From Thermodesulfobacteriota bacterium (GTDB lineage: Bacteria; Desulfobacterota; Desulfobulbia; Desulfobulbales; SURF-16), in the NCBI GenBank assembly GCA_039715015.1, contig JBDLIE010000017.1, positions 1 to 51,018 of the forward strand: DNA of 51,018 bases, in the 5' to 3' direction. Shown here piece after piece: positions 1 through 51,018 of the stretch. Positions within the stretch are counted from its first letter, which is position 1, and each line of letters starts with the position of its first letter. Both the position numbers and the translations under genes were made by a program. The notes under the pieces were generated by a model. It was not told the DNA's origin. It made no database searches and worked only from the letters and a program-made list of their open reading frames with translations.

Positions 1-7
1 CTACACT

Positions 8-595
8 TTAGTCAAGGTCGCTGAAGTCGGAACGCACCTTTTTATTTTGGGTGCGGTATTTGCGGCCGTCACCATAGTCGAAGAATTTTTTATACCTGCT
101 GTGTCTTGCCATGCTCCGCTTTGCATGTTTGATGGGGCACCAGTATTGCTCGGTACGGGCGGCGATTTCCTGGACATAGGCGATGAGGCCGTTGAAATAA
201 CCGCAATAAAAGCAGTTAATTTTTTCAATCCAATTGAGATAGCTCAGGTAGTGCCGGTCAATGACAATGTAATCGGACCGTTTGACCTTGGGCATCGAGT
301 AAATCGGAAAACAGACCATCTGGTAGAAAGAAACAACCAGGTCCATAAAAAGGGCCGGCAGCAGGCATGACCAGATGAGAGGGGTGGTGATGATGTTCAA
401 CAGAGGGGCGTCTTTGAGGTAATAACGGATTTTTTTTATGAGCCTCCTGTTCTGTTTTTTGACCTCCTTCTCAAAATAGACCCTTTTATTTCTAATCTCG
501 TAGAAATACTCCTTTTCCTTTTGCTGAAACTCCTTCACTACCTCCTGCTCCAGCTCTTTTATTTTGCTAAACAGTTCCTGCAGGCGATCGTTCAT
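8..595 (-). CDS. Conserved hypothetical protein with one hydrophobic segment and CxYCxYxNG / EQYWCPIKH motifs
   Basis: ORF 8..631; ATG at 595 is preceded by AGGAG, so is the preferred start. Function not recognised. Confidence 0.75.
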   Translation of the reverse strand: MNDRLQELFSKIKELEQEVVKEFQQKEKEYFYEIRNKRVYFEKEVKKQNRRLIKKIRYYLKDAPLLNIITTPLIWSCLLPALFMDLVVSFYQMVCFPIYSMPKVKRSDYIVIDRHYLSYLNWIEKINCFYCGYFNGLIAYVQEIAARTEQYWCPIKHAKRSMARHSRYKKFFDYGDGRKYRTQNKKVRSDFSDLD

Positions 596-794
596 ATATA
601 CTCCTGATCCAGATAGAAAGGGGAACGGCATTGATTGGGCAATCTGCTGCGAGATCGGCCCGGCAACTGGCCAACGGCCACGACCTTTGGCTGGCGGAAC
701 TTCAGAATCCTAAGGACTAATCTACGGATTTTGGCATGGCCATAGAGGCGACATCTGCCCGTAAGGTCATGAAAATGATACCATAATTTGCTGA

Positions 795-1220
795 TCAGTG
801 ACAATCGGTGTCTTTTTTTTTGGCGCTGCTGGCTGCCACGATTTTCCGCTGTTTTCGGAGAAGAAGAAAGCCATAGATGGCGACATTGACGGCGACCACC
901 AGGAGGCCGAGAAGTATCTGGCCCTTCCTGGTCAGGCCCGGCGGGTAGATCAGCGGCACAATGTAATGGTCGATAAAGCCGCTTTGGTAAGGGCCATGGC
1001 CCGCAGCCTGGCGGAAATGGTATTCAAGGGGAGTCAGCGGGCAAATCCAGCCCTGTATCTCGACCAGGGCCCCCCACAGGGCCGCCGGGATATGGAGGTA
1101 GGCAAGCTTCGGCCAGCGCAACACCAGCAGGCCGCCCAGGACGACAAAGGCAATGAAAAGGAAGTGGACAAGAACCACTATATCGCCGGCAAGCTGAAAG
1201 AGCATGGGATAATCCACCAT
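795..1220 (-). CDS. DUF2784-family membrane protein
   Basis: HFLFIAFVVLGG...LHIPAALWG...WICPLTPLE...GFIDHYI pattern; alternative start 1205. Confidence 0.85.
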   Translation of the reverse strand: MVDYPMLFQLAGDIVVLVHFLFIAFVVLGGLLVLRWPKLAYLHIPAALWGALVEIQGWICPLTPLEYHFRQAAGHGPYQSGFIDHYIVPLIYPPGLTRKGQILLGLLVVAVNVAIYGFLLLRKQRKIVAASSAKKKDTDCH

Positions 1221-1271
1221 CCAGAAGTGTTAACCAGCATTTCTGACAGCGATCTTTGTGAGGAATGCTGG

Positions 1272-3134
1272 CTAGTGGGGCAGATCGTGGCCTCGGTAGA
1301 GGCCGGCGATCTGCGTGGCAAAACGTTTTTCAATCTCATGACGCCTGGGCTTCAGCAGAGAGGTGACTAGGCCATCCTTCAGGCTCCAAGAGTCACAGCT
1401 CAGGTGAACGGCGCGGACCTGGGCGTAGGAGGGAAAGGCCCCCAGTAGGACCGCTATCTTCTTAATAACCCGATCCATAATCAGGGTCGAGGTGAGGAGG
1501 GCAGGGTCGCCAGGCTCTTGATCCAGATCGTGGCAAAACTCCTGCCAAGCCGTGCGTTCCAGAACAATGAGGGCCGCCAGATAGGGTCTGGACTCACCGA
1601 GGACCATGGCCTGGTAAAAGAGGGGATCCTCGGTGATGGATACTTCAAGGTCTGCCGGCGCTATCTTCTCGCCGGTGGAGGTGACGATAATCTCCTTAAG
1701 GCGGCCGCGGATATAGATGCGCTGCTGGGCATCGATCTCCGCCACATCACCGGTGGCAAGCCAGCCGTCGTCATCGACAGCGGCCCGGAAATCATCAGGT
1801 CGCTGCCAGTAGCCGATCATAACGCTGGGGCTGCGGACAAAGAGCTCGTAATCCTTGCCGAGTTTTACCTCAACCCCGGGCAGGGGCCGGCCCACGGAGG
1901 CGGGCAGGTTGTCGGTCAGGGTGTTGGCGCTGACCACAGGGGCGCTCTCTGTCAGGCCATAGCCCTGGACCAGGGGCAGGCCCAGACCGATAAAGAGGCG
2001 GCCCACCTTGTCGTGGAGGGGGGCGCCGCCGGTTACCGCCAGGCGCAGCCTGCCCCCCAGCCGGTCTAGGATCTTCTGGGCGACCAGGGTTTGCAACAGG
2101 GGCCATGACAGGCGGTCAAGGAGACGGGCAGGGGCGCCGCGTCCCTGGCCTGACTGAAAGAGGCGCCAGCCCGTGGCCACTGCTGCCTTGAATAGGAGCT
2201 GGACCAAGGCCCCCTTGTCCTTGAGGCCTTCGTGGGTACGGCCATAAACCCGTTCGTAGATCCGGGGTACCGAGATCAGGACAGTGGGCCGGATTGTGAG
2301 CAGGTCCTCGGCAAGGTCCTGGATGGAGCGGCAGAATGCTACCTGGCAGCCAGCCATCATGGGGATGTAATAGCCCACGGTCCGTTCAAAGCTATGGGAG
2401 AGGGGCAGAAAGGAGAGAAAGAGATCATCCCTGGTGGCGGGCACCACCTGCTGGACCATCTCAGCATTGGTCAGGATATTATGGTGGGAGAGCATCACCC
2501 CCTTGGGGTTGCCTGTGGTTCCTGAGGTGTAGATAATGGTGGCCAGCTCATGGGGGGCTGTGGCCCGGTTGCACAGGGCCGGGCCCCTGGCAGGCAGCCA
2601 GTTGGCAACCAGACTGACCTGGGGGCCGCCTGTTGTCTTGGCCTCCTCGCCGTTACCTTTGAGGCAGAGGACCAGCTTGAGATCCGGCAGATTTTCAAGG
2701 TAGGGTGCCAGGCCCAGCCACTGCTGCCTATCTGCCACCAGCAGGATTTTGGCCCCGGAATCCCGAATCATAAAGGCGATATTTTTGGGGCTGTCCAGGT
2801 GGTAGAGGGGCACGGTGACCAGGCCCAGGGAGAGGGCAGCCTGTTCACAGCAAACCCACTCTACGCAGTTGTTGAGGTAGAGGGCCAGGCGACCACCAGG
2901 GCCAATATTTTCGGCCAGCAGGCCCTGCTGCCAACAGGAAATTTTTTGGGCCATGTCAGCCCAGCTATAGGCCTGCCATTTGCCTATCCCGCTCTCATAC
3001 TGCTGAAAGGCCGGGGCTTGGGGAGTCTCCTTGTGGCGGCATTGGAAGAGGCCCGGCAGGGTAACGGCCTCCCTGGCTGTGATGAAACCGTGGCCAGCCC
3101 TTTTGGGGCTGTGGAAATTTTTCGTGTTCATCAT
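1272..3134 (-). CDS. Long-chain fatty acid--CoA ligase (AMP-dependent synthetase)
   Basis: IIYTSGTTGNPKG, LSFLPLSHSFER, QGYGLTE, GWLATGD motifs; ATGA overlap with the upstream gene. Confidence 0.9.
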   Translation of the reverse strand: MMNTKNFHSPKRAGHGFITAREAVTLPGLFQCRHKETPQAPAFQQYESGIGKWQAYSWADMAQKISCWQQGLLAENIGPGGRLALYLNNCVEWVCCEQAALSLGLVTVPLYHLDSPKNIAFMIRDSGAKILLVADRQQWLGLAPYLENLPDLKLVLCLKGNGEEAKTTGGPQVSLVANWLPARGPALCNRATAPHELATIIYTSGTTGNPKGVMLSHHNILTNAEMVQQVVPATRDDLFLSFLPLSHSFERTVGYYIPMMAGCQVAFCRSIQDLAEDLLTIRPTVLISVPRIYERVYGRTHEGLKDKGALVQLLFKAAVATGWRLFQSGQGRGAPARLLDRLSWPLLQTLVAQKILDRLGGRLRLAVTGGAPLHDKVGRLFIGLGLPLVQGYGLTESAPVVSANTLTDNLPASVGRPLPGVEVKLGKDYELFVRSPSVMIGYWQRPDDFRAAVDDDGWLATGDVAEIDAQQRIYIRGRLKEIIVTSTGEKIAPADLEVSITEDPLFYQAMVLGESRPYLAALIVLERTAWQEFCHDLDQEPGDPALLTSTLIMDRVIKKIAVLLGAFPSYAQVRAVHLSCDSWSLKDGLVTSLLKPRRHEIEKRFATQIAGLYRGHDLPH

Positions 3135-5989
3135 GCTTCTCCACTTTCTCTTCGGATGCCGCGCAGCGGTGGTCTGGTGCCGGCCAGATCCGGTTCTCCG
3201 CAGTGGCGGAGGATCTCTTGTCTGGCCCGGTCGCGTAAGGCCACTGCCGCCGACCAGTCGTTTCCTGTCGGCTGGATGGCCTGGCCGATGGTCACCGTGA
3301 TCAGGCCGCGGCGGGGAAACCAGGAGCCTGAGGGCATCTTTTGCCTGGTGCCCCTGATGATCAACGGCACCACGGAAAGGTCTGCCTGGGCTGCAGTGAC
3401 AAAGGCCCCCATGCGAAAGGGCAGCAGGCCGGCCATGCGTTGCAGGGTGCCCTCGGCAAAGAAGAGCAAGGATTTGCCCCTGCTGCCGTTGCGGACAATA
3501 CGGCGGGTGGCCAAGACCCCCTGTTCCACGTCATTGCGTGTCACCAGCTCCACATCAAGGCGGGACATGAAGACCCGAAATAAAAAACGTTCCTGCAACT
3601 CTGCCTTGGCCACAAAGCTGAAGTCCACGGGCAAAGCGGCGGCCAGGACCAGGGCATCCATGTAACTCATGTGGTTGGCCACCAGGACCACGGGCTGGTC
3701 CCTGGGCAGGTTGGCTAAGCCCTTAACCATAAGCGGCGTCATGGAGAGTTTGGCCAGGAGCTTCATGGAGCCGCGCAGAACGGCCCGGCGCCAGGTTGGG
3801 CGCGGTAGAAGGAAGATGAGCAGCCAGGCCGAGCCGCCCAGCAGATAGTAGAGGCCCCAGGCATAGCCGGCATAGAGATGCTCTGCTGCCCAGTGCAGGG
3901 CCTGCCTCAGTTGGGGGATAAGGCCGGTCATGGCTACCCGCAGAAGTTGCCACCAAACCGCACGCCCCTTCTTGCTCAGGCGTCCCTGCTCGTAGAGGGC
4001 GCGAGTCGCAGAACGGCGGAGCTTGCCGCTGGATGTCTTGAGGATGGTGTGGGGCGGCATAAGGAGCACCTGGTCAGGGGGCAAGCCGAGAAGATCGGTG
4101 ACGATACCATTGATGGAGGTGTGCAGCTGCTCCAGGCGCTCCGGGACCGATTCCCTGGTCTCGGCCAGGACGATGAGCTTCTCGGTCTGGCTGGTGACGG
4201 TCCGGCTGCCGAAGACGACCACACAGCCCTTGCGGATGCCGCTGATCTGGCCCACGGCCTCCTCCAGCTCTGTGGGGTAGATGTTGCGGCCGCCGTGGAT
4301 GATGATGTCCTTGCTGCGGCTGGTGATGTAGAGATAGTCATCAGCCAGGTAGGCCAGGTCTCCGGAGTCGAGCCAGCTGCCGTGAAAGAGCTCCCGGGTC
4401 TGCCGGGTATTACGGAAGTAGCCGCTGGTGGTTGACGGGCCGCGAAACTGCAGGCGTCCCTGCCGTCGCTGGGGCAGCTCCTGGTCGTTGCTGTCGACAA
4501 TGCGGAGCTCATGATCCCTGAGGGCCTGGCCGCAGGCCACAAAACGCAGACAGGAATCATCCTCTTCGGCGGCAGGAATGGCCTGGCCCGAGGCCATGAA
4601 GGGGAGGCGTTGGATGCGGTCAATTGTCGGCGTGCTGGCCAGGGGGGGGAAGGCAAGGCCAACGGATGACTCGGCCAGGCCATAAACCGGGGCCATGGCT
4701 TGGGGCTGAAAGCCGTAGGGCCTGAAGCGGGCCGAAAAATCCTGCACCGTGGCCGGGCTGACCGGCTCGGCGCCATTAAAGGCCAGGCGCCAGGAGCTGA
4801 GGTCCAGGCCCTGGATCTCTCTGTCATCAATTTTCTTGAGGCAGAATTCGTAGCCGAAGTTGGGAGCCGCGCTCAGGGTGCCCCGGTGGCGATGGATGGC
4901 CCATAGCCAGTTCTCGGGATGGACAAGGAAGGCCAGGGGGGACATGATCACCAACTGGCAGCCGTAGTAGAGGCTGCCCAGCCAGGCCCCGATTAGGCCC
5001 ATATCGTGGTAGAGGGGCAGCCAGCTAACAAAGACGTCGTTTGATCTGGCCTTGATGCAGTGGCCCATGGAGCGGATATTGGCCAGGAGATTGGCATGGG
5101 AGAGGACCACGCCCTTGGGGTTGCCGGTGCTGCCGGAGGTGTACTGCAAAAAAGCCGTATCTTCCGCCTTAATCTCCAGGGTCTGGTAGTGGTTGCCGTG
5201 CCTGGCCAGTTGGCTCACCGTTACCGAACTTTGCAGGGCAGGGGCATGGGCCTTGAGGAGCCGGACCAGGGGCTGGACCTCGGGGATGGTGATGAGCAGG
5301 GTGGCCAGGGAGTTGTTGAGGATGCCGATATGGCGGCGCAGGTGCTCCTCTATCTGGCTGAGGCGGGCCGGTGGATAGAGGGGGACTGGGATGGCGCCGG
5401 CCAGTAGCACCCCGAAAAAGCTGGAGAAATAGTCGGGGCTGGTGGGCAGCATGAGGGCCACACTCTGGCCTGGCTCAATGCCCCGCTCCTGTAGGCCGCA
5501 GGCCACCTCTGCCGCGCTCTGCTGCAATGCCCCGAAGGTGATTCGGTCCCGCAGCTCGGCCTCGGTATAGATGTTGATGTGAATCCGGTCCGGCTGGCCA
5601 TGGCTATGCCAGGCCAGGACATCCACCAGGGTGGCGGCCCCTGTGGCCTCAGATGGGCCCTTGTCACTGGTTGCAAGCTCTGCCATGACCTCGGCAGGAG
5701 GCAGCCTTGAGGCTTGCGCTCCCAGCAGGTAGCGCAAAAGATCCCGGGGTGACTCTGCCATGGCCAGGACCTTTTCTGAGAGGTGGACACCAAAGTTCTT
5801 CTCAATACGGGCCAGGAGTTCAACCCTGGCCAGGCTGTCCAGGCCCAGATCTCGCTCCAGATCACTGTCGAGGCCGATGGTGAGGGTATAGACGCTTTCC
5901 GGATGGAGCTCGCTCACCAGCTGACGCACCTCCTCGATCAGGAGTTCGGCCTTGCCGTATGTCTCTCTCTCGTTGGCCATGTCATGCAC
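3131..5989 (-). CDS. Trifunctional ACP + fatty acyl-AMP ligase-like + PlsC-type acyltransferase
   Basis: N-terminal LGLDSLARVEL (phosphopantetheine Ser), FLQYTSGSTGNPKG and SWLPLYHDMGLIG (FAAL-type), C-terminal NHMSYMD and FAEGT (LPLAT). Confidence 0.9.
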   Translation of the reverse strand: MHDMANERETYGKAELLIEEVRQLVSELHPESVYTLTIGLDSDLERDLGLDSLARVELLARIEKNFGVHLSEKVLAMAESPRDLLRYLLGAQASRLPPAEVMAELATSDKGPSEATGAATLVDVLAWHSHGQPDRIHINIYTEAELRDRITFGALQQSAAEVACGLQERGIEPGQSVALMLPTSPDYFSSFFGVLLAGAIPVPLYPPARLSQIEEHLRRHIGILNNSLATLLITIPEVQPLVRLLKAHAPALQSSVTVSQLARHGNHYQTLEIKAEDTAFLQYTSGSTGNPKGVVLSHANLLANIRSMGHCIKARSNDVFVSWLPLYHDMGLIGAWLGSLYYGCQLVIMSPLAFLVHPENWLWAIHRHRGTLSAAPNFGYEFCLKKIDDREIQGLDLSSWRLAFNGAEPVSPATVQDFSARFRPYGFQPQAMAPVYGLAESSVGLAFPPLASTPTIDRIQRLPFMASGQAIPAAEEDDSCLRFVACGQALRDHELRIVDSNDQELPQRRQGRLQFRGPSTTSGYFRNTRQTRELFHGSWLDSGDLAYLADDYLYITSRSKDIIIHGGRNIYPTELEEAVGQISGIRKGCVVVFGSRTVTSQTEKLIVLAETRESVPERLEQLHTSINGIVTDLLGLPPDQVLLMPPHTILKTSSGKLRRSATRALYEQGRLSKKGRAVWWQLLRVAMTGLIPQLRQALHWAAEHLYAGYAWGLYYLLGGSAWLLIFLLPRPTWRRAVLRGSMKLLAKLSMTPLMVKGLANLPRDQPVVLVANHMSYMDALVLAAALPVDFSFVAKAELQERFLFRVFMSRLDVELVTRNDVEQGVLATRRIVRNGSRGKSLLFFAEGTLQRMAGLLPFRMGAFVTAAQADLSVVPLIIRGTRQKMPSGSWFPRRGLITVTIGQAIQPTGNDWSAAVALRDRARQEILRHCGEPDLAGTRPPLRGIRRESGEA

Positions 5990-6044
5990 CCTTACATTCC
6001 TGATGGCCGCAGCCGCTCAGGCAGAACGGTCTATCACCGGGCCA

Positions 6045-6803
6045 TCAGCCCTTCTGGCCTTGAAAGGCCTTAAGCATGTCGATGGGCAGGGGAAAGACAA
6101 TGGTGGAGGCATTTTCGTTGGAGATGTCGTTTAAGGTCTGCAGGTAGCGAAGCTGCAGGGCCTGGGGGTTGTCGGCAATGATATTGGCGGCGGCCAGCAG
6201 TTTTTCAGAGGCCTGGAGTTCACCCTCGGCATGGATCACCTTGGCCCGCCGCTCACGCTCCGCCTCCGCCTGTTTGGCAATGGCCCGCACCATGTTCTCA
6301 TTGAGGTCCACGTGCTTGATTTCAACATTGGTCACCTTGATGCCCCAGGCGTCAGACTGCTTATCAATAATCTCCTGGAGGTCGGTATTCATCTTCTCGC
6401 GCTGGGCCAACATCTCGTCGAGCTCATGCTGGCCCAGTACCGAGCGCAGGGTGGTCTGGGCCAGTTGGCTGGTGGCATTAAAGTAGTCCTCCACCTGGAT
6501 GATGGCCCGTTCCGGGTCCACCACCCGGAAGTAGAGGACGGCATTGACCCGCATCGTGACATTGTCGCGGGAGATGACGTCCTGGCTGGGAACATCCATG
6601 GTGATGACCCGCAGGTCGACGCGGACCGCCTGTTGGATGCCGGGGATGATGATACGCAGTCCAGGTTTTTTGACCATCTGGAAGCGGCCGAGGAAAAAGA
6701 CCACCAACCGCTCATACTCCGTAACAATCTTCAGGGACAGAAAGAGCAGGCCGATGATCAGGACAATGGGGATGATATAGGGAGCCGTGGTTGGGGTAAT
6801 CAT
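6045..6803 (-). CDS. Slipin / SPFH (stomatin-like) protein
   Basis: [50 protein letters not shown]. Confidence 0.95.
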
Positions 6804-6804
6804 G

Positions 6805-8169
6805 TCAATGTTCCTCCTCTAGGATTTCAACGGTGAGTTCCAGGCCATGTTGGCCTGTCACCCGAACTTGCTGGTTCTTTCTTATTGGTGTGCTGGTTTG
6901 GGCCTGCCACGATTCACCATGGATCCAGATCCGGCCCTTGCCCTCAAAATCTGTCATGGCCTCACCGATGCTGCCCAGCAGCTCTTCAGGGCCGCACACC
7001 ACCTTTTTGCGGCTCATGGTGTAGACCTTGCCCACCAGCAGGAGCAGGAAGGCGGCAGAGGTCATGGCCGTGGCAGCGATGAGGGCCAGGGAGATGCGCA
7101 GGCCCTCGTCATCCATCAGGATCACCGAGCCGGCCACAAAGGCGATGAGACCGCCAAAACCTAAGGCCCCGAAGCTGGGCACAAAGGCCTCGGCGATCAT
7201 GAAGACAATGCCCAGGATAATGAGGGCCAGGCCTGCATAATTAATGGGCAGGATCTGGAATGTATAGAGGGCAAGAAGCAGGGCAATGGCCCCGGCCACC
7301 CCGGGCAGGATAAAGCCGGGATGGGTGAGCTCGAAGATGAGGCCGTATATGCCGATGAGCATGAGAAGATAGGCGATATTAGGATCGGTGATCACGGTGA
7401 GGAGTCTGATTCGCCAATCCGCCTCAAAGGTTTTGATGGTCAGATTACTGGTGGCCAGAATCATCTTGCCGGACTCTAAGATCACCTCTCTTTGGTCGAG
7501 CTGGCTCAGAAGGTCCTTTAGATTGGTGGCCACAAGATCGATAACACCTTCCGCCAAGGCCTCTTCTGCCGTCAGGCTGACCGCCTCGCGCACAGCCCGG
7601 GCCGCCCACTGGGCATTACGGCCATGGCGGTGGGCCAGGGCCTTAATGTAGGCCTCTGCATCATTAATCATCTTTCGTTCCAGGGCATCCGGAGGAGGGG
7701 CCGTTTCCTCGTCTTTCTGTTCCTCCAGGGGCTTGGGCTTGTCAGGGAGGCCGGGGATGCCGCCGATGCGTATCGGCGTTGCCGCCCCCAGGTTGGTGGC
7801 TGGGGCCATGGCCGCTACATGACTGGCATAGAGGATATAGGTGCCGGCACTGGCGGCCCGTGAGCCGGCCGGCGCCACATAGCAGACCACTGGCACCTTT
7901 GATGCCAAAATCCCTTTGATGATTTGCCGCATGGACGTGTCAAGGCCCCCCGGTGTATCCATCTGCAGGATGACCAGGGCAGCCTGTTCATCTGCGGCCT
8001 TGGCCAGGCCATCCTTGATATACTCGGCCACGGCTGGACCAATGGCACCCTTTATTTCAAGGCGCAGGGCGGTCTTACTTTGATTGGCCTGACAGATGGC
8101 CGGGTAAAAAAGGATGATCTGGCTGGCCAGCCAGATCAGGGCCACGGCCAGAAAGTTCTGCCTCAGCAT
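6805..8169 (-). CDS. nfeD: NfeD-family membrane-bound ClpP-class serine protease (long form)
   Basis: [26 protein letters not shown] block and C-terminal OB domain (GESWQA); adjacent to slipin as usual for this pair. Confidence 0.93.
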
Positions 8170-8421
8170 GTGTCTCTTGTGTGAATTTTGGGTGATGATA
8201 GGCCACCTCCGGAGTTGTCCTGCATATACTGTCAGTCTAGCACATCACTCTTTGCCAAAAACAGGAAAAGATGACGATTTTAAATAACCTTGAAGATCAA
8301 CAGTTTACGGAGAGATCTGGGCTGCGGAGAGCAGGTGCTGGGGCAGGCAAAGGTCAGCGGGGCGGATTTTCTTTTGCCTCCCGGCCCCATGCTGAGATAG
8401 AGTGAGAACAGGGAGGGCGTC

Positions 8422-9096
8422 ATGCTCAGAGCAGATATCCAAGAGATGTTACGGACCATTGAGGTCGAGACCCTAATGACTCAAGGGGCCACCGGCCTGT
8501 CATCCCTGCGCCCCGAGGTTATGGATGCCATGGCCAAGGTGCCTCGCCATCAATTTGTGCCCGGCCACCTCAGGCCGCATGCCTATGCCAACGGCCCTTT
8601 GCCCATCGGGAGCGGCCAGACCATTTCCCAGCCCTTTATCGTTGCCCTGATGACCGACCTGCTCTGTCCGGAGTCAGATCATGTGATGCTGGAGGTCGGG
8701 GCCGGGTCAGGCTACCAGGCTGCCATTCTCTCCCTGCTGATCAATAAACTCTACACCATCGAGATCATTCCCGCCCTGGCCCAGGAAGCCGCCCTCCGTC
8801 TTCAGGAGCTGGGTTTCGACAACGTGGAGCTGCGCCAGGGTGACGGCTATCAGGGCTGGCCGGAACACGCCCCCTTTGACGGCATTATAGTTACGGCCGC
8901 TGCCAGTCACGTGCCCAAGCCCCTGCAGGAGCAGCTTCGGCCAGGCGGGAGGCTCGTTATACCGGTGGGCCTTCCCCACAGCTCCCAGGAGCTTGTCGTT
9001 CTGGAGAAGGGGAGAGATGGCAATTTTGTCACCAGGGATATCCTGTCTGTGGCCTTTGTGCCCCTCACCGGCCAAGGTTATGGGAGCGATGCTTAA
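8422..9096 (+). CDS. pcm: Protein-L-isoaspartate O-methyltransferase
   Basis: VPRHQFV, GQTISQP, LEVGAGSGYQAA, APFDGIIVTAA, QLRPGGRLVIPVG, VAFVPL. Confidence 0.95.
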   Translation: MLRADIQEMLRTIEVETLMTQGATGLSSLRPEVMDAMAKVPRHQFVPGHLRPHAYANGPLPIGSGQTISQPFIVALMTDLLCPESDHVMLEVGAGSGYQAAILSLLINKLYTIEIIPALAQEAALRLQELGFDNVELRQGDGYQGWPEHAPFDGIIVTAAASHVPKPLQEQLRPGGRLVIPVGLPHSSQELVVLEKGRDGNFVTRDILSVAFVPLTGQGYGSDA

Positions 9097-9125
9097 ATTT
9101 AACAGAAATCAGATGAGGAGGAGCC

Positions 9126-9677
9126 ATGCAGTCACCCCTACAGATCACCTTTCGTAATATGGAAACATCAGCGGCAGTTGAGGCAGATATTCAGAGCCGC
9201 GTTGACAAGCTGGAGGATATCAATGCCCAGATCATCAGCTGCAAGGTCGTGGTGGAAGCCCCGCCCAGAAATCAGCAGCAGGGCGGTCTTTTCAAGGTGA
9301 GTATTGATCTCACCTGCCCGGAGGGCAAGGTGGTCGTCAATCGGGAGCCGTCTGGTAAGAACAGGGCCCATGAGGATTGCTATGTGGCCCTGCGCGATGC
9401 CTTTAAGGCCGCGGCCCGTCAGCTGGAGAAGCACGGTCAGCGCCGGAGAGGGGAGGTCAAGTGTCATAGCGAGATGCCCATGGGCGAGGTCAGCCATCTC
9501 TCCCCCATGGAGGATTACGGCACCATTACGACGCCGGACGATCGGGAGTTCTACTTTCACCGCAACAGCGTTCTCAATGCAGATTTTGATTCCCTGACCA
9601 TCGGCACCAGAGTCTGTTTCCATGAGTCAGAGGGGGATCAGGGCCCCCAGGCCAGCACGGTCAAGGTCAGGGGCTGA
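9126..9677 (+). CDS. HPF/RaiA ribosome-associated domain fused to a cold-shock domain
   Basis: N-terminal LQITFRNM...DCYVALRDAF; C-terminal YGTITTPDDREFYFHRNSV...GPQASTV; GGAGG RBS. Confidence 0.9.
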   Translation: MQSPLQITFRNMETSAAVEADIQSRVDKLEDINAQIISCKVVVEAPPRNQQQGGLFKVSIDLTCPEGKVVVNREPSGKNRAHEDCYVALRDAFKAAARQLEKHGQRRRGEVKCHSEMPMGEVSHLSPMEDYGTITTPDDREFYFHRNSVLNADFDSLTIGTRVCFHESEGDQGPQASTVKVRG

Positions 9678-9964
9678 TGGCCGGCCCCCAGCAGGCCACT
9701 GCTGTCAAGGTCCACTGTTATGCCGGCTACCGGGGTGAGGAGACGCCCCGCTCCTTCGTCTTCGATGAGCAGGAGGTGCAGGTGGTAGAGATTGTCGAGG
9801 CCTGGCGAAGTCCCCAGGCCCGTTGTTTCAAGGTTAGGGCTGTCGATGGTATCCTCTATGTCCTGAGCCACCGGGAGAAGGATGATCTCTGGCAGCTCAC
9901 CGCCACCGAGCAGCCCCGCAGCACCTCAGACCCTACTGGTCAAGAGAGGATTTCAGGTGCCTGA
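9677..9964 (+). CDS. Small conserved hypothetical protein (YAGYRGEETPRSF motif)
   Basis: TGATG overlap with upstream gene; 3' end overlaps the convergent hydrolase by 32 nt. Confidence 0.7.
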   Translation: MAGPQQATAVKVHCYAGYRGEETPRSFVFDEQEVQVVEIVEAWRSPQARCFKVRAVDGILYVLSHREKDDLWQLTATEQPRSTSDPTGQERISGA

Positions 9965-10979
9965 AGAGCTCTGCTCTGAAAGCGGGTTTTTCGTTTGCCA
10001 GCTGGTGATTTGCCCCACCAATGAGTTTGGTATGGATCTCTGTAAATTTACCGTCCAGGAAGCTGAGGTTGTAACGCCAGTCAACAATGACATCCTCGGT
10101 GCCCTGGATGATGAGCAAAGGCTGACTGAGCACGTCGTAATCGTGGATACTCCTTTCCCATCTGTAGAGGGCGCGGAGAAAGCTCATGGGCACCACCATC
10201 CGCTGTTGCAGGGGGTCGTTTTTTACAAAGTTAAGGAACTCCGGGTCAGATGAGTTGCGCCGCTGTTTGCGGGGCAGCGTCTTGGTGAATGGCCTGGTCA
10301 GGAGGTAGATGAGCCTGGTTGACTGCCAGGGCCGGAAGTGAACCAGGGGCGCCAGGAAGATGACCTTGTTAAAGGGGGACTGGCTGGCACCATGCAGGTA
10401 CTCATAGGCCACGGCGCAGCCCAGGCTATGGGCGACCAGGTGAAAGGGCCTGGGCAGGTGCTCCCCGCAGAGGTCGGCAAAGGCGGTCAGCACCGCCGCA
10501 TAATCGGAGAAATCATTGATGGCAAAGCGCGGCCCGCTGGAGAGACCATGGCCGGGCAGATCAAAGAGGACAACGCCCAGGCCCTGCTCCAGGCAAAAAG
10601 CAACGAGCCTGCTGAGGATACCACTGTGATCATAGTAGCCGTGCAGGAGGAATATGGTGCCCTTGGCCTGGGGCGGCATAAAGATATGACCGGCAATGGT
10701 TCTGTCCTGGACGGCAAAGGTGCCGAAGAGATGCAGGCAGCCGGCAGGGTCAAGGCCATAAGAACTGAAGTAGTGGGCAATGGCGGCTGACGGTGTGTAG
10801 GAATCCGCCCCGGGGTTGAGGGGGATCATCTCCGCCCTTATCCGGTCAATATCAAGGCTGATCCCTTCCCTGTCGCCCGGCTCCGCTGATCTGGCCCCCT
10901 GGCATGAGCTGCTGGTGACGGCTATAAACAGGAGGCCGGCGCCCAGGAGGATGGTTTGCAGGGAGCCTTGTCTGTTCAT
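9933..10979 (-). CDS. Alpha/beta hydrolase, lysophospholipase-like, probable lipoprotein
   Basis: LHGYYDH, DLPGHGLS, AHSLG nucleophile elbow, QGTEDVIV, GANHQL; signal ending in SSSC. Confidence 0.88.
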   Translation of the reverse strand: MNRQGSLQTILLGAGLLFIAVTSSSCQGARSAEPGDREGISLDIDRIRAEMIPLNPGADSYTPSAAIAHYFSSYGLDPAGCLHLFGTFAVQDRTIAGHIFMPPQAKGTIFLLHGYYDHSGILSRLVAFCLEQGLGVVLFDLPGHGLSSGPRFAINDFSDYAAVLTAFADLCGEHLPRPFHLVAHSLGCAVAYEYLHGASQSPFNKVIFLAPLVHFRPWQSTRLIYLLTRPFTKTLPRKQRRNSSDPEFLNFVKNDPLQQRMVVPMSFLRALYRWERSIHDYDVLSQPLLIIQGTEDVIVDWRYNLSFLDGKFTEIHTKLIGGANHQLANEKPAFRAELFRHLKSSLDQ

Positions 10980-11226
10980 GGGGCGTGTCTCCGGGGCTTA
11001 AGATTGTCTGAGATGGCAGTGGCAGGGTGGCCTGTCATGGTGGGGCAAGACCCCACAAGCAGATTCTACCGCGAAAGGAGGCTGGCAGGCAAATGATTGT
11101 CACGAACTCTGACTGCCGGGGCCGGGCAGAGCTGGCCTGGCCCTGGTTGAATGCCGAGATCCGGGCCAGAATGGTATGTTGCCCACAGAGATAAAAACAC
11201 AATCACCACTGCGTGGAGTCCTGGCC

Positions 11227-12072
11227 ATGACAGCTCCCTTTCATATGCTCCTGCTGCTGGTGGCCATGGTCTATGGCGCCATGATGCTCTTTGTCTTCCT
11301 CTACCAGAACAACCTCCTCTTTCTGCCCAATATCGGCGGTCGCAAGGTGGAGGCCACCCCAGCGAATGTGGGCCTGGCCTATGAACCTGTGACCCTGACC
11401 AGCAGCGATAATGTTCAGCTCGATGGCTGGTTCCTGCCCGTGGACCAGGCCCGGGGGGCCATTCTTTTTTTTCATGGCAATGCCGGCAACATCTCCCACC
11501 GTCTTGATTCCCTGCTCATCTTTCACCGTCTCGGGTATAGCGTCCTGATCTTTGATTATCGGGGCTATGGCCGCAGCCAGGGGAGGCCGACAGAGGCCGG
11601 CACCTATCGCGATGCAGAGGCGGCCTGGCAATACCTGGTCCAGGAGCGCCAGATTGAACCCGGTCGCATTGTTTTCTTTGGCCGGTCCCTGGGGGCGGCC
11701 GTGGCTGCCAAACTGGCCACAGTCCACCCACCAGGAGCCCTGATCCTGGAGTCCTGTTTCACCTCGGTACCGGACATGGCAGCCCATCTCTATCCCCTGC
11801 TGCCGGCAAGACTTCTCAGCCGTCTGAGCTATAACGTTCTTGACTATCTGCAGCAGGTCTCCTCACCGCTCCTGGTGGTCCACAGTCCAGACGACGAGAT
11901 CATCCCCTTCAGCCATGGTGAAAGGATATTTGCCGCAGGCCGGCCGCCCAAGGTGTTTCTCAAGCTCAAGGGCGGTCACAACGAGGGTTTTTTTGCCACC
12001 GGCCCTGCCTATGCGCAGGGGTTTGCTGATTTTCTGGCAGAGCACCTGGAGAGCCAGGAGAGGCCCGACTAA
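11227..12072 (+). CDS. Membrane-anchored alpha/beta hydrolase (ABHD13/17-like)
   Basis: FHGNAGNIS, DYRGYGRS, GRSLG, HSPDDEIIP, GGHN; GGAG before ATG 11227 (ORF opens at 11176). Confidence 0.88.
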   Translation: MTAPFHMLLLLVAMVYGAMMLFVFLYQNNLLFLPNIGGRKVEATPANVGLAYEPVTLTSSDNVQLDGWFLPVDQARGAILFFHGNAGNISHRLDSLLIFHRLGYSVLIFDYRGYGRSQGRPTEAGTYRDAEAAWQYLVQERQIEPGRIVFFGRSLGAAVAAKLATVHPPGALILESCFTSVPDMAAHLYPLLPARLLSRLSYNVLDYLQQVSSPLLVVHSPDDEIIPFSHGERIFAAGRPPKVFLKLKGGHNEGFFATGPAYAQGFADFLAEHLESQERPD

Positions 12073-12082
12073 GAGGGCCAGA

Positions 12083-12118
12083 CCAGGGTGGCAGGTGCTT
12101 TGCTGCCCATCACCCTGG
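12083..12118. terminator. Hairpin between convergent genes, possible terminator
   Basis: CCAGGGTG-GCAG ... CTGC-ccat-CACCCTGG; no clear U tract. Confidence 0.4.
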
Positions 12119-12140
12119 CGCTGGCGGGTGATACCGCTCT

Positions 12141-12995
12141 TTATTTTTTCATAACCTTGTCGATGTTGGCCAAGGCCTCATCGTAGGTCATGATCTCACC
12201 GTGGTGCTTCTTTTGGAACTCCTCGGCATCCTGGCGCTTTTCAAAGGCGATGGTGGAGGGGGAGCAGCAGATCGCCATGTCGGTGGCCACCACATAGTAG
12301 GCCTTTTTGGCATTGATCATCCGGCCGCTTTTGAAGTCCGGGATGGCGGCGCGTTTGGCATTTTCCTGGTTCTTATTGATGGTGGCGAGCAGGCAATGGG
12401 CGCAGCAGGTGCGCATTCTCTTTTTGTCCTTGGTGATGAAGGTACTGGTGGTCTGCTCGTGGCCTTTGAGTTCGGTGGCACAGAGGGCGCATTGTGACAT
12501 GGCCTTCTTTTTTTCCTTAAGCTTGGCAAAGGCCTTGGCCACAGGTTTCAGCATCTTCTCTTTAGCCCAGTCGTGGGCCTTGATGAATTCCAGGGCCTCG
12601 TTGCGGTCAGAGAAGATCTTGTTGATGGGGCAGCCGCCGCCCACCAGGAGTATGGCGCTGGCAGGATTTACCTTGGTGACCTCACCGTCCTTGACCACGA
12701 TTTCTATTTTTTTGCCGCTTCTGTCACCATAGGCGGTAATGGTGCCGTTGCCCTGGCCGCTCTCAATGATGTCCATCAAGGCACACATGGGGCAGCATTG
12801 GTACCATGGAGACTCGGGCTCCACGGTCAGAGTCATAGCCGTCGCCGCTTTTTCCACGGCCATGCCGCAGCGATGGCAGTAATGGTAGTTTTCCGGGTCT
12901 TCCTGAAAGCCTTGGGCCTGGCTAGAGGTGCTGCCGAGACCGGCAGCCAAAAGGGCAAAAAGACCAATACTACAGAGAAATAAGAAGTTCTTCAT
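12141..12995 (-). CDS. Secreted two-domain NosL/MerB-fold metal-binding protein
   Basis: Sec signal (MKNFLFL...SQA), CxxCGM and CCxxC motifs in both halves, C-terminal NosL-type DFKSGRMINAKKAYYV...IAFEKRQDAEEFQKKHHG; AGGAG before ATG 12995. Confidence 0.8.
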   Translation of the reverse strand: MKNFLFLCSIGLFALLAAGLGSTSSQAQGFQEDPENYHYCHRCGMAVEKAATAMTLTVEPESPWYQCCPMCALMDIIESGQGNGTITAYGDRSGKKIEIVVKDGEVTKVNPASAILLVGGGCPINKIFSDRNEALEFIKAHDWAKEKMLKPVAKAFAKLKEKKKAMSQCALCATELKGHEQTTSTFITKDKKRMRTCCAHCLLATINKNQENAKRAAIPDFKSGRMINAKKAYYVVATDMAICCSPSTIAFEKRQDAEEFQKKHHGEIMTYDEALANIDKVMKK

Positions 12996-13051
12996 GATGG
13001 GACGCTCCTGGTGGAATGGCGGTTGATAAATTATGGGCAGTGAATGCCAAA

Positions 13052-13089
13052 TGTGACAGGTTGTCAAGGGGGTGCGACAAATTGCCGCG
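13052..13089. promoter_or_regulatory. Tandem imperfect palindromes TGYGACA-N2-TTGYC upstream of the NosL-like gene
   Basis: TGTGACAGGTTGTCA at 13052 and TGCGACAAATTGCCG at 13073, 21 bp apart; first overlaps a minus-strand TTGACA. Confidence 0.4.
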
Positions 13090-13508
13090 GCCCCGGCCTG
13101 GTTGGGAATAAGGGCGAGGAGGAAGGCTTTAAGGCGGTGGTTACAGGTCGAACCTTGGGCCTTTTATTAGCGCCCAGGTTTCATTGTTGGCAGTCGGAGG
13201 TAGGGGGAATTTCTTCGTCAGCCGGAAGGCTTATGCTACCATGGGGGCAGATGCCGACTACCTTAATAATGGCCTGAACATTTTCCTCCGCCACTCAGCA
13301 GGCGGCTGAGGCGCTGCGTCGTGGCGAGATGTTTAGGGCCCCCCACATATCTTCTCCTGAAAAAGATCTTTGTATGGGTGACTTGGATGGCTGCCATGCC
13401 TTTGAACACTGGAGATAGAGCCCTTTTTGTCCAGGTCTGCCTGATTGTAAACGGCGGGGTGCTGGCCCCTTGGCAACGCCCGGCCAGGGGGAGTGAGGGG
13501 TGGCGGCG

Positions 13509-14591
13509 ATGAGGTTCAGGTTCGCTCCCCAAGGGGGGCGGCAATGGCTGGCGGCCCTGGGTCGTCTTCTTGTTCTTATCGTGGTGCTTATGTCCAGTCT
13601 CCTTGCCCTTCTCCAGATGCCCGGTTCCTCCTTCTCCGGCCCCCTGCCCAGGCTCAGTACCGAGGAGGAGCGCTGCGCCGAGAGACTGGCTGGCCATGTC
13701 CGCACCCTGGCCCAGGAGATCGGACCCCGCAATATCTGGACCGCTGATACCATGGCTGAGACGGTGGACTATCTCAGGTCTGAGCTGAGCGCCATGGGCT
13801 ATGAGGTCCTGGAGCAGAGTTATCAGGCCGAAAACACCACCTCCCTTAACCTGGAGGTGGAGATCAGGGGACAGGGCCTGGCCTCGGAGATCGTGGTGGT
13901 GGGGGCCCATTACGACACGGTGTATAACTGTCCCGGCGCCAATGATAATGGCTCCGGCCTGGCCGTCCTCCTCGAACTGGCCCGCCACTTGGCGGCCAGC
14001 CGTCCTGAGCGCACCATTCGCCTGGTGGCCTTTGCCAACGAGGAGCCCCCCTTCTTTTTGAACAAATCCATGGGCAGCAGCCACTATGCCAAGCAGGCCC
14101 GGGCCCGGCAGGATGATATCAAGGCCATGCTGGCCCTGGAGACCATGGGCTTCTATAGTGATGAGCCTGGTAGCCAGAATTACCCCTTCCCGCTTGGTTT
14201 TTTTTATCCTGACCAGGCCAATTTCATCGCCTTTGCCGGCAATATCGGCTCCCGCCGCCTGGTCCGTCAGGCCATTGGCGCCTTTCGGCGTCATGGTCAT
14301 TTCCCCTCAGAGGGGCTGGCCGCCCCCTCTTTTGTTACCGGCATTGACTGGTCTGATCATTGGTCCTTCTGGCAGGAGGGCTACCAGGCCATTATGGTCA
14401 CTGATACCGCCTTCTATCGCTATGCTGCCTATCATACCTCTCAGGATACCCCGGAGAAGCTCGACTATGAGCGCCTGGCCCGGGTGGTAAGCGGTCTGCT
14501 GCCCACCATCCTGGAGCTGGCCGCTGCAAAGCCTGAACACGTTTTTGCACCCCAGGCAACGGGGCGAGGTGCAGATGAGAAAAACCTTTAG
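13509..14591 (+). CDS. M28-family metallopeptidase, membrane anchored
   Basis: VGAHYDT, GANDNGSG, FANEEPP, WSDHWSF, YHTSQDT. Confidence 0.92.
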   Translation: MRFRFAPQGGRQWLAALGRLLVLIVVLMSSLLALLQMPGSSFSGPLPRLSTEEERCAERLAGHVRTLAQEIGPRNIWTADTMAETVDYLRSELSAMGYEVLEQSYQAENTTSLNLEVEIRGQGLASEIVVVGAHYDTVYNCPGANDNGSGLAVLLELARHLAASRPERTIRLVAFANEEPPFFLNKSMGSSHYAKQARARQDDIKAMLALETMGFYSDEPGSQNYPFPLGFFYPDQANFIAFAGNIGSRRLVRQAIGAFRRHGHFPSEGLAAPSFVTGIDWSDHWSFWQEGYQAIMVTDTAFYRYAAYHTSQDTPEKLDYERLARVVSGLLPTILELAAAKPEHVFAPQATGRGADEKNL

Positions 14592-14645
14592 CCAGGGCCG
14601 CCGAGCTGAGGCCTGCTGGCCACCCCATACGCCAAGGAGGGAAAG

Positions 14646-15146
14646 ATGAAGGCCCTTATTGTCAGTGGTGAGCATTTTGAGGACGCGGAGCTGCTGGTCC
14701 CCGACCGTCGTCTCCGGCAGGAGGGCATAGCGGTCGATATCGCCTCAAGCCAGGCCGGGCCCATCCGCGGTAAGCATGGCTCCGAGGTGGAGGCCCGGGC
14801 CCTGACCGGCATAGATGCCGGGGAGTATGATCTGTTGATCCTGCCTGGCGGCAAGGCGCCTGCCGCCCTGCGCAGGGACGAGTCTCTCCTGGACCTCGTG
14901 CGCCATTTTATGAGTGCTGGCAAAACGGTGGCCGCCATCTGCCATGGTCCGCAGATCCTGGTGGCGGCTGGGGTGCTGGCCAAGAAAAGGGCCACCTGTT
15001 ACCGCACCGTGGCCAAGGAGCTCCAGGATGCAGGGGCCCACTATCTGGACCAGAGTGTGGTTGTCGATGGTAACCTGATTACCTCGAGGCTGCCAAAGGA
15101 CCTCCCTGACTTTATGGGGGAGATCATCAGAAGGTGCCGGGGATGA
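14646..15146 (+). CDS. PfpI/DJ-1 family protein (type 1 glutamine amidotransferase-like)
   Basis: FEDAEL, LPGG, AICHGPQIL, VVDGNLITSR; AAGGAGG RBS. Confidence 0.93.
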   Translation: MKALIVSGEHFEDAELLVPDRRLRQEGIAVDIASSQAGPIRGKHGSEVEARALTGIDAGEYDLLILPGGKAPAALRRDESLLDLVRHFMSAGKTVAAICHGPQILVAAGVLAKKRATCYRTVAKELQDAGAHYLDQSVVVDGNLITSRLPKDLPDFMGEIIRRCRG

Positions 15147-15529
15147 GTTTGCTTGACCACAAGAAGCTGGCCGTCATCCATATTGTCAAGCGTGAGCTCA
15201 ATATGTCCGATCAGAAGTACCGCGACCTGCTGGAGCAGGTGGCCGGGGTGCGTTCGGCCCGGGATCTCGACGAAAAAGGCTTTCGGGGTCTGATGCGCTC
15301 CTTTGCCAGGAGCAGCCATTATCAAGTAAACCGCTATGGCCTTACCCTCCGCCAGAAGCTCTATGTCGACCATCTCGTGGCAGATCTCAGCTGGAGCCAG
15401 GCCCATCTGGGCAATTTTCTCAAGAAGTATTATAAAAAGGGCAGAGTGGAGGTGTTGACCAAGAAAGAGGCCAGCAAGGTGATCATTGCCCTGAAGAGCA
15501 TCCTGGCCTCCCGTAAGCGCCGTCCATAG
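15143..15529 (+). CDS. GemA / Mu gp16-like (DUF1018) protein
   Basis: IHIVKRELNMSDQKYRDLL...GVRSARDLD and EASKVIIALK; ATGA overlap with the PfpI gene. Confidence 0.8.
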   Translation: MSLLDHKKLAVIHIVKRELNMSDQKYRDLLEQVAGVRSARDLDEKGFRGLMRSFARSSHYQVNRYGLTLRQKLYVDHLVADLSWSQAHLGNFLKKYYKKGRVEVLTKKEASKVIIALKSILASRKRRP

Positions 15530-15549
15530 GAAACTCTGCTTTCTGGTCC

Positions 15550-16002
15550 TTACTCCTTGTATCGCCTCTCTCTGGCCTGCTGGCCCAAGGTCACCTTGGA
15601 CAGGGTGGTCATCTCTTCGGCCAGGAGTTCTAGAAGGTCATCAACGGTTAGTATGCCGACAAGGCTCCCCTCATCATTAACCACCACCATACGCCGGATG
15701 CCCCTGCTCTCCATTCTCTGCAGGGTCTCCCAGATGCCGTCTGATTCTTGGCAGGTGACGAGCTCGTAGCTCATGGCATCACCCACTGTCACCGCGTCCA
15801 GGGCCACTTCCTGGGCCAGGAGTTCAATGACCAGGTCGCGGTCAGTAATGATGCCCAGCGGCATCTTGGCTGCTCCCTCCTTGCCCTGAACTATGACCAC
15901 GTCACCGACATGGTGCTTACGCATGAGTTTGGCCACGGCAACGATGTCACTCTCCGGGCTGGTAATGACCACCTGACGATTGCAAAATTCTCCTACTGAC
16001 AT
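15550..16002 (-). CDS. CBS-domain pair protein
   Basis: LMRKHHVGDVVIV, GIITDRDLV, GIRRMVVV...GILTVDDLL; AGGAG before ATG 16002. Confidence 0.92.
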   Translation of the reverse strand: MSVGEFCNRQVVITSPESDIVAVAKLMRKHHVGDVVIVQGKEGAAKMPLGIITDRDLVIELLAQEVALDAVTVGDAMSYELVTCQESDGIWETLQRMESRGIRRMVVVNDEGSLVGILTVDDLLELLAEEMTTLSKVTLGQQARERRYKE

Positions 16003-16568
16003 GATAGTCTCCTGGTTGTCCTGCTGATGAATGGATATGCCTCCATGGCCTTCACCTCTCCTCATTTCAGCACAGTGCTTTCCTGCCTGTCAAGGGGATG
16101 ATGGAATATCGGCACCCCTGTCTGGAGAGTGTGCGGCGCTATGTCTATCACCAGAATATAAAGCCAGAAATTTTCTTCGTAACCACAGGGTGTTGTGCTA
16201 GCAGTGTAGAGAAAGTGGCGCTCTCTTCTCATACTCTGTCAGGGGTTTAGGCCGAAGGTGCCTGGGCTGGGGCTGATAACATTTTACAGGAAACTGAGAG
16301 GAGAAAGAAAATTTCTGGCCTCCCTGCCGGAGATGTTCCCTGGATTTTTTATGATTGGGGCAATACGGTTTGCAAATTATGGAAAGAGGGAAGGGGGCGT
16401 CTGAGGTGTGACGAAACAGGGATAGCGTCCAGCCTAGCCAGTAAATATCCTCAAGAGATGATGGATCAAGGCAGACAGTTGGAGAAAAGAATGATGATAT
16501 GGGTGGTGATGGGCTTTTGTTACCTGTTCCTTCTGTTTTATTGTCCTGTTTTTGGCAGCCAAGGGGCG

Positions 16569-16611
16569 AGGGTAGCGCTTCTGAAACGGTATTTTCAGGA
16601 AGGGCTACCCT
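16569..16611. terminator. Long hairpin immediately after lon stop codon
   Basis: AGGGTAGCgCTTCTGAAA ... TTTCAGGAAGgGCTACCCT. Confidence 0.55.
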
Positions 16612-16615
16612 TCTT

Positions 16616-18991
16616 TCACTTGCACTTTTTCCTAATGGCTACTTTTAAGGCCTCTTCGATTTTTTTCACATAGTGGAAGGTGACACCTTCTTTGACATTT
16701 TCTCTGACCTCGGAAACATCCTTCTGGTTTAGGTGGGGCAGGATAATTTCCGTGATGCCGGAACGCACCGCTGCCAGGACCTTTTCCTTAACGCCACCCA
16801 CCGGTAACACATCGCCGCGCAGGGTTATCTCGCCTGTCATGGCCACATCTTTGCAGACTGGCAGGTCTGTAAAAAGGGAGGTGAGAGCAACCACCATGGC
16901 CACGCCGGCTGACGGCCCATCCTTCGGAGTTGCCCCCTCAGGAACATGGATATGGATGTCTTTTCCCGAGAAAATTTCTTCGTCTACCTGTAATTCCTCC
17001 GCATGGGCCCTGATATAGGTCAGGGCGGCAGCAGTGGATTCCTTCATGACATCGCCAAGCTTACCGGTCATCTTCAAGCCACCGTTCCCCTTCATCATGG
17101 CGGCCTCAATAAAGAGCAGCGCACCGCCAACCGGTGTCCAGGCAAGCCCGGTGGCAAGTCCGGGCCCCCACGAGTAGGTCGAGGTCTCGGGGAAGAACTC
17201 GATCTGGCCGAGATAATCTACCAGTTGCTTAGGGCCGACAACGACCTTTTCCTTATGGCCGGTGACGATATTTTTCGCTACACCACGACAAATGGCCGCC
17301 AGTTTTCGCTCCATATTTCGGACGCCCGCCTCTCTGGTATAGGAGCGGATAACCCCCCGGATAGCATCGTCGGTAACCTCCAGATTTTTGGAACTAAGTC
17401 CGTGGGCTGCAAGCTGGCGATTGAAGAGATGATTTTTAGCGATATTAACTTTCTCTTCCTCGGTATAGCCGGTGAGGGTGATCACCTCCATCCTGTCGCG
17501 TAAGGGGCCTGGGATGTTTTCCAGATAGTTGGCCGTGGTAATGAACATCACTTTGGAAAGGTCGAAATTGACCTCAAGATAATGGTCGCTGAAGGTGGAG
17601 TTCTGTTCAGGGTCAAGAACCTCCAAAAGGGCAGAGGAGGGGTCGCCACGGAAATCGTTGCCCAGCTTGTCGATCTCGTCAAGCATGAACAATGGGTTGT
17701 TGGACCCCGCTCTTTTAAGACTTTGGATAATCCGACCGGGCAAGGCGCCGATATAAGTACGCCGGTGTCCTCTGATTTCAGCCTCGTCACGAACCCCGCC
17801 CAGAGATAGTCTGACGAATTTGCGGCCCATGGTCTGGGCAATTGATTGGCCCAAAGATGTTTTGCCAACACCTGGCGGACCGGCAAAACAGAGAATGGGA
17901 CCGTGCATGTCGGCCTTTAGTTTGCGAACGGCCAAAAATTCAATGATTCTTTTTTTGATCCGTTCCAGCCCATAATGATCTTTGTTGAGATCCTCTTCCG
18001 CCTTGGAGATATCCAGGCTGTCCTTGGTGGATTTTTTCCAGGGCAGGTCAAGTATCCAGTCTATGTAGGTTCGGGACACCGTGTATTCAGAAGACGAGGG
18101 CGAGATTCGTGACAGACGGCTCAGTTCTTTTTCGCCAACCTTCCGGACCTCTTTGGAGAGTTTTGCTTTGGCCAGACGCTCTTTGAGTTCCACAAGGTCA
18201 AGGTTTTCATTGTCTTCCCCCAGCTCTTTCTTGATTGCGGCCAACTGCTGGCGCAGAAAAAATTCCCGCTGTTTGGAGTCAATATCATCCTTAACGTTTT
18301 TCTGGATAGCCGCACTCATCTCAATGGTCTCCAGGCGTTTCGCGAGTTCAGAGGTGACCTGGTGGAGAAGGGGTTTGGCCTTGGCCACCTCCAGGATACC
18401 TTGTTCCCCTTCAGCAGGGAGGTGGAGTTGTGAGGTGGTCAGGTAGGCTATATGGAAGGGATCCGTAAGAGAATCCATGGTCATGATCAGTTCCGGAGGA
18501 AGTTTTGATATTTCCACCAACTGCTTAAACTGCTCACTGATATTGAGGCTCAGAGCCTCAATTTCCTGATCAGCTTTAAATTTCATCGGAATCTCCTTCA
18601 CCTTGGCCACCAAATAAGGGGCGGTTTGACTGTAGTCGGTGAGAGAGATTTTTTTTATGCCGCTGACGAGGATTTGATAGGAGCCGTCATCATTCTTGAT
18701 GAGCTTATGGATGTAGCCGGCAACACCAACATTGTAAAGGTCCTCCGGGGCGACGCTGGGTTTTGCCTCCAGCCCTTCACGATGGGTGACAATGGCAAAA
18801 AGCCTGTCTTTAACAAGGGTGTCGTCAATAAGTTGTTTTGAGGAATCATCTTTAACCTGCAGGGGGAATCCCATGCCGGGAAAGAAAACAAAACCATGGA
18901 GAGGCAAAACCGGCAGGGAGGCCGGAATTTTCAGCTTGGTGGGGTCCACGTTTTTGTTGTTGTCGTTTTCTGGAAGTTTTTTTTCTGGCAT
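16616..18991 (-). CDS. lon: ATP-dependent Lon protease (endopeptidase La)
   Basis: LON N domain, GPPGVGKT Walker A, RGHRRTYIGALPG, PKDGPSAG catalytic Ser, VGGVKEK. Confidence 0.97.
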   Translation of the reverse strand: MPEKKLPENDNNKNVDPTKLKIPASLPVLPLHGFVFFPGMGFPLQVKDDSSKQLIDDTLVKDRLFAIVTHREGLEAKPSVAPEDLYNVGVAGYIHKLIKNDDGSYQILVSGIKKISLTDYSQTAPYLVAKVKEIPMKFKADQEIEALSLNISEQFKQLVEISKLPPELIMTMDSLTDPFHIAYLTTSQLHLPAEGEQGILEVAKAKPLLHQVTSELAKRLETIEMSAAIQKNVKDDIDSKQREFFLRQQLAAIKKELGEDNENLDLVELKERLAKAKLSKEVRKVGEKELSRLSRISPSSSEYTVSRTYIDWILDLPWKKSTKDSLDISKAEEDLNKDHYGLERIKKRIIEFLAVRKLKADMHGPILCFAGPPGVGKTSLGQSIAQTMGRKFVRLSLGGVRDEAEIRGHRRTYIGALPGRIIQSLKRAGSNNPLFMLDEIDKLGNDFRGDPSSALLEVLDPEQNSTFSDHYLEVNFDLSKVMFITTANYLENIPGPLRDRMEVITLTGYTEEEKVNIAKNHLFNRQLAAHGLSSKNLEVTDDAIRGVIRSYTREAGVRNMERKLAAICRGVAKNIVTGHKEKVVVGPKQLVDYLGQIEFFPETSTYSWGPGLATGLAWTPVGGALLFIEAAMMKGNGGLKMTGKLGDVMKESTAAALTYIRAHAEELQVDEEIFSGKDIHIHVPEGATPKDGPSAGVAMVVALTSLFTDLPVCKDVAMTGEITLRGDVLPVGGVKEKVLAAVRSGITEIILPHLNQKDVSEVRENVKEGVTFHYVKKIEEALKVAIRKKCK

Positions 18992-19053
18992 TCTTCGAAT
19001 CCTAAAGGGTTATGCGGAAATGTCTGAGCTGGCGCATGGAGTTCAGAGGAGCT

Positions 19054-19491
19054 TTACTCAACCTCAATCTTTATACGACTCTGAGTTTTAAGTTTAGGCA
19101 GGGTGACAATGAGGTAACCATTTTGGCATTTGGACGTGGTGGCCGAGATATTAACAGGGGTTGGTATTTTAATGGTCCGGGTGAAATCGCCATGTTCGAT
19201 TTCCAGGTTATGAATACAGGTGGTGTCTTTAAAGGACGGGGCCGGACGTTCACCGGAAACGGTAACGGTGTCATGCTCTGCAATCACGGAAATGTTGTCC
19301 GGGTCAACGCCCGGTAACTCCATGTAGATTATAATTTCCTGGCTGGTTTCAAACATATCCACCGGCGGTGCCTTCATGACGGCATGATAAGGCAGCATGC
19401 GAGGGATTGACATGTGGCTTAAAACACGGCCAAGATGGCGTTCTAGGTCGCTGAAGGTGTAAGGTTTGTTCTTCTTGAATCGGTCCATCAC
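19054..19491 (-). CDS. Hsp20 / alpha-crystallin small heat-shock protein
   Basis: PPVDMFET, ELPGV, VSGER, EIEHGDFTRTI, NGYLIVTLPK. Confidence 0.92.
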   Translation of the reverse strand: MMDRFKKNKPYTFSDLERHLGRVLSHMSIPRMLPYHAVMKAPPVDMFETSQEIIIYMELPGVDPDNISVIAEHDTVTVSGERPAPSFKDTTCIHNLEIEHGDFTRTIKIPTPVNISATTSKCQNGYLIVTLPKLKTQSRIKIEVE

Positions 19492-19640
19492 AAATACCTA
19501 AGTAGAAGGAATTGTTGGAAAGTGAGAAGGAAAGCAAGGTGTTAATATTTAGCTTAGTATTTTCAATATGGAATTGTCATGGATTTTTTACAACAGCAGA
19601 AGGTTAAAAAGTGGAACTTGTTCATAAAATAAAGTATCAA

Positions 19641-19690
19641 TAAGGGTAGGCTAACTTTTTCTTGACAAGGTAACTTCGGCTCTGTAAAAA
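19641..19690 (+). promoter_or_regulatory. DtxR/IdeR-like operator adjacent to a sigma-70 promoter of feoA
   Basis: TAAGGGTAGGCTAACTTTT (19641-19659) matches TTAGGTTAGSCTAACCTAA at 14/19; TTGACA at 19662-19667, weak -10 TAAAAA 17 bp later. Confidence 0.6.
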
Positions 19691-19745
19691 GCTTTTTTAG
19701 TTGCCTCCTGATTGAGGGTATTCCAATTTTTGCAGGGGAGTTTAA

Positions 19746-20060
19746 ATGCGTTTTTTTTGCTCAAATAAGAAATGTCAGGATGAGAGTCGTGACAAAGGAA
19801 CCTGTACAAAAATATCCTGTCACAAGGGTTGTATGCCCCTCAGTGAGGTGAAGGCCGGAAAATGTGTCTGTGTTCGCCATTATAATGGTTGCGGCAAGAT
19901 GCGTAAGCGCTTGCTTGATATGGGACTTACCCCCAAAGCCAAGGTGGATGTCGTTCGGAAGGCCCCTTTGGGAGACCCTATTCTTCTTAAAATAGGTGGT
20001 TACGATATTACCCTCAGCGAATCTGAGGCTGTTCATGTTGAAGTGGCGCCTGTCGATTAA
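19746..20060 (+). CDS. feoA: FeoA-family protein with Cys-rich N-terminal extension
   Basis: RKRLLDMGLTP...VVRKAPLGDPI...ITLSESEA; GGGGAG RBS. Confidence 0.9.
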   Translation: MRFFCSNKKCQDESRDKGTCTKISCHKGCMPLSEVKAGKCVCVRHYNGCGKMRKRLLDMGLTPKAKVDVVRKAPLGDPILLKIGGYDITLSESEAVHVEVAPVD

Positions 20061-20445
20061 AAGGGGCGCGATGTCAAAGGGTTACATGTTTTTAAAAGGC
20101 TTTTTAAAAGGGTCTTTTTCTTGATTTCCGTTCAAAAGGCATCTTTTTCTGCATTTTTTTAATTAAATCCGCAATCTGCTGTTTTTTTAGTAGATCTTCT
20201 CTGTTGGAAGAGGTATTTTAATACCCAGTGGTTATCGTCTTAATTTTTCAACGAATTTTTCTGGAAGGAGGAGTGGCGAATGGATCATTCCCGGGTTTCA
20301 AGAAAAATAATTTTTCTTGAAGATTCAGAAGTGCCCTTTTTCCCCTTTCTATCTCCGTTTGAACGGTCGATTCATTCATCTGCGTTTCATAGCCTTGTAT
20401 TGTCTGGAGAGACATTACATCAACCCATGCTTGTAAGGATAAAAA

Positions 20446-21312
20446 ATGGCTGCGGTTGTTGAACAGGAGTTGTTCCAGGCATGTCAGGTCATCTTTGGTG
20501 ATGATCTGAATATTTCCACAGAATTTCTCGAATATGTCCAGATGTCCGGGGTTAAAAGCGCCTATCGTAAACGTGCCAAGGAAACCCATCCCGACACATT
20601 GGTTGGTCTGGGAGAAAGGGCCCAGCTTCGTGGCTCCCAGCAATTTCAGGCAGTTCAGCAGGCATATAAGAACCTCAGCGCCTATCTTGACGCGCGGGAA
20701 AAGGGGTTTGTTCACGTCATAAGGCCTCATTCGCTAAAAGAATCAGCCCCTCACAGAAAGGCGTGGACCAACAGATCTGCCCGGACAGATTTTTCTAAAA
20801 AACAGGCAAAGGCCCGCCAGCAAAAAAAGCAGGCAAAGGGTCCTTGCTTTCACGGCGGCAAATATTCCAAGCCACGGCCTACCCATAGGGGAACGCAGGG
20901 TAATCTCTTTACCGGCAGGCTCCCTGATCGGCCTCTTCTTTTTGGACATTTTCTCTACTATTCCGGTCTTGTTGATTGGCAGTCCATAATCAAGGCCTTG
21001 GTCTGGCAGCGCAGCAACCGGCCACGACTCGGCGATATAGGCCGCCGCTTCGGCTGGCTCACCCCCGAGGATGTTGTCTCCATTCTCAAGACCCCTGATG
21101 GGCGGCCTTTTGGGAAGAGAGCTGTTGAAAAAGGCTTGCTCACCCCACGGCAGTTGCGGACCCTTCTCGCCTTTCAGAAGTCACAGCAGAGTCGAATCGG
21201 AGAATATTTCGTTCGGAAACGGATTATCGACAGGGTTCACTTCGATGAGATCCTTGGCAAGTATCACGCCCACAACCAGAAACAAAATAAGAAGCTTCGC
21301 AAGGCCTCTTAA
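20446..21312 (+). CDS. J-domain protein with C-terminal MshEN-like repeats
   Basis: VKSAYRKRAKETHPD J-domain motif; RLGDI..FGWLT, PFGKRAVEKGLLT..QL..LL..Q, RIGEYFV repeats. Confidence 0.85.
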   Translation: MAAVVEQELFQACQVIFGDDLNISTEFLEYVQMSGVKSAYRKRAKETHPDTLVGLGERAQLRGSQQFQAVQQAYKNLSAYLDAREKGFVHVIRPHSLKESAPHRKAWTNRSARTDFSKKQAKARQQKKQAKGPCFHGGKYSKPRPTHRGTQGNLFTGRLPDRPLLFGHFLYYSGLVDWQSIIKALVWQRSNRPRLGDIGRRFGWLTPEDVVSILKTPDGRPFGKRAVEKGLLTPRQLRTLLAFQKSQQSRIGEYFVRKRIIDRVHFDEILGKYHAHNQKQNKKLRKAS

Positions 21313-21336
21313 TTTGTCAGCCACCCACCTTTTTTC

Positions 21337-23166
21337 GTGAGCTATAACAACCTCCTCTATCTCCTGGTTGTCATTTTTCTGCTGTCGTCTCAACCGGTTC
21401 CGGACCAGGCAGCCTTGCCCTTCTGGCAGGCTTCTCTTCTTTTTGTTGGCAAGTTTTGTTTGTTTCATTTTATCTGCCGGCGTTTTTTTTCTGCCAGTCG
21501 GGTGCAGCAGGTACGAAAATATTTACAGGTTGAAAAATATCTAACCTTCCTGGCCATTGCTTTTCTGGCCATGGATATTTACCTGCTTGATTGCCTCTAC
21601 TATTTCTCCCTGTTGCCTTTTGCCGGAAGTGTGCCAATCCTAGGCAGATTTTTGGGCCTCCTCCTCTTCTTTGCCTATCTTGCTACTATCTGGTTTGCCG
21701 CCTCAATTCGAAGCATTGCGATTTTTGGCAGGGCCACTAAGACCATCAGTTTTGTTACGGAGAATATCCGCTCCAACCTGCCCATTGTTCTGCCCTGGCT
21801 TTTCATATCCCTGGTCCTGGATATTTTGAACATACTGCCGGTGCCGGCGATCAGAACCTTCATGAACTCCGGCTCAGGGGAAATCGTCGTTCTTGCAGTT
21901 TTTTTTCTTTTTCTTGCCCTGGTCTTCCCTCCTCTTCTTTTGAAAATATGGGGCTGTCATCCCATGGCACCCGGTTATGTTCGCGGCCAATTAGAATCTT
22001 TTTGTCGCAGACTGAACCTTGGTTACCAGGATATTATGGTTTGGCCACTTTTTGGCGGCCAGATGGTAACAGCCGGGGTTGTAGGCTTTATTGCCCGGTT
22101 TCGATATATTCTGGTGACCCCCGGCCTGCTTGCCAGTTTAACCGCCGACGAGATCGATGCAGTTCTTGCCCATGAAATCGGCCATGTTAAGCGCTACCAT
22201 ATGCAGCTCTATCTTTTTGTTTTGGTAGGTTTTTCGATCATTATTAATCCCATTGTCGAATTGTTTCTCTATGGTGTGTTGCACGGCGACTGGTTTTATC
22301 AACTGGCAGACCGAATCAATGTCACGACCGCAGATCTCCTTGAATTTTCTCTGCCTGCTGCGCTCCTTGTGCTGGTGGTTTTCTTTTTGCGCTTTGTCTT
22401 TGCATTTTTTATGAGAAATTTCGAACGACAGGCCGACCTGCACGCCTTTACTTCTCTGGGAAGTGGGGCGGCCATCAGTGACGCCCTTGAAAAGGTGGCC
22501 TTGGTCAGCGGCGATATTCGGGACCTGCCTAGTTGGCATCATTTTGGTATCAGCCAGCGTGTTGATTTTCTGGCGGCGTGCGATAAGGATCCAGGACTGG
22601 TGCAAAAACATCATCGTAAGGTGTATCTGGCCCTGGGTTTCTATTGCCTGTTGATTATGGTCGCCGGGACTCTTCATTTCACCCTCCCTGATGATTTGGT
22701 TGAAAATGCCGTTACGGAGAGGGTCATTGTTCAGCTGGAAGAGGAAGCCGCCCGGGAACCGGGAAGTTATCAGATCTATTGGGCACTGGGTGACATCCAC
22801 TACCGCCGTCAGGCATATGGCGAAGCCATAGCAGCCTATGAACAGTCATTGAAGATCGTCCCGCAAAATCCTGAAGTCCTTAATAATCTGGCTTGGCTCT
22901 TGGTGACGAGTGACGATGCACGCTTTATTGATGCAGATTATGGGGTTATTCTGGCCTCTAAGGCCGTGGCTTTGAAACCGGCCCCCCACATATTAGACAC
23001 CCTGGCTCATGCCTATTGGCTCCAGGATGAAAAAGAGATGGCCTTGGAGATTGAGAAAAGGGCCCTTGCCACTGCTCGTCCAAGGGATAAAAAGATGTAC
23101 GCTGACCAGCTCAAGAAGTGGCAGGATTCGTTAACAGAGATACCAGAGCAAAGCCAGCAATTTTAA
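21337..23166 (+). CDS. M48-family integral membrane zinc metalloprotease with C-terminal TPRs
   Basis: AVLAHEIGH, FERQAD, multiple TMs, TPR-like NPEVLNNLAW / ILDTLA; GTG start. Confidence 0.92.
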   Translation: MSYNNLLYLLVVIFLLSSQPVPDQAALPFWQASLLFVGKFCLFHFICRRFFSASRVQQVRKYLQVEKYLTFLAIAFLAMDIYLLDCLYYFSLLPFAGSVPILGRFLGLLLFFAYLATIWFAASIRSIAIFGRATKTISFVTENIRSNLPIVLPWLFISLVLDILNILPVPAIRTFMNSGSGEIVVLAVFFLFLALVFPPLLLKIWGCHPMAPGYVRGQLESFCRRLNLGYQDIMVWPLFGGQMVTAGVVGFIARFRYILVTPGLLASLTADEIDAVLAHEIGHVKRYHMQLYLFVLVGFSIIINPIVELFLYGVLHGDWFYQLADRINVTTADLLEFSLPAALLVLVVFFLRFVFAFFMRNFERQADLHAFTSLGSGAAISDALEKVALVSGDIRDLPSWHHFGISQRVDFLAACDKDPGLVQKHHRKVYLALGFYCLLIMVAGTLHFTLPDDLVENAVTERVIVQLEEEAAREPGSYQIYWALGDIHYRRQAYGEAIAAYEQSLKIVPQNPEVLNNLAWLLVTSDDARFIDADYGVILASKAVALKPAPHILDTLAHAYWLQDEKEMALEIEKRALATARPRDKKMYADQLKKWQDSLTEIPEQSQQF

Positions 23167-23167
23167 A

Positions 23168-23848
23168 CTAGGGCAGGGCGATATCGTTCTGAAAGTGAAG
23201 GTCTGCCAGGGGGTGCCCGTCCACAAGGCTCGCCCCGATCAGTTGGCCGAAATTTTCTGCGGTGGCCTGCTGCTCTTTATTGTGCCCGTAACGCGGGTAA
23301 TGGCCACTCATCAGCGCCATCTTTTCCGGGTGTTTACCGCTGAGCTTTAAAAATACTCCCAAGGTGCGCCACGGCTCCCTTATTGGGTGGCTGAAGATAA
23401 TGGCGTTAACCATTCGAGCGCCACATTTCTTGAGAAAACCTTTCAGCCCCCAGAGATGCATGCGCCAGTAGCCTCGACAGGATATAAGGGGAATAACGTT
23501 TTTATTTTGCAACAAATGGCGGCTGTCCCGGTCGAAAAAGGAAAGCATCGGCCCGCTGGGATGATAGGACCAAGTGGGGCCAGCTAAGATGACAAGATCA
23601 CTCTCTTTACGGCACGATGCAGAAAGCGGTTCAATGGCATGGCGCTCCCTCAAGAAGGTGCGGAGCATCATTAATATTGTTTTTGGAACAGATCCAAAGG
23701 GAAAGCGGATAGGACTAAGGGGTTGCAATCGTTCATGGTGGACATCGCAGCCCGAGCTTTGCAGGCCGCTCACCAGGCTGTTGAGCAGCCCTGAGGTCTG
23801 GCCGCTCAGGGAGAAGGAGATGATGAGGATGGAAGGAGATGGTTTCAT
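23168..23848 (-). CDS. Flavodoxin-like protein (DarA-like)
   Basis: SFSLSGQT loop, LAGPTWS, ISCRGYW. Confidence 0.7.
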   Translation of the reverse strand: MKPSPSILIISFSLSGQTSGLLNSLVSGLQSSGCDVHHERLQPLSPIRFPFGSVPKTILMMLRTFLRERHAIEPLSASCRKESDLVILAGPTWSYHPSGPMLSFFDRDSRHLLQNKNVIPLISCRGYWRMHLWGLKGFLKKCGARMVNAIIFSHPIREPWRTLGVFLKLSGKHPEKMALMSGHYPRYGHNKEQQATAENFGQLIGASLVDGHPLADLHFQNDIALP

Positions 23849-23996
23849 GGTAACGTTTTTCTATGCTTAGATCTGGCGCGATTCCGCTTTATACTTTATT
23901 CAATGAGAGAGATGTTGTCATCACAACTTTTGGTAGAAGAGTGGCTAACTGGTGTGGGGATTTATTGAAGCGTTTTAAATTATCTGCAGGGAGAGC

Positions 23997-25367
23997 ATGG
24001 AAAAGAAAGATGTCATCATAATCGGCGGCGGGATTTCCGGTCTGGCCTGCGCCCATTTTTTAAGGCAGGAGAGGCCTGAGCTCTCAGTGCTCATTGTTGA
24101 GAAATCAGATCATGCCGGCGGCGTCATCCGTTCTCATCACGAGGATGGCTACCTCTGTGAGTGGGGACCCCATGGCTTTCTCGATAACAAGGAAGAGACA
24201 CGGGAGATATTGGCGGACCTCCATCTCATGGCAGACATTCAACGCGCTCCATTGCGGGATTTTCATCGTTTTCTCTGCCGTCATGGCCGGCTCATAGCCT
24301 TGCCTCAGAAGCCTCAGGAGCTTGTCACCTCGAAACTTCTTACTGCCTGGGATAAGCTGCGACTGCTTGGCGATCTCTGGAAAAAGCCCCTGGCCGGCAA
24401 TCCCACCATTGGCCAGTGGGTTGCCTATCGTTTCGGCAAAGGCGTGTTGCCCCTGGTCGATGCGGCCGTTACCGGCACCTTCTCCGGTGATTTTGAGAAG
24501 CTGAGCATGGATGCGGTGATGCCTGGTGTCCGGAAGCTGGAGGCGGAACATGGCTCCCTCTTGCGGGGCCTGAAGAAAAAAGCTGCGGCATCAGAAGAAA
24601 AATCCCTGGCGCCGTTGCCGGCCATGATTAATTTTCCCCAAGGTCTGGAAAGATTGGTGCAGAGTATGGCTGTGGGGCATGATATAAAGACCGGATGCGA
24701 GGTCCATGACCTGGAGCAAAAGGAAGGGGGCTGGCAGCTTGCGACCAGCGCAGGCCCTCTTGTTGCCGATCATGTCATTTGCGCCCTGCCGATGAATAAT
24801 GCCCTGCCGCTTCTCGCCTCTTTTAAAGAGCCGCCAGTGCAAGAGGTGCCTGAGTCGCATATCTGTAACGTCACCCTTGGTTTTGACGATAATGGCGCCA
24901 TCCCCAAGGGGTTCGGCTATCTGGCCCCAGAATGTGAAAACCGCTTTAGCCTGGGTTGCATGTTCACCTCCAGGATGTTTCCGGGCCGGGCCCCCCAGGG
25001 CAAGGTCCTGCTAGAGGCCCTGGTGGGTGGGCGAAGGCACCCCGAACGCCTTGAGTTGGACGACGCCGTGATTGTTAGTCGTGTTGTTGAAGACCTGCGA
25101 CTGTTACTGGACCTGCCCGAAGCCCCGGAGTTTGTCAAGGTGCTGCGACCAAAGAGCGGCATTCCCCAGATGGAAAAAGACCATCTTGACCTCCTGGGCT
25201 GGCGTACCAGCCTGGAACAGGACTACCCCGGACTTTCTATCTGCGGTTTTGGTTGGGATGGGATTGGGATCAACGATATGACCCGGTCCGCACGCCAGGC
25301 TGTGTCAGCAACGTGCCAGGAGAGGAGAGACGAGCAGGATCCTGAGGTGAAACCCGTCTATTTCTAA
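23997..25367 (+). CDS. hemG: HemY-type proto/coproporphyrinogen oxidase
   Basis: IIGGGISGL FAD motif, GGVIRS, EWGPHGF, GFGYL, FPGRAP, IPQ, GIGIND. Confidence 0.9.
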   Translation: MEKKDVIIIGGGISGLACAHFLRQERPELSVLIVEKSDHAGGVIRSHHEDGYLCEWGPHGFLDNKEETREILADLHLMADIQRAPLRDFHRFLCRHGRLIALPQKPQELVTSKLLTAWDKLRLLGDLWKKPLAGNPTIGQWVAYRFGKGVLPLVDAAVTGTFSGDFEKLSMDAVMPGVRKLEAEHGSLLRGLKKKAAASEEKSLAPLPAMINFPQGLERLVQSMAVGHDIKTGCEVHDLEQKEGGWQLATSAGPLVADHVICALPMNNALPLLASFKEPPVQEVPESHICNVTLGFDDNGAIPKGFGYLAPECENRFSLGCMFTSRMFPGRAPQGKVLLEALVGGRRHPERLELDDAVIVSRVVEDLRLLLDLPEAPEFVKVLRPKSGIPQMEKDHLDLLGWRTSLEQDYPGLSICGFGWDGIGINDMTRSARQAVSATCQERRDEQDPEVKPVYF

Positions 25368-27133
25368 AGAATCCCTTCACCGGTCGGAAGATCTTTTTTA
25401 TGAAGATCGCTGTAAATATCGGCAAAATCGTCCTGCCGTTTCTCAAGTATGGTCATGAGGTCCGGGCCAAAAATCATATCTCCACTCTTGCCGGTGCGGT
25501 TATCTTTACGCATGATGGCCATGGTTTTTTTGTGGCTGAATCCCGGTTTATAGGGTCTGGGGCTCCGCAGGGCATCATAGACATCAGATAGAGTTACTAT
25601 CCTGCCTTCCAGGGGAATCTGCTCGCCCTTGAGAGGGCGAAGGTCGCTGAAGTTGATGGGGCTGCTGTGACTTATGTCTGATATCTCTCCAGAAGGCAGA
25701 ATAAGGGCTGGATAGCCGCTGCCGTCCCATCGTTGATGGTGATGGAGGGCGATATTACGGGCCATGTGAAGACGAGAATCAATGTGAGTGCTTCCTGCCA
25801 CCATTTGATCAATGATCTGGGCACCGATAAGGGTGTGCCTTTCCATCGTGCGCCACTCATCCCTGTTGAGCTTTCGCTCCAGTTTGATGATGTGAGGAAT
25901 GGCCACCTTGCCGATGTCGTGGATGGCGGCAACCTGGCCGATGCCGCGGCAAAAATCTAAATCCATCCCAAGATCGCCAGCCGCCAGGCGGGCATACTCA
26001 TTGACCCGGAGAATATGGGTTCCTGTAATCTCATCGCTGAACTCAGCTGCTGCGCAGAGGCCTGTGATTGCCTGCAAAAAGAGATGTTCGTTGGACTCGG
26101 CAAGATCAATAAGGCGTGTAACCGTCCGGGCTGTGTTAACCACCGTTGCCATGGCAAAGAGGTCATTTTTTGAAATAAGTGGAAGCTTGTTAAAGGCGAT
26201 GATGGACAATTCGCCCTGGTGGTAATTGACGAAATTCTCTAAAGGTTGGGCAATGAAAGAGAGGACCTGGGGATCAAACTGGAACCTTTTGGTAAACTCC
26301 TGATGGCTTTCTTCAGGACGGCGCTGGCCGCTGACCATCTGTTTCTGTAAGGTGGATTGCCAGATGGAAACCGATGCATCAGGAGCAATGGAAATATTTG
26401 TAGATTTTTCGAGTTCTTTATCGGCGAGTTTGAAAACCTGGCCCTGGAGATGACCCTCATTTTTTTTCCGAGCAATAAACACGGCATGGTAGCCTTCAAT
26501 AAGGATAAGGCGGGCCAGGCGCTCATAGCTGTCATTGTTGTAAACAAGTTCCTTGAGTGAGTCGGCAATCTCCAGGTTGAAATTATGGATTTGGCCCAGG
26601 CGATGGTCTAATTCTTTCTGGTGGGTGATATCTGAGAACCAGACAAGGATTTCGCTATCAGCCCGTGTTGTGCGAATTCGGTACCAGCGCGCCACTTGCT
26701 CAATGTAGGTTTCATAATCGTTGCTTGGCCCAGGTTGCTGGAGGGAGGTAACTATTTCGCTGAGCAGCTCCTCGTCGATGAGCTGGGTGATGTTGGTGAT
26801 GGCAAGCTGGTCAAAGAGGGCTTTGGTCTTGCCGCTGGCAGCCAGAATGTTGCCCTCCGCATCCATTAAAAAGGCAGGGTCCTGCCTTCTGGCCGGAAGG
26901 AGAAGCAGGCGTTCCTCATACTGACTGGTAAGGTGGATAGCTGCCTGGATTAAAACAAGTATGACAAAGGTGACGACGGCTGGTGTGTAGAAAGAAAGAC
27001 CCGCTGTTTTACCTGGCAGCAGGTGGAGGGCCAGACCAATGACCAGAGCGATAATATAATTGCCTGGTTTTTGCAGCTCCTTAAGAACAAGGCGGCTGAA
27101 ACAGAGGATATTTGAGCATCGGACCGGCGGCAT
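25364..27133 (-). CDS. Membrane-anchored HD-GYP phosphodiesterase with PAS/GAF-like region
   Basis: TGTHILRV, HDIGK, HTLIG, HHQRWDGSGYP, DVYDALRSPRPYK; two N-terminal TMs. Confidence 0.9.
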   Translation of the reverse strand: MPPVRCSNILCFSRLVLKELQKPGNYIIALVIGLALHLLPGKTAGLSFYTPAVVTFVILVLIQAAIHLTSQYEERLLLLPARRQDPAFLMDAEGNILAASGKTKALFDQLAITNITQLIDEELLSEIVTSLQQPGPSNDYETYIEQVARWYRIRTTRADSEILVWFSDITHQKELDHRLGQIHNFNLEIADSLKELVYNNDSYERLARLILIEGYHAVFIARKKNEGHLQGQVFKLADKELEKSTNISIAPDASVSIWQSTLQKQMVSGQRRPEESHQEFTKRFQFDPQVLSFIAQPLENFVNYHQGELSIIAFNKLPLISKNDLFAMATVVNTARTVTRLIDLAESNEHLFLQAITGLCAAAEFSDEITGTHILRVNEYARLAAGDLGMDLDFCRGIGQVAAIHDIGKVAIPHIIKLERKLNRDEWRTMERHTLIGAQIIDQMVAGSTHIDSRLHMARNIALHHHQRWDGSGYPALILPSGEISDISHSSPINFSDLRPLKGEQIPLEGRIVTLSDVYDALRSPRPYKPGFSHKKTMAIMRKDNRTGKSGDMIFGPDLMTILEKRQDDFADIYSDLHKKDLPTGEGIL

Positions 27134-27159
27134 AATAAGTTTTGTGATTGTTTTATGAT

Positions 27160-27567
27160 TTAATGATCATCCCCAGCGTATATCCACATTGACGCAGTTT
27201 TTCCGGCCTGTGTAAAGCCACATTTTTTATAAAATCCTATGGCGTCGGCATCGGCTGTAATCATGTGTTGATGAAAGCCCTGATATTTTTCTAATAATTT
27301 CGCCATGAGCATTTTGCCGATGCCTTGCCCTTGATAGTCAGGCAACACCAGCATGTGGGGATAATAGACGACTAGGTGGCCATCTGAAATGGCATTGGCA
27401 AGGCCCACCAAGGTGTCATTGTCCCAGGCGCTGATAAGGGCGTGGGAGTTATGTAATGCCTGCTGTAATGTGGCGGGTTTCTCAGCAGAGGACCAGTTGT
27501 TTGCTCTATACAAATGTACTATCTGCTCTCGGGCAATCTCGGTTTTTTCATTGTACGTGATCGGCAT
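27160..27567 (-). CDS. GNAT N-acetyltransferase
   Basis: VLPDYQGQGIGKML, FYKKCGF. Confidence 0.92.
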   Translation of the reverse strand: MPITYNEKTEIAREQIVHLYRANNWSSAEKPATLQQALHNSHALISAWDNDTLVGLANAISDGHLVVYYPHMLVLPDYQGQGIGKMLMAKLLEKYQGFHQHMITADADAIGFYKKCGFTQAGKTASMWIYAGDDH

Positions 27568-27581
27568 GTGTGCAAGTCAGG

Positions 27582-28039
27582 TTAGCTTGTTTGTTGCGCT
27601 GAAAGGTCTGTGGTTATTTCAATATCTGACTCGTTTGTCAGGGCGGTAAATAATTGGCTGTCGAGTGTTTGTAAGGGAGTTTTTATGTCCAGTTTCCTGA
27701 AAAGCTTTCTGAGGTCTGATCTCAAATAGCAAAAAGGGATTTCAAGAACGGGAAAGCAGTGGCAAACAATCTCCCTTGCCTTAGGAGGTGTTTCAGGATT
27801 GCTGGGATGATGTTCGTCTAAAATCCTGCAACAGCCTACCTATAAAATGTACTCACCCCTAGAACAGATGACACACCAGCCCCAATCTTCGGGGGAGTAT
27901 CTCGATATCTATATGGCCGAGAGCTGTGAGTCTTTTTGTGTCCACCCGGCAAGCTGCCTGCCGTAACAGCCAGGATTTGTTTGCTCATCTTGGCCTGAAC
28001 CTATGGTGAACAGGGTAGACCGAACAAATAACCGTCCAT
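27582..28039 (-). pseudogene. Disrupted ~150-aa hypothetical protein (NPGCYGRQLA...PEDWGWCV motif)
   Basis: Manual translation joins across two frameshifts (~28020, ~27935) and an in-frame TAG (27840-27842): MDGYLF/RSTLFTIGSGQDEQTNPGCYGRQLAGWTQK/RLTALGHIDIEILPEDWGWCVICSRGEYIL*VGCC...AQQTS. Confidence 0.65.
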
Positions 28040-28106
28040 AATTATCCAGCTGGTGTCAACGTACAGGGTATCCGCCGAGGGGCCCTAAGTCAGGGGTCTT
28101 GATGCC

Positions 28107-28580
28107 TTATAGCCAGCGCCTAACCTTGTTTTTGTATTGAAGATATTCATCCCCAAAGCTATTTTCTAGGTAGCGTTCTTCTCGGTCAATAACGACAAGG
28201 TTGAAATAGGCAAAGAGGAGAGTAGATGCACCTAAGTGCCATGCTGAATCTGAGAATATCCCTATGGTCACCATGGCACCCAGGAGTGCCAGGTATAAAG
28301 GGTTTCTTGTAAAGCGAAAGGGCCCCTTGGTGATGAACTTTGTTGTTGGCTTATTGTAGTTAATTGCCGTTTTGCTTTTTCTCATCAGCATGAATGAGTT
28401 TAAGGCGATAGCTCCTGAGAGGATGAACAGAGGGAAGCCGATGGCCAAACGGAGAGCCCATGAGTGGAGGGTGAGGGAGAGGGGGAGCAGCCATTGTCCC
28501 AAGAAGCCCATGGATACGAAAGCGAAAAAAATGATAGGAGGAGGAATAATCCCTTTGAAATATTTTTCTTGCTCCGTCAT
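28107..28580 (-). CDS. Isoprenylcysteine carboxyl methyltransferase / PEMT-family membrane protein
   Basis: GPFRFTRNPLY, REERYL..FGDEYLQYKNKVRRWL. Confidence 0.9.
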   Translation of the reverse strand: MTEQEKYFKGIIPPPIIFFAFVSMGFLGQWLLPLSLTLHSWALRLAIGFPLFILSGAIALNSFMLMRKSKTAINYNKPTTKFITKGPFRFTRNPLYLALLGAMVTIGIFSDSAWHLGASTLLFAYFNLVVIDREERYLENSFGDEYLQYKNKVRRWL

Positions 28581-28628
28581 AAATTCACTCAGTGAGATTG
28601 AACAAACTTAGATTTGTAGATAGCAATT

Positions 28629-28661
28629 CTTCCCCTGCACGAGCAGCAGGGGAAGTCTTTT
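28629..28661. terminator. Rho-independent terminator-like hairpin downstream of the T2SS operon
   Basis: CTTCCCCTGC-N7-GCAGGGGAAG followed by TCTTTT. Confidence 0.55.
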
Positions 28662-28789
28662 CGATAGATCTCCTCTGGGAAGATTTCGTTTTCATTCTCA
28701 CAGAGATGGCAGGCAATTTTCTATAAATGAATGGACTTTTTGGGTGTCATCTCCAGCCAACTTTTCGAGATTGCCATAAGGTATTTTTC

Positions 28790-29224
28790 CTACCAACTGC
28801 CGATATCCTTGTCTTCCTTGGTGCCGCCTTCGCGGTTGTCCTTGCCCAGGGTGAAGATGTCTATTTCACCGTACTGGCCTGGGTTCTGGTAATTATAGTC
28901 ACGTTTCCAGGGATCTTGGGGGATGGCCTTGGCAAGGTAGGGGCCGTCCCAATCTTCGATGCCTGGATCGGTGATCAAGGCTGAGATACCCTCATTCGGG
29001 CTGGGAAAGTCGCCGACATCCATGCGGTAGGCGTTCATGGCCGTCATCAGCATCTCAATCTGGGTCTTAGCCGTCTGCTGCTTGGCTTTTCTTACCTGGC
29101 TATAATATTTCGGCACGGCAATAGTGGCGATGAAGCCGAGGATGACCATAACGGCCATCAGCTCCAGTAGTGAAAAGCCATGGTTGTTTAATTTAATATG
29201 TTTATTTTCTTCACGTTTTCTCAC
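28790..29224 (-). CDS. gspG: T2SS major pseudopilin GspG
   Basis: G|FSLLELMAV N-methylation site, YRMDVGDFP, WDGPYL, DPW...Y.YQNPG, GKD...GG...DKDI. Confidence 0.95.
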   Translation of the reverse strand: MRKREENKHIKLNNHGFSLLELMAVMVILGFIATIAVPKYYSQVRKAKQQTAKTQIEMLMTAMNAYRMDVGDFPSPNEGISALITDPGIEDWDGPYLAKAIPQDPWKRDYNYQNPGQYGEIDIFTLGKDNREGGTKEDKDIGSW

Positions 29225-29269
29225 AAGGGCACCTTTTCGTTTGTTGATGGTTCTTACAGGGGGTTGATC

Positions 29270-31519
29270 TTATCTGGTTATGCCGGTGAATGGTCCAGGG
29301 CGGTTTCGGTGAAGCTCCTGGCGCAGCTCACTCATTTTCCCCTGGAATTCATTGATATATTGATCAAGAACATCTTCCGTCTCAATAACATAGGGGGTGA
29401 GCATGATCAGAAGTTCAGTCTTCGTCAGCTGCCGGCTCTCAAACTTGAAGAGATAGCCGAGCAGAGGGATGTCCTTAAGGAGTGGTATGCCGCTGTTGAG
29501 GATGGAGTTGTCCGAGTCGATCAGGCCACCGATGAGGATCGACTGGCCGTTTTTAACGGCAAACTTGGTCTTGAGCTCCTTGGTGCTGATGGGGTTTGAT
29601 TGCACACCTTCCTCCTGAATGGGCAGGGCCTTACTCACAGTCTGGTTAATATCAAGAATGATGATGCCGTCATAGTTGATCTGGGGGGTAACCTCAAGAA
29701 TGACACCGGTATCCTTGTACTGGATGGTCTTGTCGACTTTGGCGGCATCGGCATTATTCTCGGTGACGGTGGTGACAATGGGCACCTCCACGCCAACGTT
29801 GACCGTGGCTGTCTCATTGTTTAAGACCAGGACCTGGGGTGAGGAGAGAATGGAAAGATCAGTCTTGCTAGCCAGGGCCTTGAGCAGGCCCTTGACGCTG
29901 TCACCGCCCTGCACCACAAAATTGATGGCCGTGGAAAGGGAGCTTGTCAGGCCGAAGGTGTCCATACTAAAGGTATATGGTGTGCCGTTATGCGAGCCTA
30001 GCTTGTTATTGAGGATGGCCCACTCCACTCCCAGGGAGAGATCGTCCGTAAGGGTCACCTCTGCCACCATAACCTCCACCAGGACCTGGCGGGGCAGGTT
30101 GTCGAGGCGCTCCAGGAGACGGACAATACGGTTGTAGTCAGGGGGAAGGGCGCGAATCAAAATGATGTTTCTCGTGTCGTCGGCCAGAAGCAGGGGCGTT
30201 CCGGCAAAACGCAGGGAGGAGTGGGCGCCTTTGCCTTTACTGGCGGTGGCCTTTGGGAGGGGTGTCTTTTTTTGGATCTTGTTGGTTGTCGGTTTTTTGG
30301 TGGTGGAGGATCGCTTCTCAGCGCTTTTGCTGGATACTGAGTTGTCTTCTTGAATCAGGTTGTTCACCAGTTCGGCAAGTTCACTGGCCACGGTGTTGCG
30401 GGCATTATAGATGTAGATGTTATCCCGATCCTGGCCGGGCGTGACATCCAATTCCGCTATCCATTTCTCGGCATTTTTCACCAGGAAGTCGCTCCTGCTC
30501 ACCAGCAGCAGGGAGCTGATCCTTTCCAAGGGCTGGATGGCAATTCCTTCAAAATTATTGTTGTTGACATGCAGGGTGTTGAGGATTTCCACCACCTCGT
30601 CGCGCAGGTCAAAAAGAGGGGCGTTTTCCACCTTGACCAGGCGAATTTGCAGGGTGGCCAGGGGAGAAACGTCAAGGCGGGAGAGGATGGTAAGGACATC
30701 AATGATCTTACTTTCATAATCACTGATCAGAAGGGTGTTCTGGTTAGCGATGGTAGAGATGGCCCCTTGTTCAGAGAGGTAAGACTCCACCAGCTTGGTG
30801 GCCTCTTGGGCTGCAAGATGCATGATGGGCACGATCTGCAGGATAAGGCGTGATGAGGGTTGGAGATCGGCAATGTCCGCAGAGTCGTTTACCTGCTGGC
30901 CATAGGGCTTGCGGGCCACGTAGATATAGTTGTGGCTCCCTTCATTACGGATATCCAGGCCGTTCATATGCAGAATTTTTTTGAAAATAGGAAAGAGGTT
31001 CTCACTGGCAATCTTGCGGGCCGAGCGGATGTTGACCACCCCCTTGACCTGGGGATCAATCATATAGTTGAGACCTAAGGCGTCGCCGAGAACCTGGATC
31101 ACCTCATAGATGTCGGCATTGTCAAAGTTGAGGAGCAGGCCGTCCGTACTCTCCTGGTCCAGAGGGGTGAGGGCCTGTTGTTCTTGGGCCAAGACTTCTT
31201 GCCAACTGCCTGGCAGGTGCTTGGAAATCGTCATAAGCTTGTCGAGGGCCGGATTGTTCCCTTGGCCCTCGGCTCTAAAATTCCTGGAGAGTGGCGTGCT
31301 AGCCCCTTCGCCGGGAATTTCTTCCTGAACCAGAAGACTTGAGTTGTCCTCCTGCTTGGTTATCCGCGAACTTATCTCTTTAAGGTCGAGGGTGCGGCTG
31401 GTGTCGTGTTGACCACGATCTGCGCAGCCGCTGGTAATAATAAGCAGGCTGGCCAGAAACAGGAGAAAAAGGCTGCGCCTCAGACCCTTATGAGCAGTTA
31501 TTTTGGTAAGAGTTTTCAT
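29270..31519 (-). CDS. gspD: T2SS secretin GspD (lipoprotein signal)
   Basis: LNFDNADI N0 domain, QVLVEVMVAEV, NNETATVNVG, GQSILIGGL, GIPLLKDIPLLGYLF, TELLIMLTP. Confidence 0.95.
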   Translation of the reverse strand: MKTLTKITAHKGLRRSLFLLFLASLLIITSGCADRGQHDTSRTLDLKEISSRITKQEDNSSLLVQEEIPGEGASTPLSRNFRAEGQGNNPALDKLMTISKHLPGSWQEVLAQEQQALTPLDQESTDGLLLNFDNADIYEVIQVLGDALGLNYMIDPQVKGVVNIRSARKIASENLFPIFKKILHMNGLDIRNEGSHNYIYVARKPYGQQVNDSADIADLQPSSRLILQIVPIMHLAAQEATKLVESYLSEQGAISTIANQNTLLISDYESKIIDVLTILSRLDVSPLATLQIRLVKVENAPLFDLRDEVVEILNTLHVNNNNFEGIAIQPLERISSLLLVSRSDFLVKNAEKWIAELDVTPGQDRDNIYIYNARNTVASELAELVNNLIQEDNSVSSKSAEKRSSTTKKPTTNKIQKKTPLPKATASKGKGAHSSLRFAGTPLLLADDTRNIILIRALPPDYNRIVRLLERLDNLPRQVLVEVMVAEVTLTDDLSLGVEWAILNNKLGSHNGTPYTFSMDTFGLTSSLSTAINFVVQGGDSVKGLLKALASKTDLSILSSPQVLVLNNETATVNVGVEVPIVTTVTENNADAAKVDKTIQYKDTGVILEVTPQINYDGIIILDINQTVSKALPIQEEGVQSNPISTKELKTKFAVKNGQSILIGGLIDSDNSILNSGIPLLKDIPLLGYLFKFESRQLTKTELLIMLTPYVIETEDVLDQYINEFQGKMSELRQELHRNRPGPFTGITR

Positions 31520-31530
31520 GATAGTTTGCT

Positions 31531-32190
31531 TTATGGTTTTTTCACTGTCCGGGTTGTGGGCCGGCGTGCTGGGCTAACACTAGGTTTAAGTTTTTTGGTT
31601 GCCGCCGGCGTTTTTTTGCGTGGAGCCACCTGTCGGCGATTTTTATCAGGATCAAAAAGCATTTTCTTAATAGTATCAGATCCTTTCATAAATAAAATAA
31701 AATCAGTGGCGATCTCTGTGACTGTGTAGCCTCCCAGCTCCTCTCCCACTTCAAGCAGGGTAGTTTTCCTACGGCTCGGGGCCTTGGCTTTTGGCCCGGC
31801 ACGTTTGATCTGAGCCGCTGTTTTTGCCTTGATGAGGTAAGAAACGATGGCCTTTTGGTATCCTTCACCCAGAATGGCACCACTAAAGACGACATCATCC
31901 ATGCGAATATTGTTGCCGTAGCCTTTGCCCGCTTTGCCAGGCTGCGATTCTTTGGCCAGGAAACGTTCGGCGTTAAAAAGGTAGTCACTGTTCAAGTCCG
32001 GCAGGGAGGGCTTGATGGCGGGGTTCAGCTTGAGGGGTTCCTGGATCTTGATTCTTTTTGAACGGTCTTTCTTCGTGGCCTCAACTATGTCTTGCTGCGA
32101 GGCAGGTGTTATCCGAAAGGTGTCAATGTTTGCCTTAATAAGCAGAAGACAGAGGAGGGCAAGGAGGGTTGTTATGGCGGGCTTAACCAT
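31531..32190 (-). CDS. T2SS accessory protein, GspC/GspN-like position
   Basis: Single N-terminal TM, LFNAER, GEELGGYTVTEI beta-rich motif; sits between gspM and gspD. Confidence 0.6.
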   Translation of the reverse strand: MVKPAITTLLALLCLLLIKANIDTFRITPASQQDIVEATKKDRSKRIKIQEPLKLNPAIKPSLPDLNSDYLFNAERFLAKESQPGKAGKGYGNNIRMDDVVFSGAILGEGYQKAIVSYLIKAKTAAQIKRAGPKAKAPSRRKTTLLEVGEELGGYTVTEIATDFILFMKGSDTIKKMLFDPDKNRRQVAPRKKTPAATKKLKPSVSPARRPTTRTVKKP

Positions 32191-32785
32191 TCTTCTTCCT
32201 CCTTATGCTTTTCTTCTTTGCCTTAACGGCTTTGTCTTTGACATCGTAAAAGGCCTTGAGGTCCATGAAGACCTTAACCCCTTTGAGCTTATCCGGCTTA
32301 AGGGTGCAGTTTTCAATCAGGAAAAATTTGTCATTGCGGTACAGGGCAGCCAGAAAGACAGCAAAATTTTCAAGGCTGCCATTGATGCGTAATTTGATAT
32401 TAATGCTCTGAATGCCGCCTTCACGGGTCTTGCCGCCGAGAGGGCGTAAAGATTCCGGCTCAAGGCCAGCCTCGGAAATGAGTGATTGGAGACGGATCTG
32501 AATGGTTGAGGTGATGGTGTCGGCATTCGGGCCCTTGAATAGGACGGCTTCCGCCTTCTTCATCTCGCGCTCAAGCAGGGCCACTTCTTTTTTGAGAGAG
32601 GGCAGCTTGCGGCTACTCTTTAACTGGGCAAAGAGGGTTGCTTCTTTTGTCTCTATTTCAGAAGCCTTTTCCTGATATGCGCCAATTGTGAGGCGTATAA
32701 GGCCGAAACAGAGAAAGAGGCCAGCCAGGCCAACCAGCAGGGTTTTCCTGTCCATATTCAGGAGGGGGGCAAGGGAGAAATTCAT
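32183..32785 (-). CDS. gspM: GspM / PilO-like inner-membrane platform protein
   Basis: TM + coiled coil + ferredoxin-like C-terminus (INGSLENFAVFLAAL); operon position. Confidence 0.7.
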   Translation of the reverse strand: MNFSLAPLLNMDRKTLLVGLAGLFLCFGLIRLTIGAYQEKASEIETKEATLFAQLKSSRKLPSLKKEVALLEREMKKAEAVLFKGPNADTITSTIQIRLQSLISEAGLEPESLRPLGGKTREGGIQSINIKLRINGSLENFAVFLAALYRNDKFFLIENCTLKPDKLKGVKVFMDLKAFYDVKDKAVKAKKKSIRRKKNG

Positions 32786-33927
32786 GGCATGCTCACCTCC
32801 AGGTGGAAATAGGTCTGGTTCCGCCGTTTCAGGGTGGATTTCAGAGTGGCGGAGCCGAGATTGGGAATTTGTGCAGTGAGTTCGTGCAGATCACGGGTGT
32901 ATCCCTGGATGGTGATGGTCTGCGTTTTCTGATCTATGCGGAGCTGATCAAGATAGGCAGTGCTGGGCAGTTTTTTGCTGATGTTGGCCATGAAGGCGAT
33001 GAGATCTTTGTTTGTCCCCATGGCCCGGTAATCGTCCAGCTTGTTTTTCAGCTTCTTGATCCTGGTTTTGAGTTTAAGGGCTGCCTCGGCATCGGCTTTA
33101 GTCGATTCTATCTGGTGATCTATGAGGTTTTCTTGACGATAAAGAGCGATACTCTTGCCAGTGCCAAGGAGAAGGATGAGGATGAGATTGGCGGCTGCCA
33201 GGCCGATCAGGGCTTTCTTGATATAGTCGGGCCTCCGGAAGGAGGGAGGCAACATGTCAAATTCTCTGGCGCTGGCAGTTTGGCCAAGAAGGGCCATGGC
33301 AGATGGTTCGCCGCCCTCAACGTTGCCGAGGCGATACAAGGTGGCGTCACCTGTGCGCTCCCTGATCTGGGCAGCGTTTACCTCGCCTGAACAGATATCC
33401 CGGCCAACTACCTTGCCCTGCTTGAAATGGGTTATTTTGCCGAATCGGCCAGGGCTCCATAGAGACCAGGATGTCTTCCGGTTATCGGCGTTGAGGTAGC
33501 GTTGGCTCTCTGGGTAGAGACCAATAAGATGGGCACCTGCCTCAAAAAGTATGTGTAAAAAAGGGAAGATCTGTGATCTCCTGCAGAAATAGAGAGTGAT
33601 CGAGTAGCCCTCTTTGCTGCGTTTTGACCTAAAGGTATAGAGGCTGTCTCCCCCAAAAGGACTGAGCATGTCGAGCTGGAGGGCGATGGCTTTTTTCAGA
33701 TCAGGGGTCTGGCGGGGCAGAGTGATCTGGGTGAAGAAAAGAAGCTCCTCGGCGAGATAGACGTCAACGTCCGCCCCGGCCAGGGCAGGGCAGTTCTCAA
33801 GCTTGGGAATGGCCTTGGCAAAGGCTGTGCTGTCGGCGGAAAGGTCTTTGGTTTGATAGCCCTCAGCGCTTTGCCAGCCAATGGCGGTGGAGGCGCTTTT
33901 TAGGAAGATGTCAAGACGTTTGCTCAT
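32782..33927 (-). CDS. gspL: GspL / PilN-like protein
   Basis: Cytoplasmic domain (LPRQ..DLKKAIALQLDMLSPF), TM, PilN-like LPSTAYLDQL...ITIQG; ATGA overlap with gspK. Confidence 0.75.
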   Translation of the reverse strand: MSKRLDIFLKSASTAIGWQSAEGYQTKDLSADSTAFAKAIPKLENCPALAGADVDVYLAEELLFFTQITLPRQTPDLKKAIALQLDMLSPFGGDSLYTFRSKRSKEGYSITLYFCRRSQIFPFLHILFEAGAHLIGLYPESQRYLNADNRKTSWSLWSPGRFGKITHFKQGKVVGRDICSGEVNAAQIRERTGDATLYRLGNVEGGEPSAMALLGQTASAREFDMLPPSFRRPDYIKKALIGLAAANLILILLLGTGKSIALYRQENLIDHQIESTKADAEAALKLKTRIKKLKNKLDDYRAMGTNKDLIAFMANISKKLPSTAYLDQLRIDQKTQTITIQGYTRDLHELTAQIPNLGSATLKSTLKRRNQTYFHLEVSMP

Positions 33928-34892
33928 GACCATTCCTCCTGCCAGCCGTAGTAGTTCAGTTTTATGTCGTTTTTTTCAAAGAGGACAGTGACCTTGGTCC
34001 CTGGCCGCTCATCTGTCTCCTGGTTTTCTTCCTGAAGTCCGGCATAGCCTGTAGCGGTTACCGTGTAGAAAGGCACCTTATTGTCAGAGTAGGTGAGAAA
34101 ATCGGCGCATTGCTGGTAGCGGTCATTGTCCAGAACGAGTTGGGCCTCCACTACAGAGAGGTCGCCCTGATTTTCACGTAGTTCATGGTAGGTGGCGATC
34201 TTGTCCGGGTCGTTTTCGGTGAGGAAGGCCAGCATGGCAGGGCTCAGGCTGTTGAAGTTTATTTTCCCCTTTGGGTTATGGACGGTGAAGGTCTCAGAGA
34301 TTTTTATCATGTCCCCGATCTTTTCAGCACCGCGGATTAGGTTCAGTTCACTGACCTCAATGAGCTTGCCGTTTCGAGCCCGGTACGGGGGCTCTAATTC
34401 CTGGTAATATTCATCTTCAGCGCCCTGCAGACGGTGGAGGTTGTCGGCGTCCCGCCAGTCCTCAAGGGAGTCGGTAAGGGTGGCCAGTTCATCATCCTCC
34501 ATGCCGAGAAAATCACCAAAGGTAGTGAGGAGATGACGGCTGGCGCCATTAAGATCTATTTTCCCTGATTCGTTGACCAGCACGTAAGCCAGCCGACCTG
34601 TGTCCAGGGTAATCTCATGTTCTTTACCCAGATAGGTGAAGGTGATTTGCTCATCGTCAATGTCCAGGGGAGTGTCAAGAAGGGTAAAGAGCGCCTGGTT
34701 AATGCCGCCGTGGGCCAAGGCCCGGCCCACAAGGCGTTGCCTGGTATTGAAACCCTCCAGGGTGCCGACCCGCACGGCAAAGGTCAGCTCCGCAGCGAGA
34801 ACCGTTACCAGAAGCAGGATAAGAATCACCACCACCAGGGCAAAGCCGGAGGAGTGTTGGTTGTTCTTGCTGGGTGGACGAAGGAGGGTCAT
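33924..34892 (-). CDS. gspK: T2SS minor pseudopilin GspK
   Basis: G|FALVVV, ESGKIDLN, DWRDAD, GAEDEYY, ELNLIRG, GKINFN. Confidence 0.92.
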   Translation of the reverse strand: MTLLRPPSKNNQHSSGFALVVVILILLLVTVLAAELTFAVRVGTLEGFNTRQRLVGRALAHGGINQALFTLLDTPLDIDDEQITFTYLGKEHEITLDTGRLAYVLVNESGKIDLNGASRHLLTTFGDFLGMEDDELATLTDSLEDWRDADNLHRLQGAEDEYYQELEPPYRARNGKLIEVSELNLIRGAEKIGDMIKISETFTVHNPKGKINFNSLSPAMLAFLTENDPDKIATYHELRENQGDLSVVEAQLVLDNDRYQQCADFLTYSDNKVPFYTVTATGYAGLQEENQETDERPGTKVTVLFEKNDIKLNYYGWQEEWS

Positions 34893-34914
34893 GGTCTCTT
34901 AGTAGTTTTTTTTG

Positions 34915-35241
34915 TTATTTCCTTTGAAGCTGCAGGCTTTGTAACAAGCCCGTTTCACTGGTGGCAATAGAAAGCGTGTAGGTGGTTCCTTCCAGGAAGA
35001 TCTCGTTGTCATTTTCTTCATAATCCAGGGCTGGGCCTCTATATTTGATGTTTTCCGTCATAACGGCGTCCTGGCTAAAGAAAAACTCCAGCTTCTCTTC
35101 CATTTTATTGAGACGATGCATGGAGGATGAAAAGCTCTCAAGCACAGCCACATAGCTCAGGCCAAGAAGAAGCACGGCTGTCATCACCTCAAGGAGGGTA
35201 AAGCCTTTAGCACTGTTATTGTAGCGAAAAAACTCAGCCAT
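34915..35241 (-). CDS. Minor pseudopilin (GspI-like)
   Basis: G|FTLLEVM prepilin motif, 108 aa. Confidence 0.8.
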   Translation of the reverse strand: MAEFFRYNNSAKGFTLLEVMTAVLLLGLSYVAVLESFSSSMHRLNKMEEKLEFFFSQDAVMTENIKYRGPALDYEENDNEIFLEGTTYTLSIATSETGLLQSLQLQRK

Positions 35242-35834
35242 CAGCTAACCTCCAGCACTTCCGGCGCACACCAGGGCCTGAATTCATAAGTCTGATCAAT
35301 ATAAATGAGGGTCACGGTATTGCTCTCCTCATCAAAATCAAGGGATAATCCTCGCGGCACTGTGATTAAGGCCATCATATCACTGTAGTCTGGGATCAGC
35401 TCCGTGTAGTCGGGGTTATAAAAATCCTTTTTCTCCAAATAATAGAGGGTGTTTTCCTCTGGGTTGTAGCGGTAAAAGGCCATTACTACTTGGCCTGTTC
35501 GTGCCTGGAACGGGGTGGCTGTGGCCAGGCGTAAAAGGTCTTTTCTACCGGAAATGAGGACTTTTCTAGTAGTGGTTGGGTTTCGCCAGCCACTCTGCAC
35601 CTGGCGCTGGAGCAGGGAGACAAGGGCGTAATGCTCTTCGATCTCCCGGCTTTTATTTTCACCCTTGCCGGCAAAGAAAATGGAGCGGTTAAGCATGGAG
35701 TAGATCATGCCTGAGGCGATGGTGAGAAGGAGCATGGCCACCATAACCTCAAGGAGGCTGAGGCCAGTTTGGTTTTCCTGAATGGTCGGTTCATTACAGG
35801 GAAATGTGTAGTGTAGGTGCCGGTCTTGTTTCAT
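35241..35834 (-). CDS. Minor pseudopilin (GspJ-like)
   Basis: G|LSLLEVMVAM prepilin motif, 197 aa. Confidence 0.8.
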   Translation of the reverse strand: MKQDRHLHYTFPCNEPTIQENQTGLSLLEVMVAMLLLTIASGMIYSMLNRSIFFAGKGENKSREIEEHYALVSLLQRQVQSGWRNPTTTRKVLISGRKDLLRLATATPFQARTGQVVMAFYRYNPEENTLYYLEKKDFYNPDYTELIPDYSDMMALITVPRGLSLDFDEESNTVTLIYIDQTYEFRPWCAPEVLEVS

Positions 35835-35848
35835 TTCTTTCAGTGTCC

Positions 35849-35926
35849 GTAGGAGCTCACCCCTGTGAGCGATAGGAGGGTGAGCAAAAGATCGTCTCTT
35901 TATCGCCCGGAGGGCCGGGCTCCTAC
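35849..35926. repeat. GTAG-family REP doublet (REPIN-like), copy 1
   Basis: GTAGGAGCTCACCCCTGTGAGCGAT ... ATCGCCCGGAGGGCCGGGCTCCTAC; second copy at 49579-49661. Confidence 0.85.
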
Positions 35927-35938
35927 ATCAATTAATTC

Positions 35939-36352
35939 TCATATTTTGTTTGGTTGGCCGGTGAGGGGGTTGATTTGTAGTGTCCGGTGCCGTTCGTTGC
36001 TGCTTATTTCAATGGTGGCCGGGGTGGCCCAGCCTTCAGGAGAAAAGAAGATGCGTTCCGGCTCCATGGCCAGGGTTACTCCCGGTTTAAATGGTTTCAC
36101 CACCTTCGCCCCTTGGGCAAGTTGGACCATCAAGACATCTTCTTCCAGGGTTACTGTTACTGGTTTTCCCTGACTCACCGCCATGAGCTTCCAGCCCCGG
36201 ACCTGGGCCATGACCTCGTTGACCTCCTTGCGGAAGGTGATCTTGGCGAGCATGTTGGTCACCGGTGGGGCGGCAATCACCATGGCCAAGGCAACAATGG
36301 CCATGGCAGCCAGAATCTCAAAAAGTGAAAAGCCATGCTCCCTGGTCTTCAT
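35939..36352 (-). CDS. Minor pseudopilin (GspH/FimT-like)
   Basis: G|FSLFEILAAM, AVSQGKPV, IFFSPEG, INPLTG. Confidence 0.85.
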   Translation of the reverse strand: MKTREHGFSLFEILAAMAIVALAMVIAAPPVTNMLAKITFRKEVNEVMAQVRGWKLMAVSQGKPVTVTLEEDVLMVQLAQGAKVVKPFKPGVTLAMEPERIFFSPEGWATPATIEISSNERHRTLQINPLTGQPNKI

Positions 36353-36355
36353 TTA

Positions 36356-37567
36356 TCAACCTGTAATATCGTTCATGCCCAAAATAACCCCGAGCATGGA
36401 TAAAACAATATAGCCGGCCCCAAAGGACATGATCAGCAAAAAGGCCGGTTCCACCAAGGCGATAAAACGTTTGAGCCGTTCTTTAAGCTGTTTCTCAAAA
36501 TGTTGGGCGATCTGGCCGCAGGTTTCGCCAACCCGGCCCGACTCCTCACCAATTGCCAGCAGGTCAACGGCCAGATCAGGGATCAGATTGCCGTGCAGTT
36601 TGGGCGCCACCTGTTGTCCTTCTTTTAGGGCCACCGTGGCCCTGGCCAGCAGTTCTTTGTAATGACGGTTGGTGGCAACACCAGCACTGATCCGCAGGGC
36701 TGTGACCAGATGGACACCGTTTTTGACCAGCACCTCCAGGGTCCTGAAAATACGGGTGGTTTCAATATCACGCACAAATCCCTTGAGAACCGGAAACTTG
36801 ATGGCCATATCGTCAAAACTTTGCTGGCCCCGCTCGCTCTTGGCATAGAAAAAGAGGAGGGCGGGCAGGCCAGTCAGGACAAGAAGGGTCAGTAGGAGGT
36901 GGCTGCTCATAAAATCAGCAATTGCCATGAGCATAGCCACGTTCATGGGCAGCTCTTTGCCCATGCCCTCAAAGAGCACCTTGAAACGGGGCAGGATAAC
37001 GGTGAACAGAACAATGAGGATGCCAAAACCGGCGGTGAGCAGGATCAGGGGATAGATGGAACTTGAGATGACAAACTGGCGAAGTTCCCTGGCCTGGGCC
37101 TGGTAGTCCGCAATATTGTCAAGCATCTCCGGCAGCACGCCGCCTTCCTCACCGGCCTTGACAATATTGGCGTACATGGAGTTGAAGGCAGGTTCCTCCA
37201 ACAGGGCGGTGGACAGGGCCAACCCTTCTTTTAACTTGTTTTCCAAGCGGATGGCGAAATCCCGCAGCTCCATTTTTTCTGTCTGCTTGGCGATGAGGCG
37301 CAGGGCGCCATCCAGGGACATGCCGCCTTTAACCAGCAGGGCAAGCTGGGAGGTGAAAAATTCTATATCAGCGCTTTTCAGCCGCCCGCTGCGCATCTTG
37401 GCGCCGGCAAAGAGGGAGCTGCTCTTCTTCTTTTCATAAGGCGCAATACTAAAGGGGCGCAGACCCTGGCGAAGCAGAAGCTGGCTGGCGGTGTGAATGT
37501 CATCACCTTCGATGACCCCCTCGGTTACACCTTCAGGAGATTGGGCCTGATACTTAAACAATGGCAT
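36356..37567 (-). CDS. gspF: T2SS inner-membrane protein GspF
   Basis: MPLFKYQA start, AGEEGGVL, SIYP, IGEESG, LVEP. Confidence 0.93.
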   Translation of the reverse strand: MPLFKYQAQSPEGVTEGVIEGDDIHTASQLLLRQGLRPFSIAPYEKKKSSSLFAGAKMRSGRLKSADIEFFTSQLALLVKGGMSLDGALRLIAKQTEKMELRDFAIRLENKLKEGLALSTALLEEPAFNSMYANIVKAGEEGGVLPEMLDNIADYQAQARELRQFVISSSIYPLILLTAGFGILIVLFTVILPRFKVLFEGMGKELPMNVAMLMAIADFMSSHLLLTLLVLTGLPALLFFYAKSERGQQSFDDMAIKFPVLKGFVRDIETTRIFRTLEVLVKNGVHLVTALRISAGVATNRHYKELLARATVALKEGQQVAPKLHGNLIPDLAVDLLAIGEESGRVGETCGQIAQHFEKQLKERLKRFIALVEPAFLLIMSFGAGYIVLSMLGVILGMNDITG

Positions 37568-39272
37568 TTTCCATCTCCCTGGCCACACGCATGACCTCCG
37601 GCAGAGTGGTCATGCCGGCGCGGGCCTTATCGAGGCCGTCAATGAACATCTCTGTAAAGCCGTGCTTACGGGCCACCTCTTCAAGTTTTTTAAGGTCTTC
37701 ACCCCGCGAGATACAACCGCAGAGGTCGCTGTTCATGGTGAGTAGTTCGTAGATCCCCATCCGACCGATAAAGCCAGTGCCGGCGCAGTGCTTACATCCC
37801 TTGCCGGCAAAGGTCTGAAAATCGCCGCCACCAGGCACCGCACCCAACTGCTCAGCGGCTGTGCCCTGTTCAGTTCGGCAATTGGGGCAAATTTTCCTGA
37901 CCAGGCGCTGGGCCAGAATTCCCCGTAATGCTGAGGAGATGAGAAAACGCTCGACACCAAGATCCACCATGCGCATCACGGCAGACAAGGCATCGTTGGT
38001 GTGGAGGGTGGAAAAAACCAGGTGGCCGGTGAGGGAGGACTGTACGGCAATTTCAGCAGTTTCCAGATCGCGGATTTCACCCACCATGATGATGTCCGGG
38101 TCCTGGCGGACAATAGCGCGCAGTCCCTGGGCAAAGGTGAGGCCGATCTCCGGTTTGATCTGTATCTGGTTGATGCCGTGGAGCTGGTATTCCACAGGGT
38201 CTTCAATGGTGATGATCTTGTTGGAGCCGGTATTGATCTTGTGAAGGGCGCAGTAGAGGGAGGTCGTCTTACCGGAACCAGTGGGGCCGGTGACCAGGAT
38301 GATGCCGTTTGGCAGGTTGATCAGTTCTTCAAACTCATGCTCCAGTTTTGGAGGCATGCCCAGGCTGCTGAGGTCAAGGATGATGCTGGTCTTCTCCAGA
38401 ATACGGATGACTATCCCCTCGCCGTGGATGGTGGGCAGGGTGGAGACACGCAGGTCCACCTCTTTACCGCTGAGGCGCAGCGAAATCTTGCCGTCCTGGG
38501 GCACCCGGCGTTCGGCAATATCGAGACCGGCAAGGAGCTTGACCCGGGAGATAATGGCGGCCTGCATGGAGCGCAGCGGAGTTTCATGGTCATAGAGAAC
38601 ACCGTCAATCCGGAAGCGTACCAGCTGACCATCCTCAAAGGATTCAATATGGATATCTGAGGCCCGACGGTCCAAGGCAGTATCCACCAGGTTGTTAACA
38701 TAGCGGATAACAGGAGCCTCGGAGGCCATGTCTTTAAGTTTATCGACATCCGCCTCATCCAGGGAAAGTTGTTCTGATTCCGGCTTGTTGAAGCCAAGAT
38801 CATAATGGTCGTCACAGAGGGTGCGCAATTCTGCTTCGGCCATGAGCTCAATGGTAAAATAGTCAGCGGCAGGCGGGGGAGAGTCGGCCTCCTGCTGGGC
38901 ATGAAGGAGCTGCAGGCTTATTTCAGCGGCATTAATGATCTCGCTATTTTCCGGGCTATGGGTGATGAGAATAACCTCATCGTCGCGCTGGACAAGAGCA
39001 AAGGGGTGGCCTTGATGAAAGATCTTCGGTAGCTCAACAGGCAGAAAAATTTCTGATTCCTGGGGGTGGTAGAGCTTAAGGTCGAGCTGCTCAGCCTGAG
39101 CGATCAAGATATCCTGACTGCTGACAAAGCCAAGGGAGACAATGATCTCAGCAAGGCTTTGGGGGACGGTCTCAAGATGGGCCACGGCGCGGTCGAGCTG
39201 CTCCGGGCTTATTTTGCCGCTGTTGATCAACAGCGGTCCGAGGTCGTCTTTTTTTGTGAAGATAACGGTCAT
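37554..39272 (-). CDS. gspE: T2SS ATPase GspE
   Basis: ASDIHIE, GPTGSGKTT, TIEDPVE, RQDPDIIMVGEIRD, LHTND, CPNC/CKHC zinc motif. Confidence 0.96.
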   Translation of the reverse strand: MTVIFTKKDDLGPLLINSGKISPEQLDRAVAHLETVPQSLAEIIVSLGFVSSQDILIAQAEQLDLKLYHPQESEIFLPVELPKIFHQGHPFALVQRDDEVILITHSPENSEIINAAEISLQLLHAQQEADSPPPAADYFTIELMAEAELRTLCDDHYDLGFNKPESEQLSLDEADVDKLKDMASEAPVIRYVNNLVDTALDRRASDIHIESFEDGQLVRFRIDGVLYDHETPLRSMQAAIISRVKLLAGLDIAERRVPQDGKISLRLSGKEVDLRVSTLPTIHGEGIVIRILEKTSIILDLSSLGMPPKLEHEFEELINLPNGIILVTGPTGSGKTTSLYCALHKINTGSNKIITIEDPVEYQLHGINQIQIKPEIGLTFAQGLRAIVRQDPDIIMVGEIRDLETAEIAVQSSLTGHLVFSTLHTNDALSAVMRMVDLGVERFLISSALRGILAQRLVRKICPNCRTEQGTAAEQLGAVPGGGDFQTFAGKGCKHCAGTGFIGRMGIYELLTMNSDLCGCISRGEDLKKLEEVARKHGFTEMFIDGLDKARAGMTTLPEVMRVAREMENAIV

Positions 39273-39414
39273 AGGGCAGGTGGTGGTTTCTATCTCATTA
39301 TATGAGCTAAACGGTTGTTTCTGTTTACCATTCCCTCAACAATTAACAACAGGAAAGAGACATGAAGCAGTTTGTGGCCCTTAAGGATGGGCTCAGAATG
39401 CGCTTAATAAAGAC

Positions 39415-39430
39415 AGCATGTTCTGTGCCA
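39415..39430 (-). promoter_or_regulatory. Sigma-54 (-24/-12) promoter of the T2SS operon
   Basis: Minus strand TGGCACAGAACATGCT: GG-N10-GC, ~140 bp upstream of gspE. Confidence 0.65.
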
Positions 39431-39648
39431 GCAGGCAGGCGTGAATGTCGTCCTTAAGGGATCCATTTCTTATAATCCCCTATTTATACAATAAAAATCA
39501 AGGGGGAGTGTGCTGGAGGCATCATGTAGCTCCCGTCGCGTCCCTGGATCACCATATTACAGCAAAATATTCATAGTTTTATTCCTAGGAAGATCAGAAT
39601 GTTACGGCATAAAAGTCAACAAGAGAACAGGATTTTAGGGAGCAAGGC

Positions 39649-39677
39649 TTGACCTTAAAAAGAAAAATTACTACTTT
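39649..39677 (+). promoter_or_regulatory. Sigma-70-type promoter of the repeat-protein pair
   Basis: TTGACC-N17-TACTTT, ~55 bp upstream of ATG 39731. Confidence 0.5.
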
Positions 39678-39730
39678 GCCGGCCAGCAATTTAACTAAAC
39701 AACTTAACTCTTAATTACCAGCAAAGAGGA

Positions 39731-40897
39731 ATGATAATGTTCGAAAAGGCGAAAATAACAGGGTTGCTTGTTGCTCTCGTTGTCTGGGTGGCAGCCCTTC
39801 CGGCCCGGGCAGATCTCACTGTGGATCTGCAGAATTTGGTGGCAGAGGGGAGTGCGATAAACAGCAGTCTCACTTTTTTTAGTTTTACTGACCAGTCCTG
39901 CAGCGATCTCGGTCTTGTGAACGGGGACCTTGAAAATCTTGCCGCCACTGCCCAGGCTGTTACAGCCGGCTTGACCAATCCTCTCACTATCAGCACAGAA
40001 GATCTCGATTCCTTAGACAGCCTTTCCGGCATGGCAAAGGAAATGTCTTTGAACTCAGTGAGATTGAGCATGGAGCTCCAGGATATTGAAGAGGTTGCCG
40101 AACTTTTTGAGTACCGGGCTGCATTGAGCGCCATGCTGGAGCTGTCGGACGATATCGGCAGCATGGCTGATCGTATCTTAGAGATGGCCGACCGTATCCT
40201 GGCCATGGCCGACAATATCGGTGCTATGGCCGACCGTATCCTCATCACCCAGCAAATCCAGAACGCCAATATCGCCCTGACCCAGGCCTCTCTGCTTACC
40301 ACCCAGCAGAACATGGTGCTCCTCAGCCAGAGCGTCTCATCTATCATATATAATGTGAGCTTGGCTCTGGTTGTTTCTGACAGCAACAATCTCCTCGATG
40401 ACATGGCCGTACTTACTATCACCTCGGAAAACATGGCTCAGGAGCTTGACCGCCTGGAGGTAGGTACCAGTCTTCTTCTTACTGGGGTTGTTGATCTCTA
40501 CACCTGGATGAGTGTCAGCAGTCAGGGCGCCAGTCATTATATTAATGGTGACACCCTAACTTCCTTAGGTGATCTCTCAAATATCTACTCAGGCCTTGCC
40601 TTTTCTTTGGAAACCTATGCCGCCAGCATCAATCAGCTTGCGCCGCTCACCGACACCGTAATCCTCGCCGATGCCACGGCGTCAATGTTGCGGCTCAGTG
40701 CCGATATTGGCCTCATGGCCGGCAGGATAATGGAGATGGTGGATAAGATTATTGCCATGGCAGACAATATTGGCCTGATGGCCGATAATATTGTTGCCAC
40801 CCAGGAGCTTCAGCAGACCAATATAGAACTCACGGAAAGCTCTCTTCTTACGGCCCAGAATGTCACTATAACTACTATCAAGAATATGGGCCTGTAG
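39731..40897 (+). CDS. Secreted alpha-helical hypothetical protein A, duplicated domain with MAD(R/N)I heptad repeats
   Basis: Sec signal ending ARA; DDIGSMADRILEMADRILAMADNIGAMADRILITQ and a second diverged copy; AGAGGA RBS. Confidence 0.9.
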   Translation: MIMFEKAKITGLLVALVVWVAALPARADLTVDLQNLVAEGSAINSSLTFFSFTDQSCSDLGLVNGDLENLAATAQAVTAGLTNPLTISTEDLDSLDSLSGMAKEMSLNSVRLSMELQDIEEVAELFEYRAALSAMLELSDDIGSMADRILEMADRILAMADNIGAMADRILITQQIQNANIALTQASLLTTQQNMVLLSQSVSSIIYNVSLALVVSDSNNLLDDMAVLTITSENMAQELDRLEVGTSLLLTGVVDLYTWMSVSSQGASHYINGDTLTSLGDLSNIYSGLAFSLETYAASINQLAPLTDTVILADATASMLRLSADIGLMAGRIMEMVDKIIAMADNIGLMADNIVATQELQQTNIELTESSLLTAQNVTITTIKNMGL

Positions 40898-40920
40898 GCG
40901 CCTTGCATTCGGAGAAAAAA

Positions 40921-42087
40921 ATGAAAAGATTAATGCAATACTCTTTGATGATCGTTGTTCTGATGGCGGCAGTGGCCCTGCCGCAACAATCCCGGGCCAC
41001 TGTCACAAGCGATGTCCAGGCTCTGGTTGCAGAGGCTCATGCCCTGCAGAGCCGGCTTGTTGGCACCCAGGTCACCCCTGGTGCCATTTGTGCGCCGCTG
41101 GTAAGCGCGGGCCAGGCAGCCCGGAGCATGGTGAAAAGCATTGAGTCTGTTAACAGCGGCCTGGTGGCACCCCTCACCATTGATGATGGTCTGATGACCG
41201 CCTTGGAGGATCTTTCTCTGGCCAATGTCCAGATTGGTGATGAGGCGTTACGTCTGGCTATGGATGTTCAGGTTTTGGCTCCCAGCGTCGATGCCCTGTC
41301 CATCAAAGATGGCCTGACTGCCATGCTGCAGCTCTCTGATGATATCGGCGCCATGGCGGATCGTATTGGTGAAATGGCGGATAATATCCTTGTCATGGCC
41401 GATAACATCGGCATCATGGCTGATCGTATTTTGTTGACCCAGCAGATCCAGAGCCAGAACCTGGCCCTCACCCAGCAGTCCATTCTTCAAACCCAGACCA
41501 ATATGCTCACTCTGGTGTCAGTGGTGGAAACAGCAACCTATGATCTTGATTTGAATACGCTGATTATCCAGGGTGAATTACTTGCTGCTGATCTGGCCGC
41601 CACTGTTTTTAGTCCTTTTACTATCAAGTATCAGCTTGCTGGTGCTGCGGCTGATGTTAACAATTTTCTGGCCCAGGTAAAGGCCATGGAGGAGAGCCTG
41701 AAGGCGGTGAGCGCCGGCAGTACCGTGACGGTGGACAGTAGCACCCTGACCAGCCTGGTGAACCTGTCCAGCATGGCCACCTCGGTTTCCACGGTTTTAG
41801 ATGGTTACATCCTGGTCATTCAGAGTATGCAGGCAATGATTTTTGACCGCAACCTCGATGCTTCCTTGTCCAGTATGCTTGCCATGTCTGCCGATATCGG
41901 CATGCTTGCCAATTCGATTCTGGAGATGGCGGATCTTATTTTGGTAATGGCGGACAATATCGGTCTGGCCGCTGAGCAGATTATTCTCACCCAGCAACTG
42001 CAAAGCGGTTATCTGGCCATCAGTCAGGCCTCTATTCTGGCAACCCAGGAAATGGCTATAGGGATAATCGTGGCCCAGAATTTGTAA
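40921..42087 (+). CDS. Secreted alpha-helical hypothetical protein B, paralog of protein A
   Basis: GGAG before ATG 40921; signal ending SRA; DDIGAMADRIGEMADNILVMADNIGIMADRILLTQ plus second copy. Confidence 0.9.
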   Translation: MKRLMQYSLMIVVLMAAVALPQQSRATVTSDVQALVAEAHALQSRLVGTQVTPGAICAPLVSAGQAARSMVKSIESVNSGLVAPLTIDDGLMTALEDLSLANVQIGDEALRLAMDVQVLAPSVDALSIKDGLTAMLQLSDDIGAMADRIGEMADNILVMADNIGIMADRILLTQQIQSQNLALTQQSILQTQTNMLTLVSVVETATYDLDLNTLIIQGELLAADLAATVFSPFTIKYQLAGAAADVNNFLAQVKAMEESLKAVSAGSTVTVDSSTLTSLVNLSSMATSVSTVLDGYILVIQSMQAMIFDRNLDASLSSMLAMSADIGMLANSILEMADLILVMADNIGLAAEQIILTQQLQSGYLAISQASILATQEMAIGIIVAQNL

Positions 42088-42140
42088 GCTGAAGCAGTAA
42101 GCAGAAATAGGGGCAGAATGGAGCTCTGTTTTCCCCAATA

Positions 42141-42179
42141 AAAAAAAGCGCCTTGTTCATATATGAACAAGGCGCTTTT
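42141..42179. terminator. Bidirectional terminator between protein B and tRNA-Arg
   Basis: Perfect 36-bp palindrome AAAAGCGCCTTGTTCATATATGAACAAGGCGCTTTT (42144-42179) with A/T tracts on both sides. Confidence 0.85.
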
Positions 42180-42187
42180 GTCGTTTC

Positions 42188-42264
42188 TGGTACACCAGGC
42201 AGGATTCGAACCTGCGACCCCATGATTCGTAGTCATGTACTCTATCCAGCTGAGCTACTGGTGC
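42188..42264 (-). tRNA. tRNA-Arg(ACG)
   Basis: GCACCAG acceptor, TAGCTCAGCTGGATAGAG D-arm, anticodon loop CTACGAA, GGTTCGAATCC, encoded CCA; 77 nt. Confidence 0.97.
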
Positions 42265-42278
42265 GCAATGAAGAGCTG

Positions 42279-42307
42279 TTTATAACGCACTTGGCGGGTT
42301 TGGGCAA
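42279..42307 (-). promoter_or_regulatory. Sigma-70 promoter of tRNA-Arg
   Basis: TTGCCC-N17-TATAAA, 14 nt upstream of the tRNA 5' end. Confidence 0.65.
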
Positions 42308-42660
42308 GTGGATTTTGTGTCAAGCTTTTTGTCAATGTTCCGGAGGTGAAAAAGGTTACTTTTGCGCCTGTTTGCGATAATCGGATAATTCTTTTTTACT
42401 CTCTTGGCCCTCTCCGGGGCAGGTGTCCTGAGTTGGCATTCTTGGAAATCCCTCAAGTTAAGTAGACAGACGGAAAAGCGTATTGTTGGCGGCCGGAAGA
42501 AGTTTGCGGGGCGCTATGGCCGCTATGGCCATTGGCAGAGTGCTGCCAGCCTCTATAAGGCCCGAATCAAAAAAAATATCTCAAAGCATATCGCAGCAGC
42601 CTGCAAAGGATGCAGGAAAGTTAACAGCTAAATCTGGTCGTCATTTCACCGCGAGTTTGG

Positions 42661-44925
42661 CTACCAGACTGACCGTAGGCCCTGTTTTTTCCTGATCTGG
42701 TCGATTCGTCTCTCCAAATCAATGCGCCAGTTGGCATGGATGCGTGCCCCTGAAGGGCCGATGAGTTCCGGCAATCCGTAGACAAGACGGTCAGCGGCCC
42801 GGCTTGCCTCAATCACTGCTTCAATGGAGCGGGCCCCGAATTTGTACTGGGCCAGGAGGAGGCGCAGGAGGAGCCCCGATGTCTTTCTGGCCGCTTTCTT
42901 CCAGTGGGTGTCCATCTGGTGGGCAATGATGAAGGCCCTCTTTAAAAGAATACGGCGCAGGTCTTCCAGTTCAACAGCAGTTGCGGAATCACGGAGCAGG
43001 TCCTCAGGGATTTCGATACCGTCAATATCAAGAACCACTCTCAGCCGGCTCATGAAATCCGGTATCTTCAACGTCTTGGCCTGCTGCAGTTCGGCAGAAT
43101 CTTCAGTGCTAAGCAACGCCTCCATTCCTTCCCAGTTAGATTTGACCCCGCCGGCAAAGACGAAAATGGAACGGCCGATATAGTAGGGGGTGCCATGGAC
43201 ATAGGTGACCCCGTCCTGCATGGAGGGCAGGAAATAGCGGAGATAGCCGAACTCGTTGTTGTTGTAGCGGCAGTCAAACTCGTCCCAGAAGGTGATGGGC
43301 ACCTTGCCCTGGGCGACCGAGGCGCGGATGAGGTCAATGGATGAGTTGATTTCGTTAGGGTCTGAAAACTGGGTGAGGTTGAACTCGAAGAAGTCAAAGG
43401 GGTCGGTATCAAATTTTTTGCCGATCACCCGCGCTACTTCCTTAACGGAAAAAGATTTCCCGGAGCCTGGAGGGCCAAAGACGCCGATACATAAAGGACG
43501 TTGAAAACTTTCCTTGCTGACATAGGAGTCCATGACGGACTGCAGGGTGAGGACCGGACCGATTTCTGCCGGGTCTGTGGTGCGAAGATGGCCGATATTG
43601 TACATGCGCAGGGTCTCGAAACCGCTCTTGTGGCTCACCTCATCTTTGAGATAATGAAGGACCTCAAGGATGACATCCATATAGCCGTGGCTGCCCGTGA
43701 AGGTAGCGCCGATCTTGGCTCTTTTCGCTTGATCAAAAAAGGAGCGCAGACCCTGGCGTTTATCGGCATCCCATATCTGGCTGGAAACTTTTTCCAGGCT
43801 GCGGTCAAACTCCGGTGAAAAGGTGGGGAGTTCAATGAAGAAAGGGTCATAGTCTTCATCGCTATCGCAGCAGTCGTCACCAAGATAATCACTGCTCAGA
43901 TCCAGGGAGGGGAACTCAAGGGTGTCGGAAAAATAATAGCCATGCTCATAAAGCCAGTGCCAGTTAGCCAGAACCTTCTTCGACAAGACCAGGGAATGGC
44001 AGCGGCCAGATATCAGGGATTTTGAGCGGATAAATTCCATGGCCAGCATGGAGGTGACCAGGGTGTCGTAGGCTGGTACCGAGCCCTTCTGGCGCGGGGA
44101 GCTTTTTTCCGGCAGGCTTCCTCCCCGATGGCGGAAGTAGACGTTGTCCGGGGTGATAGAGAGCAGGCCATGGGGAAACATCTCCACCATGATATGGCAG
44201 CGAAAACGCTGCGCTCTGGCATCCCAGAGGCCGACCTCCGGAGAGCGCAGGGCGCGCAAAGACATAGCGACAATGGACTCCCAGACCACCGAGCTGTCCA
44301 TCTCCATCCGGGTAGTTTCCAGGTCGGAAAGGCGGGCAAAGAGCATGAAATTCTCACCAAACTCTTTGGCCCAATCGGCCCAGTGGGCCACACTGATCCC
44401 CATGGCAATGACCCAGGCCTTGGGGTTTGCTTTTTTAAGATCGGCAGAGACCTGGGGTGGTCGGCCGCCATCATCAATGATCAAAATACCGTCATGACCG
44501 CTGAGTTCTTCACTGTTTTCCTCGGTGAAGGCGAAGGATTGCTCGTCATCGCCACGTCCGGCATAGGGCAGGATCTGGTGGACCATGAACCAGCCGTGGT
44601 CCTTCTCAATCTCGGGGCGTTGATATTTTCGGAAAATCTGGAAGATGTCTTTCTGTTCGCCATAGGTGAAGGTGGTGATCTTCGGGGAAAGATTGGCTGA
44701 GGTAAGGTAGGCGGCAAGCCAGGTCAAACACTGATCAAGGCGGCCATTTTCCACCTCCACCTTGCCAGCCAGCAGCTCGACAAAATCACCGGGATTGTAG
44801 CCATAGGCAGGCAGGCTGCCCTCTTCAAGGAGGCTGACCTCCTTAATAGCAATATTGCGGATCTTAACGTTTGATCCTAAAAAAAGAATTTTCTGAGATG
44901 TTTCTTCCTGTGGTTGTTTCGGCAT
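42661..44925 (-). CDS. Uncharacterised AAA+ ATPase with large unassigned N-terminal region
   Basis: GPPGSGKS Walker A, ITFWDEFD Walker B, FVFAGG, PDFMSRL, GARSIE. Confidence 0.85.
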   Translation of the reverse strand: MPKQPQEETSQKILFLGSNVKIRNIAIKEVSLLEEGSLPAYGYNPGDFVELLAGKVEVENGRLDQCLTWLAAYLTSANLSPKITTFTYGEQKDIFQIFRKYQRPEIEKDHGWFMVHQILPYAGRGDDEQSFAFTEENSEELSGHDGILIIDDGGRPPQVSADLKKANPKAWVIAMGISVAHWADWAKEFGENFMLFARLSDLETTRMEMDSSVVWESIVAMSLRALRSPEVGLWDARAQRFRCHIMVEMFPHGLLSITPDNVYFRHRGGSLPEKSSPRQKGSVPAYDTLVTSMLAMEFIRSKSLISGRCHSLVLSKKVLANWHWLYEHGYYFSDTLEFPSLDLSSDYLGDDCCDSDEDYDPFFIELPTFSPEFDRSLEKVSSQIWDADKRQGLRSFFDQAKRAKIGATFTGSHGYMDVILEVLHYLKDEVSHKSGFETLRMYNIGHLRTTDPAEIGPVLTLQSVMDSYVSKESFQRPLCIGVFGPPGSGKSFSVKEVARVIGKKFDTDPFDFFEFNLTQFSDPNEINSSIDLIRASVAQGKVPITFWDEFDCRYNNNEFGYLRYFLPSMQDGVTYVHGTPYYIGRSIFVFAGGVKSNWEGMEALLSTEDSAELQQAKTLKIPDFMSRLRVVLDIDGIEIPEDLLRDSATAVELEDLRRILLKRAFIIAHQMDTHWKKAARKTSGLLLRLLLAQYKFGARSIEAVIEASRAADRLVYGLPELIGPSGARIHANWRIDLERRIDQIRKKQGLRSVW

Positions 44926-44961
44926 GACGGGCTCAATTAAGCAAGGGTTAAAGGGAAGAAA

Positions 44962-44990
44962 AAGTTAGCACTAATGATAATTATTATCAA
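44962..44990 (-). promoter_or_regulatory. Fur box inside the promoter of the AAA+ ATPase gene
   Basis: Perfect 7-1-7 TGATAAT-T-ATTATCA (44975-44989) within TTGATA-N17-TAACTT with TGn extension. Confidence 0.7.
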
Positions 44991-45086
44991 GAGGTAAATA
45001 GCTTAAAAGATACAATATATGTAGCTTGAGTATAGGCATGGCCGAGTGGAAAAGTAAAGATGGTGGGGCTGTACTGCAGAGGTGGG

Positions 45087-46211
45087 TCAGTGGTCAGAAA
45101 ACAGAGTTTGCAATTTTTCTTCGAGCAGATCCTGCTGCCTTTCAATGCTTGCTGTCAAACGAAATTGGGCTGCGGCACGCTGCAGGGTCTCTTCAGGGCT
45201 TGCAGTCTTAAAATAATGGCAGCCCTGGAGATAGTCGGTGAAGAAACGCAAACCCAGTTCCAGGGGAATGAGGCGAATGGCAGCCAGGAGATATTTTTTG
45301 TCACTGGCATTAAGAAGATGGCGGCCATCCTCAAGAAAACCGTGAAGAATTTCCAGACATATATCACGGTCAAAACAGGTAGTGTCCAGATCATAGGCGC
45401 AGCCACCGGGATTGCAGCAGGAGCGCAGACAGTCGCCGATATCATACAGCAGCAGGCCCGGCCCTACGGTATCGAGATCAATCAGGGCGCAGGCCCGGGA
45501 TGTTTCCTGGTCAAAGAGAATATTGGCAAGTTTGGGGTCACCATGGATGGTGGTGGTTTGCAGTTCACCGCGAAGGCGGGCCTCCTCAAGGATGGCAACG
45601 AAACCACGATGCTCTTCAATGAAATTTTGACATTCTGCAGCAAGAGCGTTTTTGGGGCAGGAGGGATTGGTGCTCAGCGCCGCTTCATAGAGCCGGAAAT
45701 AATGGGGCGTCTCATGAAAATGGGGAATTGTGATATGGAGACCGGCAGCCGGAATTTCCCTGGCCAGGTTGTGGAAGATGGCCAAGGCCCTGCCAACCTC
45801 TCTGGCCTGGTGCTGGGAGGTAAGGCTGGAAAGGGTTGTGGTGTTGCCAATATAGCTTAGGGCCCGCCAGGTGCCGTGGTTATCACACCACCACTGGTTG
45901 CCCGCAAGGGTGGTAAGAAGCTGGGGGATGGCCCATCTCCTGTGGGGAACGAAGCGGTGGAGATGCTCAGCAGGAAGAGAGTTGTTCAGAGTGGCCAGGT
46001 TCTCGCAAATCAGTTCAGGTGCATTAAAGGCCTGAGGACTGAGGCGTTGGAGAATGAATGCAGGCTGGTCGTTGCTGCTGACGAGAAAGGTGTCGTTTAT
46101 GTTGCCGGCGCCGATTTCATCAATTTGCAGCCCGTTCTCCCCAGAGATAAATTGGCGGGCGGCCTCATGGGCCTTTTGCAGTTGGCTGCTATCCATACGA
46201 GTCCTGATCAC
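45087..46211 (-). CDS. APH/choline-kinase-fold phosphotransferase (N-acetylhexosamine kinase-like)
   Basis: GAGNINDTF, TIPHFH, HGDPKLANILFD, IDLDTV, YDIGD, ELGLRFFTDYL; GTGA overlap with cbiH. Confidence 0.88.
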   Translation of the reverse strand: MIRTRMDSSQLQKAHEAARQFISGENGLQIDEIGAGNINDTFLVSSNDQPAFILQRLSPQAFNAPELICENLATLNNSLPAEHLHRFVPHRRWAIPQLLTTLAGNQWWCDNHGTWRALSYIGNTTTLSSLTSQHQAREVGRALAIFHNLAREIPAAGLHITIPHFHETPHYFRLYEAALSTNPSCPKNALAAECQNFIEEHRGFVAILEEARLRGELQTTTIHGDPKLANILFDQETSRACALIDLDTVGPGLLLYDIGDCLRSCCNPGGCAYDLDTTCFDRDICLEILHGFLEDGRHLLNASDKKYLLAAIRLIPLELGLRFFTDYLQGCHYFKTASPEETLQRAAAQFRLTASIERQQDLLEEKLQTLFSDH

Positions 46212-46984
46212 TCACTGATCTTATACTTTTTATGATAGCCCCTGGGGGTGATCATCACCCCTTGCCAGGTATAGGTGGTGGAGTTACCAATGATCACTGT
46301 GGATTGCATATTGACCTCAGCCTTATGAAGTTCGCCCAGGGTGGTGAGGGCAATGGTTTCATGCCCACGGGTGGCAGCGGTGACAATACCCACCGGTGTT
46401 TGCGGCTCCCGGTATTTGAGGGCGATTTCCTGGGCCCGCAAAAGTTGGCTGGTCCGTTTTTTTGACTTGGGATTATAGATCACCATGACAAAGTCGGCAG
46501 AGGCGGCCGCATCAAGGCGTTTTTCGATGAGCTCCATGGGGGTGAGGAGATCAGAAAGGGAGATGGCGGCAAAATCATGCATGAGCGGCGCGCCCAGGCG
46601 GGCGGCACAGGAGTTTAGCGCGGCAAGGCCTGGAATGATTTCCACCTTCACCTTGGGTGCATTTTCAATAACCACCTCATAAATAAGCCCGGCCATGGCA
46701 TAGATGCCTGGGTCGCCGCCGCAGATCAGCGCAACCTTTTTGCCGGTGTCAGCCAGTTCCACGGCCTTGCGGCAGCGGTCCACCTCCTGCATCATCTGAG
46801 AGGACAACACCTCTTTGCCCTCAAGAAGTTGGGGAATCAGGTCAAGGTAGGTTTTATAGCCCACGACAATATCAGCCGCGGCAATGGCCTTACTGGCCTG
46901 GGGAGTTATATGGTCTACGCTTCCTGGCCCGGTGCCAACCACGGCCACGGAGCCTGGGCCAGAGCAATTGTTACATCCTGCCAT
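46208..46984 (-). CDS. cobJ: Precorrin-3B / Co-precorrin-3 C17-methyltransferase (CbiH/CobJ)
   Basis: VVGTGPG, VGYKTY, GGDPGIYAMAG, GAPLMHDFAAISLSDLLTP, YNPKS, MITPRGY. Confidence 0.95.
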   Translation of the reverse strand: MAGCNNCSGPGSVAVVGTGPGSVDHITPQASKAIAAADIVVGYKTYLDLIPQLLEGKEVLSSQMMQEVDRCRKAVELADTGKKVALICGGDPGIYAMAGLIYEVVIENAPKVKVEIIPGLAALNSCAARLGAPLMHDFAAISLSDLLTPMELIEKRLDAAASADFVMVIYNPKSKKRTSQLLRAQEIALKYREPQTPVGIVTAATRGHETIALTTLGELHKAEVNMQSTVIIGNSTTYTWQGVMITPRGYHKKYKISE

Positions 46985-47910
46985 TTCTGTTTTCCTATGA
47001 TAAGTTGGCCTCCGCCACTGCTTAAAAGAGCAGCAGGTTCGGCAACGCCCTGGGCGCCGGTGGCCTTGACTACGGCCGGCGATGGGACCAGGTCTGGAAC
47101 TTGGTTTAATTCATCTTTAGAATAAAAATCTATGGGGTATCTATTCTGCCTGGCAAATTCCAGCAATCCTTTTTCGTCATTTTTTAAATCTATGGAGGCA
47201 AGATTGCGGATGGATTGTATGGCCAGGTTTTCTTGGTCACAGAGTTCCTGCAGTGCCCCAGCAAAGGCAGGAGCCGGGGTGCCGCGGTTGCATCCCATTC
47301 CTGCCACCAGGTTACGGGGATGGAGATGGGGCTGCTGGCCAGCAACATCTGATCTGTTCGAGATGATAAGGTCGGCCTGGTCCGGATCAGTAATAATGAC
47401 GAAGTCGGCAGGCCACGGGGGGAACTCTAAGTCGCTGTAGACCTGGAGGCTGCCCTTATTGACCAGAGTAGTCATGGCTTTGGTTAAACGGCTTTTGTCA
47501 GCAACCACCAGTCCATGATTTCGGGCCCAGATATCAAGGGCCGTGTGGCCAAGGACATCGGAGGCCGTGGTGATCACCGCCTGGCCGCCGCTTATGGCCG
47601 CCAGCTGCCGGGCCAGATCATTGCCGCCGCCAAGATGGCCGGAGAGGAGGCTGATCACGAAACTGCCCTGCTCATCCATGACCAATACACAGGGGTCCGT
47701 TTTTTTGTCGACAACCAGTTGCGCCAGGGCGCGGACAACAATGCCACTGGCCATGATGCAGATAAAGGCGTCGTAACGGGGCCAGGCCTCAGCCAGGATC
47801 GTGCTGAATTTTTCCTCGCTGCTGACAAAGGTGGCATCAGGCAGCTTTGTTGCCAGGCGTTGGGCCAACTCCTTGCCGCCGTTGGTTATGGCCAGGATGG
47901 CGATTTTCAT
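46915..47910 (-). CDS. cbiG: Cobalt-precorrin-5A hydrolase CbiG
   Basis: MASGIVVR, DKKTDP, ISLLSGHLGGGN, VITTASD, GMGCNRG, GVAEPAAL. Confidence 0.95.
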   Translation of the reverse strand: MKIAILAITNGGKELAQRLATKLPDATFVSSEEKFSTILAEAWPRYDAFICIMASGIVVRALAQLVVDKKTDPCVLVMDEQGSFVISLLSGHLGGGNDLARQLAAISGGQAVITTASDVLGHTALDIWARNHGLVVADKSRLTKAMTTLVNKGSLQVYSDLEFPPWPADFVIITDPDQADLIISNRSDVAGQQPHLHPRNLVAGMGCNRGTPAPAFAGALQELCDQENLAIQSIRNLASIDLKNDEKGLLEFARQNRYPIDFYSKDELNQVPDLVPSPAVVKATGAQGVAEPAALLSSGGGQLIIGKQKWQDVTIALAQAPWPWLAPGQEA

Positions 47911-48671
47911 GAGCCCTGCCGGTACTCATGGCTGAATCCCTTGTCGTAGAGCCTGCTTTCACTCTTTAACTGACCGGCCAGGACCTGGCCGACAACGATC
48001 ATCGCTGTCTTGGTGATGCCGGCCTCTCTGATCTGCTCGGCAATGGTGGTCAAGGTGCCGCTCACTGTCTGCTCTTCAGGCCAGCTCGCCTTTTCCACCA
48101 CGGCAATGGGGGTGTCAGCCGGGTAGCCGCCGGCCATAAGCTCGTTGACCACTGTGTCGATCATGCCGACACTGAGGAAAATCATCATGGTGGCCTGGTG
48201 GGAGGCCAGAAGCTGCAGGCTCTCCTTTTCAGGCACTGGGGTACGTCCGGCCTGACGGGTGATGATCACGGTCTGGGAAATCTCCGGCAGGGTGAGTTCA
48301 GCCTTCAGTGCTGCGGCCGAGGCCGTGGCCGAGGTAACGCCGGGCACCACCCCATAGGGGATGTTCTGTTCGTCCAGGCGCAGCATCTGTTCCTTGATGG
48401 CTCCGTAAATGGCAGGATCGCCGGTGTGGAGGCGTACCACCTTTTTGCCAGCCTGCTGCCCTTCAGCCAGAAGGGTGGTGGTCTCATCAAGATTAAGAGC
48501 TGCTGAGTTGTGAAGGGAGGCGGAGAGACCGTCCAGCAAAGCTGGATTGACCAGGCTGCCGGCATAGACAATGATATCAGCCTCATCAAGCAGACGTCTG
48601 CCCTTCAGGGTCAGTAACTCCGGGTCACCGGGGCCGGCGCCGACAAAATATATGGGATTGGAATTGTTCAT
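47907..48671 (-). CDS. cobM: Precorrin-4 C11-methyltransferase (CbiF/CobM)
   Basis: FVGAGPGDPELLT, YAGSLV, RLHTGDP, ELTLPEISQTVI, GRTPVPE, SRLYD; GAGG before ATG 48671. Confidence 0.95.
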   Translation of the reverse strand: MNNSNPIYFVGAGPGDPELLTLKGRRLLDEADIIVYAGSLVNPALLDGLSASLHNSAALNLDETTTLLAEGQQAGKKVVRLHTGDPAIYGAIKEQMLRLDEQNIPYGVVPGVTSATASAAALKAELTLPEISQTVIITRQAGRTPVPEKESLQLLASHQATMMIFLSVGMIDTVVNELMAGGYPADTPIAVVEKASWPEEQTVSGTLTTIAEQIREAGITKTAMIVVGQVLAGQLKSESRLYDKGFSHEYRQGS

Positions 48672-48682
48672 AAGCCTCTGTT

Positions 48683-48768
48683 TTTCAACCACAAAGGCTC
48701 AGAGGTTTTTTCTTTGAGTCTTTGCACCCCACAAGGGGGTATTGAAAAGAATACCTCTGTGGTTGAAA
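48683..48768. repeat. Small inverted-repeat (MITE-like) element between cbiL and cbiF
   Basis: TTTCAACCACAAAGG ... CCTCTGTGGTTGAAA (14/15 inverted match). Confidence 0.55.
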
Positions 48769-48792
48769 TTTTAATTTTCTGGGCCTCCATCC

Positions 48793-49506
48793 TTATTTTC
48801 TGATGATGATGGTGGAAAAATAATGGAGGTCAAGGTCAGCGGCTTGGCGCAGGTCGCTATGCACCTTCTGGCCGGCCATACCGCACTGTTCGTAACATAC
48901 AGCCTGGTCAATAAGGTCCAGTTCACCAAGAAGATCAACCAGTCGGGGCATGACATTATGGACCTTCATTAATACCGCCGAGTCGCAGCTAGTCAGGACC
49001 TGGCGAAGACGCTGGTCGTCAAAGGTGGCCGGCACCACAGTGAGAATTTCGCCCCCCAGGCACAGAGGTTGGTTGCCGGTGGCGGAGCAGCAGCTCATGG
49101 CCGTGATACCGGGGATGACCTTGATCTCCATCTCCGGCGCCATCTCTTTGAGGGTGGCGTAGACATAAAAACCGGTGGAGTAAACGGCTGGATCGCCGAG
49201 AGTGGGGAAGGCCACATCACCATCCTTGAGATGGTCAAGGATGAGCTTGGCTGCCTTCTGCCAAGCCGCTTCCACCTCTTGAGTGCTCTTGCCGTTTTGT
49301 ACCTTATGCATGGGGAAACAGACTTCGACAACCTTCTTGTCATCCACATCCATCAGGCCTTTGACAATTCCTAAGGCGGTGGAGTCGCCATTGACCTTTG
49401 CCTTAGGGGCCACCAGGGTGGCGCAGTTTTTCATGGTTCGCAGGCCTTTAACCGTAATAAGTTCTGGATCACCTGGACCGGTGCCGATGATATAAAATGT
49501 ATTCAA
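48793..49506 (-). CDS. cobI: Precorrin-2 C20-methyltransferase (CbiL/CobI)
   Basis: IGTGPGDPELITVKG, FPM, LGDPAVYST, IPGIT, VLMK, HYFSTIII; TTG start. Confidence 0.93.
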   Translation of the reverse strand: MNTFYIIGTGPGDPELITVKGLRTMKNCATLVAPKAKVNGDSTALGIVKGLMDVDDKKVVEVCFPMHKVQNGKSTQEVEAAWQKAAKLILDHLKDGDVAFPTLGDPAVYSTGFYVYATLKEMAPEMEIKVIPGITAMSCCSATGNQPLCLGGEILTVVPATFDDQRLRQVLTSCDSAVLMKVHNVMPRLVDLLGELDLIDQAVCYEQCGMAGQKVHSDLRQAADLDLHYFSTIIIRK

Positions 49507-49565
49507 AATAAAATTCCGTTAAATCGTTATGTTTTTCGCAAGAAAATCCTGTAAGAGATTTTTTT

Positions 49566-49661
49566 GCTCCTACGTGCCGTAGGAGCCCGGCCCCCCGGGC
49601 GATAATAAGGCTTATTGAGCACCTCAGCTCACCCTAATCGCTCGCAGGGGCGAGCTCCTAC
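49566..49661. repeat. GTAG-family REP doublet (REPIN-like), copy 2, plus a remnant GCTCCTAC end
   Basis: GTAGGAGCCCGGCCCCCCGGGCGAT (49579) ... ATCGCTCGCAGGGGCGAGCTCCTAC (49661); inverted relative to copy 1. Confidence 0.85.
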
Positions 49662-49682
49662 TTAATCAGGGGATGTTGTTGG

Positions 49683-50891
49683 TTATTTTCTGCCCCGGAT
49701 AATGGTGATGGGGCTCAGTTTTTCATCCTTTGTCTTATTTTTTCTGGTTACTCTGATTTCTGAGACATCCACTTTCAGCTCCTGTTTCTTCATCAGGGCC
49801 GGGGCAGCTTCGGCTGTTTTGGCAAGGACGGCGTTGGCCACCAGGATACCTCCCTCTTGCAATTTGCCGGCGCACAAGGCGATGATCTCTGAAAGGTTAC
49901 CGCCACTGCCACCGATAAAGACTCGGTCAGGGGCAGGCAGGTCATCCAACACCTCAGGGGCCATGCCCTCAACAAGCTGCACGGTGTGGCATTGGTAATT
50001 CCTGATATTGGCCTTGATATTTTCCACCTCTTCAGGCTGGCGTTCAACAGCATAAACCATCAGACCTGGGGTGAGGCGGCTGGCCTCCAACGCTACCGAA
50101 CCACTACCGGCCCCGATGTCCCAGAGCACTCCTTGCTCCGGTAATTGCAGCTTGTGGAGGGTGGCTGCCCGGACCTCGTCCTTGGTAATCAGGCCGCGGC
50201 TGTGCTGGATGTCTTTTACCTCAAGGCCGAAGCAATAGCTGCGGGGCCGGGGCTGGCGTTTAAAAATCACGACGTTTAAATTACTGAAGCTTTGCCTGCT
50301 GATCTCCTCCAGGTTGCCTGTGGTCAGGCGTTCATCCACTTGTCCCAGGTTTTCGGCCACCATGACCTGGTAGCGTTCGATAGTCTTCGTGTCAGCGACA
50401 GCGGTAAAGGCTTCCAGAAGCTGTCTGCACAGGGCATCTGGGCCATTGTCGCCATCGGTGAAAACCAGCACCTTGTCGTGGGGCAGGAGCAGGGGCAGGA
50501 TATGGTCCGCTTCCCGGCCATGCAGGGAAACAAAGGCTGCATCATCCCACGGCTCCTTGAAGCGGCTGAAGGCGAGCTGGACCGAGGAAAGGGCAGGGTG
50601 GATCTCTAACTGGTCGCGGCCCACGCTCTTTAGCAAGGTGCGGCCAATCCCGAAAAAAAGCGGGTCACCGCTGGCCAGCACCGCCACATTGCCCTTTTGC
50701 AAGCGTTTTGCCACCAGTTCCAGGGTCTGCTGGACCGGGGCAATGGCAATAATCTCTCTCCCCTCAGGCACCATGTGGCGATGGCGGCTGGAAGCAACCA
50801 CCGCCGGGCACTCTTCAAGAAGCTCCCCTGCCTGGCTGGTCAGCCCCTCCGGGCCGATGCCTATGAGAAAGATTTTATGTGCCAAATTCAT
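49683..50891 (-). CDS. cbiE: Bifunctional precorrin-6Y C5,15-methyltransferase CbiE/CbiT (CobL)
   Basis: LASGDPLFFGIG, VSLHGR, GLITKDEVRA, LWDIGAGSGSV, PDRVFIGGSGG. Confidence 0.95.
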   Translation of the reverse strand: MNLAHKIFLIGIGPEGLTSQAGELLEECPAVVASSRHRHMVPEGREIIAIAPVQQTLELVAKRLQKGNVAVLASGDPLFFGIGRTLLKSVGRDQLEIHPALSSVQLAFSRFKEPWDDAAFVSLHGREADHILPLLLPHDKVLVFTDGDNGPDALCRQLLEAFTAVADTKTIERYQVMVAENLGQVDERLTTGNLEEISRQSFSNLNVVIFKRQPRPRSYCFGLEVKDIQHSRGLITKDEVRAATLHKLQLPEQGVLWDIGAGSGSVALEASRLTPGLMVYAVERQPEEVENIKANIRNYQCHTVQLVEGMAPEVLDDLPAPDRVFIGGSGGNLSEIIALCAGKLQEGGILVANAVLAKTAEAAPALMKKQELKVDVSEIRVTRKNKTKDEKLSPITIIRGRK

Positions 50892-50914
50892 CCATTATAC
50901 TCAAAAGTAATTCT

Positions 50915-51018
50915 GTTCCTTTTTGCTTGCCCAAAAAGGAACGCAAAAAGGGCACCCCTAACAGCCCTGGCCTTCGGCACCACTCGCTTTCCGCCGCGCA
51001 AGGGGCATTGCAGAAACT
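50915..51018. repeat. Structured intergenic element, probably a dispersed repeat truncated by the window end
   Basis: Hairpin GTTCCTTTTTG-N6-CAAAAAGGAAC followed by CAAAAAGGGCACCCC. Confidence 0.35.

Follow-up and report, generated by a model that had tools for sequence, protein, structure and literature searches.

Accessory type II secretion systems (T2SSs) with adjacent cargo are known, as in Pseudomonas Hxc with LapA, and in the alpha-pore-forming toxins of the ClyA/YaxAB/Hbl-Nhe type the subunits, all-helical paralogs of similar length, are encoded side by side. Met-rich proteins that bind metals in the periplasm are also known. As described in PMC13537970, the fungal protein Mp1p carries a tandem pair of fatty-acid-binding domains, each of five helices, and HsbA, which adsorbs to hydrophobic polyester, recruits a cutinase. 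The window analysed here, a stretch of 51,018 nucleotides from a Thermodesulfobacteriota bacterium, contains two tandem genes, A and B, divergent from a T2SS (gsp) operon. It is this pair, named in no curated library that we searched, that constitutes the finding of interest:

39273..39730, no strand: divergent intergenic region, 458 nt between gspE and A
39731..40897, plus strand: subunit A, 388 aa as called; the next ATG is probably the true start (386 aa)
40903..42087, plus strand: subunit B, 394 aa from a TTG; probable ATG start at 40921

An obligate pair of paralogs

A and B are 37% identical over 375 columns and share the same architecture, a signal peptide followed by two internal repeat modules that both contain a Met-heptad helical hairpin. 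The signal peptides are of the A-x-A type in both proteins, as judged by inspection, and are conserved among homologues. Both proteins are rich in L/A/S/T/I, poor in Lys and strongly acidic (mature net charge -36 for A and -26 for B), with 5% Met including invariant Met residues. The first-pass annotation, which had described two tandem paralogs of about 390 aa with Sec signal peptides, an acidic composition of this kind and no named family, was accurate on each of these points. The sole family match in Pfam and NCBIfam was a sub-threshold one to DUF7162. Pfam HsbA did not match A or B at E 0.01 and was absent from the families shown (25 of 57) when 81 B members were searched at E 1; nor did Pfam, NCBIfam or PDB-sequence searches return any ClyA/YaxAB/Hbl match. 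Searching PDB sequences with the pair yielded designed coiled coils only, PHROGs gave one weak, unnamed match, and ESM Atlas and plasmid searches gave no usable match and no match, respectively. Motif and family searches of the literature, subscription papers and bioRxiv supplements being outside their scope, found no paper on the A/B family, the motif searches yielding unrelated work only; in passages of PMC12998232 the clusters named are YTD and MOLY, and A/B is absent.

The pair is an obligate A-then-B, free-standing two-gene cassette: full-length A is followed by full B in 92 of the 93 A genes with enough downstream DNA, and no conserved neighbour gene, immunity-like or otherwise, was seen across the loci compared. 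Strong conservation extends over four phyla-level groups of bacteria that mostly cycle sulfur, and the named hosts, going by record titles, for the most part oxidise, reduce or disproportionate sulfur. Thiovibrio sp. JS02, Thioalkalivibrio sp. ALJT, Geobacteraceae and Trichlorobacter are among the named records. The distribution is patchy within genera (5/25 genomes in g45, 0/9 in g15), and the family occurs in 17 of 401 genomes of the host order. Sigma-54, sigma-28 and Fur motifs were not common to the 71 upstream regions compared, among which a loose c-di-GMP riboswitch pattern occurred in two and an FNR motif in one.

A predicted Mp1p/HsbA-like fold

The AlphaFold model of B, built from a 150-row A+B alignment (pLDDT 85.8, pTM 0.56), has ten helices, predicted to form a tandem of five-helix bundles of which the first shows the Mp1p/HsbA fold. 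In a structure search of this model against 48,161 chains, with module 1 alone aligned to Mp1p, the best compact match was AfMp4p (5j5l; Z 15.8, rmsd 2.2, 144 of 152 residues aligned), followed by Mp1p 6j6f (Z 15.4), 5ecf (Z 14.8) and 6zpp (Z 14.1), after which compact natural chains drop to Z of about 10.5. Helical bundles may reach Z of about 14 without known kinship, and a shared fold alone shows no function. A modelled by itself gave a poor result (pTM 0.30 from 40 close rows, signal peptide included), for which Foldseek returned nothing at E 0.001.

The predicted likeness to the fungal proteins (5j5l, 5j5k, 6j6f, 5ecf, 5e7x, 6zpp) extends over a five-helix bundle of about 165 residues (Z 14-16, rmsd 2.1-2.5), and the pair resembles them further in its likely export and in carrying two tandem domains per chain, as does Mp1p. 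It differs in being bacterial, in its 8-12% identity to the fungal domains with no match to the Pfam HsbA profile, and in forming an obligate two-paralog cassette with a strict Met-heptad hairpin and one invariant Cys per chain. Ligand binding by the pair is putative. The Cys (Cys57 in A) is present in 90/90 A and 81/81 B sequences and is the sole Cys in 87 and 79 of these, respectively, which is suggestive of a disulfide-linked heterodimer. An envelope location is supported by a relative, P0401, with four core repeats and an RTX tail, and by nine single-module relatives with lipobox-like starts and long tethers.

The reading that we tentatively place first, at a little under even chances, is that of an exported heterodimer cassette of Mp1p/HsbA-like bundles that sits in a variable slot and binds hydrophobic ligands or surfaces. 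Sec would very probably export A and B, and the exported proteins probably join in a two-subunit complex of four predicted Mp1p/HsbA-like five-helix bundles. A disulfide between the lone invariant cysteines is slightly favoured, and the chances that the two proteins then pass outward as a client of the host's general T2SS appear evenly balanced. That they would function at the cell envelope by binding hydrophobic molecules or surfaces is a possibility to which we give not quite half the weight. The earlier proposal of two secreted subunits forming an extracellular structure survives in part, export and a two-subunit complex both being likely, while its dedicated T2SS and its ClyA/YaxAB-like pore found no support.

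Every solved example of the predicted fold encountered here is a secreted fungal protein that binds lipids or surfaces. Should the pair indeed bind lipids or hydrophobic solids extracellularly, HsbA/Mp1p biology would be extended to bacteria, and the pair would become a candidate for the means by which sediment chemolithotrophs contact their substrates. A more specific version, in which the pair is a bacterial HsbA/Mp1p counterpart, a T2SS-exported, disulfide-stapled four-bundle heterodimer with which sulfur-cycling bacteria would coat or extract from hydrophobic solids such as S0, is unlikely; if true, it would offer a handle on how cells contact S0.

Alternative roles for the pair

The alternative that survives best, improbable as it is, is that A and B co-polymerise through their Met-heptad hairpins into a Cys-stapled surface layer, sheath or filament. 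The strongest conservation is limited to these hairpins (H4-H5, likewise H9-H10), where 31/70 positions of H4-H5 reach a conservation of 90% or more, compared with 3/78 in H1-H3, a pattern that fits a self-assembly role equally well. The exact 7-residue periodicity of the hairpins, their repetition three to five times in some single chains, the acidic, Lys-poor composition and the strict stoichiometric A/B pairing also point to a polymer; covariation is dominated by the A/B split and is uninformative. However, the confident model places the hairpin inside a self-contained five-helix bundle, where it would be buried, and the codon usage of A and B is ordinary (55th-75th percentile), which is not what a structural protein of great abundance would show.

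Somewhat less probable still is a role in carrying or activating elemental sulfur: S8 or polysulfide would sit in the hydrophobic, Met-rich bundles, and persulfides would form on the lone Cys. The sulfur-cycling habits of most named hosts and the invariant Cys are in keeping with such a role, as is the thiol activation of S0 by surface proteins described for acidophiles in PMC10045233. Against it stand the patchy distribution given above and the absence of the Cys from 31 of 37 single-module forms of about 200 aa. In addition, supplementary data for Sulfurovum indicum list a gene inferred to encode a one-module relative (IMZ28_RS05710) as lower on S0 in both settings, by 2.0-fold in oxidation and by 3.1-fold in reduction, although neighbouring genes also fall. 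Among sulfur-associated proteins, PMC12132484 describes CT1305 and CT1320.1 of Chlorobaculum tepidum as poorly characterised envelope proteins of S0 globules, reportedly shared with Geobacter spp. Any homology to our pair would be putative; the pair does occur in Geobacteraceae and Trichlorobacter records, but no Chlorobiaceae are among its named matches, and the PMC12285230 supplement holds no CT1305 rows.

The suggestion of a two-component alpha-helical pore-forming toxin of the ClyA/YaxAB/Hbl type drew on the tandem arrangement of two all-helical paralogs, each of about 390 aa, adjacent and of like length as in those toxins, and the patchy distribution would suit a competition trait. The fold search against solved chains gave it no support: the best compact match was instead the small fungal Mp1p/HsbA bundle, predicted to be repeated twice by internal duplication, and no ClyA or YaxAB chain was among the best 50 rows for the B model, although a ClyA-type elongated bundle could escape such a list. 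No 19-residue stretch of A or B exceeds a hydropathy of 1.7 (maximum 1.6-1.7), and only 1/90 A and 1/81 B homologues pass 1.8, arguing against a hydrophobic membrane hairpin, with the proviso that amphipathic pores could escape this measure. The strongly acidic character of the proteins and the lack of a conserved immunity-like neighbour point the same way, and we regard a pore former as very improbable. Just as improbable is a periplasmic Met-rich Cu(I)/Ag(I) sponge that stays inside the cell: the Met content, invariant Met residues and signal peptides recall such metal binders, but the 78 neighbours scanned include no copper or heavy-metal genes, the RND pumps adjoining eight loci look multidrug-type by reading of their sequences, and the RTX and tethered lipoprotein forms point outward.

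The adjoining T2SS operon and its variable flank

The features on either side of the pair are as follows:

28790..29224, minus strand: gspG, major pseudopilin; profile match
29270..31519, minus strand: gspD, secretin; sole GspD over cut-off in the genome
31531..32190, minus strand: gspC; position and a weak GspC_delta match
32183..32785, minus strand: gspM; profile match
32782..33933, minus strand: gspL; position and a weak PilN match
33924..34892, minus strand: gspK; single copy in the genome
34915..35241, minus strand: gspI-like minor pseudopilin
35241..35834, minus strand: gspJ-like minor pseudopilin; N-methylation motif only
35939..36352, minus strand: gspH-like minor pseudopilin
36356..37588, minus strand: gspF; profile match
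37554..39272, minus strand: gspE, ATPase; N-terminal MshE-like c-di-GMP motif match just below cut-off
42144..42179, no strand: bidirectional terminator of 16 pairs, common to B and the convergent tRNA-Arg
42188..42264, minus strand: tRNA-Arg(ACG), found by Rfam; marks the variable slot

The eleven-gene T2SS operon and the divergent region of about 460 bp reported earlier were both recovered, the operon at 28790-39272 with intergenic gaps of -35 to 104 nt and the region at its listed length. The system is an ordinary member of the general T2SS (GspC-M), its single operon containing the full set of eleven core genes. GspD (TIGR02517, score 403 vs 351), GspG (TIGR01710, 145 vs 89) and GspK (PF21687, 61 vs 26) pass curated cut-offs; GspE, GspF and GspM are best NCBIfam matches yet below the NCBIfam cut-offs, with PF00437, PF00482 and PF10741 over cut-off for this ATPase, platform and GspM set. 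GspC and GspL match weakly (E 2e-4 and 4e-4), position serving as a second basis. Distinctive are the gene order, E-F-H-J-I-K-L-M-C-D-G, which is common across the host family, and the absence of a prepilin peptidase gene from the operon.

Between tRNA-Arg and gspE is a slot of variable content in which the pair sits, the tRNA being the only RNA family that Rfam found in the locus. In same-genus genomes without the pair, about 500 nt separate gspE from tRNA-Arg(ACG) upstream of it, and the gspE-proximal part of the 458-nt gap can be aligned to relatives lacking the pair. The slot is empty in two such genomes (G134, G149), holds a CheB/CheR gene in a third (G173), the pair in the window and L003, and, in L068, the pair together with a further ORF. 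The slot is marked by neither an integrase nor an att duplication. Beyond the window's kin a tRNA lies within 600 nt of the pair in just two lineages (L023, L079), so that tRNA targeting is not general. The block had been described as closed by terminators, and hairpins do lie at both ends. Given, however, that the one at 42144-42179 also terminates the overlooked tRNA-Arg, that the T-tail of the other (28629-28655) is on the plus strand, opposite to the gsp genes, and that terminator-like sites are in no excess over shuffles (18 observed vs 17.3), this closure does not argue for a single functional unit.

The dedicated accessory T2SS that the first-pass annotation proposed, co-regulated with the adjacent pair from the divergent promoter, is largely refuted and the least probable of the readings. 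As with Hxc and LapA, proteins with Sec signals adjoin a gsp operon, here in a divergent layout; a tRNA-adjacent variable slot, however, can look like a dedicated secretion-cargo locus. Unlike in that case, the genome holds no second T2SS (one GspK and one over-cut-off GspD in an assembly 99.99% complete), and neither linkage nor co-occurrence with the cargo is conserved. A GspK orthologue (E at most 1e-70) is present in 19/20 chosen relatives without any family member, and gsp gene order is identical in 8/8 regions fetched, as far as each extends. Only 6/135 two-module loci, two of them from the window's close kin and many on short contigs, have a gsp-type match beside them, and in the family-mates G144 and G169 the pair and GspK are on separate contigs. 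In most genomes the T2SS and the pair are unlinked, and the system is not an accessory one; a general lack of a T2SS next to the homologues is the outcome by which the first-pass annotation itself would have its proposal judged wrong. We note nonetheless that the pair lies downstream of a T2SS operon in L030, divergent from gspF/E-like genes in L093 and 4 kb from gsp-type genes in L012. Such neighbours in two to three other lineages, where 0.41 would be expected (P 0.065-0.009 assuming one operon per genome, 0.35-0.13 assuming three), may be more than accident.

An obligate two-gene cassette

Two adjacent genes beside the gsp operon encode the paralogous proteins A and B:

39731-40897, plus strand: A, paralog of B
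40903-42087, plus strand: B, paralog of A

The tandem paralogy, signal peptides, acidic composition and absence of a named family described in the first-pass annotation were all borne out: A and B are 37% identical, carry A-x-A-type signal peptides at both N-termini by inspection (as do their homologues), are acidic and also Lys-poor, and are without Pfam or NCBIfam matches above cut-off. Each consists of two repeats (modules) of ~180 residues, and codon usage is unremarkable. A full B gene lies directly after A in 92 of 93 testable loci, the exception being L034:3840-5068, whose B does not form a complete open frame, and no conserved neighbours of the pair were found across the examined loci. 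The pair is a real, unnamed and obligate cassette.

An invariant cysteine occupies a position common to A (90/90) and B (81/81), and is the sole cysteine in 87 A and 79 B sequences. Because each of two co-exported partners has a lone cysteine, the residue would most simply form an inter-chain A-B disulfide, and we infer that A and B bind each other. P0319 and P0341 are divergent relatives with two modules; the two cysteines of P0319 (63 and 127) are possibly an intramolecular version of this staple.

Predicted fold and candidate functions

A model of A from 40 close sequences was poor; one of B from 150 pooled A and B sequences (pLDDT 85.8, pTM 0.56) has ten helices forming two five-helix modules, the Met-heptad being the helix 4-5 hairpin. 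Foldseek with the B model returned 6zpp as the only compact match among the matches listed. VIA-align, in fungal alignments that cover module 1 of the B model, ranked AfMp4p as the top compact match (Z 15.8-15.9, rmsd 2.1-2.2, 144 aligned), followed by Mp1p (Z 14.7-15.4) and 6zpp (14.1), with further natural compact chains only near Z 10.5, although identity to fungal Mp1p-type domains is 8-12% and helical bundles without known kinship can reach such Z values. According to PMC13537970, fungal Mp1p/HsbA-type domains are five helices around a fatty-acid cavity, Mp1p having a tandem pair of them, and HsbA adsorbs to polyester and recruits cutinase. Our leading reading is that A and B form an exported heterodimer, made of Mp1p/HsbA-like bundles, that would bind hydrophobic ligands or surfaces; we hold it tentatively, slightly short of an even call.

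Conservation is strongest in the hairpin of the modules, which would also fit an assembly role; this pattern is compatible with the pair forming a polymer, which we consider unlikely. An S0 carrier was weighed against expression of P0218, a one-module relative named as a Sulfurovum indicum protein. The locus L158 encodes an identical protein, and its neighbours as read from sequence (CDP-alcohol phosphatidyltransferase, cytidylyltransferase, phosphoglycolate phosphatase, FAD oxidoreductase) follow the order of IMZ28_RS05700-05720 in the PMC10045233 supplement, from which we infer that IMZ28_RS05710 is the gene of P0218. RS05710 is expressed, and its level drops on elemental sulfur (601 vs 1230, oxidation; 840 vs 2632, reduction), as do those of adjoining genes. 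These data, from a one-module relative, count against an S0-induced role, and an S0 carrier appears quite unlikely. We regard a pore former as improbable, and a metal sponge equally so.

Relationship to the type II secretion system

The features flanking the pair are:

28790-39272, minus strand: T2SS operon gspE-F-H-J-I-K-L-M-C-D-G, eleven genes, from gene calls and profile matches
complement of 42188-42264, minus strand: tRNA-Arg(ACG), overlooked by the first-pass annotation

The eleven minus-strand gsp genes were correctly described, as was the ~460-bp divergent region, which measures 458 nt between the operon and A on the opposite strand; the hairpin taken to close the block is the terminator of tRNA-Arg(ACG). 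GspK and over-cut-off GspD each occur once in the near-complete genome. GspK matched in 46 of 48 chosen relatives (28 with a family member, 20 without any), including 19 of those 20 at E 1e-70 or better, and T2SS gene order is identical in eight fetched regions, as far as each extends. The system is an ordinary one found family-wide. A sub-threshold match to an MshE-related c-di-GMP motif at the N-terminus of GspE (37554-39272, minus; 37 vs 38 bits) suggests possible c-di-GMP control of this T2SS, and a gene with an HD domain lies at 25364-27133.

The stretch separating tRNA-Arg from gspE is a variable slot in the window's genus: two genomes (G134, G149) have ~500 nt without genes, a third (G173) has a CheB/CheR gene, the window and L003 carry the pair, and L068 carries the pair together with a 425-aa ORF. 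Unrelated genes lie upstream of gspE in other genera of the family, and G144 and G169 have the pair and GspK on separate contigs. Because the slot varies within the genus, other genera differ and these two genomes hold the pair away from GspK, the adjacency is a derived state at genus level. We saw neither an integrase nor a repeat of the tRNA end at the slot. Beyond tRNA-Arg, a 754-aa protein (42661-44925, minus) has a weak AAA/bpMoxR match only and no NCBIfam/PHROGs family; G134 has a fragment of it (86% identity) in the corresponding position, and also an MtrB/PioB porin gene and an adjoining probable multiheme cytochrome (L148:279-3333) near tRNA-Arg. Elsewhere in the window, positions 1001-16000 have a GC content of 56-64%, compared with ~50% over the remainder, and may be an island.

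The proposed synteny of homologues with T2SS genes was not general: gsp-type matches lie near 4/55 genome and 2/80 metagenome two-module loci, many on short contigs. L003 and L068 are kin of the window. In L030 (Thioalkalivibrio) the pair is downstream of, and co-oriented with, a T2SS operon, in L012 4 kb separate the two, in L093 the pair is divergent from gspF/gspE-like genes of ambiguous type, and in L037 the neighbour is an orphan ATPase. Reducing 111 informative loci to 60 contexts gave 0.41 expected T2SS neighbours; with one operon per genome, two independent cases have P 0.065 and three P 0.009, and with three operons allowed, P 0.35 and 0.13. The excess is a hint, no rule.

GspK is present in 30 of 50 pair-bearing genomes; among the other 20, seven have over-cut-off GspD, five full-length GspD just below cut-off, five strong partial GspD matches and two GspG. 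Since only G448, a MAG, shows no GspK, GspD or GspG match in the genome search, T2SS export of the pair is possible in almost every pair-bearing genome; the machinery is equally common in genomes without the pair. A T2SS dedicated to the pair, as first proposed, is highly improbable: two or three independent adjacent cases elsewhere exceed expectation, but the genome has a single GspK and a single over-cut-off GspD, 19/20 relatives without the pair keep the orthologue, and the adjacency is derived.

Distribution and wider family

In an order-level survey of 401 genomes, the pair occurred in 17, the one-module form alone in 11 and weak fragments in 2; its distribution is patchy (8/43 genomes of one family, 5/25 of one genus). 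Host record titles include Desulfurivibrionaceae, Desulfocapsa, Sulfurovum, Sulfuricurvum, Thioalkalivibrio, Thiohalomonas, Acidiferrobacterales, Hydrogenophilales, Geobacteraceae, Desulfuromonadaceae and many unassigned Gammaproteobacteria. The wider family (381 clusters at 50% identity) includes secreted proteins with one module, nine long-tethered lipoprotein-like forms, and chains of three to five repeats aligning mainly over the core hairpin, one four-repeat chain bearing terminal RTX repeats.

One-module forms at L164, L165 and L167 have Met/Gly- or Met/Pro-rich low-complexity tails, and L162:517-2418 encodes a 634-aa lipoprotein combining an extracellular-type domain with Met-heptad hairpins and a C-terminal region very rich in Met. 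Campylobacterota proteins of 320-650 aa (L168-L172, L175), with tandem 'DAYKFAS'-like repeats followed by a Met-heptad hairpin and no evident signal peptide, form a separate unnamed family, several of whose genes adjoin rpsR.
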